Virus record (IMG/VR): IMGVR_UViG_3300002835_000024
Direction: 5' to 3' (one strand)
Length of the DNA stretch: 64,000 nucleotides
Origin: a virus
The position numbers were made by a program, and so were the translations under genes. How positions within the stretch are numbered: the first letter of the stretch is position 1; the number at the start of each line of letters is the position of its first letter. The notes below the pieces were generated by a model. The model ran no database searches. It saw only the letters and a list, made by a program, of their open reading frames with translations, and was not told where the DNA came from. This document shows, in pieces, positions 1-64,000 of the stretch.

Positions 1-24
1 ATAAATGACTTCTAGGAGATCACA

Positions 25-441
25 TTGTTAAAAGAATCCCTTTCTGCTATTATCAACAAAGCCGCACAAATAGACGATACCAAAGAGCGAGTAGAATTCC
101 TTCGAAGGCATGAGTCGGCGCCACTAAAGGTTGTGTTGAGGTGTGGCTTACACCCAAAAATTAATTGGCTTTTAGAACCAGGAACGCCTAAATATAAACC
201 GAATAGAGAATATCCTGACCTTCAGGGTATGTTATATTCGAGGACTAGACTTTTATATATGTTTATAGATGGAACTGGCAATCATATTCCGCCACAGAAA
301 AGAGAAAAGCTGTTTGTTGAGATGTTAGAATCGATTCTTCCTGAGGATGCAGAGCTTCTCATACAAGTTAAAGACAAACAGCTACCAAAAACTATAAACA
401 AAAATATTTTCAATAAAGCTTTTCCAGCAGAAAAAATCTAA
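25..441 (+). CDS. Conserved hypothetical protein of T4-like phages
   Basis: 138-aa ORF with AGGAG RBS. The C-terminus (KREKLFVEMLESILPEDAELLIQVKDK) resembles a family common in marine/freshwater T4-like phages. Confidence 0.6.
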   Translation: MLKESLSAIINKAAQIDDTKERVEFLRRHESAPLKVVLRCGLHPKINWLLEPGTPKYKPNREYPDLQGMLYSRTRLLYMFIDGTGNHIPPQKREKLFVEMLESILPEDAELLIQVKDKQLPKTINKNIFNKAFPAEKI

Positions 442-452
442 GAGAGAGGGAA

Positions 453-626
453 ATGGGAAAAACCATTAATAATAGAAGATACTTTCAAGATCTAGAAGAG
501 GACTATGATGTTTGGGATACAGACCGAGAAGGCAACCGTCGAAAGCGAAAAGAGAAACGCATCGACAGAGCTCTCAGGACTAAAAACATTCAGGAACTGG
601 TTGACCTAGACGAAGAGTTGGATTGA
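453..626 (+). CDS. Small charged hypothetical protein (57 aa; not in ORF track)
   Basis: GAGAGG RBS, ATG at 453, MGKTINNRRYFQDLEED...DLDEELD, TGA at 624-626. Fills the gap between flanking genes. Confidence 0.6.
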   Translation: MGKTINNRRYFQDLEEDYDVWDTDREGNRRKRKEKRIDRALRTKNIQELVDLDEELD

Positions 627-1363
627 TTGTGCAAGAAAACCTCAATACTGTTATCGCTAAAATAACAAAAACCGGAGAATATAAATCTTCCGGGCGAAAT
701 TTTACAGCTTTATCAGTTTGGGATATAGATGACACTTTGTATACGACGCCAGGAATAAAAATTTTATTAAAAGATCCTAAGACGAAAAAAATTATTAGAA
801 CATTAACTACTGCAGAGTATGCTAATCATCACAAATCGAATGATTATGAATATGATTTTTCTCAATTCACTGATCCACAATATTTTTCTGATAAAGCCAT
901 AAAAACAACTTTGTTTAATAAAGCTATACAAGAATTTAGGGATAAATCAAATTTTTTTATAATATTGACAGCAAGAAGCAATATGTCCATCAAAAGTCAA
1001 AATGATAAAAAAATAGAAAATGAAATGTTTACAGCAATGACACCACAGCAACGAATAAAAATGCAAGAACAAAGTGCAAAAGAAATATTTTTAAAAAAAT
1101 TTAGAAATGATGGATTGCAAATATACAAAAACGATCCAGGCGCGCATGTAATAAGAATGGGGTCTTTGAGTGCTGGATATGATAAGGGTAAAGTCATAGC
1201 TGAAATATTGAGAGCGGCTGATAAATCTCAAACCAAAATACAATCAGTAAAATATTGGGATGATAGTTCTGAAGAAATAAAAAATATGCGAACAGCCTCG
1301 TCGTTGTTTAAAAATATTAAATTTACTATAACAGAAGTACCGAGAAAACATGCCAACTTATAA
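623..1363 (+). CDS. HAD-superfamily hydrolase/phosphatase
   Basis: Motif I WDIDDTL (DxDxT), motif II IILTAR, motif IV YWDDS. Confidence 0.7.
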   Translation: MIVQENLNTVIAKITKTGEYKSSGRNFTALSVWDIDDTLYTTPGIKILLKDPKTKKIIRTLTTAEYANHHKSNDYEYDFSQFTDPQYFSDKAIKTTLFNKAIQEFRDKSNFFIILTARSNMSIKSQNDKKIENEMFTAMTPQQRIKMQEQSAKEIFLKKFRNDGLQIYKNDPGAHVIRMGSLSAGYDKGKVIAEILRAADKSQTKIQSVKYWDDSSEEIKNMRTASSLFKNIKFTITEVPRKHANL

Positions 1364-1661
1364 GTTTAAAAACAGAAAAACTGGTGACGAGTTTACAGAG
1401 TTTATGAAAATCTCAGAGCTTGATCCATACAAAGAAGCAAATCCAGATCTCGAGCAGGTTCCAAACGGAGCTCCTCTTATTGCTTATAGAAATCTAGGCA
1501 GTGAGATAAAAGTTGATGGCGGGTTCAAGGAAGTTCTACAGAAAGCAGCCGAGGCGCATCCCCTTTCTCCACTGGCAGATAGATATATGAAGAAAACAGC
1601 AAAACAGTTGAAAACTGAAGAAGTCGTCAAAAAACACAGAAGGCGTTCCGGTAAAACATAG
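1350..1661 (+). CDS. FmdB-like small protein conserved in T4-like phages
   Basis: MPTYKFKN...TGDEF N-terminus and DGGFKEVLQK; typically found just upstream of phage phoH. Confidence 0.55.
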   Translation: MPTYKFKNRKTGDEFTEFMKISELDPYKEANPDLEQVPNGAPLIAYRNLGSEIKVDGGFKEVLQKAAEAHPLSPLADRYMKKTAKQLKTEEVVKKHRRRSGKT

Positions 1662-1673
1662 TAAAGGGTAGTT

Positions 1674-2423
1674 ATGAAAAGATTGTCCAGAAAACAAAGA
1701 AGAATGATAGAACATGGAGATCTTGACGAAAGCGAAATCTTGAAAGAAAAAATCTTCAAGATACGTACCGTAAAACCGATAACTGAAAACCAAAAACAGG
1801 CATTCGAAGATTTTTATGAAGATCAAAATCTTCTGCTCACGGGATCTGCAGGAACGGGCAAAACGTTTATAGCGTGTTATCTAGGTTTGAATGAAGTTTT
1901 GCAAAATCCAGAAACCTACAATAGTTTGACAATTGTCAGGTCAGTTGTTCCAACAAGAGACATGGGATTTATCCCTGGCAAGATTCAAGAGAAGCAACAA
2001 ATCTATGAGATGCCATATGTTTCTATTTTTCAAGAAATGTCTCTTGATGATGATAAAAAATCCTATGACAAACTAAAGGGGGATGGTCTGGTCAATTTCA
2101 TCAGCACCTCTTTTATTCGTGGGCACACCCTTAGAAACACTATCGTTGTTGTTGATGAGATTCAGAATATGAATTTCAACGAACTATGGACGGTGATTAC
2201 CAGAATTGGAAAAAACTGCAGAATCATTTTTTGTGGTGATATTAAACAGAACGATCTCTATAATCAAAGACAGCAGTCTGGATTTGAGAACTTCTTCAAG
2301 ATCATCAATAATATGCAATCGTTTTCTACCACAGAATTTAACGTGAATGACATCGTTAGAAGTGACGTTGTTAAACAGTTTATCACAGCAGCCGAAAAAC
2401 TCAACATATCACCAAATACGTAA
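1674..2423 (+). CDS. phoH: PhoH-family ATPase
   Basis: Walker A GSAGTGKT, MGFIPG, RGHTL, Walker B VVDEIQN, GDIKQND. Confidence 0.92.
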   Translation: MKRLSRKQRRMIEHGDLDESEILKEKIFKIRTVKPITENQKQAFEDFYEDQNLLLTGSAGTGKTFIACYLGLNEVLQNPETYNSLTIVRSVVPTRDMGFIPGKIQEKQQIYEMPYVSIFQEMSLDDDKKSYDKLKGDGLVNFISTSFIRGHTLRNTIVVVDEIQNMNFNELWTVITRIGKNCRIIFCGDIKQNDLYNQRQQSGFENFFKIINNMQSFSTTEFNVNDIVRSDVVKQFITAAEKLNISPNT

Positions 2424-3125
2424 ATGAAAAAGAAATTCAAACATAATCTAGTTTGGCCTACTCCGGATTTAGAAACGGAAATCATCAACGGTGGTCGACA
2501 TTATATCGTAAGAGAAGATGTTAAGTTTCCAAGCGTCACAACTATTCTTGATGGCACAGCAGATAAGACTTGGCTACAAGAATGGAAAGCCAGAGTTGGT
2601 GAAGAAGAAGCTGAAAGAATATCAAATCGTGCTAAGAACAGAGGAACTCTTATGCATGAGATGGCGGAAGATTATACGCTAAACAAAGAATTGAAACCTG
2701 TTTCTCCCATCGCAACTATGGTCTTTCAACCCATCAAAAAGAAACTTGACGCCCACGTAGACGAAATAATGTTTGTAGAGGGATGTCTTTGGAGCGAGAA
2801 CCTACGAGTAGCAGGACGTTGTGATCTTATTGCATGCTGGGATGGAGTACCAGCCATCATAGATTATAAGACTGCTTCGAAAGAAAAATGCAAATCGCAT
2901 ATCACAGATTATTTTCTTCAAACATCTTTGTACTCGTATATGTTTTGGGAAAGAACCAATATTCTGGTTGATGATATCGTTATCCTGATATCGGTAGAAG
3001 ATGACCCAGAGGCTCAGGTTTTCCGAGTAAAAGCTTCAGATTATTTACAGGAAGCCAAAGGTAGGATAAAAGCCTATGAAAAAGCTTGTCTCGAGAGGCT
3101 CGAGAGGCGTTTAGAGCCCATATAA
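2424..3125 (+). CDS. PD-(D/E)XK exonuclease (phage Cas4-like/RecB-like)
   Basis: FPSVTTIL, RGTLMH, AGRCD, IIDYKT, YFLQTSLY. Confidence 0.85.
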   Translation: MKKKFKHNLVWPTPDLETEIINGGRHYIVREDVKFPSVTTILDGTADKTWLQEWKARVGEEEAERISNRAKNRGTLMHEMAEDYTLNKELKPVSPIATMVFQPIKKKLDAHVDEIMFVEGCLWSENLRVAGRCDLIACWDGVPAIIDYKTASKEKCKSHITDYFLQTSLYSYMFWERTNILVDDIVILISVEDDPEAQVFRVKASDYLQEAKGRIKAYEKACLERLERRLEPI

Positions 3126-3253
3126 GGCTTTCCTAGCCCCTCCCCAGAGAGCGCACTCTCGGGCTCGAGAGAGGCTTTTAGGGGGTTTAAAAAACCTAAT
3201 AAAAACAAGGGGCGTAATATTAACGTTTTTTAATGAAAAAGTTAGAAAAAAGG

Positions 3254-3282
3254 TTGTTTTTTCTCTCTTAGCCGAGTATACT
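3254..3282 (+). promoter_or_regulatory. Putative sigma70-type early promoter with upstream A/T tracts
   Basis: TTGTTT(3254-3259)-N17-TATACT(3277-3282), upstream of the DUF932 gene. Confidence 0.5.
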
Positions 3283-3329
3283 GACAATATCGCGTTGAAG
3301 CGAATAACTCTTTTGAAGGATCTTATATT

Positions 3330-4343
3330 ATGGCACATATGCTTGAGCGTCTCGCTGATGGTTCTTACTCTATGGCTTGGACTGGCGAAACGCCTTGGCA
3401 CGGTCTCGGGAAGCAAGTTCCTGCTGACCTCACTCCCGAACAAATCATGAAAGAGGCTAATCTCGACTGGGAAGTCGAAAAGGTTCCCGCCTATGCCGAT
3501 ATCACAGTCGGTAAGAAAGTCGAGCGAGTCGCAGTTGGTCGTTCTGCTCTTGTCCGCAAGACGGACGGAAAAGTTCTTGACGTAGTTGGCGATGACTGGA
3601 ATCCTCTGCAAAATGCCGATGCTTTCCAGTTCTTCAATGACTTCATTGCAGCTGGTGACATGTCTATGCATACCGCTGGATCCATTCAGGATGGACGGCG
3701 AGTTTTCGCCCTCGCTAAAGTGAACGAGTCCTTCGAAGCAGTCAAGGGCGATCGTGTTGATTCGTACCTTCTTCTTTCGAATCCCCACCTTTATGGCAAG
3801 ACCATCGACATTCAGTTTACGCCCATTCGGGTTGTTTGCTGGAATACTCTTTCGATGGCTCTTCAGGGTTCGGATCGCAATCGTGTCGCGGTTTCCCACC
3901 GTACTGAGTTCAATGGCGATTCAGTGAAAGAAATGCTGGGTATCGCCAAAGAAAAGCTTCAGACCTATAAAGAAGCTTCCCAGTATCTTTCTTCGAAGCG
4001 TCTGCTGAATGAGACTGCCACTGAGTATTTCTCTCGCGTGTTCGGAACTAAGATGACCAAGAAAGAAGAGAAAGCTTCGGAGCCTTCACGAAACGCTCGG
4101 ATCGCCCTCGATATGCTGCAACAGCAACCTGGAGCCCAGTTCGCCGAAGGCAGTATGTGGCAAGGATTCAATTCCGCTACGTTTGTTATTGACCATATCA
4201 TCGGTCGAAACAATGACAATCGTATGAATTCCGCTTGGTTTGGTTGGGGTCGTACTAAGAAGATCGAAGCAATGAAGATCGCTATGGAGATGGCAGATTC
4301 GGCTCCTGATCTCAGGTCTAAACGCCAGAAAGTTGCTGCATGA
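3330..4343 (+). CDS. DUF932 / phage-plasmid-like (TIGR03299-type) protein
   Basis: MAWTGETPWHGLG, PLQNADAFQFF, TAGSIQDGRRVF, FTPIRVVCWNTL, WQGFNSAT. Confidence 0.85.
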   Translation: MAHMLERLADGSYSMAWTGETPWHGLGKQVPADLTPEQIMKEANLDWEVEKVPAYADITVGKKVERVAVGRSALVRKTDGKVLDVVGDDWNPLQNADAFQFFNDFIAAGDMSMHTAGSIQDGRRVFALAKVNESFEAVKGDRVDSYLLLSNPHLYGKTIDIQFTPIRVVCWNTLSMALQGSDRNRVAVSHRTEFNGDSVKEMLGIAKEKLQTYKEASQYLSSKRLLNETATEYFSRVFGTKMTKKEEKASEPSRNARIALDMLQQQPGAQFAEGSMWQGFNSATFVIDHIIGRNNDNRMNSAWFGWGRTKKIEAMKIAMEMADSAPDLRSKRQKVAA

Positions 4344-4367
4344 TATAACTAAAAACTTCGCCTAAAT

Positions 4368-4397
4368 ATGATCAGTGGGTTTGGGCCCACTGATCAT
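4368..4397 (+). promoter_or_regulatory. 12-bp perfect hairpin upstream of endolysin
   Basis: ATGATCAGTGGG-TTTGGG-CCCACTGATCAT, with no following U-tract. Confidence 0.6.
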
Positions 4398-4416
4398 CTG
4401 CATGTGAGGTTTTAAA

Positions 4417-4911
4417 ATGGCTAAGAGAGAATTAGTTAGTAAGAATTTTTTTCTTGATGAGTTTACATATTCGCCGACAGCCAAGTCGTTCAAGATGAAT
4501 AATGAACCTAATGCAGAGGCGAAAGCAAATCTTAGAAATATCATCAAGAAAATCGCCCAACCAGTCAGAGATAATTTTAAAAAGCCTCTGAAGATTAATT
4601 CTGGTTATAGATCGCCTCAAGTAAATGTTGCAGTGGGTGGAGCATCAAAATCTCAACATACTACGGGAGAGGCTATTGACATAGAAATTGAGGGCGTCTC
4701 AAATAAAGTTTTGGCTGATTGGATCGATAAGAATTTAGAGTACGACCAACTTATTCTAGAATTTTATAATCCAATGCAAGGAGTCAACTCTGGTTGGGTT
4801 CATGTTTCTCTTAGAAAAACTGGCAAAAACAGAAAAAATAAATTGGTTGCTTATAAAGACGGCAAAGCTACACGTTATGAAATGGTAACAGATTTCACTA
4901 AAGTAAAGTAA
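4417..4911 (+). CDS. Peptidase M15A-family endolysin
   Basis: SKNFFLDEF, INSGYRS, SQHTTGEAID, DQLILEF, GWVHVS (H/D/H zinc ligands). Confidence 0.88.
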   Translation: MAKRELVSKNFFLDEFTYSPTAKSFKMNNEPNAEAKANLRNIIKKIAQPVRDNFKKPLKINSGYRSPQVNVAVGGASKSQHTTGEAIDIEIEGVSNKVLADWIDKNLEYDQLILEFYNPMQGVNSGWVHVSLRKTGKNRKNKLVAYKDGKATRYEMVTDFTKVK

Positions 4912-4921
4912 GGAAATCAGA

Positions 4922-5032
4922 ATGAAGAATAATTTTTTCATGTCTACTATAGACGCTATTATGTCTCTGGTTGGCATTTTCGGATTTGTTGATAATATGA
5001 AAGCCGCATTCGCGAGGAAACCTCGTGTTTAA
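4922..5032 (+). CDS. 36-aa peptide with hydrophobic core (not in ORF track)
   Basis: AAGGA RBS, MKNNFFMSTIDAIMSLVGIFGFVDNMKAAFARKPRV. Confidence 0.35.
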   Translation: MKNNFFMSTIDAIMSLVGIFGFVDNMKAAFARKPRV

Positions 5033-5063
5033 AATTTGTGATTTGTTTAAAAGGAATAAAAAT

Positions 5064-5297
5064 ATGTCAAAACATGTTTGGGAAATCTATAGAGACAAAG
5101 CTGGTGAATGGCGTTATCGTATTCTGGCCGAAAACGGCAGAAACGTAGGCTCCTCTGGTGATGGGGTTAAAAATCTAGATGACATATATGAAACAGTCAG
5201 TAGACTTAGAAAACCTCAAGACGATATTTCCATTTTGACTAACAATGAAGGAAACGTTTCTCCGGGTGATAAACAATTCCTTAGCGAGCATGAATAA
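5064..5297 (+). CDS. YegP/DUF1508-family protein
   Basis: WEIYRDKAGEWRYRILAENGRNVGSS.DG. The ATG at 5064 follows AAGGA. Confidence 0.75.
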   Translation: MSKHVWEIYRDKAGEWRYRILAENGRNVGSSGDGVKNLDDIYETVSRLRKPQDDISILTNNEGNVSPGDKQFLSEHE

Positions 5298-5301
5298 ACG
5301 C

Positions 5302-5332
5302 TTGACTTATAGGTCAGAAAAAGGTATAAATA
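5302..5332 (+). promoter_or_regulatory. Composite promoter: sigma70 -35/-10 overlapping a T4 late box
   Basis: TTGACT(5302-5307)-N17-TATAAATA(5325-5332). Confidence 0.75.
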
Positions 5333-5337
5333 GGTTG

Positions 5338-5450
5338 TAGTAGAGTTTCGATGACGATGATCTGGACCAATGAATTTTGGCGTTAGACTAAGATCTCCTT
5401 ATTTTGGGAGTACGTGGGGGTGGATCCCACTCGTTGTTGAATGACTACTA
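5338..5450 (+). ncRNA. Unassigned structured RNA (multibranch, tRNA-like 3' domain)
   Basis: Starts at the predicted TSS. The ends pair (TAGTAG/CTACTA; TTCGATGACGA/TCGTTGTTGAA with G-U pairs). Internal hairpins: CCAA/TTGG, CTCCT/GGGAG and GTGGG-7nt-CCCAC. Confidence 0.55.
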
Positions 5451-5472
5451 ATAAATTGCTAGGAGTGTTTGT

Positions 5473-6264
5473 ATGGGTAAATTATTACAAATTATAAAAG
5501 AAACTCTTTCTGATTATAAAGTAATAGTTTCGCCTCATCCCATTCACTATAGGCGTCCTTATGGAATTTCCAATTTAGACTCAGCAATGTCAGAAGCTTC
5601 TCGAGTCAAAGCTTCTCCAGTCAGTGCTTTAGAACCAGATGAAAAATCTCTAGACGAAATATCAGAAAAACTGACAAAGGACAGGCCAAAAATTTCAGAA
5701 ACCCAAGCAGGTCATGTTGAAGATTATACTACTGATGAAACTGGATCTTCTTATCATATCAATACTTCTCTTATTGACGCGCATAACAATGGAACGCACC
5801 CTGAAGGAGATATGATATATGAAGATAAACGAATTCATCGCACTATTTCAAAATTAACTGAGAATCCAATTGGTCACAGTGTTGATCTTTATTCTGGTGT
5901 TGGGTTTGATCCTGAAAAACTATTAGGTGGTTCTTCTAATTCCATATTGCATCTACCCGCCCACACATCAACGACACATTCTCCTCTCGTCGCGCTTAAA
6001 CACGCCATGGACAATCGTCCGAGAACTGGCAAAGGTAATGGGAATGCTGGCAACACAGCCCACATAATTAAAATTTCTACCACACCAAAAACAAAAGGAT
6101 TTCATGTTGGTGATTTGTCTGAGTTCAATAATGAACGAGAAACAATTTTACCAGCCAAAACAAACTTGATACATTCACATACAACAATGCATACAGATGA
6201 GAATAATCCAAATATAAAAGTGAAAATACATCATTTTGCGGTTCATTCTCAGGAAAACGATTGA
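5473..6264 (+). CDS. ADP-ribosyltransferase-like protein (VIP2/Alt/Mod fold)
   Basis: DYT...SYHINTSL, LYSG (in place of YRG), HTSTT, LSEFNNERETILP (ExE). Confidence 0.72.
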   Translation: MGKLLQIIKETLSDYKVIVSPHPIHYRRPYGISNLDSAMSEASRVKASPVSALEPDEKSLDEISEKLTKDRPKISETQAGHVEDYTTDETGSSYHINTSLIDAHNNGTHPEGDMIYEDKRIHRTISKLTENPIGHSVDLYSGVGFDPEKLLGGSSNSILHLPAHTSTTHSPLVALKHAMDNRPRTGKGNGNAGNTAHIIKISTTPKTKGFHVGDLSEFNNERETILPAKTNLIHSHTTMHTDENNPNIKVKIHHFAVHSQEND

Positions 6265-6291
6265 CAAACTATAAAATATAGGGTATAAATA
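6261..6291 (+). promoter_or_regulatory. Composite promoter for tmRNA: consensus -35 plus T4 late box
   Basis: TTGACA(6261-6266)-N17-TATAAATA(6284-6291). Confidence 0.8.
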
Positions 6292-6295
6292 GTCT

Positions 6296-6612
6296 TAATG
6301 ATAGTAAACTGATGGGTGTTAAAGCAAGCAAGACGAGGGTGCGAATCCCTCCGCCTCCACCAAAAGCAGTATGTAAAGGTTGTTGACCTTCATCATATGC
6401 TAGCTAGGTAAGTAGAATTCTTACTACATACTGTTTTTGATGGGGGCGAATTAGGATCGATTGGTTGTGAATAAATCCAAAGGCTATCCGGATGTTCTCC
6501 GTTAAACGAACAAAAACTAGAAATGCCAACGATAACGAAGTTGCATTTGAGACTCGCCTAGCGGCATGATCTCGACGGGCACGGAGGACGCCTTGGAACA
6601 GAAGTTCCTCCA
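6296..6612 (+). ncRNA. ssrA: Circularly permuted (two-piece) tmRNA, alphaproteobacterial type
   Basis: The acceptor piece ends GAGGGTGCGAATCCCTCCGCCTCCACCA (6362). Intervening sequence 6363-6441. The coding piece starts GGGGGCGAATTAGGATCGA (6442). Tag frame 6525-6569 = ANDNEVAFETRLAA*. 3' GGAACAGAA hairpin. Outer ends approximate. Confidence 0.93.
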
Positions 6613-6643
6613 CTAATCTTAACATGTTAAAGGAATGAATAAA

Positions 6644-6826
6644 ATGAAATATATTGCTGCTGCTCTTGTTCTCTCTCTTGCCGCCTGCTCGCAAGAAGCT
6701 CCTGTTGCTCCTCCGGTCGAGCCTGCTCCTCCAGTTGAAACACCAACTCCTGTTGCTCCTGCTGAGCCGCCTGCTGTTGTTGAACCTGTCAATCCCGCTG
6801 AAGCTGCAACCACTGTAGCTCAGTAG
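6644..6826 (+). CDS. Small Pro/Ala/Glu-rich lipoprotein
   Basis: Signal peptide II MKYIAAALVLSLAA-C with lipobox LAAC and Ser at +2; mature part EAPVAPPVEPAPPVETPTP... Confidence 0.75.
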   Translation: MKYIAAALVLSLAACSQEAPVAPPVEPAPPVETPTPVAPAEPPAVVEPVNPAEAATTVAQ

Positions 6827-6838
6827 TTTATAGGAAAG

Positions 6839-6870
6839 TTATCCAAGGTTACTAACATAACCTTGGATAA
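6839..6870. repeat. 13-bp perfect inverted repeat between lipoprotein and TBDR genes
   Basis: TTATCCAAGGTTA-CTAACA-TAACCTTGGATAA, extendable imperfectly to about 6829-6878. Confidence 0.75.
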
Positions 6871-6917
6871 TTTCTATATAATTTGGTCAAATATCATGAA
6901 TTCGAGAGGAACGGAGA

Positions 6918-9191
6918 ATGATTAAAAAGGCTTTATTACTAGCCACAGCTAGTATGGCTATTGCGCCTGCAATTTATGCGCAACAACATGATGTTGTTAT
7001 TATTACTGCCACTAAGACTGAAACTGATCTGCAAGATACGCCTATTTCAGTAGCTGTGCTTGACGACGAACAACTGGTAAAAAGAAATGCAGGAAGCTTG
7101 CTTGATCTTTCTGATGGATCAGTTCCAAGTCTAAGAATCGCAACTTTCGAATCCAGACAGTCTGCACTTACAGTAGGCATGAGAGGAATTGTGCCAGGAG
7201 ACGCTAACCAGCCAGCTAGGGAACAAGGTGTTGGTGTTTACCTTGACGGAGTTTACATGGGCAGACAGCATGGTCTAAATGCTGGGTTTCTCGACATTGA
7301 GCGTGTTGAAGTTCTTCGTGGTCCACAGGGTACGCTGTTTGGACGAAATACCGAAGGTGGGGCTGTGAACATCATCAGTAAATCTCCAACAGGAGTTTTT
7401 GGAGGATCTTTCAGCGCTGGAGTTGGTAATTACGGAATTTATTCTGGCAACTTCCGTCTTAATTTGCCGGAGTTTGCTGGTGTTTCTGTAAAGATGGATG
7501 CGGGAATTCAACATCAAGACGCGACCACAAAAAACCCAACCCAAAATCAATATGGATGGAATTATCATCACAGGTATGGCGGAAGAATAGCAGCAAGGTG
7601 GGAACCTACGGATACTTTCCGTGCTGATATTGCTGTTGATTCCAGCAGAGATCAAAACACCCCCTATTTCAGCCAATTGATTAACTATAATCCTCTGAAC
7701 AGACCTGTCGCGACACTTTCTCAAATTGCTGCAGCTGGCAATAAAATACCTTCCGGATATGTCGCGCCTCTTCCTAGCGTTGTTGTGGTGCAACCCGATC
7801 GTGCCAAATCTGCCGCAGTTGGAGTTCCTCAAGAACCAAGTATCGGCAAATCTTCAGGTATCACTTCAACCCTAACTTGGGACATCAATGATGATCTTGA
7901 GTTTAAATCTATTACAGCAAGGCGTGAAGTGTCAGATCGCCAGTTTGATAATTCAGGTTCAGCTAATCGCACACCTGTTTTTGTCCCTAACGCCACATTC
8001 AGTAGATATTCAATCGCTAAATTGAATCAAGAACAGTTTTCACAAGAGTTCCAGCTTATTGGTTCAATGGACAATTTAACCTATGTTGTTGGCGCTTATT
8101 ATTTTACGGAAACTGCTGATGATGAAGCAAGAACTCCCAATACTAATAAATGGAATGCCTTTGGCACAGCCTACACCTTTGTTGATCCCAGCACATATTC
8201 GCTAACGCCAATTGCTCGCGCTTCACAAGCAGAAGCTGATAGCTACGCTCTCTATGGCCAGGCCACATATACGGTAAATGATGATTGGCATTTTACCCTT
8301 GGTGGTAGAGTTACAGAAGATAAGAAAAATGGTAAACTGTTCACGGTGAATGGCGCAAGCACTAATCTAACCTTCAGACAAGAGAACAGACGATTTGATC
8401 CGCTTGCTACGCTTGTTTACGATTTCAATGATGATATCAATGTTTATGCAAAATATACAACAGGATATCGTGCTGGCGGAGCCAGTTCTCGGTCACTGAT
8501 TTATCGTTCTTTTGGACCTGAATCTGTGAAGTCATATGAAATTGGATCCAAGATGGATCTATTTGATAACACCAGACTAAATGTTGCTGCTTATACCATG
8601 GACAGAAAAGACAGTCAGGTTGATTTCAATTTCTTTGTCCCCCAACCAAACGGTACCGTCCGCAATACCCTCGAAACAGTGAATGCGGAAGGCACCACAA
8701 AAATCAAGGGGCTTGAAGTAGATCTAACTGTAGAACCAATTGATGATCTTAAGATGGCTGTTTCATATGCATATACGGACACTCTGATGCCACTCGCCCG
8801 TAATACTGTGCAAGAGCAACTTAATGCATTGCTGACTCCACCTAATCTGTCTCCGGTATTCCAGAAAGTGTTCATCACATATACCCCAGAACATGCTTTG
8901 TCAGCATCTGTTGATTATGACATTGTTGATTGGAGTTTTCATATTGATGGAAACTATTCATCACCCCAATACACTTTTGACAACGAAGATGTTCAAAATG
9001 AAGAAAGCTTTGTTGTCAACACTCGTGTAAGTAAAGAATTTGAAAACTTTACAGTTTCAATTTGGAGTCGTAATCTTTTTGATACGTCTTACATTTATAG
9101 ACGTTCAAATGCCAACGGAACAGTGTTGGGCGATTATGCAAACTTTAATGAGCCTAGAACGTTTGGTATCGACTTCACAACAAATTTCTAG
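6918..9191 (+). CDS. TonB-dependent outer-membrane receptor, full length
   Basis: Sec signal, TonB box DVVIITA, plug motif DIERVEVLRGPQGTLFGRNTEGGAVNI, barrel C-terminus RNLFD...PRTFGIDFTTNF ending in Phe. Confidence 0.95.
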   Translation: MIKKALLLATASMAIAPAIYAQQHDVVIITATKTETDLQDTPISVAVLDDEQLVKRNAGSLLDLSDGSVPSLRIATFESRQSALTVGMRGIVPGDANQPAREQGVGVYLDGVYMGRQHGLNAGFLDIERVEVLRGPQGTLFGRNTEGGAVNIISKSPTGVFGGSFSAGVGNYGIYSGNFRLNLPEFAGVSVKMDAGIQHQDATTKNPTQNQYGWNYHHRYGGRIAARWEPTDTFRADIAVDSSRDQNTPYFSQLINYNPLNRPVATLSQIAAAGNKIPSGYVAPLPSVVVVQPDRAKSAAVGVPQEPSIGKSSGITSTLTWDINDDLEFKSITARREVSDRQFDNSGSANRTPVFVPNATFSRYSIAKLNQEQFSQEFQLIGSMDNLTYVVGAYYFTETADDEARTPNTNKWNAFGTAYTFVDPSTYSLTPIARASQAEADSYALYGQATYTVNDDWHFTLGGRVTEDKKNGKLFTVNGASTNLTFRQENRRFDPLATLVYDFNDDINVYAKYTTGYRAGGASSRSLIYRSFGPESVKSYEIGSKMDLFDNTRLNVAAYTMDRKDSQVDFNFFVPQPNGTVRNTLETVNAEGTTKIKGLEVDLTVEPIDDLKMAVSYAYTDTLMPLARNTVQEQLNALLTPPNLSPVFQKVFITYTPEHALSASVDYDIVDWSFHIDGNYSSPQYTFDNEDVQNEESFVVNTRVSKEFENFTVSIWSRNLFDTSYIYRRSNANGTVLGDYANFNEPRTFGIDFTTNF

Positions 9192-9200
9192 GGCATTATT

Positions 9201-9455
9201 ATGTCAAAAAAAGTAGAAAAGATAAAAATTGAATTGGGTATAAATCCCGATGACGTTTTTGCAAACATTGAGCGTATTGTGAACACCTGTAATACCACAT
9301 ATTCTGATGCAATCATACATTATTGCCAACAAAGTAATAACGAGATAGAAACTATCGCCGATCTCGTGAAGAGCAATCCTAAACTGAAACACGCTCTTCA
9401 ATTAGAATATGAGGCACTCAATATGCTCCCCAAAACATCAAGGTTGCCAATTTGA
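9201..9455 (+). CDS. gp33: Late promoter transcription co-activator
   Basis: TYSDAIIHYC...IETIADLV...LKHALQLEYEALNMLPKTSRLPI; 33-59-32 synteny. Confidence 0.85.
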   Translation: MSKKVEKIKIELGINPDDVFANIERIVNTCNTTYSDAIIHYCQQSNNEIETIADLVKSNPKLKHALQLEYEALNMLPKTSRLPI

Positions 9456-10030
9456 TTTCACCGTTTGATGCGTATCAAAAGTTCTTATCAATCAAACAAC
9501 ATTTCAACTCTGATTCCTACGATTATCTAAAATATCAAGGGAAATTGAAACTGGATCTCACAAAGTTTCAAACAAGAAAGGATAGATTCTTTTTTGAGAA
9601 ACTCGCTAAGAAGAAAGATATTGAAGGTTATATTATTGCCAATCTGATCAATAGTGATATTTCTTGGATCGGAGATCTTTTCTCTGATAAAGCAGAAAAG
9701 AATTACACTGATTGGCTCAAGAGAAAAGAATCTCTCACATACAATTTTAAAAATGAAATAGGGCATTTGCTCGAAGATTTCGACAAAAACTTTATTGTGG
9801 AAGATGGACAACATCCATATTTGTTAAAGCTTTTACGACAGGGCAAAGTTTCTCTAGAAACAGTAATCATCCTGAATGATATAATTGGTTTCATCGGTCA
9901 TTGGAAAAAGAACATAAAAGATAATGTTGTTTGGCCAATTTTTTTAAGAAAATGCTTGAAATATAGACCCTTTCTAAGTTATGATAGGGCTAAGTTTAAG
10001 AAGATATTGAAGGAAAAATTCGTCAAATAA
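9452..10030 (+). CDS. gp59: Helicase loader
   Basis: AYQKFLSIKQHF, YDYLKYQGK, RKDRFFFEKLAKK, ETVIIL, KYRPFL. Confidence 0.9.
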   Translation: MISPFDAYQKFLSIKQHFNSDSYDYLKYQGKLKLDLTKFQTRKDRFFFEKLAKKKDIEGYIIANLINSDISWIGDLFSDKAEKNYTDWLKRKESLTYNFKNEIGHLLEDFDKNFIVEDGQHPYLLKLLRQGKVSLETVIILNDIIGFIGHWKKNIKDNVVWPIFLRKCLKYRPFLSYDRAKFKKILKEKFVK

Positions 10031-10097
10031 ATATTTCATTATAGTACTATAATACCAAAACAAAACAACATACATCGTAATACAAGGATATACAAAA

Positions 10098-11006
10098 ATG
10101 AATTTCAACGATCTTAAAAAACAGAAAACGTCAAACTTCGAGAAGCTCACCAAAGCCGTGAGTTCTCTGAATAAAACCTCCGAAGGAAATGATAAAGATA
10201 CCACTTTCTGGACACCTACAGTGGACAAAGCTGGTAATGGTTATGCGATCATTCGGTTTCTTCCTGCGCCCAATGGCGAGGATCTTCCCTTTGTTCGAAT
10301 CTGGGATCACGGATTCCAAGGTCCAGGCGGATGGTATATTGAGAAGTCTTTGACGACACTCGGCAAACCCGATCCTGTTTCTGAATACAATTCCAAACTC
10401 TGGAACTCTTCCGCAAGCGACGACAGTCCTGAGCGCAAACAGGCCCGCAAACAAAAGCGTCGTCTGAGCTACGTCTCCAACATCTACGTTGTCAGCGATC
10501 CTGGTAACAAAGAGAACGAGGGTAAAGTTTTCCGCTACAAGTACGGCAAGAAAATCTTTGAGAAGATCAATGATATGATGCATCCTGTCCATCCGGACGA
10601 AGAAGCTATGAATCCTTTTGACTTCTGGGAAGGTGCCAATTTCAAACTCAAGATCCGTCAGGTTGATGGATATCGCAACTATGACAAGTCCGAGTTTGAG
10701 AAAGCGGCTCCTCTTTCTGATGATGATTCAGAGCTCGAGGAAATCTGGACTAAACAGCATTCTCTCAATCAGCTGATCGCTGAGAGTGAATTCAAGACCT
10801 ACGATCAATTGAAAGCTCGTCTTTCTCTTGTTCTGGGAGATGTTCCTCGGAACTCGAACCGTGATGAAGACGAAGAAGCTCCTCCACCACAGAAAGCTTC
10901 TGCTGCTCCTAAACGAGCAGCTGCTCCCGCTAAGAGGGAAGTGGTTGATGATGACGATGAGGACACTCTAGAATTCTTTAAGCGAATTGCTGAGGAAGAT
11001 GAATAG
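10098..11006 (+). CDS. gp32: Single-stranded DNA-binding protein
   Basis: DKAGNGYAIIRFLP, GGWYIEKSLTT, NPFDFWEGANFKLK, NYDKSEF, acidic tail. The A/C-rich unstructured leader at 10055-10097 fits gene-32 autoregulation. Confidence 0.97.
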   Translation: MNFNDLKKQKTSNFEKLTKAVSSLNKTSEGNDKDTTFWTPTVDKAGNGYAIIRFLPAPNGEDLPFVRIWDHGFQGPGGWYIEKSLTTLGKPDPVSEYNSKLWNSSASDDSPERKQARKQKRRLSYVSNIYVVSDPGNKENEGKVFRYKYGKKIFEKINDMMHPVHPDEEAMNPFDFWEGANFKLKIRQVDGYRNYDKSEFEKAAPLSDDDSELEEIWTKQHSLNQLIAESEFKTYDQLKARLSLVLGDVPRNSNRDEDEEAPPPQKASAAPKRAAAPAKREVVDDDDEDTLEFFKRIAEEDE

Positions 11007-11010
11007 ATTA

Positions 11011-11037
11011 AAGAGGGGCTTCGGCCCCTCTTTTTTT
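11011..11037. terminator. Rho-independent terminator with UUCG loop, probably bidirectional
   Basis: AAGAGGGGC-TTCG-GCCCCTCTTTTTTT between convergent genes. Confidence 0.92.
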
Positions 11038-12793
11038 ATACTGACAAGTATCTATTGCTCTCAAATTGAGAAACCGCTTTGGGTGTGAATTTTGGAGGAT
11101 CAATTGGCGGAATATAGGCTATTTGTTTTTGCGATTTTTGGGCAGATCCCATTGTATTGTTAATTACCGTTGGGGCTGAAGCAGGAGCAGGTTTTGGTGC
11201 AGCTGCCGCCAAAGCCATTCTTTCTACGTCTGAAATTGGTTTTGGTGTAGCGAGAACGACATTTGGTGTGCCAGCAGAAACATCCATCATTTTCGAAAAT
11301 GTTGCCAGATCTGTTAAAGCTTTATTTCCAGAACGATCTCCTTCATAAAAAGATTTACCTGTTCTTGGATCTGGCAAGGCTGCCCATATTTTAGAAAGAT
11401 CAATCATTGCAGCTTGTTTTGCTGATTGATCACCGCCTAAGAATTTTTGTACGTTAGACATCTTAGATATTTGATACTGAAAGAATTTATCCTGCATACC
11501 CTCATCAAATTTTTCTTTGCCAGTTATCATTCCCATTTTTTTCATCTCGTCAGAAAGCATCTTAAGGGTGCTTGGAATAAATTGGAATTTTCCAACAGCA
11601 TCCCATCCGGATGTTTTTTGATTTTGCATAACCTGATCAATAGACAATTTCGAAACTTCAACCCCATATACAGCCCTTCCACCCTTTCGGAAAACGTCTG
11701 GGTTATTTCCAGATTCTATTCTTCCAATTAAATCTTTCAAAGAAGAAGCGTCTTTTGAAGATTGGATAATTCCAATATTAGAAGAAAGTCCCGCTCCTGA
11801 TGAGCCAAGTCTTTTCTTCATCTCATCTGCAGCGTCTTTTCCTATCTTTTTTCCATCTGTTTCTTCATTAAATTTTCCCGCCATGGCATCACCCAAAGCT
11901 TCTCCAGCGTCTTCTAGAAGAAACGAGCCAGCAATACCACCTATTAATCCTCCAAAAAATGCTCCTACTGGTCCACCAACTAGACCTAATTGCGCGCCAG
12001 CAGCTGCTCCAGCCATGCCGCCGCCAACGTTTCCTGCAAGACCTCCCCAGAAACCCTCATCACTTTTTGCTTTATAAAGACCATCGCCCAAAACATCTGA
12101 ACCAGCAACAGCACCAATTCCAGCACTCACTATTTTTCTTTTACCACCAAGTGCGTATCCTATCGCACCGCCAATTCCAGCACCAGCCACATTTGGTGTA
12201 TTGTTACCACCTGAAGATTTTAATAAATCTCCTCCTGGTTTTAAGAAATCTAAGATTGGCCCAAGATTAGAAACTATCGCAAGCCCAATCGATTGAGCTA
12301 ACATTTCTCCAATACCGAAACCAGCTTTCTCGGCGTTGTCGGCCATAGCTTCAATTTTTCCGCCAAGACCAGCTATTTTTTGGTTGTCTCCACCCTCTGC
12401 CGCCTTTTCTCTGGCCGCTAAATTCATTGCCTGAGAAACATATAAGCTTCTTTTTAGCGTTTCGTCGATTGAAGAAAGCAATGAAATAGTTTGATCGCAG
12501 CAGCAACAATTGTCTTTAATTGATGTTGGCCCAGTAACTCTTGTATTGGTGGAAGTGGGTGCAAAAATAGAGCTAATTCTTGGATAGGATGTTTGTTGTT
12601 GCTGTGGAGATGCAGTTTGTCTAGATGATCCAGATCCTCCAAGCTTTCCGCCCAAGAGACCTGATCCCAAACCTGCCAATAATCCACCGCCAACCGCAAG
12701 AGTTCCCTTTCCAATTGTTCTTGCAGCTCCACCTACAGCCTTTCCAGCTGTTGAAAAACCTCTACCTAATAAAGAGCCTAAAGCTATAGCCAT
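11036..12793 (-). CDS. Probable tape-measure/baseplate-hub (gp29-like) protein with lysozyme-like domain
   Basis: Gly/Ala-rich helical repeats. IGRIES...AVGKFQFIPSTLK...WAALP is a lysozyme-fold motif. 585 aa, downstream of gp26/gp51. Confidence 0.65.
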   Translation of the reverse strand: MAIALGSLLGRGFSTAGKAVGGAARTIGKGTLAVGGGLLAGLGSGLLGGKLGGSGSSRQTASPQQQQTSYPRISSIFAPTSTNTRVTGPTSIKDNCCCCDQTISLLSSIDETLKRSLYVSQAMNLAAREKAAEGGDNQKIAGLGGKIEAMADNAEKAGFGIGEMLAQSIGLAIVSNLGPILDFLKPGGDLLKSSGGNNTPNVAGAGIGGAIGYALGGKRKIVSAGIGAVAGSDVLGDGLYKAKSDEGFWGGLAGNVGGGMAGAAAGAQLGLVGGPVGAFFGGLIGGIAGSFLLEDAGEALGDAMAGKFNEETDGKKIGKDAADEMKKRLGSSGAGLSSNIGIIQSSKDASSLKDLIGRIESGNNPDVFRKGGRAVYGVEVSKLSIDQVMQNQKTSGWDAVGKFQFIPSTLKMLSDEMKKMGMITGKEKFDEGMQDKFFQYQISKMSNVQKFLGGDQSAKQAAMIDLSKIWAALPDPRTGKSFYEGDRSGNKALTDLATFSKMMDVSAGTPNVVLATPKPISDVERMALAAAAPKPAPASAPTVINNTMGSAQKSQKQIAYIPPIDPPKFTPKAVSQFESNRYLSV

Positions 12794-12972
12794 CAGCTAT
12801 TTCCTTGCTGTTGATCAACCTTTTTCAAATACTCCAACAACATATCAACATAAATATCTCTTTCAAATGGAATCATACCTTCTATTTCTGTTAAAGAGTA
12901 TTTATGATGCTGGACTAAAGCGAAATTGGTTTTGTAGTAATTTAGCAAATCGCCATAGCCTAAAGCAACGTA
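12793..12972 (-). CDS. gp51: gp51-like baseplate hub assembly segment (no ATG start; probably reached by -1 frameshift from gp26)
   Basis: YVALGYGDLLNYYKTNFALVQHHKYSLTEIEGMIPFERDIYVDMLLEYLK...*; the stop overlaps the next ATG (TGATG). Confidence 0.8.
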   Translation of the reverse strand, partial: YVALGYGDLLNYYKTNFALVQHHKYSLTEIEGMIPFERDIYVDMLLEYLKKVDQQQGNS

Positions 12973-13676
12973 AAAAAATCTTCTAACGTGGACAACACAA
13001 ATTTCTTTTCGTTCCCCAAAGAGTTTTTATATTTTATAATATACTCCATCTTGGGAGCAGAATCGAAAAACGTTTTAATCTTTTCAAAGTTTTTAGGAGA
13101 GAATCCTTCAATAAAATCGCTTATTTCTTCTTCAGAATAAGATTTAGGATCATATACCTCTTCTTCATCGTAGATTGACTTGATGCACTGTTTTAAATAA
13201 AAAATCAAAAGGTCGTACTCATTATTGATGTTTTCTTGAAAGTTCTCAATAATCTTAAAAGTTGGGTATTCTAAGATAATCCCAACCTTTTCTGATATCT
13301 TGATATCATTAACAGGTTTTTTCTTTGGTTTGATAATCTTGACTTCTGAAACATCAATTTGGAATTTATAAGGTTTTTCATCTTCATCATCAATCAGTTG
13401 AAAATCAATAATGTTGTTTACTGATACGCCTCTTAGTTGAAGAAATACGTATTCTGCATCTGATATGCTCATCTCATCAACATTAAAAGTGTCATCAACA
13501 CAACAATTGTTGATTACCTGTCTGATCGCCTTTGCAATTTCCTTTCGGCTTTTAGATTGTTGTGCCGTGAATAGAATTTTTTCTTCTTTAACCAGAAATG
13601 GTCTGAAGTTTACCTTTTTCCCAGAAGAAGGTATTTCAAAATCAAATATGGGTTGCGATATTTTTGGTAGTGACAT
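12960..13676 (-). CDS. gp26: Baseplate hub assembly protein
   Basis: MSLPKI...FRPFLVKEEKIL...EYVFLQLRGVSV...LEDFF. Confidence 0.88.
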   Translation of the reverse strand: MSLPKISQPIFDFEIPSSGKKVNFRPFLVKEEKILFTAQQSKSRKEIAKAIRQVINNCCVDDTFNVDEMSISDAEYVFLQLRGVSVNNIIDFQLIDDEDEKPYKFQIDVSEVKIIKPKKKPVNDIKISEKVGIILEYPTFKIIENFQENINNEYDLLIFYLKQCIKSIYDEEEVYDPKSYSEEEISDFIEGFSPKNFEKIKTFFDSAPKMEYIIKYKNSLGNEKKFVLSTLEDFFTLL

Positions 13677-13697
13677 AATGACAATCCTTTTATATGG

Positions 13698-14477
13698 TTA
13701 CACTTCATTTCTATTTAAAATTACATCCGGATTAAATCTTGAAACTGGATCCAAGTTTAATATACTTTTTGCTTCTCTGGATTCAACACTTTCGGTTTGT
13801 GATCCTTTATCATAAAACTCTTTGGTAGAATGAACAAATTGCATAGATATTGATAATCTAATAAGATCATTTTGGGCTGGCCAACTGACGTCATATTCTG
13901 AAATTGTCAGGGGGAAACATTCAAAGGCTTTAGTTTCGAAAACCAACTCATTAGATTCGTTATAAACAAATATCGACAGAACTGGACAAATATATTCGCT
14001 TTTGTAGTTAACCAGATATGCGTTTTTCTGAGGCTGTTCATATATGGGTTTGTCTATGTTATGGTCGACCATTAAATTCGCCCAATCATTAAAAAATTTA
14101 ATGATTTTTGCGGAACGATCTACAAGAAAAACCATCCTCATTGGGTTGAATGATGGTAGATATGGTTTCTTCTCTATTTGTCCATATCCATATCTTTTCA
14201 AATCTTGGGTGAAAAAGTTTTGGCCAGGAACTGTAACTGTCTCACATCTCAGAGTCATGAAATGTGTATTGTTTTGATAGAGCGAAGCAAACTCCCCTTC
14301 TCTGAACGCTTTCGGTAGAGAAATAACACAGATAAACTTATTGTTTTGCAAAACTCCATTTTTATTAATTTCGGATCTAAACTCAGATATGTCGAATCTT
14401 CTTTTAGACTGCACAACAACTCTATCCCCCGTATCAACGGCTGGAGTTTGTTGTTCTGGTTGTGTATCTTCTGACAT
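13698..14477 (-). CDS. gp54: Baseplate-tail tube initiator
   Basis: LRCETVTVPG, IKFFNDWAN, YKSEY, ECFPLTI (tail-tube fold); synteny. Confidence 0.7.
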   Translation of the reverse strand: MSEDTQPEQQTPAVDTGDRVVVQSKRRFDISEFRSEINKNGVLQNNKFICVISLPKAFREGEFASLYQNNTHFMTLRCETVTVPGQNFFTQDLKRYGYGQIEKKPYLPSFNPMRMVFLVDRSAKIIKFFNDWANLMVDHNIDKPIYEQPQKNAYLVNYKSEYICPVLSIFVYNESNELVFETKAFECFPLTISEYDVSWPAQNDLIRLSISMQFVHSTKEFYDKGSQTESVESREAKSILNLDPVSRFNPDVILNRNEV

Positions 14478-15080
14478 TTATTTCTGTGTCCTTAATTTTC
14501 TGCGACTGTCAGCCCAAACATTTTGTTTGCTGCTCTTGACGAATCTCTCTAGTGGTAAGAACAATGCGATATCCCACTCCTCTGGTTTGACGTACATGAA
14601 TTTAGACTTTACGTGGCCGTTCAAGTATCTCTTCACACATGGTTTAAAAAATCTTAATTTTGCGGCTCTTTGTAATAAAGAATAATTCATTTTTAATTTA
14701 GTGGTTTCGTCATATTTGCTATTATTTGCATATTCATATAAACCGTCCATTAATTTGGCTCTGAGCTCATAGGGAAGATAATGCAAATTGATACCATAAA
14801 ACCCATCGACGGTTTTCTTAAAAGGAAAGATCATAGGAAAGACATCATAATATGGCAATTTCTCAGCTGTTTTGGGATCGTAGAAAAACATATACATGCT
14901 TCCTATAATAGGAGTAGAAACCAATCTGTTTCTATCTGCTTTGAAGAAACTCAGCTCGTTTATGTTTCGAATTTTCTTGGCTGTTTCCCTGTACCAAGCT
15001 CGAGCTTGCTGTGTTCTGGCAGGAAATTGGCCAGAAGTAAGTCCTCTTCTGATAATTTCCTCAAAAATAGTTGTTGCCAT
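14478..15080 (-). CDS. gp2: DNA end protector protein
   Basis: MFFYDPKTAEKLPYYDVFP, GINLHYLP, PCVKRYL, WDIALFLP. Confidence 0.93.
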   Translation of the reverse strand: MATTIFEEIIRRGLTSGQFPARTQQARAWYRETAKKIRNINELSFFKADRNRLVSTPIIGSMYMFFYDPKTAEKLPYYDVFPMIFPFKKTVDGFYGINLHYLPYELRAKLMDGLYEYANNSKYDETTKLKMNYSLLQRAAKLRFFKPCVKRYLNGHVKSKFMYVKPEEWDIALFLPLERFVKSSKQNVWADSRRKLRTQK

Positions 15081-15095
15081 ACTGCTCCTCGCGCA

Positions 15096-15551
15096 TTAGA
15101 ACTTTATATTTAGTTGTTTCTCTCCAATCACCAAAAACTTCCAGCCTTTTATCTCACAGTATTTTTTGGCAGCTTTCCACTTAGCTTCGTTTATCCCCCA
15201 AGTGAAAACCTCTTTGATATAAGCTCTTGTTGCAGTTTTGCCTTCTTTTAGTGGAGGTGGAGGTTTTTGTTGACTTTCGGGTTTAATCTCGATAAGATAG
15301 GTTTCTACAATATCTTTCTTTTTGACTTTTATCAAAAAATCGACGAAATATCTGTGTATGCGATTGTCTTTTGGTGATGTATAAGGTATGATAGTTTCTT
15401 CTGAAGACCACTCTATGATATTGGGCGTCGAATCACAGTACATCATGAATTTCAATTCATAACTTGAACGATAAATAATATCGCTGACGTTTCCTCTGTA
15501 TTTTTGTGGATTATTGGGCCTAAATCTGCCCTTCATTGTTCTCATGTACAA
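15096..15551 (-). CDS. gp4: Head completion nuclease
   Basis: KGRFRPNNPQKY, YRSSYE, WSSEE, HRYFVDF, EIKP, NEAKWKAA. Confidence 0.93.
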   Translation of the reverse strand: MYMRTMKGRFRPNNPQKYRGNVSDIIYRSSYELKFMMYCDSTPNIIEWSSEETIIPYTSPKDNRIHRYFVDFLIKVKKKDIVETYLIEIKPESQQKPPPPLKEGKTATRAYIKEVFTWGINEAKWKAAKKYCEIKGWKFLVIGEKQLNIKF

Positions 15552-15573
15552 CTCTCGGTATCTGTTTCAGATT

Positions 15574-15592
15574 TATTTATTTGATATAAATA
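15574..15592. promoter_or_regulatory. Divergent T4-type late promoters
   Basis: TATAAATA at 15585-15592 (+) and AATAAATA at 15574-15581 (-), between divergent operons. Confidence 0.7.
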
Positions 15593-15622
15593 CAATTAAT
15601 AATAAACGGACAGGGAACTCGC

Positions 15623-16813
15623 ATGGCGCTACTGGTCAATCTATCTAACCCCCTATCAAAAATATCAGGAAACAACCTACCTTCTTTTGTTGAGCGTCTT
15701 GTTTCCTCTGGAATCGCGCAAATTAATTCCGAGCCACCTGTTCAAGAAAAAAATATCGCAACTTCTCAGGAAATTGATGATCTTAGAGGACTTCAGTATT
15801 ATACTTATTCTGCAGAAATTGACAGGGCTTTAGACGTTGAAGGCGCAAAAGATACAGAAACTGGATACGAAAATCTTGCGTATCCATCAGATCTTAATAA
15901 ATTTTACATGAGAATGGACTTTAAAAAATATCAAAGACCTTCTCCAACTCTTCCAGCGACCATAAACACATTACACTCAGTTTGTTTTCCTATTCCAACA
16001 GACCTGAGCGACAATTATAGAATAGATTATAGCGACTTTGATGCAGAAATCGCTGGCGCTATTATGAACTCTTTACAAAACACTAACCAGGGAATTACAG
16101 CATCAGCTGCAATCCAACCGCTTTTAAGATTTATCAGCGGAAGCACAATTGGTAGAAATTTCGTAAACATAGGCGCACAGACTTTGGCTGCAGCCTTGAA
16201 TCCCAATAAATCAATTATTTTCAATTCTCCGCAATTTAAAAATTATTCATTTTCTTGGACATTCGCGCCTAACAACGCAGAAGAATCTGAGACATTGAGA
16301 AAAATTATCAAAAAAATTAAAGCTTCTTCTTTGCCAACATACTCTGTATCAACTAACGCAAATGGCGATCTGGCAAAAGATTATAACGTTTTTAATTACC
16401 CAAATATGGTTAAAGTTTCTCTGTATCCTTGGGCTTCGCAAGAAGAAACAACCAGAGATATGTTTCAGACAAAACATTGTGTTATAGATTCTATAAGCGT
16501 AAATTATTCTCCTGAAAATAACATTTCTTTTTTCAATGGCGAAAAAAATGCTCCGACATTCATAGCTTTGACACTAAATCTGATAGAAATTGAACTGTTT
16601 ACTGGCGAAGATTTCGGAAGAGAAGGAGAAAAAGTCGATCTCAACAGAATTATTGATATTACAAAAATGGGTCAAGATAATCAAATTCAGATTTCTGAAG
16701 AAAATATTGATCCTTTTGTCCCCGCCAATACCGCCAACACTGCTAACACCTCCAGCGTAGTTTCTTCTAACGCAACGGCGCCAATTATACCGTTTGATAT
16801 GAATTCAATTTAA
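15623..16813 (+). CDS. gp48: Baseplate tail-tube cap
   Basis: LAYPSDL, NPNKSIIFNSPQFKNYSFSWTFAP..AEES, CVIDSISVNYSP, LNLIEIE. Confidence 0.85.
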   Translation: MALLVNLSNPLSKISGNNLPSFVERLVSSGIAQINSEPPVQEKNIATSQEIDDLRGLQYYTYSAEIDRALDVEGAKDTETGYENLAYPSDLNKFYMRMDFKKYQRPSPTLPATINTLHSVCFPIPTDLSDNYRIDYSDFDAEIAGAIMNSLQNTNQGITASAAIQPLLRFISGSTIGRNFVNIGAQTLAAALNPNKSIIFNSPQFKNYSFSWTFAPNNAEESETLRKIIKKIKASSLPTYSVSTNANGDLAKDYNVFNYPNMVKVSLYPWASQEETTRDMFQTKHCVIDSISVNYSPENNISFFNGEKNAPTFIALTLNLIEIELFTGEDFGREGEKVDLNRIIDITKMGQDNQIQISEENIDPFVPANTANTANTSSVVSSNATAPIIPFDMNSI

Positions 16814-16833
16814 CAAAAACTAAAGGAACAGTA

Positions 16834-17715
16834 ATGCCTAGTCAGTTTTTTGATAAATTTCCCATAATAGAATACTCTAACAATGTTGTTAGAAACATAT
16901 TCGCAAAAGTCGTTTTGGACGACGCGAGCAAACAGCAACCAGAAAACTTTATACAGATAAGACTAAATGATGATGTTTCTTTAAGGGCGGATGTAATCGC
17001 GGATAGATATTACGGCTCACCGTATTTTGACTGGATACATTATATGTCAAATGACGTTGTTGATCCTTATGGCGACGTTTTTTTAGACAGCGAATCTTTT
17101 CTCGGTATGATTGTCAAAAAATATGGAAATATCGAACTGGCCAAACAAAAAACAGTTTTTTATATAAACAACTGGAGCGATAAGCCAGAAGATAAACTTT
17201 CAGTTTCTCAATATGAAAACGCTTCTAAAAATATAAAAAAATACTATACCGCAGATATTGATTACGCGAACAGAATTATTGGCTATGTTCGCCACAGAAA
17301 AGATTGGACCAAGGTAACAAATAAAATAAGAATATTACAAATTGACAAAACAACTTCTATGATACCTGGCGATTTAATAGCGCAATTTGTAAGCGGTCAA
17401 CAAGTAGCATCAGCTGAAGTGATTGACGTAAACACAGTTGATAATAAAATAACAATTAAGAATATCACAGGAGAGTTTGTCACAACTGTCGGAAATATAG
17501 TTTATAGATTTGACGACAACACACAGTACTCCGTTTCTTCTATCATCTCGCCCCATACTGAAGACAACATTACAACGGAGGAAGCTTCATACTGGAGTCC
17601 TGTTTCTTATTTTGATCGAGAAACTGAGATAAATGAGTTAAAGAGAAACGTTAAACTGTTACGTAAAGAAGGCGTCTCCCTGATAAGTAAAAATCTACAA
17701 AAGCTATTGGAGTAA
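16834..17715 (+). CDS. gp53: Baseplate wedge protein (LysM-like)
   Basis: FFDKFPIIEY, RADVIADRYYG..YFDWI...NDVVDP, ETEINELKRNVKLL. Confidence 0.85.
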   Translation: MPSQFFDKFPIIEYSNNVVRNIFAKVVLDDASKQQPENFIQIRLNDDVSLRADVIADRYYGSPYFDWIHYMSNDVVDPYGDVFLDSESFLGMIVKKYGNIELAKQKTVFYINNWSDKPEDKLSVSQYENASKNIKKYYTADIDYANRIIGYVRHRKDWTKVTNKIRILQIDKTTSMIPGDLIAQFVSGQQVASAEVIDVNTVDNKITIKNITGEFVTTVGNIVYRFDDNTQYSVSSIISPHTEDNITTEEASYWSPVSYFDRETEINELKRNVKLLRKEGVSLISKNLQKLLE

Positions 17716-17717
17716 AT

Positions 17718-18986
17718 ATGTTTCAAAGCGTTAACGCTTTACCAAAAGGTTCGGTTCTAATTGAATTTTTTGAACTAAGAAAACTGAATGGCACTGTTTT
17801 AGATCTCATCCCCTTTGTCACAGAATTTAATATATACGAATCAGTTTTTGAACCTTTTATAACTGCTACGGCCTCTCTAGATGATTCTAGAGGCATCGTT
17901 GATTTTGACACCATAAATGGCTCGACTGTTGCCATAAAATATGCAAGCGATGTGAATTTAGATTTTGTAACAATGACATTCATCGTAGACAGCGTTAACG
18001 TAATATTACCAGATTCTTCTAATAAGTCACAAACATATTTCTTGAATTTAATTTCTCCAGAGTCGCTGAGGGCTTTTGCAATAAGAGTGGGAGAGATATA
18101 CACAAACTTGGCTCCAGAAAATATGATTGGCGATATTTTAAAAAATAAAATTAAAAGCAACAAAAAATTCTTTTTCTCAAAAACCAACTCAATTGACACG
18201 ATGAATTGCTCAAGTCTCTATCCCTTTCAGGCCATAGACGCTATAAAGAAGAGAGCGGTGTCGAGAAGTTATCTCTCAAGTTCGTATATGTTTTATGAAA
18301 ATCAATTTGGATACCACTTCAAAACTTTAGAAGAGATTCTTTCCGAAGCTTCCACTGATTCCAGGATAGCGGAAGGAGATTTGGTGTTTTATTATGACGT
18401 GGCTGAACCAAAGGATATTAAGAATAGTTCTTGGAGAAAAATTGAAATTCTACAAAAAATCAAACAACAGTCACTGACTGAAAATATTGTTTACGGTGGC
18501 ACAAAGTCAAAGATATTTGCTTATAATATCAGCACAGGAGAACACTTTCAGTTCGAATATAATGAGGAGCAGGATTTCGAGAAATTTAAATCTTTTTCTC
18601 CTAAGAGGAAACTATACACAAGAGTCTCTCCTCGTGACATTTATAAACAGGGGGATAAATTAAATAACCTGATGGTAGCTGCTGTGACAGAAGAAAAAGA
18701 ATTATTGAGGATACAAAAAGAAATATTATCTAGAGCTTATGTCAATAAACTGTTCTCTAACGTTCTCAGGATGGAGATAAGCGGCGACAGTAGACTAAGT
18801 GCTGGTTCTGCAGCTATGTTAAATATACCAGTTATCAACGCTGGCACAAGCACAGAGACCAATGAATTGGCCAGTGGAATTTACCTATTTGCTAAAATTC
18901 GTCATATGTTCAGACCTTCTGAGGCAGGAACAGGAATAGGTTACAGACAATATTGTGAGATGATGAATACGGGAGCAAATTCATGA
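17718..18986 (+). CDS. Baseplate hub protein (gp27-like)
   Basis: FNIYESVF, MFYENQFGYHFKTLE, ISGDSRLSAG, SGIYLFAKIRH; lies between gp53 and gp5. Confidence 0.7.
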   Translation: MFQSVNALPKGSVLIEFFELRKLNGTVLDLIPFVTEFNIYESVFEPFITATASLDDSRGIVDFDTINGSTVAIKYASDVNLDFVTMTFIVDSVNVILPDSSNKSQTYFLNLISPESLRAFAIRVGEIYTNLAPENMIGDILKNKIKSNKKFFFSKTNSIDTMNCSSLYPFQAIDAIKKRAVSRSYLSSSYMFYENQFGYHFKTLEEILSEASTDSRIAEGDLVFYYDVAEPKDIKNSSWRKIEILQKIKQQSLTENIVYGGTKSKIFAYNISTGEHFQFEYNEEQDFEKFKSFSPKRKLYTRVSPRDIYKQGDKLNNLMVAAVTEEKELLRIQKEILSRAYVNKLFSNVLRMEISGDSRLSAGSAAMLNIPVINAGTSTETNELASGIYLFAKIRHMFRPSEAGTGIGYRQYCEMMNTGANS

Positions 18987-19801
18987 TAGTTGAAAATCTC
19001 ACGGGATTCATAGGCGTAGTAACAAATATTGATGGCGACGAGCTTAATCTAGGAAGAGTTCAAATTCGAATTTCTGGAGATCAGGGACCAATTGGCGATG
19101 ATACAAATCTACTTTGGGCTTATGTTATGGTTCCTTCGACCAGTCCCGCCCAAAGCGGTATTGGCGTAACGCCTAATTGGATAAATGTTGATACCACAGT
19201 TTTTGGCGTTTTTCTTGATGGTCAATATAGAAATATCCCTATGATATTAGGATGTTTGAACCAAAATAAACCAGACCCTGTTGGACCAGGGATAAGCACA
19301 TTGGCCTTTGGAGACAATATACCAAGAAATCTTACCGCCAAAGAAAGAGCGGTTGGCGTGGACTCTCTTTCCAAACGCTCTCCAAACTTCAAAAACAATA
19401 AAGTCATAACTACATCTTCCAAAGAAACTCCCAAAACAGTCAACCACATATTTGAATTAGATGATACGCCTGAGCATGAAAGAATTCTTGTTAAACATAA
19501 ATCAGGATCTTACGTCGAATTCTTTCATGATGGTAACGTAGTCGTTAAGTCTGCAAATAGCAATTATGAAGTCGCTATAAAAAATAAAGAAATAACTGTG
19601 AGCGGCGACACCATAATAAATTGTGATAATACCGCTGAGATAAGAGCCAAGAGCATCGCTTTGAAAGGAAACGTTACTATTTTTGGTAGCTTAGTAACTA
19701 GTGGTCCAATTAGTTCTGCAGTGGGCGCTACTGGAATCATCACAGATATTGTCGGCCAAACTGTAAATATAAAAGGCGGAACTATTGAGAGGATAGGGTA
19801 A
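18983..19801 (+). CDS. gp5: Baseplate central spike, short form lacking lysozyme domain
   Basis: OB-fold GVVTNID...GRVQIR...LWA...VFGVFLDG; HIFELDDTPEHERI..HKSGSYVE. Confidence 0.85.
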   Translation: MIVENLTGFIGVVTNIDGDELNLGRVQIRISGDQGPIGDDTNLLWAYVMVPSTSPAQSGIGVTPNWINVDTTVFGVFLDGQYRNIPMILGCLNQNKPDPVGPGISTLAFGDNIPRNLTAKERAVGVDSLSKRSPNFKNNKVITTSSKETPKTVNHIFELDDTPEHERILVKHKSGSYVEFFHDGNVVVKSANSNYEVAIKNKEITVSGDTIINCDNTAEIRAKSIALKGNVTIFGSLVTSGPISSAVGATGIITDIVGQTVNIKGGTIERIG

Positions 19802-19803
19802 TA

Positions 19804-20397
19804 ATGACTATTAACATACAATCAATAAGGTCAATAGAAAGAACGATCAGAACTCATACTGACTGTCAATCATTGCTATTCACCATAGAAGTAATGATCG
19901 AGCAACAAATAAAACAGCTGGAAGCGGCTATCGCTAGCAGCGTAAAACTGAATAGTTTATTTTCCGCTTTAGCGAAAATACCCACTACTATTGAAGAAGT
20001 TATTAGCGCATTTAAAAACTCTATCATCAGCCAAGCTGTTGAAAACCTCAAGGCAGCAATAGAACAGGCCAAACAAATTATAGAATTTGCTGATGCTCTC
20101 TCAGATCTCATTGACGCCGTTGATGACGCGGCTGAGAGACTGCCCGAATGTTTTGCTCAAGCCCCATCAATATTAGAAAATTCTGTAAGAAGATCTATAG
20201 ATAATAGAATAAACAATATTGTTGGACCCGCTTTGCAAAAGGTAAAAGAAACTGCTGATGTTATCAATAATGCTATTCCAGGAATTGTTTCTATTGATAC
20301 ATCTGATGCAGCATCATTTCTTGAAAGTATTAGAAATAATCCAATAAATACACAAGCTATAGTATACGAATACGAGAAAATATTTTCCACAGACTAA
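19804..20397 (+). CDS. Hypothetical helical protein
   Basis: 197-aa ORF tightly packed between gp5 and gp25. Confidence 0.5.
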   Translation: MTINIQSIRSIERTIRTHTDCQSLLFTIEVMIEQQIKQLEAAIASSVKLNSLFSALAKIPTTIEEVISAFKNSIISQAVENLKAAIEQAKQIIEFADALSDLIDAVDDAAERLPECFAQAPSILENSVRRSIDNRINNIVGPALQKVKETADVINNAIPGIVSIDTSDAASFLESIRNNPINTQAIVYEYEKIFSTD

Positions 20398-20406
20398 GAG
20401 GAACAA

Positions 20407-20829
20407 ATGACAAATAGAGTCGATAGGACAGCAAATGTTCCACCAATTGGACCAATATATTCCGATTTTATGTGTAATTTTAACGCCCACCCAAACACAG
20501 GCAAGCTTGTGACCAAGACCGACGCCGAAGCTGTTAGAAGATCATTAAGAAATTTAATACTGACAAATAGAGGCGAAAGATTTTATAAACCTAATCTGGG
20601 CTCAAATATTAATTCGCTTTTATTCGAACCAGGCAGTGATATAGTTTCCCAGCAGCTTCAAAATTTGATAAAAGAGTGCATAGAGACATATGAGAAAAGA
20701 GTTATTTTGAGAAAAATCCACGTAAATCTAATTAACGAAGAGACTTCATATAACGTTGATATCTATTTTTCAATAATAAATAATACCAACACCTATAACC
20801 TAAACATCAAACTGGATCGCTTAAGGTAA
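20407..20829 (+). CDS. gp25: Baseplate wedge subunit
   Basis: YSDF, AVRRSLRNLILTNRGERFYKPNLGS, YEKRV. Confidence 0.93.
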   Translation: MTNRVDRTANVPPIGPIYSDFMCNFNAHPNTGKLVTKTDAEAVRRSLRNLILTNRGERFYKPNLGSNINSLLFEPGSDIVSQQLQNLIKECIETYEKRVILRKIHVNLINEETSYNVDIYFSIINNTNTYNLNIKLDRLR

Positions 20830-22613
20830 TGGCAAACACAAGTATCTCACTGGTTTCTTTGGATTTTGATAGCTTCAAACAAAATCTAAAAACACATTTA
20901 AAGTCAACGCCTCAATTCAAAGATTATGATTTTGAGGCCAGCAACATTTCAGTTCTTCTGGATCTTTTAGCGTACAACACATATAACAACTCTTTCTATC
21001 TCAACATGATAGCCAGTGAAATGTTTCTTGATTCGGCCCAGATAAGAGATTCTGTGGTTAGCCACGCAAAAGAATTGAATTATCTTCCTAGATCATTTCG
21101 TTCTTCCAAAACAGACTTAGAAGTTACCATTAATTCTTCTGATCCGCAAAAAAAGAACATCACAATTCCAAAGGGCACTGGATTTACCAGCAGAATTGGC
21201 GCAAATACGTTTCTGTTCACCACTGATCAAAACGTTGTGGTCACTTCCGGAAACAGCACATTTAAAACGACCCTTTCGGTTTATGAGGGGGATTTCATTA
21301 CTGATAGATATGTCTATTCTGATAGAATCCAAAACAGATATACCATATCAAATAAAAATGTCGATCTTCAATCACTAAAGGTTATCATAGTCGAGGATCA
21401 AGGTTCTGTTATTGAAGAATACAAAAGAGCTACTACTCTTTTGGATCTAGACGAAACCAGCAAAGTATATTTTTTACAGGCTGGGGTAAACGAAAGATAC
21501 GATGTTCTTTTTGGCGACGGAATCGTTGGAAAGAAACCCAAAAACGATTCGGGTATTATTCTAGAATATCGAGTCTCAAGCGGAGAACTGCCAAATGGAT
21601 GCAGGATATTCCGAATCGCCGAGAACATCGACAACGAATCTAATGTTGTTGTGACAGCGTTGAGCGTTTCCACTGGAGGCGCTGTTAATGAAACGATTGA
21701 TTCCATCAAATTCAACGCGCCTAGATCTTTTGGAACTCAAGAAAGAGCAGTCACAGCAGAAGATTATGAAAATCTTCTAAAACAATATTTTCCGGAAATC
21801 AATGCAGTCTCCGCATTTGGCGGAGAAGAGGCTGATCCTCCACAATATGGTAAAGTTTTCGTATCTGTAGACCTGCAAAACATTGATGGGCTACCAAAAA
21901 TCAAAGAAGAAGAATATAAAAAATTCTTAAGAACCAGATCAACAGTGTCTATGGAGCCAGTATTCGTTTCTCCCGACTATACGTATATTCGTGTCGACAG
22001 TAACATCAAATACAATATCAATAGAACTGGACTTAATCCAGAAGATATGAAAACAATCGTTATATCTTCTATTCTTAATTTTGCTTCGATCAATCTAAAC
22101 AGTTTTGCTAAAATTTTCCGCTATTCAAAGCTAATTTCTAACATTGACTCAGCAGAAGCATCAATCGTCTCAAACGAAACTGAAGTAGAGCTCGCCAAAT
22201 ATTTGACGCCCAAACTAAACGCGGCACAAAAACTGACAGTAGACTTTAAGACAGAATTGGCTGACGATCTTCCTCCAGCTGCTGCGGATCACCCTGCTGG
22301 TGATAAACACACCATAAGCAGCAGTTTCTTTACATTTAATGGAGTTAGATGTAACCTGGAAGATGATGGAAACGGCAAAATAAGAGTCGTCACAAGTTCG
22401 TCAAATAGCCACAGATTTGTTGCTGAAGTAGGAACAGTAGATTATGCCAAAGGACGAATCGAAATAAAATCCTTTAATATCTCTTCATATGAAGGCAACT
22501 ATCTAAAGATCTATGCCAGAACCAGAACAAAAGACATACAGTCCTCTAAAAATGTTATTCTGAATATACTCGAGCCAGATGTCAACATTACTGTTGAGCA
22601 AATTAGGGAGTAA
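20829..22613 (+). CDS. gp6: Baseplate wedge subunit
   Basis: LDFDSFKQNL, DYDFEASN, LLDLLAYNT, EMFLDSA, FGDG..GK, RAVTAEDY, GTVDY..G. Confidence 0.95.
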   Translation: MANTSISLVSLDFDSFKQNLKTHLKSTPQFKDYDFEASNISVLLDLLAYNTYNNSFYLNMIASEMFLDSAQIRDSVVSHAKELNYLPRSFRSSKTDLEVTINSSDPQKKNITIPKGTGFTSRIGANTFLFTTDQNVVVTSGNSTFKTTLSVYEGDFITDRYVYSDRIQNRYTISNKNVDLQSLKVIIVEDQGSVIEEYKRATTLLDLDETSKVYFLQAGVNERYDVLFGDGIVGKKPKNDSGIILEYRVSSGELPNGCRIFRIAENIDNESNVVVTALSVSTGGAVNETIDSIKFNAPRSFGTQERAVTAEDYENLLKQYFPEINAVSAFGGEEADPPQYGKVFVSVDLQNIDGLPKIKEEEYKKFLRTRSTVSMEPVFVSPDYTYIRVDSNIKYNINRTGLNPEDMKTIVISSILNFASINLNSFAKIFRYSKLISNIDSAEASIVSNETEVELAKYLTPKLNAAQKLTVDFKTELADDLPPAAADHPAGDKHTISSSFFTFNGVRCNLEDDGNGKIRVVTSSSNSHRFVAEVGTVDYAKGRIEIKSFNISSYEGNYLKIYARTRTKDIQSSKNVILNILEPDVNITVEQIRE

Positions 22614-22615
22614 AC

Positions 22616-23134
22616 ATGTCATCATTAAACACAATCAAAAAAATAATATCTGAAAATAAAACAGATCTACCCTTTGACACCAAACTACTATTATTGAAAT
22701 CCCACAGAGCAATTGGGCATCTGTTAGACAACAATACTCGAACAAAGACAAGAGACGGATATAGTGAAAAACTTTATGATAATTCAAATCATCTCAAGTC
22801 GCTTCATCACGCTATCGGAAACAGTTTAGTGCGTTTGAATTCAAACGCACCAGATATGCGGACAAGTCATCCAAAGGGTAAAATGGGTGGTCTTGTTAAA
22901 TGGGAAAGACCAAAACATCAGAAAGCTCTTCTTTGGATGGCCAGAGACGTTCTTAATAGTGTCAACGCCCAACATGGCAATCCGTTTAATTACGGTAATC
23001 CAGTTCCATCTCATAAAATGAGTGATGGCCAGTTTGATGAACATATTCGTAGATTAGGTGATGTTGTTGGAACTAATCCTTGGCCAGAAGAAAGCATGAA
23101 AGACACAATTGATAAAGTAGCAAGAAGATCGTAA
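22616..23134 (+). CDS. Hypothetical basic protein inserted between genes 6 and 7
   Basis: 172-aa ORF, N-terminus MSSLNTIKKIISE, stop overlaps gp7 start. Confidence 0.55.
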   Translation: MSSLNTIKKIISENKTDLPFDTKLLLLKSHRAIGHLLDNNTRTKTRDGYSEKLYDNSNHLKSLHHAIGNSLVRLNSNAPDMRTSHPKGKMGGLVKWERPKHQKALLWMARDVLNSVNAQHGNPFNYGNPVPSHKMSDGQFDEHIRRLGDVVGTNPWPEESMKDTIDKVARRS

Positions 23135-26100
23135 TGATAGAAAAAACTATCTCACAGTATATTGAACGGCAGTTCCCCGCTTTTTACAAAGAAGAGGGGC
23201 AGAATTTTATTGCGTTCATGAAAGCTTACTATGAGTGGTTAGAACTACCACAAAACACAGCATACAAGTCCAGACATCTTTTGGAATGGCGAGATGTTGA
23301 TACGACTTTGGATGAATTTATTGTTTACTTCAAAGAAAAGTATCTCAAGAATATCCAGTTTAACGTTTCTTCCAATAAAAAGCTTCTGATCAAAAATGCT
23401 TCTGATCTTTATAGATCAAAAGGAACTGAGCGTTCTATCGATCTATTCTTCAAGCTTGTTTATGGTGTTGATGCTGAGGTGCAATATCCTGCTGAACGTA
23501 TTTTCAAACTATCTGATGGTCAGTGGGAAACGCCCAGATATTTAGAAATAACATACAACAAACAAAACATCAATTATGTCGGAAAGCAAATCATAGGATC
23601 TCTCTCTGGAGCCACAGCTTTCGTCGAAAAGTATATCAGAAGAAGAGCGGGATTTGGTATAGTCAGCATTTTGTACATATCTAATCCTAGCAAAGAATTC
23701 ATCAAAGGTGAGAGTGTAGGCATATCGCAAAACGGAAGCGGTATCTACACTGACAACTCAGCCAGAATAATCGGGTCTATTTCATCTGTCACAATCTTAG
23801 ACAACGGTAGAGAATTTGCTGTTGGTGATATTGTTAATTTCCAGGACTCTGAAAGAGGAAGAGGCGGATCTGCGAGAGTCGTTTCTGTAGGCGAAGAAAC
23901 CGGAGTTGTTGACTTTATTCTTGAAGATGGTCTTTGGGGATACAGCACCAACGCAGTTTCTCTTGTTTCTGAAAAAGTGCTGTTAGCCAATAATATTTAC
24001 AATGATAAATTTGTCATTATGGACACTGTGGTGCAGCCTTCTGTGTTTATTGAATATCAAAATTCAGCAACGATTTCAGTTGGTGATATTGTAAGAAAAT
24101 ATGATGGATCTAACGTAGTTGCTAATGGAACAGTTATTGATGTTGATCATGTGCTATCTTCTAACTCCGGAACAGCAACAATATCTATAACATCTGGCCC
24201 ATTTACGATCGGAGACTACAAGTTAAACGCTAATGTTTCTAACATCAACGTAACATCTATAAGTGATTTTACGACCTATGCAGAGGTCATGGGAGTTCCG
24301 ACAACATTTTTGCTAACTGTTTCTAATGCAAACAGTTTTGTTAATGGCCAAATCGTTACGTCAAATAACAATTCTAGAGGAACAGTATCGCAAATATTAG
24401 ACAACACCATAACAGTTGTGAACACAATAGGCCACTTTGTAAACGGCAACTCTTTGAACGACACCACAATAACAAACGTAGAAGCATCAGTTGGTGTATA
24501 CAATATCAACAAGAGATCTTTTAGAATCGATTTGGCCGACGCAAACACCCCACCACAATGGCTTATCAGCCCATATGTTTACAAATATGATGCAAATGAT
24601 GACATTTCTGCTTCTGGTCTAGTAGTAAGGTCAAACGTTTCTTCAAATACTGCCATTCTTAATATTATCCCACTAAAAGGATTCTTCGAATCCGGAGATT
24701 TCGTATACACCTCAGGCAACACATCGATAGCTACTGTTGGATCGTATACTGGAAACACCAGAGGTGGCGATTTTGTGGAAACTGCAGGAGCGAAATATCG
24801 AGGAATCTTCAGCAATGTCAATTTTACAGTCACTTCTTTCTCTGATGGATTTGGTGCTGGATTCAATGTCGGCACCATTGGAGAAACTGAAACCCTCTAT
24901 ATCAATAACGATTTTATAAATGCTAATTCTAAAACTTCTATCGATATTACAGCTAGAGTTGTCACAGTAGCATCAAATACTGGGTTTAAAGTCGGTCAAG
25001 CAGTTTCTCAAGATAGATCTGGAAATTTTGATCCTTCAACAGACTTAAACACTACTACTGGAGTGTTTACTACTACAACTTTATTACCTTGGGCAACAAA
25101 TAACTCCTTAGTGGTGTATGACCCTGGTAGTTCCAATACTATAAACGGAATGATTGCGAATGGATATTATAGAGTCACAAACACTTCTGGAAACAGTTTC
25201 AATCTGATTGCAGTTCACGATAACAAACTTGTAAATAACACAAACATACCTAATTTTGGCAACAACGTTCATGCAAATACACAATTAATTCGCAAAACAA
25301 CGATAGCAACCATAAGGGGTATTTCTGGTACCAATATCACAGTAGGCGATGTTTGGCAAGGACCTTTTGTTACGTCCGCCAATCTTTATATTTCTACAAC
25401 TCCTACCACAAACACCAACGTATCAGCTGTGGGTTCTTTGACTTATCCTACAGTAAACTCTTATAATTACCGCTACAAAAAATTAAGAAGCGTTGGTCTT
25501 GGATTTGCAAAAAGCCCTACTGGGTATTACAACAGCATATTGAACAATCTTTTGACTTTCCAACTGTTGACTGTAGGAAAGGTCGCGTCTCTTACTTCAG
25601 TTCTTGGAGGATCTGGATATAATGTTGATCCGTATGTATTGATACAAGAGCCAGCTATATCAGGCTTTAATAGAAAAGATTATATTATAAAAATCTCTAA
25701 CGTTAATTCTGTATTTTTGCCTGGAGAAAAAGTTTCTCAAAATCTACCAAATACTAACATCTATACCTATCAAGTAAATAATGGGGTGTTTGATACAACC
25801 CCATCAACAAAATTCTTTAATAGTTTCTTGGACGTTTCTGATACTGATAATGTGATTTATGCTTTAGCAAACGTGTTTTCGTTTAACTCAACTTTAGATT
25901 TGATCGCCAACAATGGTTTCATTAAATTACCAAACACCCAATCTTTTGTCGCAGGAGACAAAGTAAAATACGTTACTGCAACAGGAAACACTGCAGTCAC
26001 AACAAACAATACCATCTTAAACGTTTCGTTTGTAAATTCCACTGGAATTTCTGTCGGCAACTCAACAGGAAATATTGTTCTTGCAGAAACAATAAAACTT

Positions 26101-27375
26101 ATTGTTCCCGCGAACATTGCAAATAATTATATCGCAGTTCCAACAAATCCATTTGCGAATGATGATATTGTAAGATACGTAGCTGATGTAGGAAATACTG
26201 CAATTTTGGGTCTTGCAAACAATAATCTATATTATGTTATAAATTCAAATTCGAGTCATCTCAGACTTTCTAATTCTGTTGGCGGTTCTGCATTAACTCT
26301 CGATACAGGTGGGAATGAAACGGGGCACGGTCTTATCAAGTATAACGCCAGCGCAAATGGGAATTATCTGAGGCTGTACAAAAACGACCTACAAAATGGA
26401 ATGTTATTGCAATATATAGTTTCTTCCGGAAACACAGCAGTAACTAATCTGACTAATGAAAATAACTATTTTGTCGTAAACTCCAATACATATTTTTATA
26501 AACTTTCTTCTACTCTCAATGGAAGTTCTATCGATATAGCAAATAACGGAACCTTTGCCTCAGATGGTCACGCTTTGTTGTTTATTCCAGGCTTCAGCGT
26601 AAATGATCCCGTGTATTCTTCGAATAATGGAGGCTCTGGAATCATTAGAGGCGTATACAAACAATCAGGCAACTCTTTTATAGTTGTTCGAAACGTCTCT
26701 GGAACTATTTCAAACGGAGACACTATTGTTCTTAATAACAATCCAGTTGTCAACTCTACCATACTTTCGGCCAATTCACAACAAGAAATAGTAACAGCAG
26801 AAGGCATAGTTCAAACTGCAAACTCGACCACTATTGTAGTTAGAAGAATACAATTTGAAAATCTTTGGCAAGTCGGCATTTCAATAAAGGGTGAAACATC
26901 AGGAGCAAATGCTAATGTTGTTTCTATTGTAGAAGATATAGATTCTCTTCCAATTGGATTAAATGCAGATATTCAAGCAAACGTTATTACTGCTGAGGGT
27001 CAGGTAACAAATCTACAAATCGTGGACTCAGGTTATGGTTATACCAATAACGAGGTAATACAATTCGTTTCTGTGGATGGTCAAAGAGCGGGGACAGTAA
27101 AGGTTGTTCTTGGCGGGACAGGGATAGGAAGCGGTTATTACAAAACCTCAAAAGGATTCTTGAGTGATGTTATTTGCCTGCATGATGGGGATTATTATCA
27201 AGAATATTCTTATGAAGTATTCTCGAAGCTATCAGTTGATAGATATGCAGATATGTTCAAGAAAGTTATGCATACCGCTGGAACTAAGTTCTTCGGATCA
27301 GTGATGTTAATAAACGAGGCGAATGCCACATTAAGTCTAACAGAGTCTTCAGTAACAGGAAACGTAGCAGGATAA
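23134..27375 (+). CDS. gp7: Baseplate wedge initiator (extended)
   Basis: QFPAFY, FMKAYYEWLE, YRSKGTERS, C-terminal LHDGDYYQEYSY...HTAGTKFFG. Confidence 0.88.
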   Translation: MIEKTISQYIERQFPAFYKEEGQNFIAFMKAYYEWLELPQNTAYKSRHLLEWRDVDTTLDEFIVYFKEKYLKNIQFNVSSNKKLLIKNASDLYRSKGTERSIDLFFKLVYGVDAEVQYPAERIFKLSDGQWETPRYLEITYNKQNINYVGKQIIGSLSGATAFVEKYIRRRAGFGIVSILYISNPSKEFIKGESVGISQNGSGIYTDNSARIIGSISSVTILDNGREFAVGDIVNFQDSERGRGGSARVVSVGEETGVVDFILEDGLWGYSTNAVSLVSEKVLLANNIYNDKFVIMDTVVQPSVFIEYQNSATISVGDIVRKYDGSNVVANGTVIDVDHVLSSNSGTATISITSGPFTIGDYKLNANVSNINVTSISDFTTYAEVMGVPTTFLLTVSNANSFVNGQIVTSNNNSRGTVSQILDNTITVVNTIGHFVNGNSLNDTTITNVEASVGVYNINKRSFRIDLADANTPPQWLISPYVYKYDANDDISASGLVVRSNVSSNTAILNIIPLKGFFESGDFVYTSGNTSIATVGSYTGNTRGGDFVETAGAKYRGIFSNVNFTVTSFSDGFGAGFNVGTIGETETLYINNDFINANSKTSIDITARVVTVASNTGFKVGQAVSQDRSGNFDPSTDLNTTTGVFTTTTLLPWATNNSLVVYDPGSSNTINGMIANGYYRVTNTSGNSFNLIAVHDNKLVNNTNIPNFGNNVHANTQLIRKTTIATIRGISGTNITVGDVWQGPFVTSANLYISTTPTTNTNVSAVGSLTYPTVNSYNYRYKKLRSVGLGFAKSPTGYYNSILNNLLTFQLLTVGKVASLTSVLGGSGYNVDPYVLIQEPAISGFNRKDYIIKISNVNSVFLPGEKVSQNLPNTNIYTYQVNNGVFDTTPSTKFFNSFLDVSDTDNVIYALANVFSFNSTLDLIANNGFIKLPNTQSFVAGDKVKYVTATGNTAVTTNNTILNVSFVNSTGISVGNSTGNIVLAETIKLIVPANIANNYIAVPTNPFANDDIVRYVADVGNTAILGLANNNLYYVINSNSSHLRLSNSVGGSALTLDTGGNETGHGLIKYNASANGNYLRLYKNDLQNGMLLQYIVSSGNTAVTNLTNENNYFVVNSNTYFYKLSSTLNGSSIDIANNGTFASDGHALLFIPGFSVNDPVYSSNNGGSGIIRGVYKQSGNSFIVVRNVSGTISNGDTIVLNNNPVVNSTILSANSQQEIVTAEGIVQTANSTTIVVRRIQFENLWQVGISIKGETSGANANVVSIVEDIDSLPIGLNADIQANVITAEGQVTNLQIVDSGYGYTNNEVIQFVSVDGQRAGTVKVVLGGTGIGSGYYKTSKGFLSDVICLHDGDYYQEYSYEVFSKLSVDRYADMFKKVMHTAGTKFFGSVMLINEANATLSLTESSVTGNVAG

Positions 27376-27376
27376 A

Positions 27377-27384
27377 TATAAATA
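27377..27384 (+). promoter_or_regulatory. T4-type late promoter
   Basis: Intergenic TATAAATA ahead of an AGGAG RBS. Confidence 0.7.
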
Positions 27385-27410
27385 TAAAATAACCTCAAAA
27401 GGAGATAAAA

Positions 27411-27872
27411 ATGGCAAAGAAAAAAGAATCTGGACCAGTTTACGACAAACCCGAAACTTTCACACACAAAGGGTTAAAATTTAATGGTGAGCCAATAACA
27501 GTTACTCACACTCACACTCCAGGCCTTGGGGCGCATAGAATGACTGTGGAGCATGGAGGAAAAACCCTGGATTTGGATTTGGGTGGTTCGTCGCCAGGTG
27601 TAAGAGATGACGAATATCCTGTTGATGAAGATGGAAATCAGACAGAGCCCGACCCTAAAAAAGCGTCAAGAGAAGAAATAAAAGCGTTTAATGAAAAAAT
27701 ATCAAGAATACAAGCAAACGCATTTTTACGACAGCCAAGAGTAAAAAACGAAATTGAAAAAAAATTGTTTGGATCAAATCTAGAAAAAGGTACAGCTGCT
27801 GAAGAAACCAATAGACTGATGCAAAAAATTGTTGATGTTATTAGCGAACAGAATAAAAAAGGTTTTAGATAA
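27411..27872 (+). CDS. Hypothetical protein
   Basis: 153-aa ORF with strong RBS and late promoter. Confidence 0.6.
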   Translation: MAKKKESGPVYDKPETFTHKGLKFNGEPITVTHTHTPGLGAHRMTVEHGGKTLDLDLGGSSPGVRDDEYPVDEDGNQTEPDPKKASREEIKAFNEKISRIQANAFLRQPRVKNEIEKKLFGSNLEKGTAAEETNRLMQKIVDVISEQNKKGFR

Positions 27873-27934
27873 TAAGAGACATTACTGATTATACTCAAAT
27901 TTAAAACACTCGTCAATCTTTTTCAGGAAATAAC

Positions 27935-28072
27935 ATGACCAGACTAGAAAAAATAAAACAAATCATAAACGAGAAAAAAGAAGGCGAAGCTTGTTGGAAA
28001 GGCTATGAACAGTTTGGTATGAAAATGAAAAATGGCAGAAAAGTTCCCAATTGTATTCCTAATAAAAAGTGA
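27935..28072 (+). CDS. 45-aa protein with CWKGY...VPNC motif (not in ORF track)
   Basis: AGGA RBS; MTRLEKIKQIINEKKEGEACWKGYEQFGMKMKNGRKVPNCIPNKK. Confidence 0.7.
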   Translation: MTRLEKIKQIINEKKEGEACWKGYEQFGMKMKNGRKVPNCIPNKK

Positions 28073-28079
28073 CGTCAAA

Positions 28080-28598
28080 ATGAAACAAGAAACAATCAAA
28101 GAAGCGATCGATTATCATACGAGCAACAATATTAGGCTCACCGAAAACATTTTTAGACCTGGCTCAGAGATGTTTTTTGAGATGATCAAAGAAGCCAGAC
28201 GTCTATATCAAGAAGGCCAATATAAACCTATCGACGAGTGGGAAACTGATATGCTTCGTTCTGACATTGGCGAAACAGCTATGTTTGAGGGTAAAGAAGT
28301 TATTCTTGATTATCCATTTGAAGTAGAACTAAACGAAGAAGATAAGACGAAAGGTAAAGGTATCGGCAAGCCATTTAGAAAAAATGGTGGTGGAGCAGTT
28401 TATGTTCGAAGCGGAGATGGAGTTCGGCTAGTAAACTTCAGTCAGTCTGGCATGCAGAAGAAATTCAATGACCCAGGCGCTACTAAGTCTTTTATTGCTC
28501 GTCATCACTGTTTGACCAACAAAGATAAAACTTCAGCCTCATACTGGGCCTGTAGATGGCCTAGATTCTTCAGCGACTCAGGTAAGAAATGGTGGTAA
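28080..28598 (+). CDS. Conserved hypothetical phage protein (ARHxC...YWxC motif)
   Basis: ENIFRPGS, KSFIARHHC..KDKTSASYWACRWP. Start at 28080 preferred over 28032. Confidence 0.65.
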   Translation: MKQETIKEAIDYHTSNNIRLTENIFRPGSEMFFEMIKEARRLYQEGQYKPIDEWETDMLRSDIGETAMFEGKEVILDYPFEVELNEEDKTKGKGIGKPFRKNGGGAVYVRSGDGVRLVNFSQSGMQKKFNDPGATKSFIARHHCLTNKDKTSASYWACRWPRFFSDSGKKWW

Positions 28599-28868
28599 AT
28601 GTCTAAGCCATATGATGATAGTGAGATAAGTAAAGATGAATTTTTTAGAAACTTCAAAAAAGATGTTCTAGAAGATGAATTGGTTTGGCATAGAGACGAA
28701 AAAGATAGAATCATAACAGTACTACTAGGAAAGGGATGGGAATTTCAGGAAGATAATTCTCTCCCAAGAGCGCTCAATGAAGGTGATCAGATTTATGTTC
28801 CTGCAAAAACCTATCATCGAATAAAACGAGGAACAACTGATTTGATGATAAAGATCGAGGAATTGTAA
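28599..28868 (+). CDS. Cupin-fold protein
   Basis: ELVWHRD...GWEFQ...IYVPAKTYHRIKRG. Confidence 0.7.
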   Translation: MSKPYDDSEISKDEFFRNFKKDVLEDELVWHRDEKDRIITVLLGKGWEFQEDNSLPRALNEGDQIYVPAKTYHRIKRGTTDLMIKIEEL

Positions 28869-31256
28869 ATGTCGACTAAACTTGTCACAAAAACCTTTAA
28901 CGTCGAGAACGCCAAAAAATTCATTTCTTCTAATGATGAGTTATTCGTTTACGCTTCTAGACATATCCCTTATACTGGAGGAGATGGATCAGTTCCTTCT
29001 CCAGACAACTCAGTAGATTCTACTGTTATTAATGTTTATGATAATATGATTTTTGCTAAAAGAGTTTCTGACTCCGATAAGGTTCATATGATACCAAAAA
29101 TTATGTGGACTGCAAACACGGTCTATGACATGTATTCCCATGATGATGGGTTTCTTTATGAAAAAGATTTTTATGTGGTTTCAAACACTGGGTCACAATA
29201 TGATGTTTATAAGTGTTTGTACAATGCGGGCGGAATTGCGTCAAACGTAGAACCTACTCGAGCGGGTTCTGCAGTCGATCTTCTTCCGTTTGAGACTGGA
29301 GATCAATATGTTTGGAAGTATATGTATACAATTTCTTCGGCTGATTGGAACAAATTTTCCACAACATCATTTGTTCCTGTAACAGCGAACACCACAGTAA
29401 TACAATCAGCAGTTCCTGGACAAATTGATGTTATTGTGGTTGAAGATGCAGGTCAAAGATACGACAATTATATTGCCAATGGAGTTTTTAGAACTGGCGA
29501 TATTAAAGTAGGAGGAGCTGACACCTTTTATGGCGTAAAGGACGATGCTTCCTCCATCGACGAATATTATACTGGATGTGTGTTAAGAATAACCAACGGA
29601 ACAGCTGTTGATCAGTATAGAAGAATTGTTGGGTATGTTGGAACATCAGAAAAGAAAACTGTAATATTAGATAGAGCATTCACAACTGTTCCTGCAGTGG
29701 GTGATACTTATCAAATATATCCATACATCTATGTTTTTGGAGATATGAATGAAACCGTTCCTGCTGAAGCTATGGCGATTATCGATGCCAATACCTCCAA
29801 TTCTGTTTCGAGTGTAGAAATATTGAATTCTGGAGCAGGATACAGGAAAGCAGAGGCATATGTTGGTGTTTCTCCAGATGTTCTTCCACTTAGCTCAAAT
29901 TCTAATTTAATTGATTTGCCTGCAGTTATTTCAGGTGGAGTTGATTTCGAAGAAGCTAAATTAAAAGTTATTATTCCTCCTGCTGGCGGTCACGGATCAG
30001 ATCCCTATAACGAGCTTTTTGCTGATAGAGTTTGTGTGTATAGTAAATTCTCAAACACAGAGCAAGGGATGATATCTACTGATAACGATTTTCGTCAAAT
30101 TGGTATCATATCAAATCCAAAACTAAACAATTTAGACGTTTTCTGTAACACGACATTAACAGTCGGAAGTTTTTCTATCGGAGAAAAAGTTAGTCAGTTC
30201 AAGAATATTAGATTGGCTGGAAATGTCACAGTTTCTACTACAGCAAACACTATCACAAAAACAGATACAGGTAAAATATCTACGACAATTACTATTGTTG
30301 ATGGTGGTACTGGATATAATTCTACTGTTAATAACTCTTTGGTATTCTCTAATCCTCTTTCTGGCGGAACAGTAGCTGTCGCAACATTTGTAAATAGTAA
30401 CCCAGGCGGAACTATTACCTCCATAACAGTTTCTAACCAGGGAACAAAATATGATTCTGCTCCTACAGTCTCGGTTGGGGGATCTACTGGATCAAATGCT
30501 GTTTTGATTGCTACTCTAGCTAATCCAGAAAAAACTTTCTTTGATGATTGTTTTCAAACTGGCGATTATGCTCTGGTATCAACGGAAACTAAAAACTGGA
30601 TTAATGTTGTTTCTAGTGTTTCCAACTCAGACGTTATTGTTGTTTCCAGCAATTCACCGTTTAGTAATACCACAGCAAGAGTTTCAAAAATAGAAACTGA
30701 GGCGACTGGAACTGTTACCGCAATATCAACAGGACAGATAACTCTTTCTAATGTTTCTGGTGTTTTCCAGGAAGGAGCTAAGATTGTAGGACTTTCTTCT
30801 GGAACAACTTCAGTCATAAGAACATCAAACTCAGAATTTAATGCTCTGCAAATAAACGACAAAGATCCAAATCTCTTCAACGTTATGGTTCAATTGTCTC
30901 GTCTAGCTGGAAATTTACAAACTGGTAATAATTTCATAGAAGATGAAGAAATTAGTCAGACAAATTTGATACAGTATACACAACCAAAAGCATTTGTCCA
31001 TCATATTGAAACGGGTGGTGGAGCTAACGATGATGTGCTTTACGTAACCAATGAAACTGGAATATTTGCTTTAGATCCATCAAATTTAAAACCCATTATC
31101 GGCGAATCTAGTGATGCTATATTTTCATATTTGTCAGCTAAATACAAAGGTGATTTTGTAAAGGATAGTGGACAAGTTATATATTTTGAAAACGTTCAAC
31201 CAATTTCTAGAGATACTGATAAATCAGAAGTTGTTAAGATTATTCTGAGATTCTAG
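28869..31256 (+). CDS. gp8: Baseplate wedge subunit (extended)
   Basis: WTANTVYDMY, VYKCLYN, YVWKYMY, GGHGSDP, DFRQIGIISNP, SGQVIYFEN..PISR. Confidence 0.9.
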   Translation: MSTKLVTKTFNVENAKKFISSNDELFVYASRHIPYTGGDGSVPSPDNSVDSTVINVYDNMIFAKRVSDSDKVHMIPKIMWTANTVYDMYSHDDGFLYEKDFYVVSNTGSQYDVYKCLYNAGGIASNVEPTRAGSAVDLLPFETGDQYVWKYMYTISSADWNKFSTTSFVPVTANTTVIQSAVPGQIDVIVVEDAGQRYDNYIANGVFRTGDIKVGGADTFYGVKDDASSIDEYYTGCVLRITNGTAVDQYRRIVGYVGTSEKKTVILDRAFTTVPAVGDTYQIYPYIYVFGDMNETVPAEAMAIIDANTSNSVSSVEILNSGAGYRKAEAYVGVSPDVLPLSSNSNLIDLPAVISGGVDFEEAKLKVIIPPAGGHGSDPYNELFADRVCVYSKFSNTEQGMISTDNDFRQIGIISNPKLNNLDVFCNTTLTVGSFSIGEKVSQFKNIRLAGNVTVSTTANTITKTDTGKISTTITIVDGGTGYNSTVNNSLVFSNPLSGGTVAVATFVNSNPGGTITSITVSNQGTKYDSAPTVSVGGSTGSNAVLIATLANPEKTFFDDCFQTGDYALVSTETKNWINVVSSVSNSDVIVVSSNSPFSNTTARVSKIETEATGTVTAISTGQITLSNVSGVFQEGAKIVGLSSGTTSVIRTSNSEFNALQINDKDPNLFNVMVQLSRLAGNLQTGNNFIEDEEISQTNLIQYTQPKAFVHHIETGGGANDDVLYVTNETGIFALDPSNLKPIIGESSDAIFSYLSAKYKGDFVKDSGQVIYFENVQPISRDTDKSEVVKIILRF

Positions 31257-31270
31257 GAGAAGTTAATTAA

Positions 31271-34200
31271 ATGCCTCTGAACACAGATTTTAATATATCG
31301 CCATATTATGACGATTTTGATAAAACTAAAGGGTTTGCTAAGATCCTTTTCAAGCCTGGGGTTTCTGTTCAGGTTAGAGAACTCAATCAACTTCAAACTA
31401 TTCTAAATGACCAGATGGAAAATCTGGCAAATAATCTTTTCAAAAAAGGAACGATTATTGAAGGATGCGGTCTAACATACTTTTCTATTTTCCCTTATGT
31501 AAAACTAAAAGACTCAGAAGTAAACGGAGCTCCTGTAAACGTTTCCAGTTACGAGGGAATGACAGTAAAAAATTCTGTTGGCTTAGAGGCTCTGGTTGTT
31601 AAAACTGCAGATGGTTTTGAATCACAAAATCCCGATCTTAACACTCTTTTCGTAAAATATACTAATTCAGGAAATAATGGAAATACCTTTGCGTTTTCTG
31701 CAAATCAGGTTCTTACTGTATACGATAAAACATATCCTATCTTCAAATATGACATTAGTGATGGTTCTTCTGCATTCTCGAACAACGATTCTATAGTTGT
31801 TGTCTCGGCTATTGCTATTCAAAATTCTAGTGGCGGATCTGTTTTCCCAGCTGGAGCTTTTGCTAACGGGCACATCATTCAAAATAATGTGGCCAACTTA
31901 CAAATTATTGAAACTGATAGCACAACAAACAATCAAGTTTTGATTCTTAGAGTTAAGCCATTGGCGGATGATCTAAAAACTGCAAACAGCGTTCTTTGGA
32001 CATTTAGAGAAGGCGAAACTATCAGAAACGCCAATACAGCAAATACGGCTAACGTTGTAGCTATCATAGGATCTAGTGCTGCAGCTGTGTTGGTCACAGA
32101 TTCATTAGGAAAAATTGTTTCGATCGAGCCAACAAATCTAGGATCCGGATATTACATCCAGCCTCACGTTACAGTTTCTATAACTTCTAACAGTTCAATC
32201 ACAACCTCTGCTATTAATCAGCTTAATGTCGCCGCTCTCAATTTTAAAGCTTCAGTTTCTACTGCGGACAGCAGCAAAACTCCTATCGGAACAGGATACG
32301 GAGTTAAGGTGGCTCCAGGTGTTATCTACCAAAAAGGATTTTTCTCTAGAGTAAACGAACAAACTCTGGTTGTTAACAAGTATTCCAACACAGCATTTGA
32401 TGCCGTTGTTGGATTTGATACAAAAGAACAAATCATTAATTCGAACCAAGACAATTCTCTGTTTGATAATGCCACAGGAAGTCCTAATTTCTCCGCCCCA
32501 GGATCTGATAGACTTAAACTGACTCCAGAATTAGTCGTGTTGACACCAACTCAGGCTCAAGCTAACGTTGACTTCCTTCCTATCATTGAGATAACTGATG
32601 GCGTTCCTTTCAGACAAAGATCTCAAACTGTATACAGCGTTATTGCTGATGAGATGGCCAAAAGAACATATGAAGAAAGCGGCAATTATGTCATCAATCA
32701 GTTTAACGTTTTGGCTAAGGATGAAAAGAATCTTGCAAATACCGCAAGCACCTTTAAAGTAGTTGTTGATCCTGGCACAGCCTATATCAAGGGATATAGA
32801 GTTTCCACGACTGGCAATTTTTCCAAGAGCGTAAACAAGGGAACAGACAATGTTAATCTGCCGACAGCCAAATCTCGGGTGGCATACGGATCGTTTATAA
32901 AAATCAATAATGTCGGTGGAGTTTTTCAGTTTAATCTTGGCGATGTTATTTCTTTATATGATACAGCTAAGAATTTTATTGCTAGTGTTTCTAATAATTC
33001 TAATGCTATTACTGCTCCTTCTGGAAACGCGATTGGTAGTGCCAGAATAAGAGGGATGCTCCCTGGGGATAATGATGGGGAGTGGCATCTTTACCTATTT
33101 GACATCAAAATGAATGCTGGCAAAAATTTTATAGACACCAGATCTGTTTACTACAACAGCACAAAAGTTGCTGTTGCTGACACAGTTCTTGAATCAAACA
33201 ACACTATTCTCAGAGATGTTGGTTCTGGATTTAACGGATTGCTTGTCAAGAATCTAGAAGCGTCGAAATCTGCTAATTCTATAACCTATACGTATAGAAC
33301 GTTTGGCACATCAAAACAAGCAAACACAACAGGTTACATCACTTTGACTCCAGGCGCTAGCGAAATATTTCCATATTCTGGAACTCTTGTTTCCGCCCAA
33401 AGAAAAGAATTTATGATAGTTCCCGATAACAACTATCAAGCTCAATCAAATGCTGCTGGAACTGTTACCTTCACTTCAACGACCGCTAATGTCACAGGAA
33501 GCGGCACTGCATTTTTGACTAGCTACAGGGCTGGTGATTATATTAAGGTGGCCAATTCGTCAAACACCGCAGTTGCTAAAATTCTTAATGTCGCAAATGA
33601 CACGTTTATGACGCTTACCGCAAACGCTCCTTTGACAATTACTAATACTTCTTATTTGTATTTCCCCAACAACGTTCCAATTTCTATGACAAGAGACGGA
33701 AGAAGCATTGTTGTTGAGACAAACAACTCTATTACTATCTACATTGGTAATACTGTGGCTACTACTGCGGGATCTGCAACAAATATGGACGTTTCAGTCG
33801 CGTACAATATCACCAAGTCTGGCGTAAATCCCGACGCCAAATTAATCAAAAGAAACATATACTCTAGAATTGTTTGTTCCAATAATTTGGCTAAGACCAG
33901 TGGGCCATGGCCACTTGGAACTTCGGATGTCTTTAGGATGTCACAAGTTATCAAAGCAAATGGAGCTTCCCGAACAATCACGTTTAGCTCAGAAACAGCT
34001 GTCTCAAACACTGACGATTTTATCACAATATCCAGCAATCCATTTGCGAACGGCGACTCTTTAGTATATTCGAATACGAGTGGCACCGCAATTGGCGGTC
34101 TTTCTAATAACACCACATATTATGTTGTTGCTGCCAATTCAACAGGCGTAAAACTGGCTTCAACAAGAAATGGTAGTGCTATTGATATTACTGCAGTGTC

Positions 34201-36526
34201 TGGCGGCGGAAACCACTCTTTAGTGGGTTCTCCAATATATTTTACAGAAACCACCAATGACGTTTCTGACGTGACCAATGAATTTTATATTGATCATCGT
34301 CAAAGCGAAGATATGCTAGACATTTCTCATTTGGTAAGAAGACCTAATTATCCTTCTCTCTCAAACAATGATGTGTTGCTTGTAAAATATGACGCTTTCA
34401 CATCAACACCTGGCGTTAAAACAGTTTCTTCTTACAGCGTCAACGATACCGCTAATGTTGCAACAATGGGCAACACAAGCATCAATACTCTGGAAATTCC
34501 AGAAGTTTGGGGAATCAATGGTCAGTATTACGACTTGAGAGATCAGTTTGACTTTAGACCCACAGTGGCCAATACTATTCCACTAACCTCAGAAGTATCT
34601 AATACTTCTATTGTAAACCCAATAGTTCCAACATTCTCGAACAAATTCACAGCTTCAGAAAAATACTTCCCAGTTTCTGATGCAGATTTAACTGCCAACG
34701 TTGTTTACTATCTTGGAAGAACTGATAGAGTTGTTGTTGGTGTAAACGAAAATATAGATGTCATTAAAGGTTATGCTGGTAAAGAAGAACCACCTCCAGC
34801 CCCAAGCGATACGATTACTCTTCAGCTTCTAGAGATCCCACCATATCCATCTTTACCAAAAGCTATGTCTCAAGATATGATCGCTCTGGCAGATACTAAG
34901 GTATATAATGGAAAAGGTTCTCAAAGAATATTCGAACATACAGTCACCACGCCAATTGATGCTAACAAAAGAGAAATTCTGCAAACCAAAAATTATAAAA
35001 TGAAAGATATCGCCTCTCTCGAAAGAAGAGTTTCCGATATCGAGTATTATGTTTCTTATACTATTGCAGAAACTCTTGCCAAAACCAGATTTATTCCTTC
35101 CACTCTAAGTGGCGGTACTGATAGATTTAAAGTTGGATTCTTTGTTGATACGTTCTCAAACTATCAATATTCAGAAGTGCTTGATCCAGAATTCAATTCT
35201 ACTATTGAAGACGAAAGGCTCACCGCTCATATTGAAGAAACTGTTATCGAGCTTAGACATGAATCTTCTCCAAACATTGGAGACTCCATCGCATCAGTTG
35301 ATTATGTTGAAGTCACAGCATACAAACAAATTGAAGCAACAGAACTGGAGGCTCCAGTACCAGAAGTAGTTGATGTTGTTGATACTGTCATAACTCCTGG
35401 AGTGCCCACTACTACGACAGCGCCCATTGGTACAGTAGAACCGCCAGTTGTTGTGCAGCAAATCGTCTCAGAAATAAAAACAAATAAAAACACTAATTGG
35501 AGTTCAACGAGAGCTGTTTATGACGATTGGAATTTTACTATGTCAAAAACAGCTGGACCTGTGGAAATTTACATGAACCACAGAGCACGTTTTAATGCGA
35601 TTGTAATTGAACAAGCTGAATCTGAGAATGGACCCTGGGTTGAAGTAATAAACAGTAATGGCGCTTTAGCAGTCACGCAAAATGATGTTCTCAATAAAGG
35701 TATTTCTTCTTTGCTTGACAATGTTGGATATTGGAAACTCGGCGTCAAATTTCTAGACACCTCTCAGTTGGTTCCAGGAACTTCGATTTACTGGTGGAGA
35801 GAACATCAAAAGTTTATATTCTCTCACAATCCAGACAATGGATTATATTATAGAGTCAGAGTGTATAAAGGCGGAGTAAGAGATAAAGCTTCTCCCGGAA
35901 AATACGAATATAAAATCTTCTATCCTGCGGATTTCGAAGTAGAAAAAACTTATGTAGTAAAAGAACCAAATGAATACATATACAACGGAGATGTCGTTGA
36001 TGTATTCCCCAAAAACGTTCCTATTGGCGGTTCGAACATCAACGATCCCAATAACCAACAAGTTTGGTTCAGCCAGGGAATGGAAGAACAAATATCAGAA
36101 GCACAGAGACAAAATAACTACAATCCAAACTACTGGTGGACAAATGGATACGTTCATACGGTAGAGGTTATTGGTCTGAAACCAAACACGGTTCATGATC
36201 TATATTTTGATGGAACAAAAGCTACAGATAAATGCGAGCAAATCAGAACTACAACTGACAATGTTACTGGGCTAAAAACTGATGAAAACGGAACTCTAAA
36301 ACTTAATTTCTACAATGACAGTCTTATTGATTTGTCGATGGTAAACACAACTTTTGCTCAAGATCAAATAAGAACTGGGCTAATACCGAGTGTTAAAGAG
36401 ATTTCTGTTTCTTCGGCTGATATGTCTTCAGTAGCTACCAGTATCATTAATGTCTCTCCTTGGTTATCCAATCTAAACGCAGAAACAGATACTACTGAGT
36501 CTGTTTACAATTTAGCAGAGCTTTAA
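31271..36526 (+). CDS. Large virion structural protein (VrlC/DUF4815-like)
   Basis: SPYYDDFD, LFKPG..VQVRELNQLQ, APGSDRLK, RTYEESGNY, DFRP, YKMKDIASLERRV, FKVGFFVDTF. Confidence 0.85.
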   Translation: MPLNTDFNISPYYDDFDKTKGFAKILFKPGVSVQVRELNQLQTILNDQMENLANNLFKKGTIIEGCGLTYFSIFPYVKLKDSEVNGAPVNVSSYEGMTVKNSVGLEALVVKTADGFESQNPDLNTLFVKYTNSGNNGNTFAFSANQVLTVYDKTYPIFKYDISDGSSAFSNNDSIVVVSAIAIQNSSGGSVFPAGAFANGHIIQNNVANLQIIETDSTTNNQVLILRVKPLADDLKTANSVLWTFREGETIRNANTANTANVVAIIGSSAAAVLVTDSLGKIVSIEPTNLGSGYYIQPHVTVSITSNSSITTSAINQLNVAALNFKASVSTADSSKTPIGTGYGVKVAPGVIYQKGFFSRVNEQTLVVNKYSNTAFDAVVGFDTKEQIINSNQDNSLFDNATGSPNFSAPGSDRLKLTPELVVLTPTQAQANVDFLPIIEITDGVPFRQRSQTVYSVIADEMAKRTYEESGNYVINQFNVLAKDEKNLANTASTFKVVVDPGTAYIKGYRVSTTGNFSKSVNKGTDNVNLPTAKSRVAYGSFIKINNVGGVFQFNLGDVISLYDTAKNFIASVSNNSNAITAPSGNAIGSARIRGMLPGDNDGEWHLYLFDIKMNAGKNFIDTRSVYYNSTKVAVADTVLESNNTILRDVGSGFNGLLVKNLEASKSANSITYTYRTFGTSKQANTTGYITLTPGASEIFPYSGTLVSAQRKEFMIVPDNNYQAQSNAAGTVTFTSTTANVTGSGTAFLTSYRAGDYIKVANSSNTAVAKILNVANDTFMTLTANAPLTITNTSYLYFPNNVPISMTRDGRSIVVETNNSITIYIGNTVATTAGSATNMDVSVAYNITKSGVNPDAKLIKRNIYSRIVCSNNLAKTSGPWPLGTSDVFRMSQVIKANGASRTITFSSETAVSNTDDFITISSNPFANGDSLVYSNTSGTAIGGLSNNTTYYVVAANSTGVKLASTRNGSAIDITAVSGGGNHSLVGSPIYFTETTNDVSDVTNEFYIDHRQSEDMLDISHLVRRPNYPSLSNNDVLLVKYDAFTSTPGVKTVSSYSVNDTANVATMGNTSINTLEIPEVWGINGQYYDLRDQFDFRPTVANTIPLTSEVSNTSIVNPIVPTFSNKFTASEKYFPVSDADLTANVVYYLGRTDRVVVGVNENIDVIKGYAGKEEPPPAPSDTITLQLLEIPPYPSLPKAMSQDMIALADTKVYNGKGSQRIFEHTVTTPIDANKREILQTKNYKMKDIASLERRVSDIEYYVSYTIAETLAKTRFIPSTLSGGTDRFKVGFFVDTFSNYQYSEVLDPEFNSTIEDERLTAHIEETVIELRHESSPNIGDSIASVDYVEVTAYKQIEATELEAPVPEVVDVVDTVITPGVPTTTTAPIGTVEPPVVVQQIVSEIKTNKNTNWSSTRAVYDDWNFTMSKTAGPVEIYMNHRARFNAIVIEQAESENGPWVEVINSNGALAVTQNDVLNKGISSLLDNVGYWKLGVKFLDTSQLVPGTSIYWWREHQKFIFSHNPDNGLYYRVRVYKGGVRDKASPGKYEYKIFYPADFEVEKTYVVKEPNEYIYNGDVVDVFPKNVPIGGSNINDPNNQQVWFSQGMEEQISEAQRQNNYNPNYWWTNGYVHTVEVIGLKPNTVHDLYFDGTKATDKCEQIRTTTDNVTGLKTDENGTLKLNFYNDSLIDLSMVNTTFAQDQIRTGLIPSVKEISVSSADMSSVATSIINVSPWLSNLNAETDTTESVYNLAEL

Positions 36527-36562
36527 CTAAATAGTTTTGAAACGATGTAAAGAAAGAAACAA

Positions 36563-38692
36563 ATGAGTTATTATAACTATATTCAATCTTTTTATGCTGA
36601 TTCAGAGGCCGTAAATGGTTCCCCAGAACTGATGGTAACTTCCATTGATCTTTACTTTAAAAATAAACCATATTCTCTGAACAACGACTCGGGTGTGCCA
36701 AAGCCACAAGTTGTTATGTGGCTTTGTGAAATTGAGAATAATCTGCCAGCCCCGAATAAAAAAATCAAAAACTCTACAACTTATGTAGAATGGGATAAAA
36801 TTTCAACCTCATCTACTGCGGTTTCTTCAACAACATTTTCTTTCCGTAATCCTGTTGTTTTAAAGAGCGATAGATTTTATGGCATAGTTATTAAATTCCA
36901 AGACTCTGGATTCGTTTTGTGGCAGAATATCAAAGGTAATAGAATTGTCAACGAAACTGGCGTCACTCAAACAATATCATCAGGTTCTAGAAATACAACA
37001 GAAGGTATTCTTTATGCCGCTGTTTCGCAAGATTCTGACATCATCTCATATACAGATAGGGATCTAAAATATCAAATCAAGATTGCTAAATTTGACACCT
37101 CAAATAACTCTGTGTATGTAGTAAACAAAGATTACGAGTTTCTCTCAATTTCAAATACTGTTGGTGGATTTATTCCAGGCGAAATCGTTTATAAGCAAAC
37201 AGCAAATGCAACAGGCAATGTTACTGTAAACGTATCAACAAACCTTGTAACAGGCGTGTCAACTGTTTTTGAAAATTTATATGAAGGGCAAAAAATAATC
37301 ATCGACACTGGTGCAGCTTCTGATTATTTTTCTGTTAAATCTATCGTTTCTAATACAGAAATGTATATTGATCGCCCACCAAATTTCTCGGGTGTCGCCA
37401 GGTACAAAGCTCCAGTTTGCGGAAGAGTGTATCAATACTCTTCTCCCAACAAAACTTTATACCTTGATGACTCAAATGCAGCCAACTCTACTTTCAAACT
37501 GTCTGCAGCAGATAATCTAATCGGAGTAAGATCCGGAGCTAGGACCACCATCACAAGTGTGGATAGATTTAAGATAGACGCTTTTGTTCCTAAGTTTTCC
37601 GTCAATGGTCCTCTCGGAGGCACGTTTAATCTTTCTTACAAGATTGCTGGTGAGTCAAATACTCTTTCGTCTTCATTTGTGTCGTTCTCATTAAACGATA
37701 TAAACAGAACAAACCAAATTTCTTACGTTCTGTCAAAGTCTCAAGAAGTTGATGGAACTTCACTATATGGAGCAGAAAAGAAATCCTTAGTTGCAAAAGT
37801 TGATGTTAACGTTTTATCAAACACATCATACACCGCTCCATTCGTCGATTGCGATGACATTGATCTTATTGTCAAGAAAAACTATATCTCGAACACATAT
37901 TCTGAAACAAGAACATATGTTTCATCAGCGAACAGCAGCTATAGCTACTCAATGCCAAACTATGATACAGAAGTTGATAGAAATGGTATTGCTGTTTCGA
38001 AATATATTTCGAAAAGAATAAATCTCGGTCCAGGAGTATACGCCGAAGATCTTAAGACATATATCCTAGCATACAGACCTCCTGGAACAAACATCCGAGT
38101 TTACGCTAAGATTCACAATTCAGCTGATATTGACTCTTTTGATATTAAGTCTTGGACTCCTCTCGAACTAGATCAAAATAATGAAAAGTATTCAAACGAA
38201 AATAACAAAGATGATCTAATAGAGTATTCATACTCTTTCCCACAATACCCAGAAATTCTAGAAAATCTTGGGGAAAAGAACTTAGCGGAATATGGAAATA
38301 ATATTATAGTAACAAACGTTTCTCTTGTAGCAAACTGTCAACAAGACGATATCATAAGAGTTTATAAACCAGGATTTGCTGAAACCAACCACGAAGTGTT
38401 TCAAGTTTTGGCTTCAAACTCAAGCACAATAACATTGAACAAACCCATAAGAAATACAGATATCGTAAATGGGCTTGGTCAACCATCAGTGTCAGTTGGT
38501 ATCGATAAGCTGAAATATAAACAAATCGCCTTTAATAATATAGCCAATGACAATGTTGTAAGATATTATACGACATCTAAAAACGAGTTTGATGGTTATA
38601 ACACAATGCAAATAAAGGTTGTTCTGCTTTCTGACAGTTCTAATAAAATACCAAAACTAGAACAATTACAGGCAATTGCTGTGAGTGTATAA
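36563..38692 (+). CDS. Virion structural protein (baseplate/fibre-associated)
   Basis: QSF...TSIDLYFK, KYISKRINL, AYRP.GT.IRVYAK, QIKVVL...IPKL. Resembles the C-terminal part of VrlC-like proteins. Confidence 0.7.
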   Translation: MSYYNYIQSFYADSEAVNGSPELMVTSIDLYFKNKPYSLNNDSGVPKPQVVMWLCEIENNLPAPNKKIKNSTTYVEWDKISTSSTAVSSTTFSFRNPVVLKSDRFYGIVIKFQDSGFVLWQNIKGNRIVNETGVTQTISSGSRNTTEGILYAAVSQDSDIISYTDRDLKYQIKIAKFDTSNNSVYVVNKDYEFLSISNTVGGFIPGEIVYKQTANATGNVTVNVSTNLVTGVSTVFENLYEGQKIIIDTGAASDYFSVKSIVSNTEMYIDRPPNFSGVARYKAPVCGRVYQYSSPNKTLYLDDSNAANSTFKLSAADNLIGVRSGARTTITSVDRFKIDAFVPKFSVNGPLGGTFNLSYKIAGESNTLSSSFVSFSLNDINRTNQISYVLSKSQEVDGTSLYGAEKKSLVAKVDVNVLSNTSYTAPFVDCDDIDLIVKKNYISNTYSETRTYVSSANSSYSYSMPNYDTEVDRNGIAVSKYISKRINLGPGVYAEDLKTYILAYRPPGTNIRVYAKIHNSADIDSFDIKSWTPLELDQNNEKYSNENNKDDLIEYSYSFPQYPEILENLGEKNLAEYGNNIIVTNVSLVANCQQDDIIRVYKPGFAETNHEVFQVLASNSSTITLNKPIRNTDIVNGLGQPSVSVGIDKLKYKQIAFNNIANDNVVRYYTTSKNEFDGYNTMQIKVVLLSDSSNKIPKLEQLQAIAVSV

Positions 38693-38904
38693 TGATTAAA
38701 CAAGATTATATCAAAGATAAAAACAGCGGCGCTATTTTAAATATAAATACAAAAGAATTTGAAGAATTAAAGCATAGAAGAAAACAAGATAAACAACTGA
38801 GAGAATATGAAAAAAGGATAACACAATTAGAAGCTCGTGTTGTTGAATTGACAAATTCTTTGAGAGCAGTTTTGGAGAAACTTAGTGTCGTATCCAGTCA
38901 GTAA
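38692..38904 (+). CDS. Small coiled-coil protein
   Basis: KDKNSGAILNIN followed by heptads; usual neighbour of VrlC-like genes. Confidence 0.6.
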   Translation: MIKQDYIKDKNSGAILNINTKEFEELKHRRKQDKQLREYEKRITQLEARVVELTNSLRAVLEKLSVVSSQ

Positions 38905-40093
38905 CGTAAATATTCTAACAGAGACCTTTGAGTCTCTAATTATCAGACAAAACGTTTTAGCTTGGCTGACGACGAATGACGTTTTAACTGCAAACGCAAC
39001 TGGCGCTGAAACGGGCAACTCTACAACTTCCAAAACTGGAAGATTGTATGGTATGTTCATGGCCAACAATATTGTTGCTCAAGACTCCTTACGAGGCGGA
39101 AACACTTCAACTTCTGGAACGCTGACAGTAACATCAAACGTTGATGTTTATGTGGCTGCTGCAGCCGCTTCTATTTTAAGACTCGGAAACTCGACTTCAG
39201 TTTCTGTAATTAATAGTGTTGGTGCTTCCTTTAGTAATAATGCCTCCAACACTAATATCACTGGCGCTTCTGTATTAATGCAAACAAATACAGTAGTTAA
39301 CACAATTGCTAATTCAACAACCATAACAATTTCCAATGGCGCTGTCAATTCTCAAATGACATCAATTGGATTTGTGGCAGGTAATGTGGCTGCAAATCAA
39401 ACAACACTTGTTGTTGGCGCAAATGTTGTGGCTAATACCACCTCTTTGTTTATAGGAAATTCTACTGTCAATACAGTTTCAAATAATAATGGTATGGTTG
39501 CCTCAAACTCAACATTTGTGACAACAGTTTCGAGATCTGGCGTATACAGCAATGGTGTTTTGGCTATAACTGGCCAAGCTAACGTCGCAAATAGTTTAGG
39601 AGTTGTTGGGGCTGTTGCATTTTCTAATACTCTTGCTGTGACTGGCGGTACCACTCTTTCTAATAATATAACTGTTGCTGGTCAGGCTAATATCAACAAT
39701 AATTTAAATGTGACCGGAAACGTTTCAGTAAATAGCGATCTTATCGTTAAATCGGATTTAACTGTTCAGGTGTCAGCAAATTCTGACATCGGTACAGATA
39801 TTGTCAATAATCTTTTAGTTTATAGATTCGCAAAGGCGGATTTCTCAACAGCCAAGCTTCTGGTTCAGGTGAAAAAAGGAACTAACACTCAGATTTCTGA
39901 GATCATCTTGGCCCACAATAACAGCGCAGCTGAGATAACAGTTTACGGTACAGTCAGTTCTCCACCATCAACAAGTTCTTCTCCACTTCTAGCGACATTC
40001 ACAGCAAACCTAAATAACGCCAATGTGGAACTGTTTATCCTTCAAACACAATCTAGCAGCGCAGTAAAAGTCATAGCCGATTTAATCAAATAA
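38885..40093 (+). CDS. Fibre/adaptor structural protein (Asn/Ser/Thr-rich)
   Basis: Beta-rich repeats. The C-terminal domain (STAKLLVQV...QISEIILAHN...YGTV) is shared with 47151-53591. Confidence 0.65.
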   Translation: MSYPVSNVNILTETFESLIIRQNVLAWLTTNDVLTANATGAETGNSTTSKTGRLYGMFMANNIVAQDSLRGGNTSTSGTLTVTSNVDVYVAAAAASILRLGNSTSVSVINSVGASFSNNASNTNITGASVLMQTNTVVNTIANSTTITISNGAVNSQMTSIGFVAGNVAANQTTLVVGANVVANTTSLFIGNSTVNTVSNNNGMVASNSTFVTTVSRSGVYSNGVLAITGQANVANSLGVVGAVAFSNTLAVTGGTTLSNNITVAGQANINNNLNVTGNVSVNSDLIVKSDLTVQVSANSDIGTDIVNNLLVYRFAKADFSTAKLLVQVKKGTNTQISEIILAHNNSAAEITVYGTVSSPPSTSSSPLLATFTANLNNANVELFILQTQSSSAVKVIADLIK

Positions 40094-40102
40094 GAGAAGT
40101 AA

Positions 40103-42028
40103 ATGGTAGATCAAAGATTTAAAGCGGATAAAGGTTTACAAGTTGCTGGCGGCAACACCGAATTAACGACCAATACCTTCATCAACGCTAATCTACAAGT
40201 AAATTCAATCGCCTCGTTTGTGGCAAACGTTTCTATAAACGCTACGGCTGAGATGAACGGAAATCTTGTTCCTGCCTCAGGCGGAAGTTTATCTGTTGGA
40301 GAAACGTCAAAACGTGTATCATTGTTTGTGTCTCAGTTCTCTTATGCAAACGCCACACAACCCTCTCTTCCTGTCACCGCAAATAATTCAGATACGGTTT
40401 TCGGATTAGACGCTTCCAACACTGGCATAATTGTAAAAACTGGAGACAAAACAGGAACAGTAAGATCTGTTGTCGGAGGAAACACCGTTTCTATTACCAA
40501 TGGAACAGGTGTTGGTGGTAATATGACAATATCAGCTGTTCTTAATACAGGATTGTCGTCAAATAGTTCTGGCATTTTCGTTAACGCCTCTTCAATTAAC
40601 TCTGGAGTAGCTCCTATTTCTGTTGGTGGAACAGGTGCTAGTAGCTCAATGGCAGCTATTTTAAATCTTTTGCCAAGTATAGTAGGAAATGCTGGTAGAT
40701 ATTTAAGGGCTGAGACAGGAACTCTTGTTTGGGATTCCGGAGTCGGAACTGGATTTGTAGGATCTCAAGGTTTTGTCGGTAGTGTTGGATTCACAGGTTC
40801 TCAGGGTGTTGGATTTACTGGATCTCAGGGCATTACTGGTCTTACAGGCTCCCAAGGTATTCAAGGCGTTGGATTTACTGGATCCCAAGGTATCCAAGGT
40901 GTTGGTCTAACAGGTTCTCAGGGTATTACTGGTTTTACAGGCTCCCAAGGTATTCAAGGAATTGGTCTTACAGGCTCCCAAGGTATTCAAGGAATTGGTC
41001 TAACGGGATCTAGAGGAGACATCGGACTCACTGGATCTCAGGGTATTCAAGGCATAGGATTTACAGGATCCCAAGGTATTCAAGGAATCGGGCTCACTGG
41101 ATCTCAAGGTATTCAAGGCGTTGGATTTACTGGATCTCAGGGTTTGACAGGAGTGGGATTTACTGGATCTATAGGATTTACTGGTTCAATTGGTCTTACA
41201 GGTTCTCAGGGTATTCAAGGAATCGGTCTTACGGGCTCCCAAGGTATCCAAGGTGTTGGATTTACTGGATCTAAAGGCGATATTGGTTTAACTGGATCTC
41301 AAGGTATCCAAGGTGTTGGATTTACTGGATCAATCGGATTTACTGGATCTGCTGGAGGATTTACAACAAATTCCAACGCTCAGGTAAATTCCCTTGGGGT
41401 CGGAACTGCTCCGAATAACACAACTGGTGAAATTTTAGCTAAACTGCTTAGAGACTCAGATAATACTGCATACTATTGCGATCCAGCAAGTTTCAGCGTG
41501 TTTAATTCTTTGACTATTGGTGGCGATACTGACATATATCTTTATGAAGACCCAACAAATGCTCTTACAATTAGACATGGTACTGTTGGTTCTTACAAAT
41601 ACACCAGATTTGAAGCTGGAGGTGGACTGTCTGTAAATAATGGTGGTCTTGGAGTAGGAACGGCTGCATCAGGAACCTCCGGAGAAATACGCGCCACAGA
41701 CAACGTTACTGCTTATTATTCTTCTGATAAGCGTCTGAAAGAAAATATTCAAACCATTGAAGATGCTCTGCAAAAAATAAAAAGAATAGATGGAGTAACT
41801 TTTGATTGGAATGATGAATACATAGAAAATGCTGGCGGAGAAGATGGCTACTTTATTAGAAAAAGAGATGTTGGTGTGATAGCTCAACAGCTTCAGGAAG
41901 TTTTACCAGAAGCAGTTGCAGAAAGAAAAGATGGTATTTTAGCAGTTAAGTATGAAAGGATTGTTCCACTTCTGATTGAGGCGATTAAAGCTCTCAGCGA
42001 AGAACTTGAACTGCTTAAACAGAAATAG
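40103..42028 (+). CDS. Tail fibre with GFTGS collagen-like repeats and C-terminal peptidase S74 chaperone
   Basis: [10 protein letters not shown] repeats; SSDKRLKENI...GVTFDW...GVIAQQLQEVLPEAV...LIEAIK. Confidence 0.85.
   Translation: MVDQRFKADKGLQVAGGNTELTTNTFINANLQVNSIASFVANVSINATAEMNGNLVPASGGSLSVGETSKRVSLFVSQFSYANATQPSLPVTANNSDTVFGLDASNTGIIVKTGDKTGTVRSVVGGNTVSITNGTGVGGNMTISAVLNTGLSSNSSGIFVNASSINSGVAPISVGGTGASSSMAAILNLLPSIVGNAGRYLRAETGTLVWDSGVGTGFVGSQGFVGSVGFTGSQGVGFTGSQGITGLTGSQGIQGVGFTGSQGIQGVGLTGSQGITGFTGSQGIQGIGLTGSQGIQGIGLTGSRGDIGLTGSQGIQGIGFTGSQGIQGIGLTGSQGIQGVGFTGSQGLTGVGFTGSIGFTGSIGLTGSQGIQGIGLTGSQGIQGVGFTGSKGDIGLTGSQGIQGVGFTGSIGFTGSAGGFTTNSNAQVNSLGVGTAPNNTTGEILAKLLRDSDNTAYYCDPASFSVFNSLTIGGDTDIYLYEDPTNALTIRHGTVGSYKYTRFEAGGGLSVNNGGLGVGTAASGTSGEIRATDNVTAYYSSDKRLKENIQTIEDALQKIKRIDGVTFDWNDEYIENAGGEDGYFIRKRDVGVIAQQLQEVLPEAVAERKDGILAVKYERIVPLLIEAIKALSEELELLKQK
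40750..41355 (+). repeat. Coding tandem repeat (G[FL]TGSQGIQG[VI])n
   Basis: Repeated ggatttactggatc.caaggtattcaagg units with synonymous divergence. Confidence 0.85.
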
Positions 42029-42030
42029 AT

Positions 42031-45000
42031 TTATTTTCTAGCAAAGTGATAATCGCCCTGAGTTCCAAACTCAACAAAGTTTGGCGTTACTAGAGCAAAT
42101 CCAATACTGTCAAGATACTCAATAACTTCTTTGTTCATTGGGGCTCCGATATTATATTCTTTATGCTGTAGCTCTAGTATCAGATGTTGGCAGGATTTTA
42201 AAGTTTCCTGAGCTCCTTTGAGAACATCAAGCTCTGCACCCTGAACATCCATTTTGATCAGATCAGGTTTGGGAAAGTTTTTGTTTTTAACTACTGAGTC
42301 TAGAGTTATTGATGTCTTTTCTATTTTGTTCGGGAATAGCTTATCTGCATCTGGACTATATTCGGTGTTTTCTTTATAGTAACTGTTTCCTCCAGGATGC
42401 TCTACGTTTTGATAGAATCCTATTTTCTTACCATCAACATCACTGAGTAGCCCAACATGATATGGAATATTTTTTTCTTTATATAAAAATTCTAGCTCAT
42501 CCATCGCATCAAATGCTATGTATTGAGAGTTTGGCCAAACGTGTTTTGCGCAATTTGTCCAATGCAGAACGCAAGCTCCAATATCATAGATAACCTTGGG
42601 TTCAACCTTTTTAGATTTCATTTTTACCAGATATTCATAGTGGGCTTGCAGCATGAGAGGTCTATCACCAAGATCTCTTAGTTTTCTTTTTTGTTCTTCT
42701 AATTTAAAATCAATATTAACTTTAAATGTGTGATAACCAATATGATCACAGATAATAGAAGTGTCCGCCCAGATTCGGAATCCTTTATTTTTTGCTTGTA
42801 CGCAAAAATATACATCTTCGCTTACGGTATTTTCAATAGTTAATGCGCTTTTGTAAACAAAATGTGGGTATGGAATGGATTTAAAAATTTCCCCCTTTAT
42901 CAGAACGCAACCAAATCCACAACCATCTATCTCAACTAATCCCTTTCCTCTAATCTCTTCCCAATTCACATGAGGCATATTACCATATACGTCTTTTCTC
43001 ATAATTTCAATCGTGTGGGTGCCAGGAATACGCTGAATATAAATTCCGCTTACCATATCAACATTGTGATTTAACATTCTAACAAGAGTATCAGGAGCAA
43101 AAGTTATATCGCTATCAACGGCAAACAAATAATCATAATTACAATTGATAACCCAATTGGCTATTAGATTACGAATTTGATCGATTTGATATCCATAAAA
43201 ATATTGAAAATCCGCTTCATAACCTTCAGGAATAATCAAATCATAAATGCTCTTGAATGTTTGCGCCTCAATATTTTTATTTGTTGGGATAGCAATTAAT
43301 ATTCTTTTTTTAGAATTTAAAGTTTGCATAATAACTTTGTCCTGTTCGTCTTTATTTACTTTATAATCATTGATGGGGCTGGCGTCATTGTAATTGCAAA
43401 CAATATCAGAAACAACATATATTTTATGTGGATGACAATTATTTATTGCTGTGTAGAATGTAGAAAGATCTCCACCAGCTTTGAACCAGTTTCCTTCTTT
43501 ATCTTGAAATGCAGAATCTGGAGCCCACTTCAACAAATGCGCTTTCATCGTTCTCAAATGTGTGTAGGGCACATTCCAATTGAACTTATAGTTTTTGTAA
43601 TTTTTAGTTTTCTTTATTTCAGGAGGATAAGGTTGGCTGACTAAAGGAATGTTATCAACCATACTCCAACAAGATCCATACGTGAAGTCGTTGTCATAAT
43701 GTATGTGATTATAATATGTGAATATGTCCGGATCATTTGTTAAACTGTCGTCACCGTCCAACATTACAACTATATCATTGTCGTTTAATTTTCTGATAGA
43801 TTGGATATGATTGTATGGGGCTCCGTTTCTATTTGAGTTGACAATAACCTTAAATTTATCTTTTATATCGTTTGGCAGAGAGTTGATTAGATCCAGTGCG
43901 GCTGCAGAACCATTATCAGTGCTGCAGTCATCAATTAGCCAATGCTCGTAGTTATCGTAATTCTGCGCTGCCACACTTGAAATGCAGCGCTTAATATAAG
44001 GCTCGGCGTTATAGAAAGGACTGATAACAACAATACGTTGTTCGGGTTTAAGTTTGGGGGCTACCCATTCTTCAGGAGTGCTTGTGCGGCGATTAAATAT
44101 TTCGTGATATTTCGTTTTGGTGTAATTTGCTTCAATGCTTTCGCCACGGCTTAGATAGAGACCGAGCCTTTTATAGATGTGCTGTTTCCATTCAAGCGCC
44201 ACAACATTCCAACCAACCAAAGGTTTAATTTCGTCTAATTTGTTCATTTTTTCTTGACGATCTGGATCGTTATAGGCCTGTACGACCATATCAACAAATT
44301 TTTCAGCTTGTGCATTAATATCAATATTAGGATAAACAACATTTGGCGTTGCGGAGTATTCAATCATATAAGCTTGTGGGCTCCCAGTTTCTTCCAGAGC
44401 TCCGAATCTACAGCCAATGATGAGAGTGTTTGCATAAAGGGCTTCTAGTGTGCTTATTCCATAGGTTTCTGGGAAAGCTGTTGGATAGATAAAGAAACTT
44501 GCAGCTTTGCACCAAACAGCCACTTCTTTTTGACTGATAATCCCAGTAAATGTTATGGTCGGATCTTCCATAAATGGCTCGACCAGTTTCATAAACTCTG
44601 ATTCTTCAGTATCGTTAGCCACAGCATTTCCGAGTTTATAATGTCCTCCAATTACCGCCAGTCTGGCTTTTGGGATTTTTTGTTTGACTCTGGGCCAGAC
44701 ATTTTTGAGCAGAGGTTCTAATCCCTTGCTCATGTTAGCATTGAAAATGAACAGATCAGGGTTTTTCTCGACAGTTTTGATGGGGTATCGGGTAATACCA
44801 TTACGGGTAATCCACATATGATTGCGAAGAACTTCGAAATTTCTTGGTTTGCCGTGATTGCAGTTAGTCACATAGTTATAGTGAAAATCGCTTAAAACCC
44901 AAATTTCGTCTATAGCCTTTGAAGTAACAAGATCTTCTAAAATCTCATCGCCCCAGCAAAACGTATCATGCATCCAAAACACTTTAAGTTTGGCGGCTTC

Positions 45001-46710
45001 TCTCATTTTTTCAAACTTTTGGAAAGGGATTTTTCTGTTGGTTGTTTGTTGCCAGTTATACCAAGGTTTGGTGATAAATGGAGTAACAACTCTGCTTGAT
45101 ATCAGAACATCATATGTTTGCTCGTCGTTTCCGATATCTGAAAGAGGTCTGTATTTTACGTTATCATATACGCCTGGACGATTTCCTTCTTCATCGCAAG
45201 CACAATAAACAGTAACATCAAATCCTTGGTGGGCCAATTCTTTGGCGCTGAGAATCACTGCACTCTCGCTCCCTCCAAGACCTTTGGTCTTTAATGTTTC
45301 CCCATCATAACTCATTCCTGTAATATCGATGTAAGCGACGCGAACTTCTTTTTCTTGTGGTAATCTCTGTGTGTTGCTGGCGGGCTCGGTGACTATAATA
45401 TCCTCTACGTTTGAGAACCTTTTTCCAAAAGTTTTTCTAACTCTATAATTAATCCAATTAACTTTCACCAACTCTTCGTCGGTCATCTGTTTATTGAATT
45501 TACGATAAAAATGCTGTTTCCATTGGAGCGCCACAGTATCCCATGTACTAATGTCTTTAATAGCGTTACACGCATACTGTTTCTGTTGATGAATATATGG
45601 GTTTGATACGACTGACAAAACAAGATCAACATATTTGTTGATCTGTTCCTCGGTATTGATATTCGGGAACAGTACATTGGGCTCGACTGCATAATCTATA
45701 AAATAGCTGGCAGCTTTGGTTCCGCTTTCTTCCATCGCTCCGAATCGAGTTCCGATAACAGGAGTATTATAATTGATGCTTTCTATTGTGCTGATGCCGG
45801 ATGTTTCCGGATAGGCTCCAGGAAACAGATTATAGGTTGCTTGTGCCATAATCTTGGCGATCTCAGGCTGGGGAATAATGCCTGTGAATTCGATTGATGG
45901 ATCTTTTTCACAGCTTTTTACAAGACCGCGCCATTCTTGCTGTGCTGGGCTTAGATCTTCATTTCGAAACTTGTAATAACCACCGATGATCTTGAGTTTG
46001 GCCTGGGGCAAATGTTGTTTGAGTCTGGGCCAAATACGTGTTACCAGAGGGATCATGCCCTTGGTAATACTGGCGTTATAGACGAAAAGATTGGGATCTT
46101 TTTGTTTGATATCAACCCAATCGATCCACCTGTTGATAGCGTTTCTTGTGTGGAATATTTTATTTTTAAAAACTTCGTATTGACGTTTTGGGCCATGGGT
46201 GCAATTTGTTGTATATGCGATATGCCAATCGCTCAGATTGAACACTTCATCGACATGATTGTTAACCAGAAGATACTCGAGCAGGTGATCGCCCCAGATA
46301 AACGTATCCTGCATCCAGATAATCTTTAACTGTTCTGGTTTTTGCACCTGAGTGAAGATATCAGGATCATAGTCTCTTGGAGCAGGCTGTCTAACCTGAT
46401 CATAAAGATGTTTTGGAGTAAACGGAATAACGGTTCTTTGACTGATCACAACATCAAAGTTAAATTCTTTCTGGCCGAGCATTGCAATTGGATAATACCG
46501 GACTCCATCATAGACTCCAGGTTCTGTCTCGGAAGTATCACAGTCATTTAAAACTGTTACCTCGAATCCAATTTTTACTAATTCTCTGGCGATAGAAATA
46601 ATAGAGCTTTCGCTTCCGCCAATACCTTTTTTCGTTAGAGTAGAACCATCATAATTAAGTCCAATACAATCAATAATTGCTATTTTTATGTTGTTATTCA
46701 TTAAACCCAT
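42031..46710 (-). CDS. Giant multidomain glycosyltransferase: GT4-GT4-GT2-GT2-like-FkbM methyltransferase
   Basis: Two GT-B modules (GIGGSE/GLGGSE; PETSGIS.IES/PETYGIS.LEA), GT2 (ISPFYNAE, IDDCSTD, LDGDD), second GT-A (AIP, FAVDSD, GCGFGCVLIK, SEDVYFC), FkbM (IYDIGA, LIKMDVQGAELDVLKG). Confidence 0.9.
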   Translation of the reverse strand: MGLMNNNIKIAIIDCIGLNYDGSTLTKKGIGGSESSIISIARELVKIGFEVTVLNDCDTSETEPGVYDGVRYYPIAMLGQKEFNFDVVISQRTVIPFTPKHLYDQVRQPAPRDYDPDIFTQVQKPEQLKIIWMQDTFIWGDHLLEYLLVNNHVDEVFNLSDWHIAYTTNCTHGPKRQYEVFKNKIFHTRNAINRWIDWVDIKQKDPNLFVYNASITKGMIPLVTRIWPRLKQHLPQAKLKIIGGYYKFRNEDLSPAQQEWRGLVKSCEKDPSIEFTGIIPQPEIAKIMAQATYNLFPGAYPETSGISTIESINYNTPVIGTRFGAMEESGTKAASYFIDYAVEPNVLFPNINTEEQINKYVDLVLSVVSNPYIHQQKQYACNAIKDISTWDTVALQWKQHFYRKFNKQMTDEELVKVNWINYRVRKTFGKRFSNVEDIIVTEPASNTQRLPQEKEVRVAYIDITGMSYDGETLKTKGLGGSESAVILSAKELAHQGFDVTVYCACDEEGNRPGVYDNVKYRPLSDIGNDEQTYDVLISSRVVTPFITKPWYNWQQTTNRKIPFQKFEKMREAAKLKVFWMHDTFCWGDEILEDLVTSKAIDEIWVLSDFHYNYVTNCNHGKPRNFEVLRNHMWITRNGITRYPIKTVEKNPDLFIFNANMSKGLEPLLKNVWPRVKQKIPKARLAVIGGHYKLGNAVANDTEESEFMKLVEPFMEDPTITFTGIISQKEVAVWCKAASFFIYPTAFPETYGISTLEALYANTLIIGCRFGALEETGSPQAYMIEYSATPNVVYPNIDINAQAEKFVDMVVQAYNDPDRQEKMNKLDEIKPLVGWNVVALEWKQHIYKRLGLYLSRGESIEANYTKTKYHEIFNRRTSTPEEWVAPKLKPEQRIVVISPFYNAEPYIKRCISSVAAQNYDNYEHWLIDDCSTDNGSAAALDLINSLPNDIKDKFKVIVNSNRNGAPYNHIQSIRKLNDNDIVVMLDGDDSLTNDPDIFTYYNHIHYDNDFTYGSCWSMVDNIPLVSQPYPPEIKKTKNYKNYKFNWNVPYTHLRTMKAHLLKWAPDSAFQDKEGNWFKAGGDLSTFYTAINNCHPHKIYVVSDIVCNYNDASPINDYKVNKDEQDKVIMQTLNSKKRILIAIPTNKNIEAQTFKSIYDLIIPEGYEADFQYFYGYQIDQIRNLIANWVINCNYDYLFAVDSDITFAPDTLVRMLNHNVDMVSGIYIQRIPGTHTIEIMRKDVYGNMPHVNWEEIRGKGLVEIDGCGFGCVLIKGEIFKSIPYPHFVYKSALTIENTVSEDVYFCVQAKNKGFRIWADTSIICDHIGYHTFKVNIDFKLEEQKRKLRDLGDRPLMLQAHYEYLVKMKSKKVEPKVIYDIGACVLHWTNCAKHVWPNSQYIAFDAMDELEFLYKEKNIPYHVGLLSDVDGKKIGFYQNVEHPGGNSYYKENTEYSPDADKLFPNKIEKTSITLDSVVKNKNFPKPDLIKMDVQGAELDVLKGAQETLKSCQHLILELQHKEYNIGAPMNKEVIEYLDSIGFALVTPNFVEFGTQGDYHFARK

Positions 46711-46712
46711 CC

Positions 46713-46784
46713 TATAAATAGAGCAAGAACTATTATTTATTGACGCAAAGTAGCAAAGTTTGGCGTGTCGCTCTTTAATAAATA
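46713..46784. promoter_or_regulatory. Cluster of late promoter boxes on both strands
   Basis: TATAAATA 46713-46720 (+), AATAAATA 46734-46741 (-), AATAAATA 46777-46784 (+). Confidence 0.6.
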
Positions 46785-46809
46785 AGAAAAAACTTGGAGG
46801 TTGAGAATA

Positions 46810-47139
46810 ATGGCGATTAAAGCAAATTTAGTCATCGATCAGGGATCAGATTTTATACAGGATTTACAGGTGACCCATGCAAACAGCGCTTCAATCAATC
46901 TAAGCGGTTATACTGGCTCTGCTATGCTCAGAAAAACATATACTTCTGAAGCACAAAAAACGTTTACTGTGACTACAAATCAAAATGGAATTGTTCAACT
47001 GCGACTTAATTCTGCAAACACTGAAAGTTTACAGCCAGGGCAGTATGTTTGGGATTGCGAGCTAACTGAAATTAATAGTGGGATCGTCACGAGAATAGTA
47101 GAAGGAATTGTTACTGTAACTCCATCTGTTACTCGCTAA
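46810..47139 (+). CDS. Small Ig-like virion protein
   Basis: ANLVIDQGSDF...INLSGYT...YVWDCEL...TRIVEGIVTVTPSVTR; GGAGG RBS. Confidence 0.65.
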   Translation: MAIKANLVIDQGSDFIQDLQVTHANSASINLSGYTGSAMLRKTYTSEAQKTFTVTTNQNGIVQLRLNSANTESLQPGQYVWDCELTEINSGIVTRIVEGIVTVTPSVTR

Positions 47140-47150
47140 GGAATATTTAA

Positions 47151-50100
47151 ATGCCACCTCCAATTCAAGTTATACTATATCCTAATACAGCGATTAATGT
47201 AGAGTTTGTACAAAACACACCATTCAAAGTTAAGTTAAAAGAATATCCAACTCAGATCATTTACCCTCTTCCTCCTAATAACATTTATGGTGCCAACATA
47301 TATGCAACAAATGCTGTATTTGTCGGAAACTCAACAGTAAATGTTTCTATCAACTCTACTTCTTTTAGTGGAACTTCCAACAATTCTATACATTTTGGTA
47401 ATTTAACTTTAGCAAACGTACAAGCCCAAATAACAGGTAATGCTGCCACCGCTTTCTCAAATGCAGTGTCAACTTCTGCCTCAGGAGCGGCTCTTATTTA
47501 CCAAACTATGGCTGGTCTATCGGCCAATGTCGCAACACTAACTTCTAATAATTCAACAAATTTTGGTGGACTGTCTCTCGCAACAGTACAGGGTCAAATA
47601 ACAGGAAACGCGGCGACAGCTTATACAAACGCTGCGGCTTATGCAGACACTAAAGCTTCAGCTGCTTATAGTAACGCCATTGCGTATTCCGGAAACGCCT
47701 CTTTGGCTTACGCAAATGCTATAGCCTACGCTGACAATAAAGCAGCTAATGCGTACTCTAACGCAGTTTCTTACACTGATATCAAAGCTGCAAACGCCTA
47801 TTCAAACGCTATCGCGTATGCTGACGACAAAGCCGCGAACGCTTATTCAAACGCCACAACTTTTGCTTCAAATGCAACAAATATTACTTCTGGCACTCTT
47901 AACACGGCCAGACTCCCAGCAACAGTCAACGTTGCAACAGCGTTAAACATTGGTTCTAACGTTAACGTTAACACCTCTGTAATCCAGATTGGTAACTCTA
48001 CCGTCAATACTGTTATCAATTCTTCTTCTATTGTAACTTCTTCGGTCACATTCGGAAACACAAACGTTACTGGGGATCTGATTGTTTCTGGAAACGTTTT
48101 CTTTAATGGCCCAACAACTAACGTAAATTCTACCAATCTTGTCATCGAAGATAAAAACATTATACTTGGAGACGTAGCTACACCAAGCGATTTTACTGCC
48201 GATGGTGGTGGTATTACTCTAAAGGGTGCTACGGATAAAACTCTAACTTGGGTTGATGCCACTGATGCCTGGACTTCATCTGAAGATTTTAATCTAGTTT
48301 CTGGAAAAAGCTATGAGATTAATGGTGTTGTTGTTGTCAACTCCACCTCACTCGGAACTGGTATATTAAGTTCTTCTCTAACTTCAGTTGGTAATCTGAC
48401 AACACTGAATGCTGGCAACACAACCATAACTGGATTCGCTAACATCTCTTCACATCTTACTGTTGGCGGAAATGCAACTTTTTCTGGTAATGTAGATTTT
48501 GATTCCGGAACTCTATTCATTGATAATGTCAATAATAAAATTGGTATTAGTAACACTTCGCCGTTATCTAAATTTGTTGTTCAAGATTCGTTAACTGCTA
48601 ACGATACTTCAACTGTTCTTATTGCTCCTACATGGAATGCGACCGCCAATACATTTACCGCATTTAAAATCAATGCGACGGATACTGCTTCTAACAGTAA
48701 TAGTTTGTTGATGGATCTACAAGTTGGCGGAAGCAGCAAATTTAAGGTTTCCAAAGCTGGTATTGTTACCGCTTCTGATGATGGATATCTGGCTGGCGGT
48801 CGGGCTTGGTTCTCGCAATATGGGGCATTTTTAAAGTCTGACGCGATTATATCGTGGGGAAATGCAACATCGTCATATTCTAGTGCTGACACCATTCTAG
48901 CTCGAGATGCTGCTGGTATTTTGGCGCAACGCAATGGTACAAACGCCCAAGCTCTTAGAGTCTATGACACATACACTGACGCTTCCAACTATGAACGAGT
49001 TGTGCTTTCTGCTACTGAAAATAATTTAGGATTTGTTGGATACGAAGCAGCAGGAACTGGTTCTAATAGAAACTTTGCTGTAAGAGGAGCTCAGGTACTT
49101 TTACAAACAGGTAGCTCAAACAATCGCTGGATTGTTGATGGTAGTGGTCATTTCACGGCAGCAACAGATAATACCTACGACATCGGCGCAAATGGAGCAA
49201 ATAGGCCAAGAAACGTTTATGTTGGCACAAACGTAACTGTCGGCGATACTGTAACTGCAGCTAATTTTTTTGCTGGGGCCACAGGAACATTTATATTTAA
49301 TGGAAGAAGCAGAATTCTTTCTCCAAGTGATGGAGTTTTAGGATTATACAATAACGGTTCAACAGACTTCAACCGTCTCCAGTTTGGTGGCACAACCTCA
49401 AGTTTCCCCGCTCTCAAGCGCAATAGCGCTGAGATAGATGTAAGACTTGCCGATGATAGTGGATATACAAGTATAACAGCAGCCACAGTTTATGCAGCGC
49501 AAAATTTTAGAGCAACATCAAACACTAGTGTTATCTCTTTGGGTTCCTCTAATGATATTGTTCTTGCTCGTGATGCAGCAGACATCCTCGCCCAGCGGCG
49601 GGGCACGAACGCTCAAACGTTTAGGATTTACAATACATACACTGACTCGAGCAATTATGAGCGGCTAAACATCTTATGGTCTGCAAACACAGCGTTTGTG
49701 GAAACGCTTGCGGCAGGCACAGGAGCTGCGCGAAGCCTTATCATCGGCTCCAATGGGTCTGGAACAAATCTTGGGTTTATGTCCGCTGGGACAGTTAGAT
49801 GGCGTGTTAATTCCAATGGCCACCTGACGGCGGAAGTTGACAACACCTACGACATCGGCGCGAGCAATGCCACAAGACCGCGCAACGTGTTTGTTGCTGG
49901 ATATGGATCATTTGGAACTTATAGCGGATCAGACTTAGGGGCTGGTGGTGTATCTGTATCCAATCATATTGTGATGATTGGTTCGAGCTCCTCTAGATCT
50001 CAAAGATCTGTTATATTTGCAAGTAGTGGCGGAGCAAGAAGAGGGGTGGTTTCTTCTGAGTGGATAACAAGCGATCTTCCAGTGGAATTTAGTAATGGTT

Positions 50101-53100
50101 CAGTTTTATTTGCTGGATTTTCTAACACGGGTAATTTTGGTATAAGCAACAGCGCACCAACCCACAAATTATCAGTAAACGGCAACGTTTATTTCGGCAG
50201 TACTCTAGACGTTCTCAATTCAGTTACTTCTGGAAACCTGACCGTAACTGGATTTGTCAATGCAAGCGTCAGCGTAAACTCTGCTCTTGTTACTGTTGGT
50301 TCGAACGTTTCTCTTAACACAACAACTCTGTCTATCGGAAACTCTACTGTCAATACCGCTATAAGCGCTGCAACTATCACCATTAACGGAGTTAATGTCA
50401 ACACAGCTATCACTTCAAACGCTGCTACGGCCTACTCTAATGCTGTTACTTATGCAGATGCAAAGGCTGCTACGGCTTATTCAAACGCTACTGCTTATGC
50501 TGCTTCTAACACTTATGTAAATTCCACGTTCCTGCCATTGTCTGGCGGAACTCTAAACGGAAATCTAACGATTAATGCAAGCGCCAACGTTGTTTCTAAT
50601 CTTGCTGCCAATAACGTTACTATTAGAGGTGACGTTCAGATCGACGGCAACCTGACTGTTTCAGGAACAACTGTTACCATCAGCGCAACAAATTTAGCTG
50701 TTGAAGATAACATGATCTATCTTAACGATGGATCAACAACTTCTAATCCTGATCTTGGATTTGCCGGAAACTATAATGATGGTTCTTACAAACATGCTGG
50801 TTTCTTCCGCGATGCAACTGATGGCATCTGGAAAGTTTTTGATAGCTATACTCCTGAGCCTGACGCAAGCGCTTATATTGACACCAGCAATGCTTCTTTC
50901 AGAATAGCTAATTTCCAAGCTAACGTTATCACAGCAAATAGCTTCAGCGGTAACGGAAGCAACATAACAACAATCAACGCTGATAGTATTTCATCAGGAA
51001 CGCTTAACACTGCTAGACTGCCAGCCACCGTAAACGTATCAACAGCTTTCAATATTGGCTCCAATGTTAATGCCAATACTTCTACTCTGTTTATCGGAAA
51101 CTCCACTGTTAATACTGTTATCAGTGCGGCCACAATAACAATCAATGGTGTCAATGTTAATACTGCTATCACCAGCAACGCGGCGACAGCTTACTCTAAT
51201 GCCATAGCTTATTCAGGAAATGCGGCTCTGGCTTATGCTAACGCAATAGCTTTCTCGGCAAACGCTGATAATATTTCTTCTGGCACTCTAAACACTGCTA
51301 GATTGCCAGCAACAGTTAATGTTTCAACTGTGATAAATGTTGGAGCTAACGTAAACGTCAATACTTCAACAATACAGATTGGTAACTCTACCATCAATAC
51401 TGTAATAAGTGCTGCTACTATTACGATCAATGGAGTAAACGTTAATACTGCTATTACTAGCAATGCAGCAACAGCCTACAGTAACGCTATTGCATACTCA
51501 GGCAACGCTGCTCTGGCTTACTCGAATGCTACTACGTTCGCTTCAAACGCAGATAATATTTCTTCGGGCACGTTAAACACTGCTAGACTTCCTGCAACAG
51601 TTAATGTAACCAGTGTTCTGAACGTTGGGTCTAATGTCAACGTCAATACTTCTGTGATTCAAATTGGCAACTCAACTGTTAACACAGTTATCAACTCTTC
51701 CAGCATTGCAACAGGCTCCGGAACATTCGGAAATACCACGATTACTGGCGATCTTGTTGTTTCTGGAAACGTGTTCTTCAATGGACCAACCACAAACGTC
51801 AACTCAACAAATCTTGTTGTTGAAGATAAGAATATTGTTCTCGGAGACGTAACCACACCAAGTGATGTGACGGCAGATGGTGGTGGTATCACTCTCAAAG
51901 GCGCGACAGACAAAACCTTTAATTGGGTTGATGCGACTGATGCCTGGACTTCTTCAGAGCATCTAAATCTTGTTTCAACCAAGAGCTATCAGATTAATGG
52001 TGCTGTTGTTGTTAACTCAACTGCTCTGGGAACTGGGATTGTAAGCTCTTCGCTGACTTCGGTTGGTACTCTAACCACTCTATCAACTGGAAATACTACG
52101 ATTACTGGATTTGCTAACGTATCTTCTACACTACAGGTTGGAGGAAATGCAACTCTTTCCGGAACTCTACAAACAATATCTGGTAACGTTAACGTTGATT
52201 CGGGTGTTCTTTTTGTTGACGCAACAAATAACAGAGTTGGTATTAACACAACAACACCTTCGGCGGCTTTACACGCAATTAGTGATAATATTGTGTTTCA
52301 GGGTGTTGGGGGTGCAAGTTTATCAGTCATAAATGGTAGCGGTATTCGCGCAACCTCTGAATTGTATCTTGATACAGTAGCGTCAACTGGCGGTGACATT
52401 TTTATTAGGCCAAGAACAGCCACTGCAATTACTATTAAAAACACAACAGGCGATGTCGGAATAGGCAACACTGCGCCAACTCACAAACTTTCTGTTGCAG
52501 GCGATATTTACAGAGGCACATCTTCAACTTATAATAGTTTAATTGATAATAGTGGATTTAGAGCTACTGTTCCAAGTGGAGCAACATCTAATCTTAGATT
52601 GATACAAACTGGAATTGCAGATATTACTATCAATAATGAAGCAACAACAGGATCTCTGGTAACATCAGGACAAAATACTACGGAATTTCGTACAGCTACG
52701 ACTGCTCAAACGTTGAAATCTTATAACACATTTACGGATGCGAGTAACTACGAACGTCTTGGAATTAATTGGACTTCGAATACACTGCAAATTTTAACTG
52801 AGCGAGCAGGAACAGGAACAAGCAGAGATCTGCAAATTGGTACTGCGGGCACTTCAGATTTTTATATTCGTACAAATAATACTGATCGTTGGAGAGTAAC
52901 ATCTACTGGTCATATGTTAGCTCATGCAGACAACACATATGACATCGGCGCAAGCGGCGCAAATAGACCTAGAACAGGGTATTTTGTAACGTCAGTTATT
53001 GTAGGTACAGATACAAAGTTGACAAACGGCGTAATTAGCACGCTTAACATCAACAACGCCGACAATACTAATACACTATGGGCTTTTGCTAGTAGCTCCG

Positions 53101-53591
53101 CAAACGCAACATTTTCATTGGGCGCAACTACCCCTATCATGCGTTTCAGCGGCTCAACATCCAGCTTCCCTGCCTTAAAACGCAACGGAACAGCAATTAA
53201 TGTTCGTCTTGCAGACGATTCTGCAGATGCTCCGTTGACAGCTTCTCAGATTACACACAATACAAATTTGGTAACGACATCAGAAGCTACAACTCTGGCA
53301 ACAACAACCAAAACTCAGGTTGCGTCTTTCGCTTCTGCTTCTTTCCGTTCTGGTAAACTAATGGTCCAGGCTTACGACTCTGTCACTGGCGAAGTCCAAA
53401 TATCTGAACTACTGGTAGCCCACAATGGAACCACAGCATCATCTACCGAATATGGTGTGGTGTTTACAGGCTCTGCAGCATTAGCTACATATGATGTGGA
53501 TATATCAGCAGGAAATGTCAGGCTGATGGCGACAAGAACTACGACTAACTCTACCCAATACAAAACTTCAGAAATGTTATTAATAGCCTAG
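47151..53591 (+). CDS. Long proximal tail-fibre-like protein (2146 aa) with internal duplications
   Basis: AYSNAIAY 11-residue repeats, four SGTLNTARLPATVNV modules, duplicated EDKNI...GGGITLKGATDKT module, IGISNT.P..KL.V knuckles. Confidence 0.8.
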   Translation: MPPPIQVILYPNTAINVEFVQNTPFKVKLKEYPTQIIYPLPPNNIYGANIYATNAVFVGNSTVNVSINSTSFSGTSNNSIHFGNLTLANVQAQITGNAATAFSNAVSTSASGAALIYQTMAGLSANVATLTSNNSTNFGGLSLATVQGQITGNAATAYTNAAAYADTKASAAYSNAIAYSGNASLAYANAIAYADNKAANAYSNAVSYTDIKAANAYSNAIAYADDKAANAYSNATTFASNATNITSGTLNTARLPATVNVATALNIGSNVNVNTSVIQIGNSTVNTVINSSSIVTSSVTFGNTNVTGDLIVSGNVFFNGPTTNVNSTNLVIEDKNIILGDVATPSDFTADGGGITLKGATDKTLTWVDATDAWTSSEDFNLVSGKSYEINGVVVVNSTSLGTGILSSSLTSVGNLTTLNAGNTTITGFANISSHLTVGGNATFSGNVDFDSGTLFIDNVNNKIGISNTSPLSKFVVQDSLTANDTSTVLIAPTWNATANTFTAFKINATDTASNSNSLLMDLQVGGSSKFKVSKAGIVTASDDGYLAGGRAWFSQYGAFLKSDAIISWGNATSSYSSADTILARDAAGILAQRNGTNAQALRVYDTYTDASNYERVVLSATENNLGFVGYEAAGTGSNRNFAVRGAQVLLQTGSSNNRWIVDGSGHFTAATDNTYDIGANGANRPRNVYVGTNVTVGDTVTAANFFAGATGTFIFNGRSRILSPSDGVLGLYNNGSTDFNRLQFGGTTSSFPALKRNSAEIDVRLADDSGYTSITAATVYAAQNFRATSNTSVISLGSSNDIVLARDAADILAQRRGTNAQTFRIYNTYTDSSNYERLNILWSANTAFVETLAAGTGAARSLIIGSNGSGTNLGFMSAGTVRWRVNSNGHLTAEVDNTYDIGASNATRPRNVFVAGYGSFGTYSGSDLGAGGVSVSNHIVMIGSSSSRSQRSVIFASSGGARRGVVSSEWITSDLPVEFSNGSVLFAGFSNTGNFGISNSAPTHKLSVNGNVYFGSTLDVLNSVTSGNLTVTGFVNASVSVNSALVTVGSNVSLNTTTLSIGNSTVNTAISAATITINGVNVNTAITSNAATAYSNAVTYADAKAATAYSNATAYAASNTYVNSTFLPLSGGTLNGNLTINASANVVSNLAANNVTIRGDVQIDGNLTVSGTTVTISATNLAVEDNMIYLNDGSTTSNPDLGFAGNYNDGSYKHAGFFRDATDGIWKVFDSYTPEPDASAYIDTSNASFRIANFQANVITANSFSGNGSNITTINADSISSGTLNTARLPATVNVSTAFNIGSNVNANTSTLFIGNSTVNTVISAATITINGVNVNTAITSNAATAYSNAIAYSGNAALAYANAIAFSANADNISSGTLNTARLPATVNVSTVINVGANVNVNTSTIQIGNSTINTVISAATITINGVNVNTAITSNAATAYSNAIAYSGNAALAYSNATTFASNADNISSGTLNTARLPATVNVTSVLNVGSNVNVNTSVIQIGNSTVNTVINSSSIATGSGTFGNTTITGDLVVSGNVFFNGPTTNVNSTNLVVEDKNIVLGDVTTPSDVTADGGGITLKGATDKTFNWVDATDAWTSSEHLNLVSTKSYQINGAVVVNSTALGTGIVSSSLTSVGTLTTLSTGNTTITGFANVSSTLQVGGNATLSGTLQTISGNVNVDSGVLFVDATNNRVGINTTTPSAALHAISDNIVFQGVGGASLSVINGSGIRATSELYLDTVASTGGDIFIRPRTATAITIKNTTGDVGIGNTAPTHKLSVAGDIYRGTSSTYNSLIDNSGFRATVPSGATSNLRLIQTGIADITINNEATTGSLVTSGQNTTEFRTATTAQTLKSYNTFTDASNYERLGINWTSNTLQILTERAGTGTSRDLQIGTAGTSDFYIRTNNTDRWRVTSTGHMLAHADNTYDIGASGANRPRTGYFVTSVIVGTDTKLTNGVISTLNINNADNTNTLWAFASSSANATFSLGATTPIMRFSGSTSSFPALKRNGTAINVRLADDSADAPLTASQITHNTNLVTTSEATTLATTTKTQVASFASASFRSGKLMVQAYDSVTGEVQISELLVAHNGTTASSTEYGVVFTGSAALATYDVDISAGNVRLMATRTTTNSTQYKTSEMLLIA

Positions 53592-53601
53592 GAGAATATA
53601 A

Positions 53602-53814
53602 ATGACAACCTTTACAGTTACAATTGAAGACGAATCTCACCTTGATGGAATCACAGCAGCCAGAGAAGCCTACAATACTTCTGTTGGCGCAACAGTTACG
53701 AACGAGCAGGGTGAACAGGTTCCAAATCCAGCACTACTGGCTACTGACGAAGAATATGTGCAGTTTGTGATGTCAAAAGCTGCCGAGAGTTATTCAAAAC
53801 AATATAACACTTAA
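53602..53814 (+). CDS. Small acidic hypothetical protein
   Basis: 70-aa ORF with AGGAG RBS, between fibre genes. Confidence 0.55.
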   Translation: MTTFTVTIEDESHLDGITAAREAYNTSVGATVTNEQGEQVPNPALLATDEEYVQFVMSKAAESYSKQYNT

Positions 53815-53828
53815 AAGAAAAAAGACTT

Positions 53829-53836
53829 TATAAATA
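53829..53836 (+). promoter_or_regulatory. T4-type late promoter
   Basis: Intergenic TATAAATA. Confidence 0.7.
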
Positions 53837-53871
53837 TAAAAAACGGCTTAACTGGGGAAAGTGGAACCGGA

Positions 53872-56800
53872 ATGGCAAATGATAAAAAATTTGTAGTCAA
53901 AAATGGACTACAAACTTCTAACATTAATTTCGTTGATTCGAATGCAAACAATACAGTTTTTGTTGAAGTATCAACAACAATTGCAAACACAGTAACGTTT
54001 GCCGGAAATGTCCACGCAACTGGGTTCGTCGGATCTGGTACAGGATTAACCCAACTTAACGCCACTAATATCAGCACAGGAACAGTAGGCACTGCTCGTC
54101 TTGGTTCTGGAACCGCCAACACAACAACATGGCTAAGAGGTGATGGATCTTGGCAGGTAGGCCCACTTGGTTATACTGGTTCTGTTGGATTTGTTGGATC
54201 TAAAGGCGACATTGGTTTCACAGGTTCAAAGGGTGACATTGGATTTACTGGATCTGCAGGATTTGTCGGATCTCAAGGCATTCAAGGAGTAACTGGTTTT
54301 ACTGGTTCGCTGGGTGCTACTGGTCCTACAGGCCCTACTGGACCTCAAGGAGCTACTGGTTTTACAGGTTCTCAAGGTATTCAAGGCGTCACAGGATTTA
54401 CAGGATCACAGGGAATACAAGGCGTTACTGGATTCACAGGATCAGTCGGTTTTGTTGGATCTAAAGGAGATATCGGTTTTACTGGTTCATTAGGAGCAAC
54501 AGGCCCAACTGGCCCAACTGGTCCTACTGGATTTACGGGTTCTAATGGATTTACAGGTTCGTTAGGTGCCACAGGACCCACAGGACCCACTGGATTTACT
54601 GGATCTGTCGGCTTTGTTGGTTCAAAGGGTGACATAGGATTTACTGGCTCGACAGGATTTACAGGATCTAAAGGTGATATCGGTTTCACTGGTTCTGTTG
54701 GTCTAACTGGATCTCAAGGTATTCAAGGCGTTATAGGATTTACTGGCTCGACAGGATTTACAGGATCTAAAGGTGATATCGGTTTCACTGGTTCTGTTGG
54801 TCTAACAGGATCTAAAGGTGATATCGGTTTCACTGGATCAAAGGGCGATATCGGTTTCACTGGCTCGACAGGATTTACTGGATCAAAGGGCGATATCGGT
54901 TTCACCGGATCTTCGGGCGCGAGCATCCTTGGAACAAACAATACTTGGAGCGGCGTAAACACATATGGCACAGTAACATACCCACTAACTTTATCAAATG
55001 GAGCATACTTAAGGTTTTATAGTTCAGGTACCGATTGGGCTATAGGAAAACCAGACGCGGATCAACTTATATTATATCGTGGCGCGACTGCATGGCTTCA
55101 GTTTGATTCTTCTGGCAACCCATTTATAAATTCCAATAAACTTTGGCACGCTGGGAACGATGGATCAGGTTCTGGCTTAGATGCAGATTTATTAGATGGT
55201 TATAATATTGGAACTTCTGGTGGAGCAGTTCCTCTACTGAATGGCACTAATACGTGGGGTGCTACGCAAACAATTACTAATGGCGGAGCAAACAGTATTG
55301 GATTAACTGTTGGCAATTCTCAATCAATTCTTGACGTCTCTGGTGGAGATGGAGCATATTCGTGGTTAGGATCAAGAACTTGGGGTTTTGATATACGTTA
55401 TGGAGCTTCAAACGCTTCAACTGGTTTCAGAATGACGAATGCAGGCGTTTTATATGCAGGAACCTCTAACTTAATTTGGCACGCTGGGAACGATGGATCT
55501 GGCTCTGGATTAGACGCTGATTTGTTGGACGGTTATAACATAGGAACTTCTGGTGGTACTATTCCTCTGTTGAATGGTACTAATACATGGAGCGGAACAC
55601 AAAATATTCAAATGGCCACAAACAGCAATTTGTTTGACCTGACTGATAATACAGTAGGAACAAAATTAAGATTTGTTCCTGTTGAGATTTCGGGCACCAG
55701 AAGAATGCATTTCTTGTTTAGTCCTGATGGATCAACCCCTTCTAGCCTAGGATATTTTGATAGCACTGGTATAGAATTAGCTTCTGGAAAAGCCTTTAAA
55801 GTGAACGGAAGCACAGTCTGGCATGCTGGCAACGATGGCTCAGGCTCTGGATTAGACGCTGATTTGTTAGATGGCATTAATTCGTCTGGATTTGCTCGTT
55901 TAGCCATCACAGGCAGTCAAACGTTTGGAACAGGAGCTACTTCTGAGGCTGGAATTATTGTTAATGGTAACAATTCTGGAACTAATGGAGGTTCTTATGT
56001 TTCTGTTCAATATGGCGGTGTTACTTCAGTTGCAATAGGCAATGCTTCGGCTATATTGGGCGGAGCTTTTAATTCTACCTCATTAATCTACTCAGGAACA
56101 GGAGCTATTTATTTTAACAATACCTCTAACTTGATGTGGCATTCTGGCAATGATGGTGCAGGTTCTGGCTTAGATGCAGACTTGTTGGATGGTTATAATA
56201 CCTCAACATCCACAACTGTTAATACTGTAGCTGTTCGGGATTCTAATGGTAGTTTATTAGCACAACAATTTGCTGCCTACTCTAATGCTCCGTATTTTGA
56301 GTGGTATGAGAATGATGCTACGACAGATCAAAAACGATGGAGAATGATTGGTGATGGTGGAGGAACGCTTAGTTTACGTGCAGTAAATGACGCCTATAAC
56401 TCTGAAACAATAGCTATGAATTTTTATCGTTCTGGAACTACTGTTACTGGAGTAGATGTTTATTCCCCATATGTGCAAGTAAACAAAACTTCAGATGCTG
56501 GATTTATTTCAACATCCAACTATCCGTTTTTTGATCTTAGAGATGTTGATGCAGGTACCAATGAGAAAAACTGGAGATTTGAAGCAGGAAATTCTACACT
56601 AAATCTTGTTGTTTATAATGATGCATTTACGGCTAGCAGTTATCAATTTACTGTGCGAAGATCAGGTAGTGCATTAACAAGATTTGACGTTGCAACTGTT
56701 TTAAATCTTACCGATGCTGTTGCTAATGATAGAACAGAACTAAGATTTAGCGGTGGATTAAGGCTGTTTAATAAAGACAATAGCTCGATTTTATTTGGTA

Positions 56801-59760
56801 CCACAAATACACAAAGAATGGAAATTAACGCTTCGGGCAACATAACTGCCAGCGTTGATATACGCTCTCCAATATATTATGACAGCAATAATACAGGATA
56901 TTACGTTGATCCAGCAAGTACATCAATAATTAATAAAATTAATATTCCTTCTGGATCCCAGTCGATCAATACTACTACACCAGGTATTACTGAATATCAA
57001 TTAAATTTTACTGGACAAGCTACTGCTGATAATGCTCAAGCAATAACATGGGGTTGGGGTGCTAGTGGTGCACAGGCTGGTGTCTATGTTCAATCTTCTG
57101 GTTCATATGGCACTAAAATGTATTTGGCTACCACGGATTCGTTTGCAGCAGGCTCTAAAACTGCATTAACAATTGATCATCTTGGAATTATAACTACTAA
57201 TCGCAACTATTTACAGGCTACAGATTCTCTCCGCGCTCCAATTTTTTATGACAGCAACAACACATCGTATTATATAGATCCTGCCAGCACCTCAAATACA
57301 GCTTTACGGATGAGAGGTGGTGCTCTTTTTGGACCAAATACTTCCTGGTCTGCATATCTGTCAATAGGAACAGATGGTCACGCCAGTGCTTCTTATGCTA
57401 GTGTTGCGACAACAAACGGTAATTTGCACATAGATGCTGCTTCTGGTCTAGATACATATATTAATTATTATGCTGGGAATAATTTTTATTATGCTTATGG
57501 CGGAACAATACGAGGCGGTTTTTATACCGATTCTTCGGTAAGAGCAAATATTTTTTATGATCTTAATAATACAGGATATTACGTTGATCCATCATCAACT
57601 GGGACTAGTTTAAGTCTCCTTGGAAATATTAACTTTAACTCCGCAAGCGCTGAGAAAACTATACAATGGCAATTCACTGGAAGAAACGCATATATTTTTG
57701 GCAGAGACAGTGATGATATGATTGGTCTGTACGATGGTACAGCTGGTCTTAGCAGATTTGAGACATATCCATCAGGAGTGTTTTACGCCCCTGATATTAG
57801 ATCATCAATATTTTATGACAGTAACAATACAGCATATTATATTGATCCATCAAACTCTACTACTTCCGGAATTTTTGCAGGAAGTATTGGTGCTGGCACA
57901 ACAAGTGCAGATTATCGAATTCATGCAAATGATTCTTCTCTGGGCACAACTCAAGGCAATACAAAGCTACTTCTTAGGTTACAAACTTCTACATCTAATG
58001 CGGATTATCTCAATTTCTTCAAAATTCGTAATAGTAATGGTAGTGATTGGTCAACGTCTGGCTGGAGATTGCAACAATTAGTTGATGTAACTTGGCACGC
58101 TTACATACAATTTAATGGAAATAATAACGAAGGATTAAGTTTTGGTACGGGTGGATCTTCAGTTGGTCCATTAAGCGTAACTGAAAGATTAAAAATTAAC
58201 AATAGTGGCAACGTAATTGCCAGTGTTGATATGAGAGCCCCTGTATTTTATGATACTGCGGACACTGCATATCGCGCAGATCCTCAAGGAACTTCTGTGT
58301 TTGCAAACCTTGCACTTGGTGGTTCTACATCGGTACCACAGGGTGTAATATGGGCAAACGGCGACGCTTGGTTTACTGGTGGAACGAGAAAAGTAGCATT
58401 TACCACTGACTCCAGTACAGATGGAACTCCAAACGTTGCGGTTGAAGGAGAAAGTAACGATCTGGTTATAAGAAACTGGTCGGGAAGCGCATATAATGAA
58501 AATCTTCGTGTGGCAGGTTCTACCAGAAGAGTTGGCGTAGGAGGAGTAACTCCAGATTATACTCTAGATGTTAACGGCGTAATTAGAGGCAGATATACAG
58601 CTGGAGCTGGTACTGCCGCTCTATATCTCACTGGAGGTTATGCTCAATTTCAAAAAGACAACAATGTTCGTATGGACATTAATAATGTCGGCGGTTTAGA
58701 CGCTAACTCTCCTTTCTGGATAGGTTATCATTGGACGCCACCTGACGTCATTACTAATGCAAGCGCGCAAAATAGTTTTCCAAGAACATCTTTTTATTGG
58801 AACTATAGCACAACAAGCAATCCTAGTAATTTAACTTGGAACATGTGGGCTGGAAATGGTAATGGTCTTTCATTAAGCATGCTTTTTGGAACCGACTCAA
58901 ACGGAACTATTTCTTTTGCTACAGCTAACACAGTAAGACTTTCAGTAAACTCTTCTGGGAATGTAACTGCTAACGTTGATATGCGTTCTCCAATATTTTA
59001 TGACAGTAATAATACTTCTTACTATCTGGATCCTGCATCAACATCACAAGTTTATAATATGGTGTTTAACAATCCAGCAAGTGCCAAATTTGCTAATCCA
59101 TATTATGAGTGGAGAAGAGCAAATAATACCAGAAACGGATATATTCAGTTTCAAGATGGTGGCACACTAATCTTAGATAACGAAGCTGGCGAAAATATAT
59201 ACACTTATGGACTCACAAACGCCCAACAATATTTATTTGCAAGAAATGGATATTCGGCGCTATCTATATATTCTAGTGGCACAAACACTTCTTATCTGAT
59301 ATTTGCTAACGCAACTAGTGCAGAACGCTTTAGACTTTATGTAGATAATGGTAGAACTCTCTACATGTCTGGTAATAACGGCTCGACCAACCATTTCTCT
59401 TTTGACTCTAGCGGAAACTTCATAGCCCTTGCAAACATTACTGCATACGGAACACCATCAGATAGGAAGTTCAAAGAAAATATTCAAGATCTTCCTAATG
59501 CACTAGATAAAATATTAAAACTTCGTCCAGTTACATTTGACTGGAAAGAGGAAACCCCACAAAACTCACAAGTAAATCTTGTGAATGATGTTGGTTTTAT
59601 TGCCCAAGAAGTCCAGGAAGTTATTCCAGATCTCGTCAGAGATTTCGATGGTTCTTTATCCCTCAGAGAACGAGGACTGATAGCATATCTTGTTCAGGCA
59701 ATCAAAGAACAGCAAGCTCATATAAATAGATTAGAACAAATGATAAAGGAGAAATTATGA
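53872..59760 (+). CDS. Long distal tail fibre (1962 aa) with collagen-like repeats and S74 chaperone
   Basis: GFTGS/GPTGPT repeats, four [17 protein letters not shown] motifs, repeated YDSNNT.YY.DP.STS, C-terminal SDRKFKENI...[12 protein letters not shown]. Confidence 0.88.
54165..54915 (+). repeat. Coding Gly-X-Y repeat (GFTGSKGDI / GATGPTGPT)
   Basis: About 250 codons with Gly at every third position. Confidence 0.85.
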
Positions 59761-60107
59761 TATATACCTGGAAACTTAAGTCTCTCAAGAAAACAAATTC
59801 TGGTAATCTAGAAAATGTTGTTATTCAAACTTATTGGGAGCTTACTGGCACTGATGAGGATGGAAATTCTGGAACCTTCAACGGGGCCACTCCATTTAAA
59901 GCGCCAGAAGGGGAAAACTTTACAGCTTATGAAGATCTAACAGAAGAGATGGTTCTTGGTTGGATTAAAGATCAAGTTGTTGGTGGATACAAAGATCATG
60001 TCGAAGAAAAAATTCAAGAACAAATTGATCAAAAGAAAAATGTTGTTGAAGAAGTAAAAGAAGAAGAGCTTCCTTGGGCTCCCCCCAAACCTGATACGGA
60101 TGAATAA
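59757..60107 (+). CDS. Fibre-associated small protein
   Basis: YTWK...VVIQTYW...[15 protein letters not shown]...LPW; typically follows fibre genes. Confidence 0.6.
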
Positions 60108-60811
60108 TGACGCTTGCTGCTAATGGAACAATGAGTATTGGTGGATCTACTACTGATCGATCTATCAATCTTGAGCTTGGTAGATCTGCGACTGCCACCT
60201 CAAGTCTCAACGAGAGTGCACTTAGAACGCTGGCAGGAAAAGCCAGCGGAGCAATTGCTCTGAGCGACTTCTATGGCAAATCTAACTTTACTCCAACTAC
60301 CAGTACTCGGACTTCTGGATCTGGAACAGAAACAGTGCCATCAGGTGCAGTCAGTGTTCGTATTCGCGCTTATGGCGGTGGCGGTGGTGGTGGAACAGGA
60401 GTTAACTACGCTGGTGGTGGAGGTGGAGCAGGTTTTGTTGAAGCTACCTATTCTTGCTCAGGCGGACAAACATTAAGCTATTCTGTTGGCAGCGGTGGCG
60501 CTGCAGGCAGCTCTGGTACTGCTTCAACTGTAACCAGTGGCACCCTATCAATCACAAGTATCAGCGCTGGTGGTGGCGGTGCAGGATCTTCAAGTAGTTT
60601 TGCACCTGCTATCGGCGGTCTTGGCGGTATTGCTAGCGGAGGATCCACAAACACAGATGGTCAAGCTGGAGAAGACGATTATTCGCTTGGTGGAGCTGCT
60701 GGTGGAGCTTGCCTAGGTACTGGTGGAGGCGCTTCAGATGCAATTCCAGGCGGCGGGGGTTCAAGTCTTCTTGCTGGTAAACGCGGCGAAATTCAATTCT
60801 ATTACACATAA
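60107..60811 (+). CDS. Glycine-rich fibre-tip/adhesin-like protein
   Basis: MTLAANG.MS...INLELG...IALSDFYGKS N-domain followed by polyglycine motifs. Confidence 0.65.
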   Translation: MTLAANGTMSIGGSTTDRSINLELGRSATATSSLNESALRTLAGKASGAIALSDFYGKSNFTPTTSTRTSGSGTETVPSGAVSVRIRAYGGGGGGGTGVNYAGGGGGAGFVEATYSCSGGQTLSYSVGSGGAAGSSGTASTVTSGTLSITSISAGGGGAGSSSSFAPAIGGLGGIASGGSTNTDGQAGEDDYSLGGAAGGACLGTGGGASDAIPGGGGSSLLAGKRGEIQFYYT

Positions 60812-60821
60812 AGGGAAACAA

Positions 60822-61052
60822 ATGACATTAGAAGATATCACACACGAAATCGTAAAAGAAGAAAATGGCACAATGACTGTCAAATTTTCTGCTGAAGATC
60901 TAGAACAAGAAAAGCAAATCAATGTTTTTGATCTCACAACACAACAAGAAAAACTAGAAAGAATTAACCAGCATAAAAATGCGTTTTTTCATCGAATAAA
61001 TATTGGCATGGTTAAGACAAAAGAAGAAGTTCTGGAACCCACTCCAGAATAA
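60822..61052 (+). CDS. Hypothetical protein
   Basis: ATG at 60822 after AAGGG; 3' part of track ORF 60723-61052. Confidence 0.5.
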   Translation: MTLEDITHEIVKEENGTMTVKFSAEDLEQEKQINVFDLTTQQEKLERINQHKNAFFHRINIGMVKTKEEVLEPTPE

Positions 61053-61092
61053 TATAAACCCCAACAAATAGACAATGAAAAGGAATACTAAT

Positions 61093-61293
61093 ATGATCGG
61101 TGATGACGTGAAACAAGAAAATGTAGCCGCTCCTGAAGCCCCTGAACAAACTGTAACTCTGGTTGTCAATCCTAGACAATTCAATGTTATCGTTGCTGGA
61201 CTCGGAGAACTCCCCTTCAAGGTTTCTAATGAAGTGGTGCAAAATCTAGTAGCTCAGGTCCAGAAACAAGTTGGATCTGCGCCCCAACAATAA
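61093..61293 (+). CDS. Hypothetical protein
   Basis: AGGA RBS; NVIVAGLGELPFKVS...LVAQVQKQ. Confidence 0.55.
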   Translation: MIGDDVKQENVAAPEAPEQTVTLVVNPRQFNVIVAGLGELPFKVSNEVVQNLVAQVQKQVGSAPQQ

Positions 61294-61319
61294 TAACTAA
61301 AAAAATAGAATACAAACTT

Positions 61320-61345
61320 AAACCCCACTTAACAGTGGGGTTTTT
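61320..61345 (+). terminator. Rho-independent terminator
   Basis: AAACCCCACT-TAAC-AGTGGGGTTTTT. Confidence 0.85.
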
Positions 61346-61408
61346 CTAGATCAAATAATGTCAACTTTTCGCTTTAATAAATAATGGAAATGGTTAGAGG
61401 ATAAAAAC

Positions 61409-62149
61409 ATGGCCGTTCCAAATAGCAGAGATTCTTTTAAAGAATATTGCCTCAGGAAACTGGGCAAACCAGTGATTGAGATTAACGTCAGCGACGAACA
61501 AGTTGACGACAGGGTTGATGAAGCCCTAAAATATTTCCAAGACTATCATTTTGATGGTTCTGAGAAAATGTATTATAAAATACAGGTAACTTCTCAGATG
61601 AAGGCTGACAGATATATCCCCATGCCAGAAAACATCATGGGCGTTACTGGAGTTATGCCCATCGGCTCAGCGTTCCAATCTTCTAATATCTTTAACATCC
61701 AGTATCAGATCGCAATGAACGAAATCTGGACTCTTACTTCTCTGCAACTGGTTCCGTATTATATGGCAATGGAACATCTTGCTCTTATCCAAGAATTATT
61801 CGTGGGCCACCAAAGAGTTAGATTTAGCAGACATTCTAATAGATTGCATATCGACACCGACTGGTCCAGAATTTCAGAAGGATCTTGGATCGTTGTTGAG
61901 TGTCATGGAGTCATTGATCCTTCCACATATTCTGATATTTGGGGAGATCGTTGGCTTCAAGAGTACACAACTGCCAAGATAAAGTATCAGTGGGGTAGCA
62001 ATCTAAGCAAATTTACAGGTATGACTCTTCCTGGTGGAGTTCAGTTCAACGGACAGCTTATCAAAGAAGAAGCTGAAAGAGAGATAAACGATCTAGAAAA
62101 CAAAATGATTGATGCCTACAGCCTGCCCCCAGACATGATGGTGGCATAA
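61409..62149 (+). CDS. gp13: Neck protein
   Basis: YCLRKLGKPVIEINV, DYHFDG, KYQWGSNLSKF.GM.LPGGV.FNG. Confidence 0.95.
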   Translation: MAVPNSRDSFKEYCLRKLGKPVIEINVSDEQVDDRVDEALKYFQDYHFDGSEKMYYKIQVTSQMKADRYIPMPENIMGVTGVMPIGSAFQSSNIFNIQYQIAMNEIWTLTSLQLVPYYMAMEHLALIQELFVGHQRVRFSRHSNRLHIDTDWSRISEGSWIVVECHGVIDPSTYSDIWGDRWLQEYTTAKIKYQWGSNLSKFTGMTLPGGVQFNGQLIKEEAEREINDLENKMIDAYSLPPDMMVA

Positions 62150-62785
62150 ATGCCTAATCCATATTTCAACAATTTTACCAGCACCAACGAGCAGCTTCTC
62201 GTTGAAAATTTAGTTGTTGAAAGTCTTCAAATGTACGCCCATGGAGTACATTATCTTCCAAAAACTTTGGTAAATTTTGATGAGATATATGGAGAAGATT
62301 CTATATCTCAATATAATACTAATTTCTTTATGGACATATACATAAGAACTTATAACAGTTATCAAGGTGATGGAGTATTCCTCTCTAAATTTAATTTAGA
62401 AATTAGAGACACATTAATTGTTTGTGTAGCAAAAAGATTGTTCGAACAAACTGTAACTGATTATGATAGTAATATAGTAAGACCAAGAGAAGGTGATTTG
62501 ATTCACATGCCTCTTGACAATCGTATCTATCAGATTACATATGTCAATAAAACTCCAGTATTTTATCAGTTAGGAGCAATTCAATTTTATGAATTAACTC
62601 TGGAAATGTTCGAACATTCTGGTGAAGTATTTAATACTGGAATAACTGAGATAGACCAGATATACACAAATACTAACGAACCACAAGATCTTATCGATGA
62701 TACTGATGAGATACAACAAGAGGCTAATACAAGCAATATATTCGACTGGACAGAGGTCGACCCCTTTTCAGAGGGAAATATCTGA
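62150..62785 (+). CDS. gp14: Neck protein
   Basis: NPYFN, EQLLVENLVVES, FLSKFNLEIRD, RPREGDLI, FYQLG, DPFSE. Confidence 0.95.
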   Translation: MPNPYFNNFTSTNEQLLVENLVVESLQMYAHGVHYLPKTLVNFDEIYGEDSISQYNTNFFMDIYIRTYNSYQGDGVFLSKFNLEIRDTLIVCVAKRLFEQTVTDYDSNIVRPREGDLIHMPLDNRIYQITYVNKTPVFYQLGAIQFYELTLEMFEHSGEVFNTGITEIDQIYTNTNEPQDLIDDTDEIQQEANTSNIFDWTEVDPFSEGNI

Positions 62786-62796
62786 CACAGCTGTTT

Positions 62797-62804
62797 TATA
62801 AATA
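62797..62804 (+). promoter_or_regulatory. T4-type late promoter
   Basis: Intergenic TATAAATA before gene 15. Confidence 0.7.
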
Positions 62805-62879
62805 CAATGGTACATTAATAAAGACATCTTTATTATACCAGATTTATAAAAAGAAGTCAAACACTTTTAGGAAGATATA

Positions 62880-63689
62880 ATGTTTGGTCAAACTTGGTCA
62901 CATGATCTTATAAGAAAATATGTTATCATATTTGGCACATTGTTTAATAACATATATCTTACGAGAAAGAATTCTAGCGGAACCGTTGTTCAGACCATTA
63001 AGGTTCCTCTGACTTATGCACCAAAAGAAAAGATGCTGGCTAGATTGACTGGAGATCCAGAATTTACCAATCAAGTAGCATTAACTCTTCCAAGAATGTC
63101 TTTCGAAATCTTAGGTTATCAATATGATGGTCAAAGGAAACTTAATACCATTGAAAAGATAACAAAGAAAACCGATACAGACGCGGATTATGTTTATAAT
63201 CCAGTTCCATATGATTTCCAGTTTCTTTTACATATAATGGTAAAGAATGCTGCTGATGGAACAAAAATCGTTGAACAGATTCTTCCCTACTTTACCCCAG
63301 AGTTTACGGTAACAGCAAATATTCTTCCACAAATAGCAAAAAGCTATGACATCCCAATAGTACTTTATGATACCATTGTTCAGGATCTGTATGATGGCAG
63401 CTTCCAACAAAGAAGAACTATTGTTTGGACTCTTTCATTCTCATTGAAAGGCTATTTGTTTGGTCCAATTAAAACAAAACAAATGATAAGATTTGCCAAT
63501 GTTGGGTTGACAGCAGTTAGTAGTTTGTCTAATTTAAATAATGTTGATAGGAATGTAACAATTACAGTGCAACCTGGACAAACAGCCAATGGTCAAGCAA
63601 CTCTCGATATTAATGAAACAGTTCCTTATGACGAAGTTGATCCAAATGATCCTTATGCTTTTATACAACAATTTGATGAGAATATCTAA
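62880..63689 (+). CDS. gp15: Tail sheath stabilizer/terminator
   Basis: FGTLFNNI, KVPLTYAPKEK, LPRMSFE, EQILPYFTP, WTLSF..KGYLFGP. Confidence 0.95.
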   Translation: MFGQTWSHDLIRKYVIIFGTLFNNIYLTRKNSSGTVVQTIKVPLTYAPKEKMLARLTGDPEFTNQVALTLPRMSFEILGYQYDGQRKLNTIEKITKKTDTDADYVYNPVPYDFQFLLHIMVKNAADGTKIVEQILPYFTPEFTVTANILPQIAKSYDIPIVLYDTIVQDLYDGSFQQRRTIVWTLSFSLKGYLFGPIKTKQMIRFANVGLTAVSSLSNLNNVDRNVTITVQPGQTANGQATLDINETVPYDEVDPNDPYAFIQQFDENI

Positions 63690-64000
63690 TGAAAAATCCT
63701 ATTGATGATATCTTTGGAATTGAAAGAGAAGAAGAAATAGAACAAGAAAAACCTCCTATTGTTCTACAAAAAGTAGAAGAAACCGATGATCAGGCAATAC
63801 AAGACTTTGAGATGGCCAGACAGAATATTATCGATACCATTGAGGAATCCAAAGAAGTTGTGGCCGAGATGATTAACGTAGCCAAGCTTTCTCAGCATCC
63901 AAGAGCATATGAAGTTCTTGGAACTCTTCTAAAAATGCAAATTGATTCAAACAAAGATCTTCTTGAGTTAAGAAGAACTAGAAACGAACTAATGGGGAAA
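63689..64000 (+). CDS. gp16: Terminase small subunit (runs off the window end)
   Basis: ATG overlaps the gp15 stop; DFEMARQNI...AKLSQHPRAYEVLGTLLK. Confidence 0.88.
   Translation, partial: MKNPIDDIFGIEREEEIEQEKPPIVLQKVEETDDQAIQDFEMARQNIIDTIEESKEVVAEMINVAKLSQHPRAYEVLGTLLKMQIDSNKDLLELRRTRNELMGK

Follow-up and report, generated by a model that had tools for sequence, protein, structure and literature searches.

A folded RNA segment between a copy of the tmRNA promoter and an ADP-ribosyltransferase gene in an uncultured freshwater T4-like phage, tentatively read as an mRNA leader

The window (the whole stretch of DNA analysed here, 64,000 nucleotides of the virus record IMGVR_UViG_3300002835_000024) contains a segment of 113 nt, referred to as RNA113 (positions 5338..5450, + strand), which is preceded by a promoter and followed by a gene for an ADP-ribosyltransferase (ART). 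The features are arranged in the order DUF1508, promoter, RNA113, ART, promoter, tmRNA, lipoprotein, TonB-dependent receptor and gp33; the neighbors of RNA113 are the DUF1508 gene, the endolysin, the ART and the tmRNA. The source of the region is an uncultured freshwater T4-like phage. Identical or nearly identical copies of it were found on metagenome contigs of up to 145 kb, on which RNase H, PhoH, gp33 (the late co-activator), gp59 and gp32 are encoded, the latter being 50–59% identical to gp32 of cyanomyoviruses. The closest cultured relative is Melnitz, a phage of OM43, whose DUF932 protein is 49% identical. Melnitz-like phages carry a two-piece tmRNA gene directly 5′ of gp33, with an early promoter ahead of it (PMC9004378). 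The window contains a two-piece tmRNA gene as in these phages at about 6297–6614 (6297..6614, + strand), which was detected by ARAGORN and by Rfam (RF04321 with 123.8 bits, RF01849 with 113.2 bits); it is circularly permuted, of the alphaproteobacterial type and phage-encoded, and it adjoins the cassette of RNA113 and ART without being part of RNA113. The TonB-dependent receptor of the window had a sole match, 23% identical and encoded in a marine alphaproteobacterial MAG, which is uninformative with respect to the host. Probable hosts are freshwater relatives of those of Melnitz and the pelagimyophages.

The predicted minimum free energy (MFE) structure of RNA113 (−36.8 kcal/mol) is identical to its centroid structure and constitutes a four-way junction. 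Its ends pair in two helices, P1 (6 bp; 5338–5343 with 5445–5450) and P2 (11 bp; 5347–5357 with 5431–5441), which are separated by a 3×3 internal loop and enclose three hairpins, H1 (5361–5387), H2 (5395–5410; loop of 6 or 8 nt, depending on the reading) and H3 (5414–5430; loop GGUGGAU), all on the + strand. This is the architecture that an earlier reading of the sequence, made without database searches (the sequence-only reading), had proposed. The linkers of the junction measure 3, 7, 3, and 0 nt, the last value meaning that H3 directly abuts the 3′ strand of P2. The earlier description of this last hairpin was correct about its abutment on P2; its stem and loop can be read as 5 bp and 7 nt, as described there, or as 6 bp and 5 nt.

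Compared with dinucleotide shuffles, RNA113 is unusually stable (z = −3.09; 2 of 200 shuffles were equally stable), and it belongs to the top 0.5% of the window: only ∼0.4–0.5% of 8,520 windows of 113 nt, taken from both strands, were as stable, irrespective of whether GC content was corrected for or not (after adjustment, 0.42% folded better). This stability is high yet not unique, as ∼10 other places in the window fold as well as RNA113 or better; higher scores than that of RNA113 were obtained for the tmRNA, for two terminator regions and for two further stretches between genes. The reverse strand of 5338–5450 reached only −26.3 kcal/mol, which makes the + strand more stable by 10.5 kcal/mol. 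Furthermore, the stems contain seven G-U pairs versus at most one A-C mismatch (A29 opposite C44; binomial estimate ∼0.04), which favors an RNA fold of the + strand over an inverted repeat at the DNA level. Specificity for the + strand, claimed before on account of the G-U pairs, was thereby borne out. The fold persisted when 70 nt of downstream sequence were appended. An 11-codon ORF within RNA113 (5351–5386) showed neither a convincing ribosome-binding site nor informative variation, and a duplex search of RNA113 against the downstream RNA, a method ill-suited to the question, yielded scores not above background.

Upstream of RNA113 lies a dual promoter (5302..5332, + strand), recognized by a motif scan and by homology to the tmRNA promoter of relatives. 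It consists of a −35 box TTGACT (5302–5307), a 17-nt spacer and TATAAATA (5325–5332), with an AT-rich AATAAA upstream. A second copy (6261..6292, + strand), revealed by motif and repeat scans, has TTGACA, again 17 nt, and TATAAATA, includes the right copy of the direct repeat GGTATAAATAG, and drives the tmRNA. The pattern TTGAC-N16-18-TATAAATA was found exactly twice in 64 kb, ahead of RNA113 and of the tmRNA (6261–6291), where 0.02 matches are expected by chance; the common promoter design of the two, pointed out earlier, is thus real. The TATAAATA sequence is the −10 box and simultaneously a T4-type late box. In T4, the late promoter is an 8-bp TATA box with its first base at −13, spanning −13 to −6 (PMC2988020). 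With the late box in this position, the predicted +1 is at 5338, the first paired base of P1, so the segment does begin where the sequence-only reading expected transcription to start. Because a sigma-70-type −35/−10 pair is combined with a late box, the promoter should fire both early, with host sigma-70, and late, with gp55/gp33.

Nine TATAAATA boxes are present in the window, all on the + strand, and those at 15585, 27377, 53829, and 62797 are located 27–76 nt 5′ of listed ORF starts. The leaders of the other seven late-box transcripts are short and weakly folded, which would make a folded leader of 135 nt exceptional and special to the ART gene. In related phages, the arrangement ATAAA(T)CGCTTGAC...GGTATAAATAG is the promoter of the tmRNA and is homologous to the promoter of RNA113. 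Judged by this homology, it is the conserved tmRNA promoter of the phage group, one copy of which precedes RNA113. Since its −10 box doubles as a late box of the T4 type, the promoter is, as far as its sequence tells, stronger than had been supposed.

On its 3′ side, RNA113 is followed by an AU-rich linker (5451..5472, + strand; 100% identical in the related phage L017) with the Shine-Dalgarno (SD) sequence AGGAG (5462–5466) of the ART gene, the ATG of which is at 5473, 22 nt past the fold. A terminator scan detected no separate terminator between RNA113 and the ART gene, in accordance with the earlier observation that none precedes the ART start 22 nt downstream. The only terminator-like flag fell on H3 together with the U-rich 3′ strand of P2; it was weak and its U-tract is interrupted. 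The ART gene (5473..6264, + strand) encodes 263 amino acids and was assigned by Pfam, motif alignment, and AlphaFold combined with Foldseek. The Pfam match (PF03496, E = 1.2e-5) is just over the threshold, and the AlphaFold model, built on a shallow alignment, has a mean pLDDT of 62. Its best Foldseek matches in the PDB were C2-I, C3bot2, Certhrax, Vis, and VIP2 (E about 1e-7), which corresponds to a C3/VIP2-like fold. In an alignment of five sequences of the family, the STS-like and ExE motifs are kept and an invariant serine replaces the arginine of the R-S-E triad; another ART, RhsP2, uses an R-Y-E triad (PMC12340436). Nothing connects this ART to RNA-targeting ARTs. The −35 box of the second promoter includes the stop codon TGA (6262–6264) of the gene.

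RNA113 could not be assigned to any RNA family. A search of the whole window with Rfam at the gathering score gave no family for it, and a search of 5200–5600 at E ≤ 10 gave only chance-level matches (snoZ247, E = 3.4; K10_TLS, E = 8.6). Its designation as an unassigned RNA therefore stands. The hallmarks of a tRNA are a cloverleaf whose acceptor stem has 7 bp, a D-arm, an anticodon loop of 7 nt, and U54-U55-C56 together with A58 in the T-loop. At 5338–5450, ARAGORN made no call with default settings, and the tRNA model of Rfam (RF00005) did not match at E ≤ 10. With the threshold of ARAGORN lowered to 60%, one malformed call with a 2-nt anticodon was obtained for RNA113. The GGUGGAU loop of H3 lacks U54, U55, C56, and A58, and no tRNA features of the kind recognized by RNase P were detected. 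The tmRNA models of Rfam matched 6257–6614 only and not RNA113. Kinship with the acceptor piece of tmRNA was hinted at by MAFFT, which aligned RNA113 with such pieces, but local alignment against five acceptor pieces did not score above shuffled or genomic controls (P = 0.32–0.99).

6S RNA imitates an open promoter by means of a large bubble in the middle of an irregular hairpin of about 180 nt; RNA113 is a four-way junction of 113 nt and had no 6S match in Rfam. A Y RNA-like molecule (YrlA) found no Rfam match at E ≤ 10 either, the loop sequence differs, and no gene for Ro/Rsr was among the neighboring genes. YrlA and other tRNA mimics do have in common with RNA113 a long end-to-end stem, a tRNA-like multi-helix module and a size of about 110 nt, but RNA113 lacks the GGUUCGAAUCC T-loop. 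The labels of a tRNA mimic, a 6S-like or a Y-like RNA, considered in the sequence-only reading, thus failed the Rfam, ARAGORN, and fold tests. Known riboswitch classes had no Rfam match, the only platform-like features being H3 with its interrupted U-tract and an anti-SD match of 5 nt. RNAs of type III toxin-antitoxin systems (ToxI-like) consist of short direct repeats in tandem 5′ of the toxin gene, followed by a terminator, and no tandem repeats were found in 5298–5472, so that RNA113 is not a ToxI-like antitoxin. Homology to RNAC and RNAD of T4 was not found, and RNA113 is not part of a tRNA cluster.

A covariance model (R1) was built for RNA113 and used to search for homologues. It found RNA113 only in the window phage (L006–L011, L014–L016, and L018) and in L017, which is about 87% identical to the window in the region upstream of ART, and always directly 5′ of an ART gene. 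In the window and in distant ART loci, no RNA113 was found beyond its own copies, and the same was true of 80 DUF1508 loci from metagenomes, which yielded nothing beyond the window-phage copies and L017. No match was obtained in L100 and L101 with filters off, in the whole genomes of Melnitz and C48C1 plus two IMG/VR contigs, or in six IMG/VR loci. The region of T4 containing the tRNAs, rnaC and rnaD gave no meaningful match (the best one, overlapping rnaC, had E = 7.9), and the one match among 151 alphaproteobacterial genomes (E = 0.03 per genome) was at chance level. Four segments of RNA113, used as exact patterns in IMG/VR, had only three chance matches, located in acidic coding repeats, and neither blastn of 5000–6700 nor tblastn of the ART matched phage GenBank records. 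The sequence of RNA113 is new and, on present evidence, restricted to two close phage lineages.

Within the population of the window phage, RNA113 has one polymorphism, U112C, which breaks the pair A2-U112 of P1 and creates ...CCA at the 3′ end of the fold. The statement that RNA113 has no CCA consequently holds for the window but not for the copies in L008, L018, and L017, where, however, the CCA bases are located within P1. The RNA113 of L017 carries four substitutions: one turns a G-U into an A-U pair (P2), one changes the loop of H3, one turns a U-A into a U-G pair (P1), and the fourth is U112C. With only three distinct sequences, the comparison is too shallow for covariation; it contains no compensatory pair, two one-sided changes that preserve pairing and one broken pair. 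RNA113 is 96.5% identical between the window and L017 (3.5% divergence), and the third codon positions of ART are 97.3% identical (2.7%). The latter value indicates that the whole block is young, so the identity of RNA113 is not evidence of selection, and the notion of a “conserved island” was rejected because the entire cassette, including third codon positions of ART, is equally conserved. Compared with these positions, there was no sign of purifying selection on RNA113 beyond the neutral level of the cassette.

The interval between DUF1508 and gp33 is hypervariable among relatives. Its simplest form is DUF1508, promoter, and tmRNA (L107/L109). In L101/L020, a hairpin-forming insert of 65 nt and a second late box separate the promoter from the tmRNA, which is followed by tRNA-Asn; L100 has an ORF of 138 amino acids between DUF1508 and the promoter, then tmRNA and tRNA-Asn. 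At least five relatives have the promoter and the tmRNA but neither ART nor RNA113 (L020/L101, L100, L107/L109, and L108). Conversely, ART homologues exist without RNA113. In L012, DUF1508 overlaps an ART gene (57% identical), followed by promoter and tmRNA; in L013, an ART gene (53% identical) comes after DUF1508 and a gap of 32 nt; and the homologue in L104 also lacks RNA113. L017 has the order of the window, except that a second, paralogous ART gene is inserted between RNA113 and ART and that the receptor is absent; the gene directly after RNA113 is therefore a different ART, which has the same first ten codons. In the loci compared, RNA113 was never seen without ART.

At either edge of the block of RNA113 and ART stands a copy of a direct repeat of 11 nt, GGTATAAATAG (left copy 5323..5333, + strand; repeat family D3), the spacing of the two being 959 nt. 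Identity between the window and L017 steps up at the left copy, from 58–77% in the left flank to 97–100% over 5323–6282, and falls to 83% and then 44–49% in the right flank. A block so much more similar than its flanks looks like a recently exchanged cassette, and from this pattern RNA113 and ART look as if they travel together as a small mobile unit. Of the module of RNA and ART envisaged in the sequence-only reading, the genetic linkage in a shared cassette has been retained; an obligate partnership has not, given the ARTs of L012, L013, and L104.

The explanation that best accommodates these findings, and which we adopt tentatively, is that the ART mRNA begins with RNA113 as a structured leader at its 5′ end, within a cassette bounded by promoter repeats, similar to the promoter-early stem-loop (PeSL) elements of T4-type phages. 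The phage group keeps one strong promoter, of the sigma-70 type and with a late box, ahead of the tmRNA, which should fire early and late. In the present lineage, a block of 959 bp, comprising RNA113, the ribosome-binding site, and ART, is placed between two copies of this promoter. Transcription from the first copy would begin at about 5338, and the first 113 nt would fold at once into the closed four-way junction, with the 5′-terminal nucleotides paired. Not being stopped by an efficient terminator, polymerase would read through into ART and probably also into the tmRNA; start site and read-through are both predictions. RNA113 would then act in cis, as a stabilizing or insulating leader. A base-paired 5′ end is the classic shield of bacterial mRNAs from 5′-end-dependent decay by RNase E, and the closed fold may keep the leader from pairing with the ribosome-binding site of ART. 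If transcription stopped now and then at H3 and the U-rich tail behind it, an RNA of about 100 nt could arise as a by-product.

In favor of the mRNA leader are the good SD sequence and ATG 22 nt past the fold, the stability of the fold in the longer transcript, and the fact that ART is always found downstream. Being a leader of ART is also the best fitting of the options that had been offered from the sequence, whereas the labels of tRNA, 6S RNA, and Y RNA are not. Several observations argue against it. A simple stabilizer needs one 5′ hairpin, for which a 113-nt junction with a stacked, T-arm-like hairpin is over-elaborate; the promoter is common with that of an RNA gene, the tmRNA, and not with protein genes, which fits a stand-alone RNA as well; the ART homologues of L012 and L013 do without a leader; and RNA113 diverges at the level of synonymous sites of ART, without compensatory changes among its three distinct sequences.

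PeSL elements flank orphan genes in hyperplastic regions of T4-type phages, which shuffle genes via recombination between such repeated promoter/stem-loop elements (PMC2839356, PMC4122927); they are strong promoters paired with G-run/C-run stem-loops (PMC2839356). The cassette described here resembles them: in a variable part of a T4-like genome, a strong sigma-70-like promoter with an AT-rich upstream region stands on either side of an accessory gene. RNA113 and ART are enclosed by the two promoter copies, the breakpoints of identity with L017 are within both of these copies, and H3 is an adjacent G-run/C-run stem-loop. There are differences, too. PeSL elements are present in dozens of copies per genome (about 50 in RB49 and phi1), whereas the full promoter motif occurs twice in 64 kb. 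The promoter repeated in the cassette doubles as a late promoter and is therefore a dual early and late one; it derives from an RNA gene, being the promoter that the group conserves ahead of its tmRNA. Finally, the structure of a PeSL element is a single terminator hairpin, and that of the cassette is a multi-branched four-way junction of 113 nt downstream of the predicted start site. As for mRNA stabilizers, the 5′-UTR of ompA and the leader of T4 gene 32 are 5′-terminal stem-loops. With them, RNA113 has in common that the extreme 5′ end of the mRNA is paired and that the ribosome-binding site downstream is accessible, but the known examples are simple hairpins, and the multi-branched RNA113 is a putative stabilizer only.

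It is doubtful, if still worth serious consideration, that RNA113 is a discrete and stable tRNA-shaped small RNA, which would be cut out by RNase P, RNase E, or 3′ exonucleases, or end at H3, and act in trans as a decoy or mimic. Such a role has been suspected for RNAC and RNAD of T4. The elaborate junction, the T-arm-like stacking, and the promoter of an RNA gene keep this explanation a rival of the leader: the topology is that of a cloverleaf with four helices, the last hairpin stacks on the closing helix, and the promoter is common with the tmRNA and found nowhere else in 64 kb. RNase E might cleave in the AU-rich single strand after P1, the fold ends in ...CCA on its 3′ side in three copies, and H3 with its U-rich tail could yield a product of about 100 nt. 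The precedent would be the small stable RNAs of T4, RNAC and RNAD (species 1 and 2), the roles of which are unknown (PMC3014915). Like RNA113, they are small (119–139 nt), non-coding and from a T4-type phage, and the fold of rnaC has the same layout, in which a closing stem encloses hairpins and the T-arm borders directly on the 3′ strand of that stem. However, there is no similarity of sequence or model; rnaC has a canonical GGUUCGAAUCC T-loop in place of GGUGGAU, and it is located in a tRNA cluster and processed together with the tRNAs, whereas RNA113 is preceded by a promoter of its own and followed, after 22 nt, by a protein gene. The discrete species assumed in the sequence-only reading has not fared well, as no terminator follows and no features of the RNase P-type were detected. 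Moreover, the T-like loop lacks the T-loop bases and elicited no tRNA call (ARAGORN at default, Rfam), the CCA bases are inside P1 instead of forming a single-stranded tail, the three distinct sequences show no covariation, and RNA113 was found in no more than two closely related lineages, in both of them next to ART.

We regard it as rather unlikely that RNA113 has no function as an RNA at all, being mere filler, or a scar that recombination left behind when cassettes were shuffled, and accompanying the promoter copy and ART as a passenger, with a fold that is either fortuitous or operates at the DNA level in the manner of PeSL elements. Its divergence at the neutral level within the cassette, the lack of compensatory changes, the breakage of a P1 pair by U112C in three copies and the very narrow distribution would all be expected in this case; L101/L020 have a different, 65-nt hairpin-forming insert at the corresponding promoter, and ∼10 other places in the window fold as well. 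PeSL elements likewise combine a strong promoter with a G-run/C-run stem-loop (PMC2839356), and the stem of H3 is of the form G5...C3. On the other hand, RNA113 ranks among the most stable 0.5% of windows and its fold begins exactly at the predicted +1, the excess of G-U pairs over A-C mismatches (∼0.04) speaks for a + strand RNA, and two of the three stem substitutions in L017 keep the pairing (G-U to A-U and U-A to U-G). The stem-loops of PeSL elements, besides, are single hairpins that terminate upstream transcription and not 113-nt junctions past the promoter.

A sensing leader, which would respond to NAD+, ADP-ribose, or the ART itself and tune ART by an alternative fold or a leaky stop at H3, is improbable. 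The junction does lie between promoter and gene, the usual place of a riboswitch, H3 with the U-rich stretch was flagged as terminator-like, the 5′ strand of H2 is CUCCU, which is complementary to the SD sequence AGGAG of ART, and related marine phages are reported to have a riboswitch in the corresponding genome region (PMC9004378). Nevertheless, no known riboswitch family matched at E ≤ 10, and no convincing alternative fold was found, the MFE structure being the centroid and persisting in the longer transcript. The complementarity to the SD sequence spans only 5 nt, and chance alone would produce such a match roughly once in every 1 kb; in addition, the U-tract has interruptions, and no pattern of conservation defines a binding pocket.

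More improbable still is that RNA113, as a stable RNA of tRNA-like shape produced in both the early and the late phase, acts together with the atypical ART, either as an NAD-capped substrate that the ART attaches to host proteins by ModB-type RNAylation or as a decoy or guide that sets the target of the enzyme, the two forming a mobile RNA-plus-ART module for host takeover. The ART ModB of T4 attaches RNA to proteins, using NAD-capped RNA (RNAylation; PMC10468400). Like Alt, ModA, and ModB of T4, the enzyme encoded here is an ART of a T4-type phage behind a strong promoter; unlike them, it belongs to PF03496, has a C3/VIP2-like fold and carries serine in place of the arginine of the triad. Hardly credible, and already weakly refuted, is an origin of RNA113 by decay of a tRNA gene or by divergence of a second acceptor piece of the tmRNA that had been copied along with the tmRNA promoter: the tRNA-Asn beside the tmRNA of relatives is missing from the window, the best local alignment of the H3 stem-loop with the T-arm region of the tmRNA in the window has 13 identities in 17 positions, and MAFFT gave the alignment mentioned above, but the scores against acceptor pieces were at the level of controls, Rfam found neither tRNA nor tmRNA at E ≤ 10, and intact stems with non-canonical loops are the opposite of simple decay.

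On present evidence, the arrangement around RNA113 is a lineage-restricted form of a known kind of cassette, in one uncultured freshwater phage lineage; RNA113 is a reasonable candidate for metatranscriptome mapping and not yet a discovery. In T4, no trans-acting small RNA or riboswitch has been functionally characterized yet (PMC3014915), which is why a discrete RNA at this locus would be of real interest, and its position beside an ART would be especially notable given that an ART of T4 attaches RNA to proteins (PMC10468400). If RNA113 is indeed the leader of the ART mRNA, the locus would illustrate, cleanly and in nature, the way in which expression cassettes are assembled and traded by T4-like phages: a copy of a conserved early and late promoter of an RNA gene, a structured leader, and an accessory host-modifying enzyme are swapped between phages as a unit at promoter repeats.

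The ADP-ribosyltransferase (ART) gene that directly follows RNA113, the predicted 113-nt four-way-junction RNA, belongs to a small family: clustered at 90% identity, a set of 5.8 billion proteins contains only about five clusters of it. At the site of the NAD-binding arginine of C3/VIP2-type enzymes, 5/5 family members carry Ser-Gly ([YF]SG; residue 141 of the window protein, gene 5473-6264), and an alignment of the five members showed that the S-x-T and E-x-E motifs are retained. A 15-nt tandem repeat (2.3 copies, window 5589-5624) lies within the N-terminal, low-confidence part of the gene. The related phage locus L017, which also possesses RNA113, encodes a second, paralogous ART of 307 aa (L017:1051-1974; 29% identical), located between RNA113 and the 263-aa ART. 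Both proteins of L017 start with the same ten residues (MGKLLQIIKE) and have HHFxVHSQEND in common at the C terminus; these matching ends suggest that the extra ART has arisen by insertion or duplication, via recombination within the gene ends.

RNA113 itself varies at its 3′ end. The phage population is polymorphic (U/C) at window 5449, which corresponds to RNA113 position 112, and the fold, which ends in ...CUACUA in the window, ends in ...CUACCA in two copies of the same population (L008 and L018) and in ...CUGCCA in L017. Exchanging U for C at position 112 costs one base pair of P1, the outer 6-bp closing helix, and creates a CCA.

Other structured stretches were observed as well. A sliding-window test assigned more stable folds than that of RNA113 to two intergenic stretches on the + strand, one between the genes for a PD-(D/E)XK exonuclease and a DUF932 protein (3076-3330; 55% GC vs 38% for the phage), the other between the DUF932 and endolysin genes (4344-4463); neither matched an Rfam family at E≤1. 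At the tmRNA promoter, another related phage contains a different insert of ∼65 nt (L101:1341-1404, identically placed in L020). It comprises two hairpins, the first of which begins close to the predicted +1, and is flanked by two copies of the T4-type late promoter box. Structured inserts next to the promoter may be recurrent at this site.

Downstream of the promoter, the two-piece tmRNA (window 6297-6614) is followed in three relatives by a tRNA-Asn(GUU) gene, either directly (L100:3020-3094 and L101:1697-1772) or after a 173-aa ORF (L012:2106-2180). ARAGORN found no tRNA gene in the 64-kb window, where the tmRNA is succeeded by genes for a lipoprotein, a TonB-dependent receptor and gp33. 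The receptor gene (6918-9191) is full-length, encoding both Plug and barrel, and its closest genome match, in a marine alphaproteobacterial MAG, is only 23% identical. Because the gene is missing in L017, L100, L101 and L012, it is a further accessory cassette of the variable region (DUF1508 gene to gp33) that also harbors RNA113 and the ART.

Follow-up and report, generated by a model that had tools for sequence, protein, structure and literature searches.

An uncultured freshwater T4-like phage of roughly 145 kb, lytic-type and with a probable sphingomonad host, carries a complete gene for a TonB-dependent receptor (TBDR) embedded among T4 core genes. On balance, we think it probable that the gene encodes a host-derived TonB-dependent outer-membrane transporter which the phage has kept as an auxiliary uptake gene, possibly phosphorus-linked. 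Such an importer would probably keep a scarce nutrient, possibly phosphorus-linked, entering infected cells. The carrier contig is 144,760 bp long; 'the window' denotes the whole stretch that was analysed, 64,000 nucleotides of IMG/VR record IMGVR_UViG_3300002835_000024.

The phage gene encodes a complete TonB-dependent receptor

The receptor gene is an open reading frame at 6918-9191 on the plus strand, with GGAG 4-7 nt 5′ of its ATG. The parts of the protein are as follows:

Residues 1-21, signal peptide
Residues 25-32, TonB box
Residues 38-149, plug
Residues about 160-757, barrel, with a C-terminal Phe

The Sec signal peptide, assigned by eye from the translation, combines a KK n-region with a hydrophobic core and a predicted cleavage site after residue 21, between IYA and QQ. 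The TonB box reads DVVIITAT and aligns with xIVVTAT in 55 relatives; T30, A31, T32 and K33 are invariant across 19 close relatives (alignment A1), and A31 is invariant in all 56 sequences of alignment A2. Pfam searches identified the plug (PF07715, residues 38-149, E 5.7e-16, 59.4 bits against a cut-off of 23.9) and a TonB_dep_Rec_b-barrel domain (PF00593, residues 313-720, E 1.4e-35, 124.5 bits against a cut-off of 27). The C-terminus reads FTTNF, ending in Phe. The signalling extension STN, found in transducers of the FecA/FpvA type, is absent: it gave no Pfam match, and only three residues separate the cleavage site from the TonB box.

An AlphaFold2 model built from 56 relatives gave a pLDDT of 79.8 and a pTM of 0.80, superseding an earlier, poor model from 19 close sequences (pLDDT 56). 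The barrel was modelled at pLDDT 80-94, and the plug with only moderate confidence (pLDDT 43-73). When the model was searched with Foldseek, about 400 TBDT chains matched at probability 1.00. The best solved match was FyuA (4epa, TM 0.71/0.84), followed by Fiu, FhuA, FoxA and PqqU, all of them 22-strand transporters; the solved structures that match share just 15-18% identity with the phage protein. The predicted fold is thus canonical, with the domains intact. The sequence-only reading had described a 757-residue TBDR with signal peptide, TonB box, plug and terminal Phe, and the translation, Pfam and AlphaFold2 all bear this out. Of the 143 alignment columns without variation in 55 relatives, the phage receptor also keeps 142; it departs only at V29I, inside the TonB box.

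The receptor gene lies among T4 core genes

The features of the locus around the receptor are:

6261..6291, plus strand, early-type sigma-70-like promoter, TTGACA-N17-TATAAATA (sequence motif)
6300..6614, plus strand, phage-encoded permuted two-piece tmRNA of alphaproteobacterial type (Rfam, ARAGORN)
6644..6826, plus strand, orphan small lipoprotein (lipobox LAAC, Ser at +2)
6839..6870, plus strand, perfect 14-bp hairpin between the lipoprotein gene and the TBDR gene (sequence)
6918..9191, plus strand, TBDR gene, 757 aa (translation, Pfam, AlphaFold2 model, fold matches, family alignment)
9201..9455, plus strand, T4 gp33 late-transcription coactivator (PF16805, E 5.9e-12)
9452..10030, plus strand, T4 gp59 helicase loader (PF08993, PF08994)
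10098..11006, plus strand, T4 gp32 single-stranded DNA-binding protein (PF08804, E 3e-44)

Between the TBDR stop codon (9189-9191) and the ATG of gene 33 (9201) is a gap of 9 nt, the distance given in the sequence-only reading. T4 core genes flank the receptor on both sides, with RNase H upstream and gp33, gp59 and gp32 downstream; further downstream are Gp51, a baseplate protein, gp2 and a gp5 OB domain. A terminator-like hairpin (11010-11033) lies 3′ of gp32, and PhoH is encoded 4.5 kb upstream of the receptor in the same phage.

No clear promoter belonging to the TBDR itself was seen upstream of it in the window. The nearest recognisable promoter 5′ of the tmRNA, the lipoprotein gene and the TBDR is that at 6261-6291. 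A −35 TTGAC(A/T) element is combined with the TATAAATA box only here and at 5302-5332; seven other TATAAATA sites have no −35 element and therefore resemble late promoters. The hairpin at 6839-6870 could be a partial terminator, or an element for RNA processing or stability. It is not conserved 5′ of the other phage copies of the receptor described below, and the 150-nt leaders of six phage copies fail to align.

The tmRNA was matched by Rfam models RF04321 (123.8 bits, 6300-6569) and RF01849 (113.2 bits, 6257-6614). Its tag peptide is ANDNEVAFETRLAA, and that of Sphingorhabdus-clade genomes is ANDNEALALAA. Matches to Sphingomonadales tmRNAs span only about 30 nt, and the tmRNA is uninformative on the host.

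The lipoprotein gene, which has an alternative start at 6635, lies directly 5′ of the TBDR in the same orientation. The mature protein is a 45-residue tail rich in Pro, Ala, Val and Glu; it has no recognisable folded domain and matched no Pfam or NCBIfam family. A search of 5.8 billion proteins returned only the lipoprotein itself, tblastn gave low-complexity noise only, and no relative of it was found adjoining any other phage or bacterial copy of the receptor. The small lipoprotein Llp of phage T5, which blocks FhuA (PDB 8a60), is likewise a small phage lipoprotein with a possible connection to a TBDR. The two are alike in category only: the window lipoprotein is a Pro-rich tail outside any Pfam or NCBIfam family, and it adjoins a phage-encoded receptor gene, not the gene for a receptor-binding protein as in the Llp case. 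It had been suggested from the sequence that the TBDR serves as a replacement channel while the lipoprotein blocks the host receptor. For an orphan protein with a Pro-rich tail, no family and no travelling partner, this suggestion is unsupported.

Phage copies form one clade derived from sphingomonads

Relatives of the receptor in other phages were sought in several databases. Megablast of 6 kb against cultured and deposited phages found nothing, and tblastn of the receptor against the same phages gave only matches below 30% identity, in records that resemble bacterial contamination. A single-sequence query of IMG/VR also found nothing; an alignment query succeeded, so that the search of viral databases proposed in the sequence-only reading did yield TBDRs of the same clade in other phages. 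The clade, met in this analysis solely in phage settings, occupies about seven distinct genome positions in T4-like and jumbo phages:

Window copy, 5′ of gp33
L002, L003 and L004 copies, 3′ of regA
L007 copy, 3′ of an OMP gene
L008 copy, ClpX-Hsp20-ClpP-TBDR
L104 and L106 copies, Hydrolase_2-TBDR-HD_4, on a 334-kb contig
L120 copy, HD_4-TBDR
L119 copy, nrdA-TBDR-nrdB, between the two ribonucleotide reductase subunit genes

The other copies in this list and that of L018, all from uncultured freshwater phages, encode receptors 68-77% identical. They share with the window copy a single clade, a phage-like GC content and purifying selection, but differ from it in genome position and neighbours; within the clade, only the window copy has the lipoprotein gene and tmRNA upstream.

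In a phylogenetic tree, every copy with a known phage context fell in one clade (SH-aLRT 99), sister to Sphingorhabdus orthologues (SH-aLRT 96-98) and within Sphingomonadales; this is the TBDR phylogeny that the sequence-only reading had called for. The chromosomal TBDRs of Sphingorhabdus and other Sphingomonadales are 65-70% identical to the phage receptor over the full length and share its domain order, TonB box, plug and barrel. Examples are found on the MAG contigs CAYRDQ010000007.1 and NZ_JAYSAI010000021.1 and on chromosome OZ248511.1. No experimentally characterised member of this bacterial orthologous group was found.

The base composition of the window gene is close to that of the phage. 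Its GC content is 42.2% (GC3 31.7%) against 38.3% in the flanks, whereas 79 bacterial orthologues have 51-68% (GC3 51-95%); this confirms the AT-amelioration first noticed in the sequence. The phage copies as a group range from 36 to 46% GC, like their flanks. Ratios of dN/dS between phage copies were 0.031 (dS 0.14), 0.036 and 0.085, and bacterial pairs gave 0.058 and 0.086. These values point to strong purifying selection on the phage clade (dN/dS 0.03-0.10). The gene thus appears to have been captured from Sphingorhabdus-like bacteria long ago and to have resided in phages for a long time. With a host homologue, residence in phages and purifying selection there, it has what is expected of a host-derived auxiliary gene.

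The window copy has the longest private branch in the phage clade. At positions that do not vary among nine close relatives it carries 32 private changes, compared with 1-7 in the other sequences, and it has two short private deletions (6 and 7 residues) in variable segments of the C-terminal part. The long branch and the deletions could reflect a shifted function.

Upstream repeats hint at a possible phosphorus-linked substrate

The direct repeat TGTCA-N6-TGTCA, its units 11 bp apart as in a Pho box and with at most one mismatch allowed, was found upstream of 48 of the 79 bacterial orthologues, compared with 1.7% of control windows, and in 31 of 61 intergenic gaps upstream of a TBDR, compared with 13 of 299 other gaps. 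Five phage copies, including those of L002, L007 and L018, are preceded at a distance of 36-121 nt by an exact TGTAA-N6-TGTAA, whose density there is 1.25 per kb against a background of 0.02 per kb. In Caulobacter, PhoB governs several TonB receptors that presumably take up alternative phosphate sources (PMC11208175). The best lead on the substrate is a phosphorus-linked compound, given the Pho-box-like repeats in front of the bacterial orthologues.

The bacterial orthologues usually lie downstream of both the repeat and a divergent gene for an atypical OmpR-family regulator. In ten Sphingorhabdus-clade neighbourhoods this regulator was the sole recurrent neighbour; no phosphatase, Pst, phytase or other phosphorus gene recurred around these ten orthologues, and a phosphate-selective porin was encoded 3′ of the orthologue in one genome only. 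A genuine PhoB is encoded elsewhere in the orthologue-bearing genomes, and the repeat could be the operator of the adjacent regulator instead of PhoB. The window gene, by contrast, has neither TGTCA repeat nor regulator gene and sits at 42% GC among T4 core genes, with no Pho-box-like repeat upstream. As the Pho-type operator is gone in the window phage, expression of the receptor there would not depend on the phosphate status of the host.

An auxiliary uptake gene for iron, B12 or organophosphate had been proposed from the sequence. The uptake part of this proposal is kept: the gene is intact, retains all but one of the family-invariant columns, is under purifying selection and has been retained in many phage lineages. 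The repeats lend indirect support to its phosphorus option alone; iron and B12 are dealt with below.

From these data we infer expression, membrane insertion, transport, a substrate and a benefit to the phage, along the following pathway. A single capture from a Sphingorhabdus-like sphingomonad, by an ancestor of the freshwater phage group, would have been followed by drift to phage base composition and by spread to varied positions in T4-like and jumbo phage genomes. In the window phage, transcription of the gene would accompany that of the early and replication genes; it would begin either at the promoter at 6261-6291 and read through into the receptor gene, or within the 91-nt spacer at a promoter that escaped recognition. 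After export via Sec, the protein would be assembled into the outer membrane by the host BAM machinery through its C-terminal β-signal, and it would draw energy from the host TonB-ExbBD through the conserved TonB box. Import of the substrate would then be maintained or raised while host gene expression is shut down.

Alternative roles

The phage receptor might instead remodel the receptors at the cell surface, replacing, diluting or masking the host orthologue rather than feeding the cell. This phage or its competitors may use the host orthologue as their receptor; the outcome would be superinfection exclusion, or progeny spared adsorption to debris, and the lipoprotein might take part. Phages classically use TBDRs as receptors, FhuA being an example in its pairings with T5 pb5 and Llp, and the FhuA complexes 8b14 and 8a60 are among the fold matches of the phage protein. 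The faster evolution of the window copy, its private deletions in variable segments and the lipobox protein gene directly 5′ in the same orientation are in keeping with this role, which has been proposed for phage-encoded outer-membrane proteins (bioRxiv 10.64898/2026.10.24.761521). However, the receptor is overall as constrained as the bacterial transporters, and a mere decoy would have no need of the TonB box, the plug and the family-invariant columns, of which it has kept all but one. The lipoprotein is restricted to the window phage and lacks a recognisable folded domain, and a comparable partner is missing from the other six phage contexts. Surface remodelling therefore appears rather unlikely, if conceivable.

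The captured transporter could also have become a mobile gene, moving among unrelated phage lineages with new wiring in each, and have shifted here to a new envelope role, for instance the exclusion of rival phages whose receptor is the host orthologue. The lineages concerned would be T4-like phages (about 125-145 kb) and jumbo phages (about 330 kb). Some copies would stay under the host phosphate-starvation operator, and the window copy, uncoupled from it and evolving faster, would have been placed behind an early promoter with a tmRNA and an orphan periplasm-spanning lipoprotein. We regard such a history as doubtful.

The label 'iron complex outer-membrane receptor' would make the protein an auxiliary importer for iron (as siderophore or haem) or for vitamin B12. 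Its best NCBIfam, PDB sequence and fold matches are indeed siderophore receptors (TIGR01783 at 132.6 bits, FpvA, FyuA), and one relative lies between ribonucleotide reductase subunit genes. Solved TBDR structures are mostly siderophore receptors, however, and such best matches are expected for any TBDR. The TIGR01783 score is below the cut-off of 223.5, as are those of the haem model TIGR01785 (85.7 bits, cut-off 316.9) and the B12 model TIGR01779 (51.7 bits, cut-off 599.7); the phage TBDR fell below the cut-off of every characterised receptor subfamily model searched in NCBIfam. Fur-box-like sites were not enriched upstream of the 79 orthologues, and neither the window nor eight related loci yielded a cobalamin or other riboswitch. 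On these grounds the iron and B12 readings were rejected as improbable.

The junctions are reproduced in independent assemblies

The lipoprotein gene was found on 19 contigs. At all listed places that are long enough it is followed by the 757-residue TBDR and then, where the contig reaches, by gp33-gp59-gp32. These places come from JGI, ENA and Logan assemblies (three pipelines) and at least eight samples; the assemblies are colinear over 3.2 kb without indels and represent two haplotypes, 3 nt apart. Among the lake samples behind these contigs are JGI 3300020554, 3300042520 and 3300020533. The receptor gene is therefore embedded in the phage and is not an assembly chimera, as the sequence-only reading had held against contamination; the chimeric junctions that it had named as a possible refutation were not found. 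Although the window contig and L001 alone are not independent evidence, because they are 100% identical over 19 kb, a chimera or a recent functionless passenger gene is scarcely credible given six further assemblies, from other samples and pipelines, that keep the gene order without indels and include the second haplotype, together with the ameliorated base composition, the low dN/dS and a phage-only clade spanning several phage lineages.

Comparison with known phage uptake genes

Most known phage nutrient genes work in the periplasm or cytoplasm. In cyanophages and pelagiphages, for example, host PhoB controls the phage-borne phosphate genes pstS and phoA. The same logic would apply here, with a T4-like phage having taken over a phosphate-starvation gene of its host, and some phage relatives of the window TBDR retain a Pho-box-like repeat that recalls these PhoB-controlled genes. 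The window gene, unlike the periplasmic binding protein PstS or the phosphatase PhoA, encodes an outer-membrane transporter, and its Pho link is drawn from motifs only, the motif itself being missing at the window copy. A phage-supplied, energy-coupled outer-membrane gate would mean that the first step of uptake can also limit phage production in nutrient-poor lakes.

Phage TBDRs are already known, and similar genes have been published in other large phages. The marine megaphage Mar_Mega_1 carries a SusC-like gene (PMC9723777), Lak huge phages carry a 22-strand TBDR with transcript evidence (bioRxiv 10.64898/2026.10.24.761521), and TBDRs occur in phages of ammonia oxidisers (bioRxiv 10.64898/2026.05.02.722434). 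The remark in the sequence-only reading that phage nutrient-uptake genes are usually PstS or small transporters thus understates the literature. Compared by description, these published receptors are complete host-type outer-membrane transporters like that of the window, and they have been read, as here, as genes for uptake or envelope remodelling. Their carriers, mostly huge or temperate phages, infect Bacteroidota or Nitrosomonadales, whereas the window phage is T4-like, with a probable sphingomonad host and the TBDR inside the gp33-gp59-gp32 core cluster.

To these reports the present locus adds a clear donor, the Sphingorhabdus-like bacteria, and signs of long residence and purifying selection inside phages. 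It also offers a natural contrast, with a host Pho-type operator retained upstream of some copies and lost at another, which makes regulation and substrate experimentally approachable. Finally, the gene points to the likely host group of an abundant, uncultured T4-like phage of fresh water.

The receptor gene is part of the phage genome

The gene content of the window is that of a section of a T4-like phage genome. The gene for the TonB-dependent receptor (TBDR) lies among the following features.

Features around the TBDR gene (listed stretch ending at about 11000)
5302-5332, +, early-type promoter, TTGACT-N17-TATAAATA, preceding the ADP-ribosyltransferase gene
5473-6264, +, ADP-ribosyltransferase gene (PF03496, E 1.2e-5)
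6261-6291, +, early-type promoter, TTGACA-N17-TATAAATA
about 6300-6614 (outer span 6257-6614), +, permuted tmRNA of alphaproteobacterial type
6635/6644-6826, +, lipoprotein gene, 60-63 codons
6839-6870, +, perfect 14-bp hairpin
6918-9191, +, TBDR ORF, 757 residues
after a 9-nt gap, +, genes for gp33, then gp59 and gp32

A longer copy of this contig carries RNase H and PhoH genes further upstream, and Gp51, baseplate, gp2 and gp5-type genes on the downstream side; according to the protein record, the contig bearing the TBDR is 144,760 bp long. The ADP-ribosyltransferase is reminiscent of the host-modifying Alt/Mod-type enzymes of T4.

The sequence-only reading held that the receptor gene, 9 nt from gene 33, is embedded in the phage rather than contaminating. 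Gene coordinates confirm the 9-nt gap. The orphan lipoprotein gene is present on 19 contigs, and the gene for the 757-residue TBDR follows it in every listed place that is long enough, in at least eight samples assembled by JGI, ENA and Logan. Genes for gp33, gp59 and gp32 come next wherever a lipoprotein-bearing contig extends far enough. Locus L001, which is identical to the window, was not counted as independent. Six of the assemblies are colinear with the window across 3.2 kb and have in common three TBDR substitutions, two synonymous and one M193V, indicating that a second haplotype of the arrangement exists. The recurrent gene order rules out an assembly chimera and, together with the second haplotype and the phage-like GC content of the gene, bears out the embedding.

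The TBDR is intact and under purifying selection

Translation of the ORF gives 757 residues uninterrupted by a stop, with a visible signal peptide, TonB box (DVVIITAT) and C-terminus (...FTTNF). Plug and TonB-dependent barrel domains both scored above the Pfam threshold. In a structural model made from 56 relatives the barrel was predicted confidently (pLDDT 79.8, pTM 0.80), and the model superposed on the solved 22-strand transporters FyuA, Fiu, FhuA, FoxA and PqqU with a TM-score of about 0.7, at an identity of only 15-18%. Translation, Pfam and model thus agree with the earlier description of a receptor with signal peptide, TonB box, plug and terminal Phe. An N-terminal signalling domain is absent.

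Between phage copies at unsaturated dS (0.14), dN/dS was 0.031; deeper phage pairs gave 0.036-0.097, and bacterial pairs were similar (0.058 and 0.086). Of the 143 columns that do not vary among the other 55 family members, the window's protein preserves 142, the sole deviation being a conservative V29I change in the TonB box. In addition, 32 positions that are fixed in nine close relatives show a change private to the window's copy (1-7 such changes in the others), and two of its variable segments are shortened by 6 and 7 residues.

Origin of the phage receptors

The nearest proteins in a large database were 66-77% identical to the window's TBDR. The best matches in reference genomes were from Sphingorhabdus and other Sphingomonadales (65-70%), followed by Novosphingobium (55-63%) and Caulobacter (about 53%). 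An alignment-based scan of IMG/VR found 17 viral loci, and a maximum-likelihood tree built from 94 sequences separated the viral copies into two clades. One of these, the phage-only clade V1 (SH-aLRT 99), contains the window's gene; its sister group is the Sphingorhabdus orthologues (support 96), within the Sphingomonadales. The other viral clade is deeper (support 100) and shares about 50% identity with the window's gene. When further database hits were added in a second tree, all seven copies of confirmed phage context and eight without a context label there formed one clade (99), and its sister clade took in all named bacterial sequences. One of the eight, P0042, proved on look-up to have a phage-like context. 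Among relatives of known context, the one closest to the window's copy was that of locus L119. The window's copy has the longest private branch of the first tree (0.42), shrinking to 0.24 in the second, which includes the 77% identical P0002.

The viral copies have a GC content of 36-46% and GC3 of 21-40%, resembling their own flanks, versus 51-68% and 51-95% in 79 bacterial orthologues, which upholds the earlier view that the gene is AT-ameliorated. The simplest history is that the gene was captured once, long ago, from a Sphingorhabdus-like donor and has since resided in phages for a long time.

Two further loci were unusual. The orthologue of Sphingorhabdus rigui DSM 29050 (L050:7878-10243) appears as two overlapping frames, 7878-8321 and 8294-10243, from a frameshift or else an error in sequencing. 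In the deeper viral clade, the TBDR gene at L011:5043-7666, on a putatively viral 159-kb contig of low GC, is preceded by two DUF1552 (HXXSHH) genes and followed by genes for sugar-modifying enzymes.

Clade V1 receptors occupy many genome positions

The TBDR genes of clade V1 were found in at least seven different neighbourhoods.

Neighbourhoods of clade V1 TBDR genes
window: before gp33
L002, L003, L004 (three samples): after gp45-gp44-gp62-regA
L007, a related phage: after an 8-strand outer-membrane protein gene
L005, L006, L008: ClpX-Hsp20-ClpP-TBDR-Toprim
L104, L106 (a 334-kb contig and at least 17 more contigs): Hydrolase_2-TBDR-HD_4
L120: HD_4-TBDR, with Hsp20, ClpS and ribosomal protein S21 nearby
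L119: between two ribonucleotide reductase subunit genes

The 150 nt upstream of the TBDR did not align between these phages. What they have in common is the coding sequence rather than a regulatory cassette.

In the related phage of L119 (3547-6954), a GIY-YIG endonuclease gene interrupts the reductase large-subunit gene, which also carries an intein; the TBDR sits between the large- and small-subunit genes. The 8-strand OMP_b-brl genes near the TBDR at L002:17006-17515 and L007:4798-5241 give these T4-like phages two outer-membrane proteins. The surroundings on the jumbo-phage-like contigs of L120 and L008 include ClpX, ClpP, ClpS, Hsp20, S21, an HD_4 protein and a peroxiredoxin.

A Pho-type repeat upstream of bacterial and some phage copies

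The window's TBDR reached none of the curated subfamily models, and its matches to solved structures are weak at the sequence level. Fur-box-like sites showed no enrichment, and no riboswitch was found in the window or eight related loci. Allowing up to one mismatch, the repeat TGTCA-N6-TGTCA is present in the 450 nt preceding 48 of 79 bacterial orthologues, compared with 1.7% of control windows, and in 31/61 intergenic gaps upstream of the TBDR versus 13/299 other gaps of the same loci. Exact TGTAA-N6-TGTAA repeats lie on the coding strand 36-121 nt upstream of five phage copies (L002:9940-9960, L007:5330-5350, L018:7860-7880, and upstream of the TBDRs of L016 and L017), at a density of 1.25 per kb there and 0.02 per kb in the remainder of these loci. 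These resemble AT-shifted Pho boxes, suggesting that the gene may have been left under host phosphate control in these phages. Between 6200 and 6925 of the window no such repeat was present, allowing one mismatch and either half-site form.

The repeat might instead serve an adjacent OmpR-type paralogue. A divergent regulator of this family is the one recurrent bacterial neighbour (43/80 loci; for example L021:6924-7601, − strand), with a histidine kinase or M16 peptidase nearby in some cases. It aligns to positions 51-226 only of the PhoB model (about 145 bits), indicating a truncated or degenerate receiver; a genuine PhoB (330-336 bits) is encoded elsewhere in each of three genomes checked. 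In Caulobacter, several TonB receptors that presumably take up alternative sources of phosphate are reported to be under PhoB control (PMC11208175). The Caulobacter orthologue of the window's TBDR may be one of them, and the phosphorus link is a supported lead rather than a result.

The window's TBDR is a real and sound finding, and phage-encoded TBDRs as such are already known, from a marine megaphage (PMC9723777), from Lak huge phages with transcript evidence (bioRxiv 10.64898/2026.10.24.761521) and from phages of ammonia oxidisers (bioRxiv 10.64898/2026.05.02.722434). We found no report of one in T4-like phages of freshwater sphingomonads. New here are the Sphingorhabdus-like identity of the donor, a phage-only clade that occupies many positions in phage genomes, how strong the selection on the phage receptor is, and the contrast between phage copies with a putative Pho-type operator still in place and the window's copy, which has lost it.

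Expression signals, lipoprotein and tmRNA

The window contains nine TATAAATA boxes, every one on the + strand. Only two, those at 5302-5332 and 6261-6291, have a -35 element TTGAC(A/T) at 17 nt; the remaining seven resemble late promoters of T4, none of them preceding the TBDR gene. The gene has a good ribosome-binding site and the orientation of the early and middle replication genes. It would probably be expressed early or middle, either from a promoter that escaped recognition or by transcripts that run through the hairpin.

The lipoprotein has a standard lipobox (LAAC). Its mature part, 45 residues in which Pro, Ala, Val and Glu are abundant, could in extended form reach across the periplasm. 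The lipoprotein has no family match, and no relative but itself was found among 5.8 billion proteins; despite this orphan status it is stably present in the window's phage population. It was never found beside the receptor in other phages or bacteria. These results lend no support to the proposal that it blocks a host receptor for which the phage receptor stands in, although such a role is conceivable.

The tag peptide of the window's tmRNA is ANDNEVAFETRLAA, compared with ANDNEALALAA in three genomes of the Sphingorhabdus clade. At the DNA level it matches Sphingomonadales tmRNAs over stretches of about 30 nt only, which argues that its acquisition is old.

Follow-up and report, generated by a model that had tools for sequence, protein, structure and literature searches.

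A five-module glycosyltransferase and methyltransferase polypeptide in the tail-fibre region of an uncultured freshwater T4-like phage: a candidate enzyme of fibre glycosylation

An uncultured freshwater T4-like phage encodes, amid its tail-fibre genes, a single polypeptide in which four glycosyltransferase modules are joined to a methyltransferase. Its expected product, well supported by the conservation of its signature residues, is a methyl-capped oligosaccharide or short capped polymer, and the best reading of the enzyme, to which we give a little short of an even chance, is that it glycosylates the phage's own fibres. The window analysed is a stretch of 64,000 nucleotides (IMG/VR record IMGVR_UViG_3300002835_000024). 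An earlier note on this DNA had described a polypeptide with a duplicated pair of GT4-like modules, two GT-A/GT2 modules and an FkbM methyltransferase, an architecture that is borne out by Pfam, PHROG, TIGR01444 and AF2.

A single open reading frame was confirmed for the whole enzyme, its length in Table 1 being counted from the first ATG. The true start is probably M4, as the database copy has 1556 aa, relatives open with MNK... or MKK..., and an AGGA lies 8 nt upstream. The absence of a membrane anchor, already remarked upon in the earlier note, holds throughout the protein: the highest Kyte-Doolittle mean in a 19-residue window is 1.3, and neither a membrane segment nor an amphipathic anchor is evident. 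The enzyme is thus predicted to be soluble and cytoplasmic.

Table 1. Features of the enzyme gene and its surroundings (positions in the window)
Feature	Position	Strand	Remarks
Five-module enzyme, whole ORF	42031..46710	-	1559 aa; probable start 46701, giving 1556 aa
Module A, GT4-type GT-B glycosyltransferase	45376..46710	-	residues 1-445; EX7E E302-E310; Pfam, AF2, Foldseek, invariant residues
Module B, second GT4, paralogue of A	44056..45375	-	residues 446-885; EX7E E748-E756; Pfam, A/B identity
Module C, GT2 (GT-A)	43321..44055	-	residues 886-1130; D928 and D985-G-D-D988 invariant; Pfam, invariant residues
Module D, minimal GT-A, A197 / Anp1-Mnn9 type	42676..43320	-	residues 1131-1345; D1199-x-D1201, E1298-D1299, H1323 invariant
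Module M, FkbM-family SAM methyltransferase	42034..42675	-	residues 1346-1559; D1376-x-G1378 invariant
Exact TATAAATA box	46713..46720	+	serves gene at 46801, not the glycosyltransferase
AATAAATA late-type box, one mismatch, putative promoter	46734..46741	-	24 nt before first ATG, 33 nt before probable start
Tail-fibre gene, convergent with enzyme gene	40103..42028	+	collagen-like GFT/GLT-GSx tracts at 40751-41353; candidate acceptor
Small fibre-assembly-like gene, divergent from enzyme gene	46801..47139	+	phrog_1084, phrog_3304
Fibre-like structural protein, 2146 aa	47151..53591	+	25% Ser+Thr; possible acceptor
Tail fibre, 1962 aa	53872..59760	+	85 consecutive Gly-X-Y triplets (54160-54924), Thr dominant at Y; candidate acceptor

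From N- to C-terminus the order is GT4, GT4, GT2, minimal GT-A and FkbM methyltransferase, and all five modules are intact. Over modules A and B, the Pfam families Glycos_transf_1 and Glyco_trans_1_4 match twice each, at residues ~206-328 and ~655-774, with 65.7 bits (cut-off 26.4) and 70.9 bits (cut-off 27), respectively. The two modules share 41% identity over 434 aa (E 2e-127), i.e. they are an internal duplication. The AF2 model of module A (pLDDT 88.7, pTM 0.90) has a GT-B fold of two Rossmann domains, its best Foldseek matches are MshA, GlgM, BshA and PimB' (E 1e-13 to 1e-12), and E302 and E310 of the EX7E motif are invariant across 26 module sequences.

The two GT-A modules, C and D, have no sequence similarity to each other. 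Module C contains Glycos_transf_2 at 895-1052 (73.6 bits, Pfam cut-off 23.3), and D928 and the DxD-bearing D985-G-D987-D988 are invariant in 120 sequences. Module D matches phrog_1574 over residues 1134-1332 (E 7e-24) and is modelled by AF2 as a GT-A fold (pLDDT 94). Its profile finds A197 (E 2.3e-10) and Mnn9 (E 1e-4) in the PDB, structure comparison gives Z 20.3 and 17.8 to the same two proteins, and Anp1 matches 36 of the 48 module-D family members; the DxD (D1199, D1201) and the C-terminal H1323 are invariant in homologues. The last module, M, is matched by Methyltransf_21 (PF05050, FkbM) at 1376-1538 with 64.2 bits (Pfam cut-off 22.7) and by TIGR01444 fkbM_fam with 60-64.9 bits (cut-off 37.7), and D1376 and G1378 of its SAM-binding D-x-G-x motif are invariant in 61 sequences. 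Since the signature residues of four glycosyltransferase sites and one SAM-methyltransferase site are thus present and invariant across 61-120 homologues, a capped glycan of the kind described above is to be expected.

The enzyme gene is the only minus-strand gene from 15.6 to 64 kb, in a 48-kb stretch where T4-like genes for baseplate and fibres follow one another, and lies inside the equivalent of the T4 gene 9-12/wac fibre region with fibre genes on both sides. The antisense position and the T4-like, fibre-cluster setting that had been proposed for it are therefore correct. The nearest cultured relatives of the phage infect Caulobacter and Sinorhizobium. Giant fibre genes and the fibre-assembly-like gene span 46801-59760, and the flanking fibres contain 85 and about 37 Gly-X-Y triplets (GFT, GPT, GVT) with Thr dominant at Y. 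N-x-S/T sequons, which had been suggested as acceptors, exceed the number expected from composition only slightly (z 1.3-2.9), and that idea is weak.

A late-type promoter box had also been assigned to the gene. The exact TATAAATA box upstream of it is on the opposite strand; as all nine exact boxes in the window are on the plus strand, it belongs to the plus-strand gene at 46801. What stands of the claim is a one-mismatch variant, AATAAATA, on the enzyme gene's own strand. The same variant is found 23 nt before the gp4-gp2-gp3 late operon (15574-15581), the other minus-strand late operon of this phage, but a one-mismatch octamer has an appreciable chance frequency in DNA of 61% A+T. No sigma-70 box was found upstream of the window copy. 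In most relatives, by contrast, the gene has a sigma-70 promoter of the host type and may thus be expressed early or constitutively. The glycosyltransferases of chlorovirus capsid glycans are likewise expressed early (PMC9614988), so the promoters of the relatives are compatible with virion glycosylation.

More than 120 full-length relatives were found, with 50-84% identity, all of them in phage or viral records. There is none in the isolated phages searched and no close one in 185,579 cellular species genomes, and the family is uncharacterised, as the earlier note had supposed for the enzyme. It is shared horizontally between the T4-like phage of the window and unrelated jumbo phages of 330-350 kb. 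The GT4-GT4-GT2 core is fixed across relatives and the C-terminal capping modules vary. For example, one locus (L006) has no FkbM module but a gene for a TylF-type O-methyltransferase directly after the enzyme gene.

Collagen-like ORFs are found within about 6 kb of the enzyme gene in 10 of ~24 distinct loci, and adjoin it directly in the window and in three others (L018, L047, L052), where the remaining flanking genes are unrelated. In over half of the related loci the available flank contains no collagen-like gene, and many relatives have none within 10 kb. In addition, collagen-like genes are numerous in the jumbo carriers and dispersed over the genome in several clusters, so that by a rough estimate a neighbour within 6 kb would occur by chance in about 1 in 5 cases.

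If fibre glycosylation is the correct reading, the enzyme would draw on nucleotide sugars of the host (or modified by the phage), add at least four sugars one after another and place the O-methyl cap last, the product being an oligosaccharide of defined structure or else a short polymer that the cap stops from growing further. The acceptors would be virion proteins of the phage itself, not yet assembled or in the course of assembly, and the prime candidates are the Thr/Ser-rich collagen-like (GFT-GSx-GPT) tracts of the fibres encoded on either side. Such a glycan coat might change how soluble or stable the fibres are, how the phage adsorbs, or how hosts and grazers recognise it. Thus, of the earlier proposal that a methyl-capped oligosaccharide is built on fibre or baseplate proteins, the chemistry is supported by conserved sites, while the acceptor is inferred, as are the identity of the sugars, the sequence in which the modules act and the time at which the gene is expressed. 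The circumstantial evidence on the acceptor is mixed. The late-type box on the right strand, the Thr-rich flanking tracts and the recurrence of collagen-like neighbours in unrelated phages speak for fibres, and chlorovirus A064R and the glycosylated collagen regions of BclA, discussed below, are precedents. Against fibres speak the many loci without such a neighbour, the dispersed collagen-like genes of the jumbo carriers, the sigma-70 promoters of most relatives, and the nearest folds to the model of module A, which act on small molecules or lipids rather than proteins.

A more specific hypothesis, which we put forward tentatively and would not call probable, is that this mobile, phage-only family places a methyl-capped O-glycan on Thr/Ser of collagen-like (GFTGS/GPT) tail fibres. 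If this is true, phages that infect Gram-negative bacteria of fresh water would possess a system of virion glycosylation in which the GT4-GT4-GT2 core builds a common stem and interchangeable C-terminal modules (extra glycosyltransferases; FkbM, TylF-type or doubled methyltransferases) diversify the exposed tip.

Fibre regions are hot spots for gene insertion, and the position of the enzyme gene alone may therefore mean little. It might be merely a permissive site for an enzyme that remodels host envelope glycans assembled at the inner membrane face on undecaprenyl-phosphate (LPS O-antigen, capsule or exopolysaccharide), and that could mask receptors against superinfection or prevent progeny from sticking to debris. 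This alternative is unlikely but deserves serious weight. GT4, GT2 and FkbM domains are typical of bacterial surface-polysaccharide clusters, there are weak NCBIfam matches to TuaG, WcaA, EpsE and PglI types, and the tandem GT4 pair with a methyl cap recalls the E. coli O8/O9a WbdA/WbdD polymannan system. The sigma-70 promoters of most relatives would also fit, and the jumbo carriers encode 3-6 NDP-sugar epimerase/dehydratase genes that resemble the 'cell-wall modification' islands of cyanophages (PMC12801897). On the other hand, the enzyme lacks an evident membrane segment or amphipathic anchor, and no initiating phosphoglycosyltransferase, flippase, ABC exporter or ligase is present among the scanned genes of the window, although the host might supply them. 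The lack of close cellular relatives, the late-type box without a sigma-70 box at the window copy, and the repeated adjacency to collagen-like fibre genes also argue against a host glycan.

Synthesis of a free or small-molecule-anchored methylated glycan (oligo- or polysaccharide, or glycoside), as auxiliary metabolism unrelated to the virion, is improbable. The nearest fold neighbours of module A are enzymes with small acceptors (MshA, BshA, sucrose-phosphate synthase, GlgM and methylmannose-polysaccharide mannosyltransferase), but the Foldseek matches are spread across the whole GT4 family with nearly equal scores. In relatives the gene has its own promoter in the manner of a moron; a phage precedent for such a product was not found in the literature searched, and the recurrent adjacency to fibre genes would be left unexplained.

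Hypermodification of the phage DNA with an oligosaccharide, comparable to the T-even glycosylation of hydroxymethyl-pyrimidines to escape restriction, can be given very little credence, and we know of no DNA precedent for four transferases with a sugar O-methyl cap. DNA glycosylation is the function cited most for phage glycosyltransferases (PMC12619734, PMC10202952) and 1 of the 48 module-D family members weakly matches a TET-associated glycosyltransferase family (E 0.008), but the scanned ORFs of the window include no DNA-modification genes, in agreement with the earlier note, the window copy has a late-type box, the T4 alpha- and beta-glucosyltransferase Pfam families give no match (E up to 0.1), nor do TET/JBP (the control being equally silent), and each near-complete jumbo carrier has one thymidylate-synthase-fold protein, called a true thymidylate synthase by the NCBIfam equivalog cut-offs only.

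A likeness to collagen hydroxylysine glycosylation (LH3 / COLGALT1 type), for which there is GT-A fold similarity (Z 15.5-17.8), was rejected, as an oxygenase partner is lacking: two near-complete carriers have no PF13640 oxygenase, and the sole one found (G003) is about 90 kb away.

Several known systems share features with the phage enzyme. E. coli O8/O9a WbdA-WbdD and Geobacillus WsaE are likewise multi-domain enzymes with tandem glycosyltransferase domains, and their chains stop growing once a methyl or methyl-phosphate cap is in place. They work at the membrane on lipid-linked intermediates and depend on machinery for export and ligation, for which no genes lie near that of the phage enzyme.

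The collagen-like exosporium glycoproteins BclA and BclA3, rich in Gly-X-Thr, carry short O-glycans, in BclA on the collagen regions (PMC12357932, PMC7157674), and the tetrasaccharide of BclA has a 2-O-methylated sugar at its end (PMC6222408). They belong to bacterial spores, separate genes encode their cytoplasmic glycosyltransferases (e.g. SgtA), and their likeness to the phage fibres is one of repeat chemistry only.

In mycobacteriophages, phage-encoded glycosyltransferases act within the cytoplasm of the bacterium on structural proteins of the phage itself (Freeman et al. 2023, as cited in PMC12619734). There, separate small genes encode the transferases, the hosts are actinobacteria, and capsid and tail-tube subunits carry the glycans at their C-termini; here, there is one five-module fusion, and the candidate acceptors are collagen-like fibres. 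STIV A197, an essential protein that may glycosylate the capsid protein B345 (PMC10551542), is homologous to module D and its nearest solved relative (PDB 2c0n; rmsd 2.2 Å over 163 residues). Both are minimal GT-A domains of ~200 aa with a DxD, but A197 is a stand-alone archaeal-virus protein with ~23% identity to module D, and its acceptor is likewise only putative.

In PBCV-1, A111/114R joins three glycosyltransferase domains, and the soluble A064R has two, followed at the C-terminus by a SAM methyltransferase whose methyl group caps the capsid glycan at its terminal sugar (PMC9614988). A064R has 638 aa and three domains, compared with 1559 aa and five in the phage enzyme, and the hosts of its virus are eukaryotic algae rather than bacteria. 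It has no GT4 pair, and its D2 forms a separate family. A064R does not appear among the listed structural and sequence matches of the modules, including the top matches of A and D, although the two proteins may be distantly related. The resemblance is thus architectural: both are virus-encoded multi-transferases, soluble and cytoplasmic (as predicted for the phage enzyme), in which consecutive steps of one glycan would be combined on one chain, with the methyl cap last.

The enzyme gene is a single ORF of 1559 codons, and the description of its product in the earlier note as one polypeptide of five modules is confirmed by the domain matches, the catalytic motifs and the GT4 duplication. The GT4-type C-terminal domains of Pfam, Glycos_transf_1 and Glyco_trans_1_4, each match two stretches, best at residues 206-328 and 655-774 (modules A and B). 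A GT2 domain lies at residues 895-1052 (module C, 73.6 bits), and a FkbM methyltransferase domain, on which NCBIfam agrees, at residues 1376-1538 (module M, 64.2 bits). Modules A and B share 41% identity over 434 residues (E 2e-127) and are interpreted as an internal duplication; sequence comparison finds no kinship between the two GT-A modules, C and D. EX7E motifs occur at 302-310 and 748-756 in the GT4 modules, DDCS at 927 and DGDD at 985 in the GT2 module, and DSD at 1199 in module D. In each of the five modules the signature residues show no variation across 61-120 homologues; the earlier inference of a glycan-building chemistry is sound. No 19-residue window across the enzyme has a Kyte-Doolittle mean above 1.3; therefore the enzyme has no membrane anchor, as had been claimed. 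The true start is probably the second ATG, at 46701, because the database copy is 1556 aa long, the corresponding Met is the first residue of relatives, and an AGGA stands 8 nt ahead of this codon. By sequence the FkbM module has no useful solved relative. The GT2 module matches the sequence of GalT1 in the PDB over 46 residues only, and this match was dropped as a clue to a protein acceptor.

Residues 1134-1332, between GT2 and FkbM, match PHROG 1574, a family of unknown function (E 7e-24). When residues 1131-1345 were searched against 1.84 billion representative proteins, 9,522 matches were obtained at E up to 1e-3, including many stand-alone proteins of ~200 aa and many other fusions. In an alignment of module D with 47 of its matches the D-x-D, E-D and His positions are invariant, and Pfam Anp1 matches 36 of the 48 family members. 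Against the PDB, the profile finds first A197 (2c0n), which is a GT-A glycosyltransferase from STIV, an archaeal virus (E 2.3e-10), and then yeast Mnn9. The confident AlphaFold model (pLDDT 94.2) likewise aligns best with A197 in VIA-align (Z 20.3, rmsd 2.2 A over 163 residues), in agreement with Foldseek; Mnn9 and the LH3 glycosyltransferase domain (both 17.8), Mimivirus R699 (17.4) and ColGalT1 (15.5) follow, whereas ordinary GT2-type enzymes score at most 14.7. Together, the profile, Anp1, AlphaFold, VIA-align and Foldseek results predict that module D is a real glycosyltransferase, the fourth in the enzyme. The model of the first GT4 module (pLDDT 88.7) finds its matches spread widely over GT4 enzymes, at scores that hardly differ; such predicted-structure matches are uninformative on the acceptor.

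PHROG matches across the window follow the T4 gene order. A helicase loader and single-strand-binding protein are followed by head-closure, DNA-end-protector, tail-tube-like and baseplate-hub proteins in a minus-strand operon, then by baseplate genes, among them one for a gp6 homologue; next come 30 kb of giant fibre-like genes and, last, neck and sheath-stabiliser genes. The best matches of the gp6 homologue, in Caulobacter phage Cr30 and Sinorhizobium phage phiM12, are only 38% identical, and megablast of the enzyme gene and of 24 kb of the window found no match among isolated phages. No other gene from 15.6 to 64 kb is on the minus strand; the enzyme gene is convergent with a fibre gene (stop codons 2 nt apart) and divergent from a fibre-assembly-like gene (gap 90 nt). 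Its antisense position between fibre genes, noted previously, is borne out by this strand map and by the PHROG neighbours. A 402-aa ORF between fibre genes is rich in Asn (13%) and Ser+Thr (25%), and has no PHROG or Pfam match; its real start may be earlier, because an exact late-promoter octamer, TATAAATA, lies 136 nt upstream.

Nine exact TATAAATA octamers occur in the window, all on the plus strand and each before a plus-strand gene; eight are intergenic and the ninth falls within the 3'-terminal part of the fibre gene before it. Together they would map the T4-type late promoters cleanly. NATAAATA variants stand before further genes, including both minus-strand units. Since all exact boxes are on the plus strand, the one at 46713-46720 serves the gene at 46801 and not the enzyme gene. 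The late-type promoter box assigned to the enzyme gene by the earlier note therefore falls in its exact form; the candidate on the gene's own strand is AATAAATA, a one-mismatch variant 24 nt before the first ATG. AATAAATA is also found 23 nt before the start of the morphogenesis operon, the only other minus-strand transcription unit, and 17-65 nt before several plus-strand genes. A sigma-70-type site was sought in the 90-nt gap upstream of the enzyme gene and none was found. Judged by this one short A+T-rich motif, late expression of the window copy is plausible.

At most related loci (L numbers) a conserved sigma-70-type promoter (TTGACA-like, 17 nt, TATAAT-like) is dedicated to the enzyme gene. 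Between this promoter and the ATG stands a small inverted repeat with TTAAATA as its loop, and 5-9 nt separate the end of the repeat from the ATG. The arms vary between loci yet remain complementary (GATACA/TGTATC, AAGCAC/GTGCTT, AGAGTAT/ATACTCT), and enzyme genes with this repeat have no Shine-Dalgarno sequence. TTAAATA at a like distance precedes other genes of those loci, including a collagen-like fibre gene with no sigma-70 box, and the element may act in these jumbo phages as a promoter or as a signal for translation. In the relatives, the enzyme gene is probably read by host polymerase. Its own promoter suggests an independent, moron-like unit, the timing of which is not uniform across the family.

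Coordinates of features in the window and at related loci
Feature	Location	Strand	Remarks
Enzyme gene	42031-46710	-	1559 codons
402-aa ORF	38885-40093	+	between fibre genes
Fibre gene	40103-42028	+	seven shorter Gly-X-Y tracts
Fibre gene	53872-59760	+	85 uninterrupted Gly-X-Y triplets
TATAAATA	5325	+	
TATAAATA	6284	+	
TATAAATA	15585	+	
TATAAATA	27377	+	
TATAAATA	38742	+	
TATAAATA	46713	+	
TATAAATA	53829	+	
TATAAATA	59721	+	inside preceding fibre gene
TATAAATA	62797	+	
AATAAATA	46741-46734	-	before enzyme gene
Sigma-70 + TTAAATA element	L001:9930-10000		
Sigma-70 + TTAAATA element	L041:7790-7862		
Sigma-70 + TTAAATA element	L050:9940-10007		
Sigma-70 + TTAAATA element	L004, L006, L016, L017, L018, L020, L034, L035, L037		equivalent places
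Endonuclease-like ORF	L016:9496-9939		phrog_452, E 2e-21
Endonuclease-like ORF	L001:9502-9942		phrog_452, E 2e-16
O-methyltransferase gene	L006:14064-14675		TylF / Methyltransf_24 type
Collagen-like ORF	L052:4423-9900	-	1826 aa, 385 Gly-X-Y triplets
Jumbo record G001	L016		353 kb
Jumbo record G002	L018		328 kb
Jumbo record G003	L006		327 kb

More than 120 full-length relatives (50-84% identity) were found in a large protein collection, all of them metagenomic, the closest being P0003 and P0004 at 82-84%. Loci with relatives numbered 26 in an IMG/VR scan and 29 in a JGI metagenome scan, the latter with none closer than about 77%. Among isolated phages, tblastn gave single-module matches only, none covering more than 24%, and a pattern-based scan of 185,579 species genomes, which would show close relatives only, found none. 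In the ESM Atlas, the closest clusters to which taxa are assigned belong to tailed phages. The family appears large, mobile and known only from phages, with no studied member.

Three of the carrier contigs measure 327-353 kb, and for two of these completeness was put at 92-99%. Their genes flanking the enzyme gene do not match those of the window, and their gp6 has only a weak N-terminal match to the window gp6 (E 1e-7 to 1e-10), yet the enzymes are about 66% identical end to end. Conservation so far above that of core structural genes between unrelated phages points to horizontal transfer of the enzyme gene. A-B-C-D-M (53) and A-B-C-D (51) are the main architectures; in the rarer ones a further GT2-like module is inserted between C and D, M is doubled or precedes D, or the protein is extended at the N- or C-terminus by additional domains. 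At L006 an O-methyltransferase gene comes right after an enzyme form with no fused M, an apparent non-orthologous replacement of the capping step by which methylation would stay beside the gene via a different enzyme. The equivalent ORFs in L018 and L020 have no Pfam match. Directly upstream of the enzyme gene, L016 and L001 carry an endonuclease-like ORF of ~147 aa; L017, L034 and L050 have similar-sized ORFs at this place, the phrog_452 match being known from L016 and L001 alone. The endonuclease-like ORF may encode a nuclease of homing type, a possible cause of the horizontal spread of the enzyme gene.

The best reading of the acceptor, held with not quite even confidence, is that the candidate glycan is built on fibres. 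Both flanking fibres are collagen-like, and Thr occupies 54 of about 122 Y positions in the two together. Elsewhere, the enzyme gene has collagen-like ORFs at a distance of up to about 6 kb in L001, L004, L016, L018, L025, L035, L047, L050 and L052, directly adjoining it in L018, L047 and L052. In L047 two such ORFs enclose the enzyme gene, which runs antisense to them, the arrangement seen in the window; on the 331-kb contig of L052 a long collagen-like ORF is the divergent neighbour of a shorter, 1160-aa enzyme variant. The other related loci have no collagen-like ORF in the available flank. By rough estimate one locus in five would have such a neighbour within 6 kb by chance, and the enrichment is therefore no more than suggestive. 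Strict adjacency was not upheld: it is lacking at many loci, and in jumbo phages such genes are dispersed (each of the three jumbo carriers has 18-23 segments that match the GFTGS-type collagen tract, grouped in several clusters). N-x-S/T sequons, named as possible acceptors in the earlier note, were dropped as evidence, those in the fibres being barely above composition (z 1.3-2.9 over composition-matched shuffles). No collagen-type hydroxylase was found alongside the enzyme gene in carriers, which makes Ser/Thr O-glycosylation more plausible than hydroxylysine glycosylation, despite the likeness of the module D fold to LH3 and ColGalT1.

A serious rival is that the enzyme remodels host envelope glycans. 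Its domain families are those of surface-polysaccharide clusters, and carriers encode several NDP-sugar epimerases/dehydratases (3-6 genes in each of the three jumbo carriers, where with the collagen-tract segments they indicate extensive glycan metabolism), but the enzyme lacks an anchor, and neither partner genes among the scanned window ORFs nor close relatives in the 185,579 species genomes were found. The host-type promoters of the relatives also fit this rival; chlorovirus capsid-glycan transferases, however, are early genes (PMC9614988), and such promoters are thus compatible with a virion target. Synthesis of a free methylated glycan is a minor alternative. Glycosylation of DNA is unlikely, as near-complete carriers have a single thymidylate-synthase-fold protein, which scores above the equivalog cut-offs for true thymidylate synthase, the enzyme has no match to T4 glucosyltransferase families, and no DNA-modification genes were found in the window, the earlier note having seen none nearby; a TET/JBP search was uninformative, control genomes being silent too.

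To our knowledge, a few giant viruses and, on the phage side, mycobacteriophages are the only cases in which virion glycosylation by virus-encoded enzymes is established. Coating of tail fibres by this family, if real, would make virion glycans widespread among the T4-like and jumbo phages that abound in freshwater, with consequences for adsorption and host range, for the stability of the particle and for its recognition by hosts or grazers. Whatever its target, an enzyme predicted to carry out five steps of glycan synthesis on one compact, soluble chain, and with modules exchanged in nature, is attractive for enzymology and glyco-engineering. With more than 100 full-length members and none studied, one biochemical study would annotate the whole family.

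Mycobacteriophage virion glycosylation (PMC12619734) is the only phage precedent found in the literature searched. For collagen-like acceptors there is a parallel in BclA-type spore fibres, the Thr-rich collagen-like repeats of which are natural O-glycan carriers (PMC12357932); the terminal sugar of the B. anthracis spore-fibre glycan is 2-O-methylated (PMC6222408). A197, the nearest solved relative of module D, has a target that is itself presumed (PMC10551542). The closest functional analogue of the phage enzyme is chlorovirus A064R, a soluble protein in which two rhamnosyltransferase domains and a capping 2-O-methyltransferase build the capsid glycan (PMC9614988); the likeness is one of architecture.
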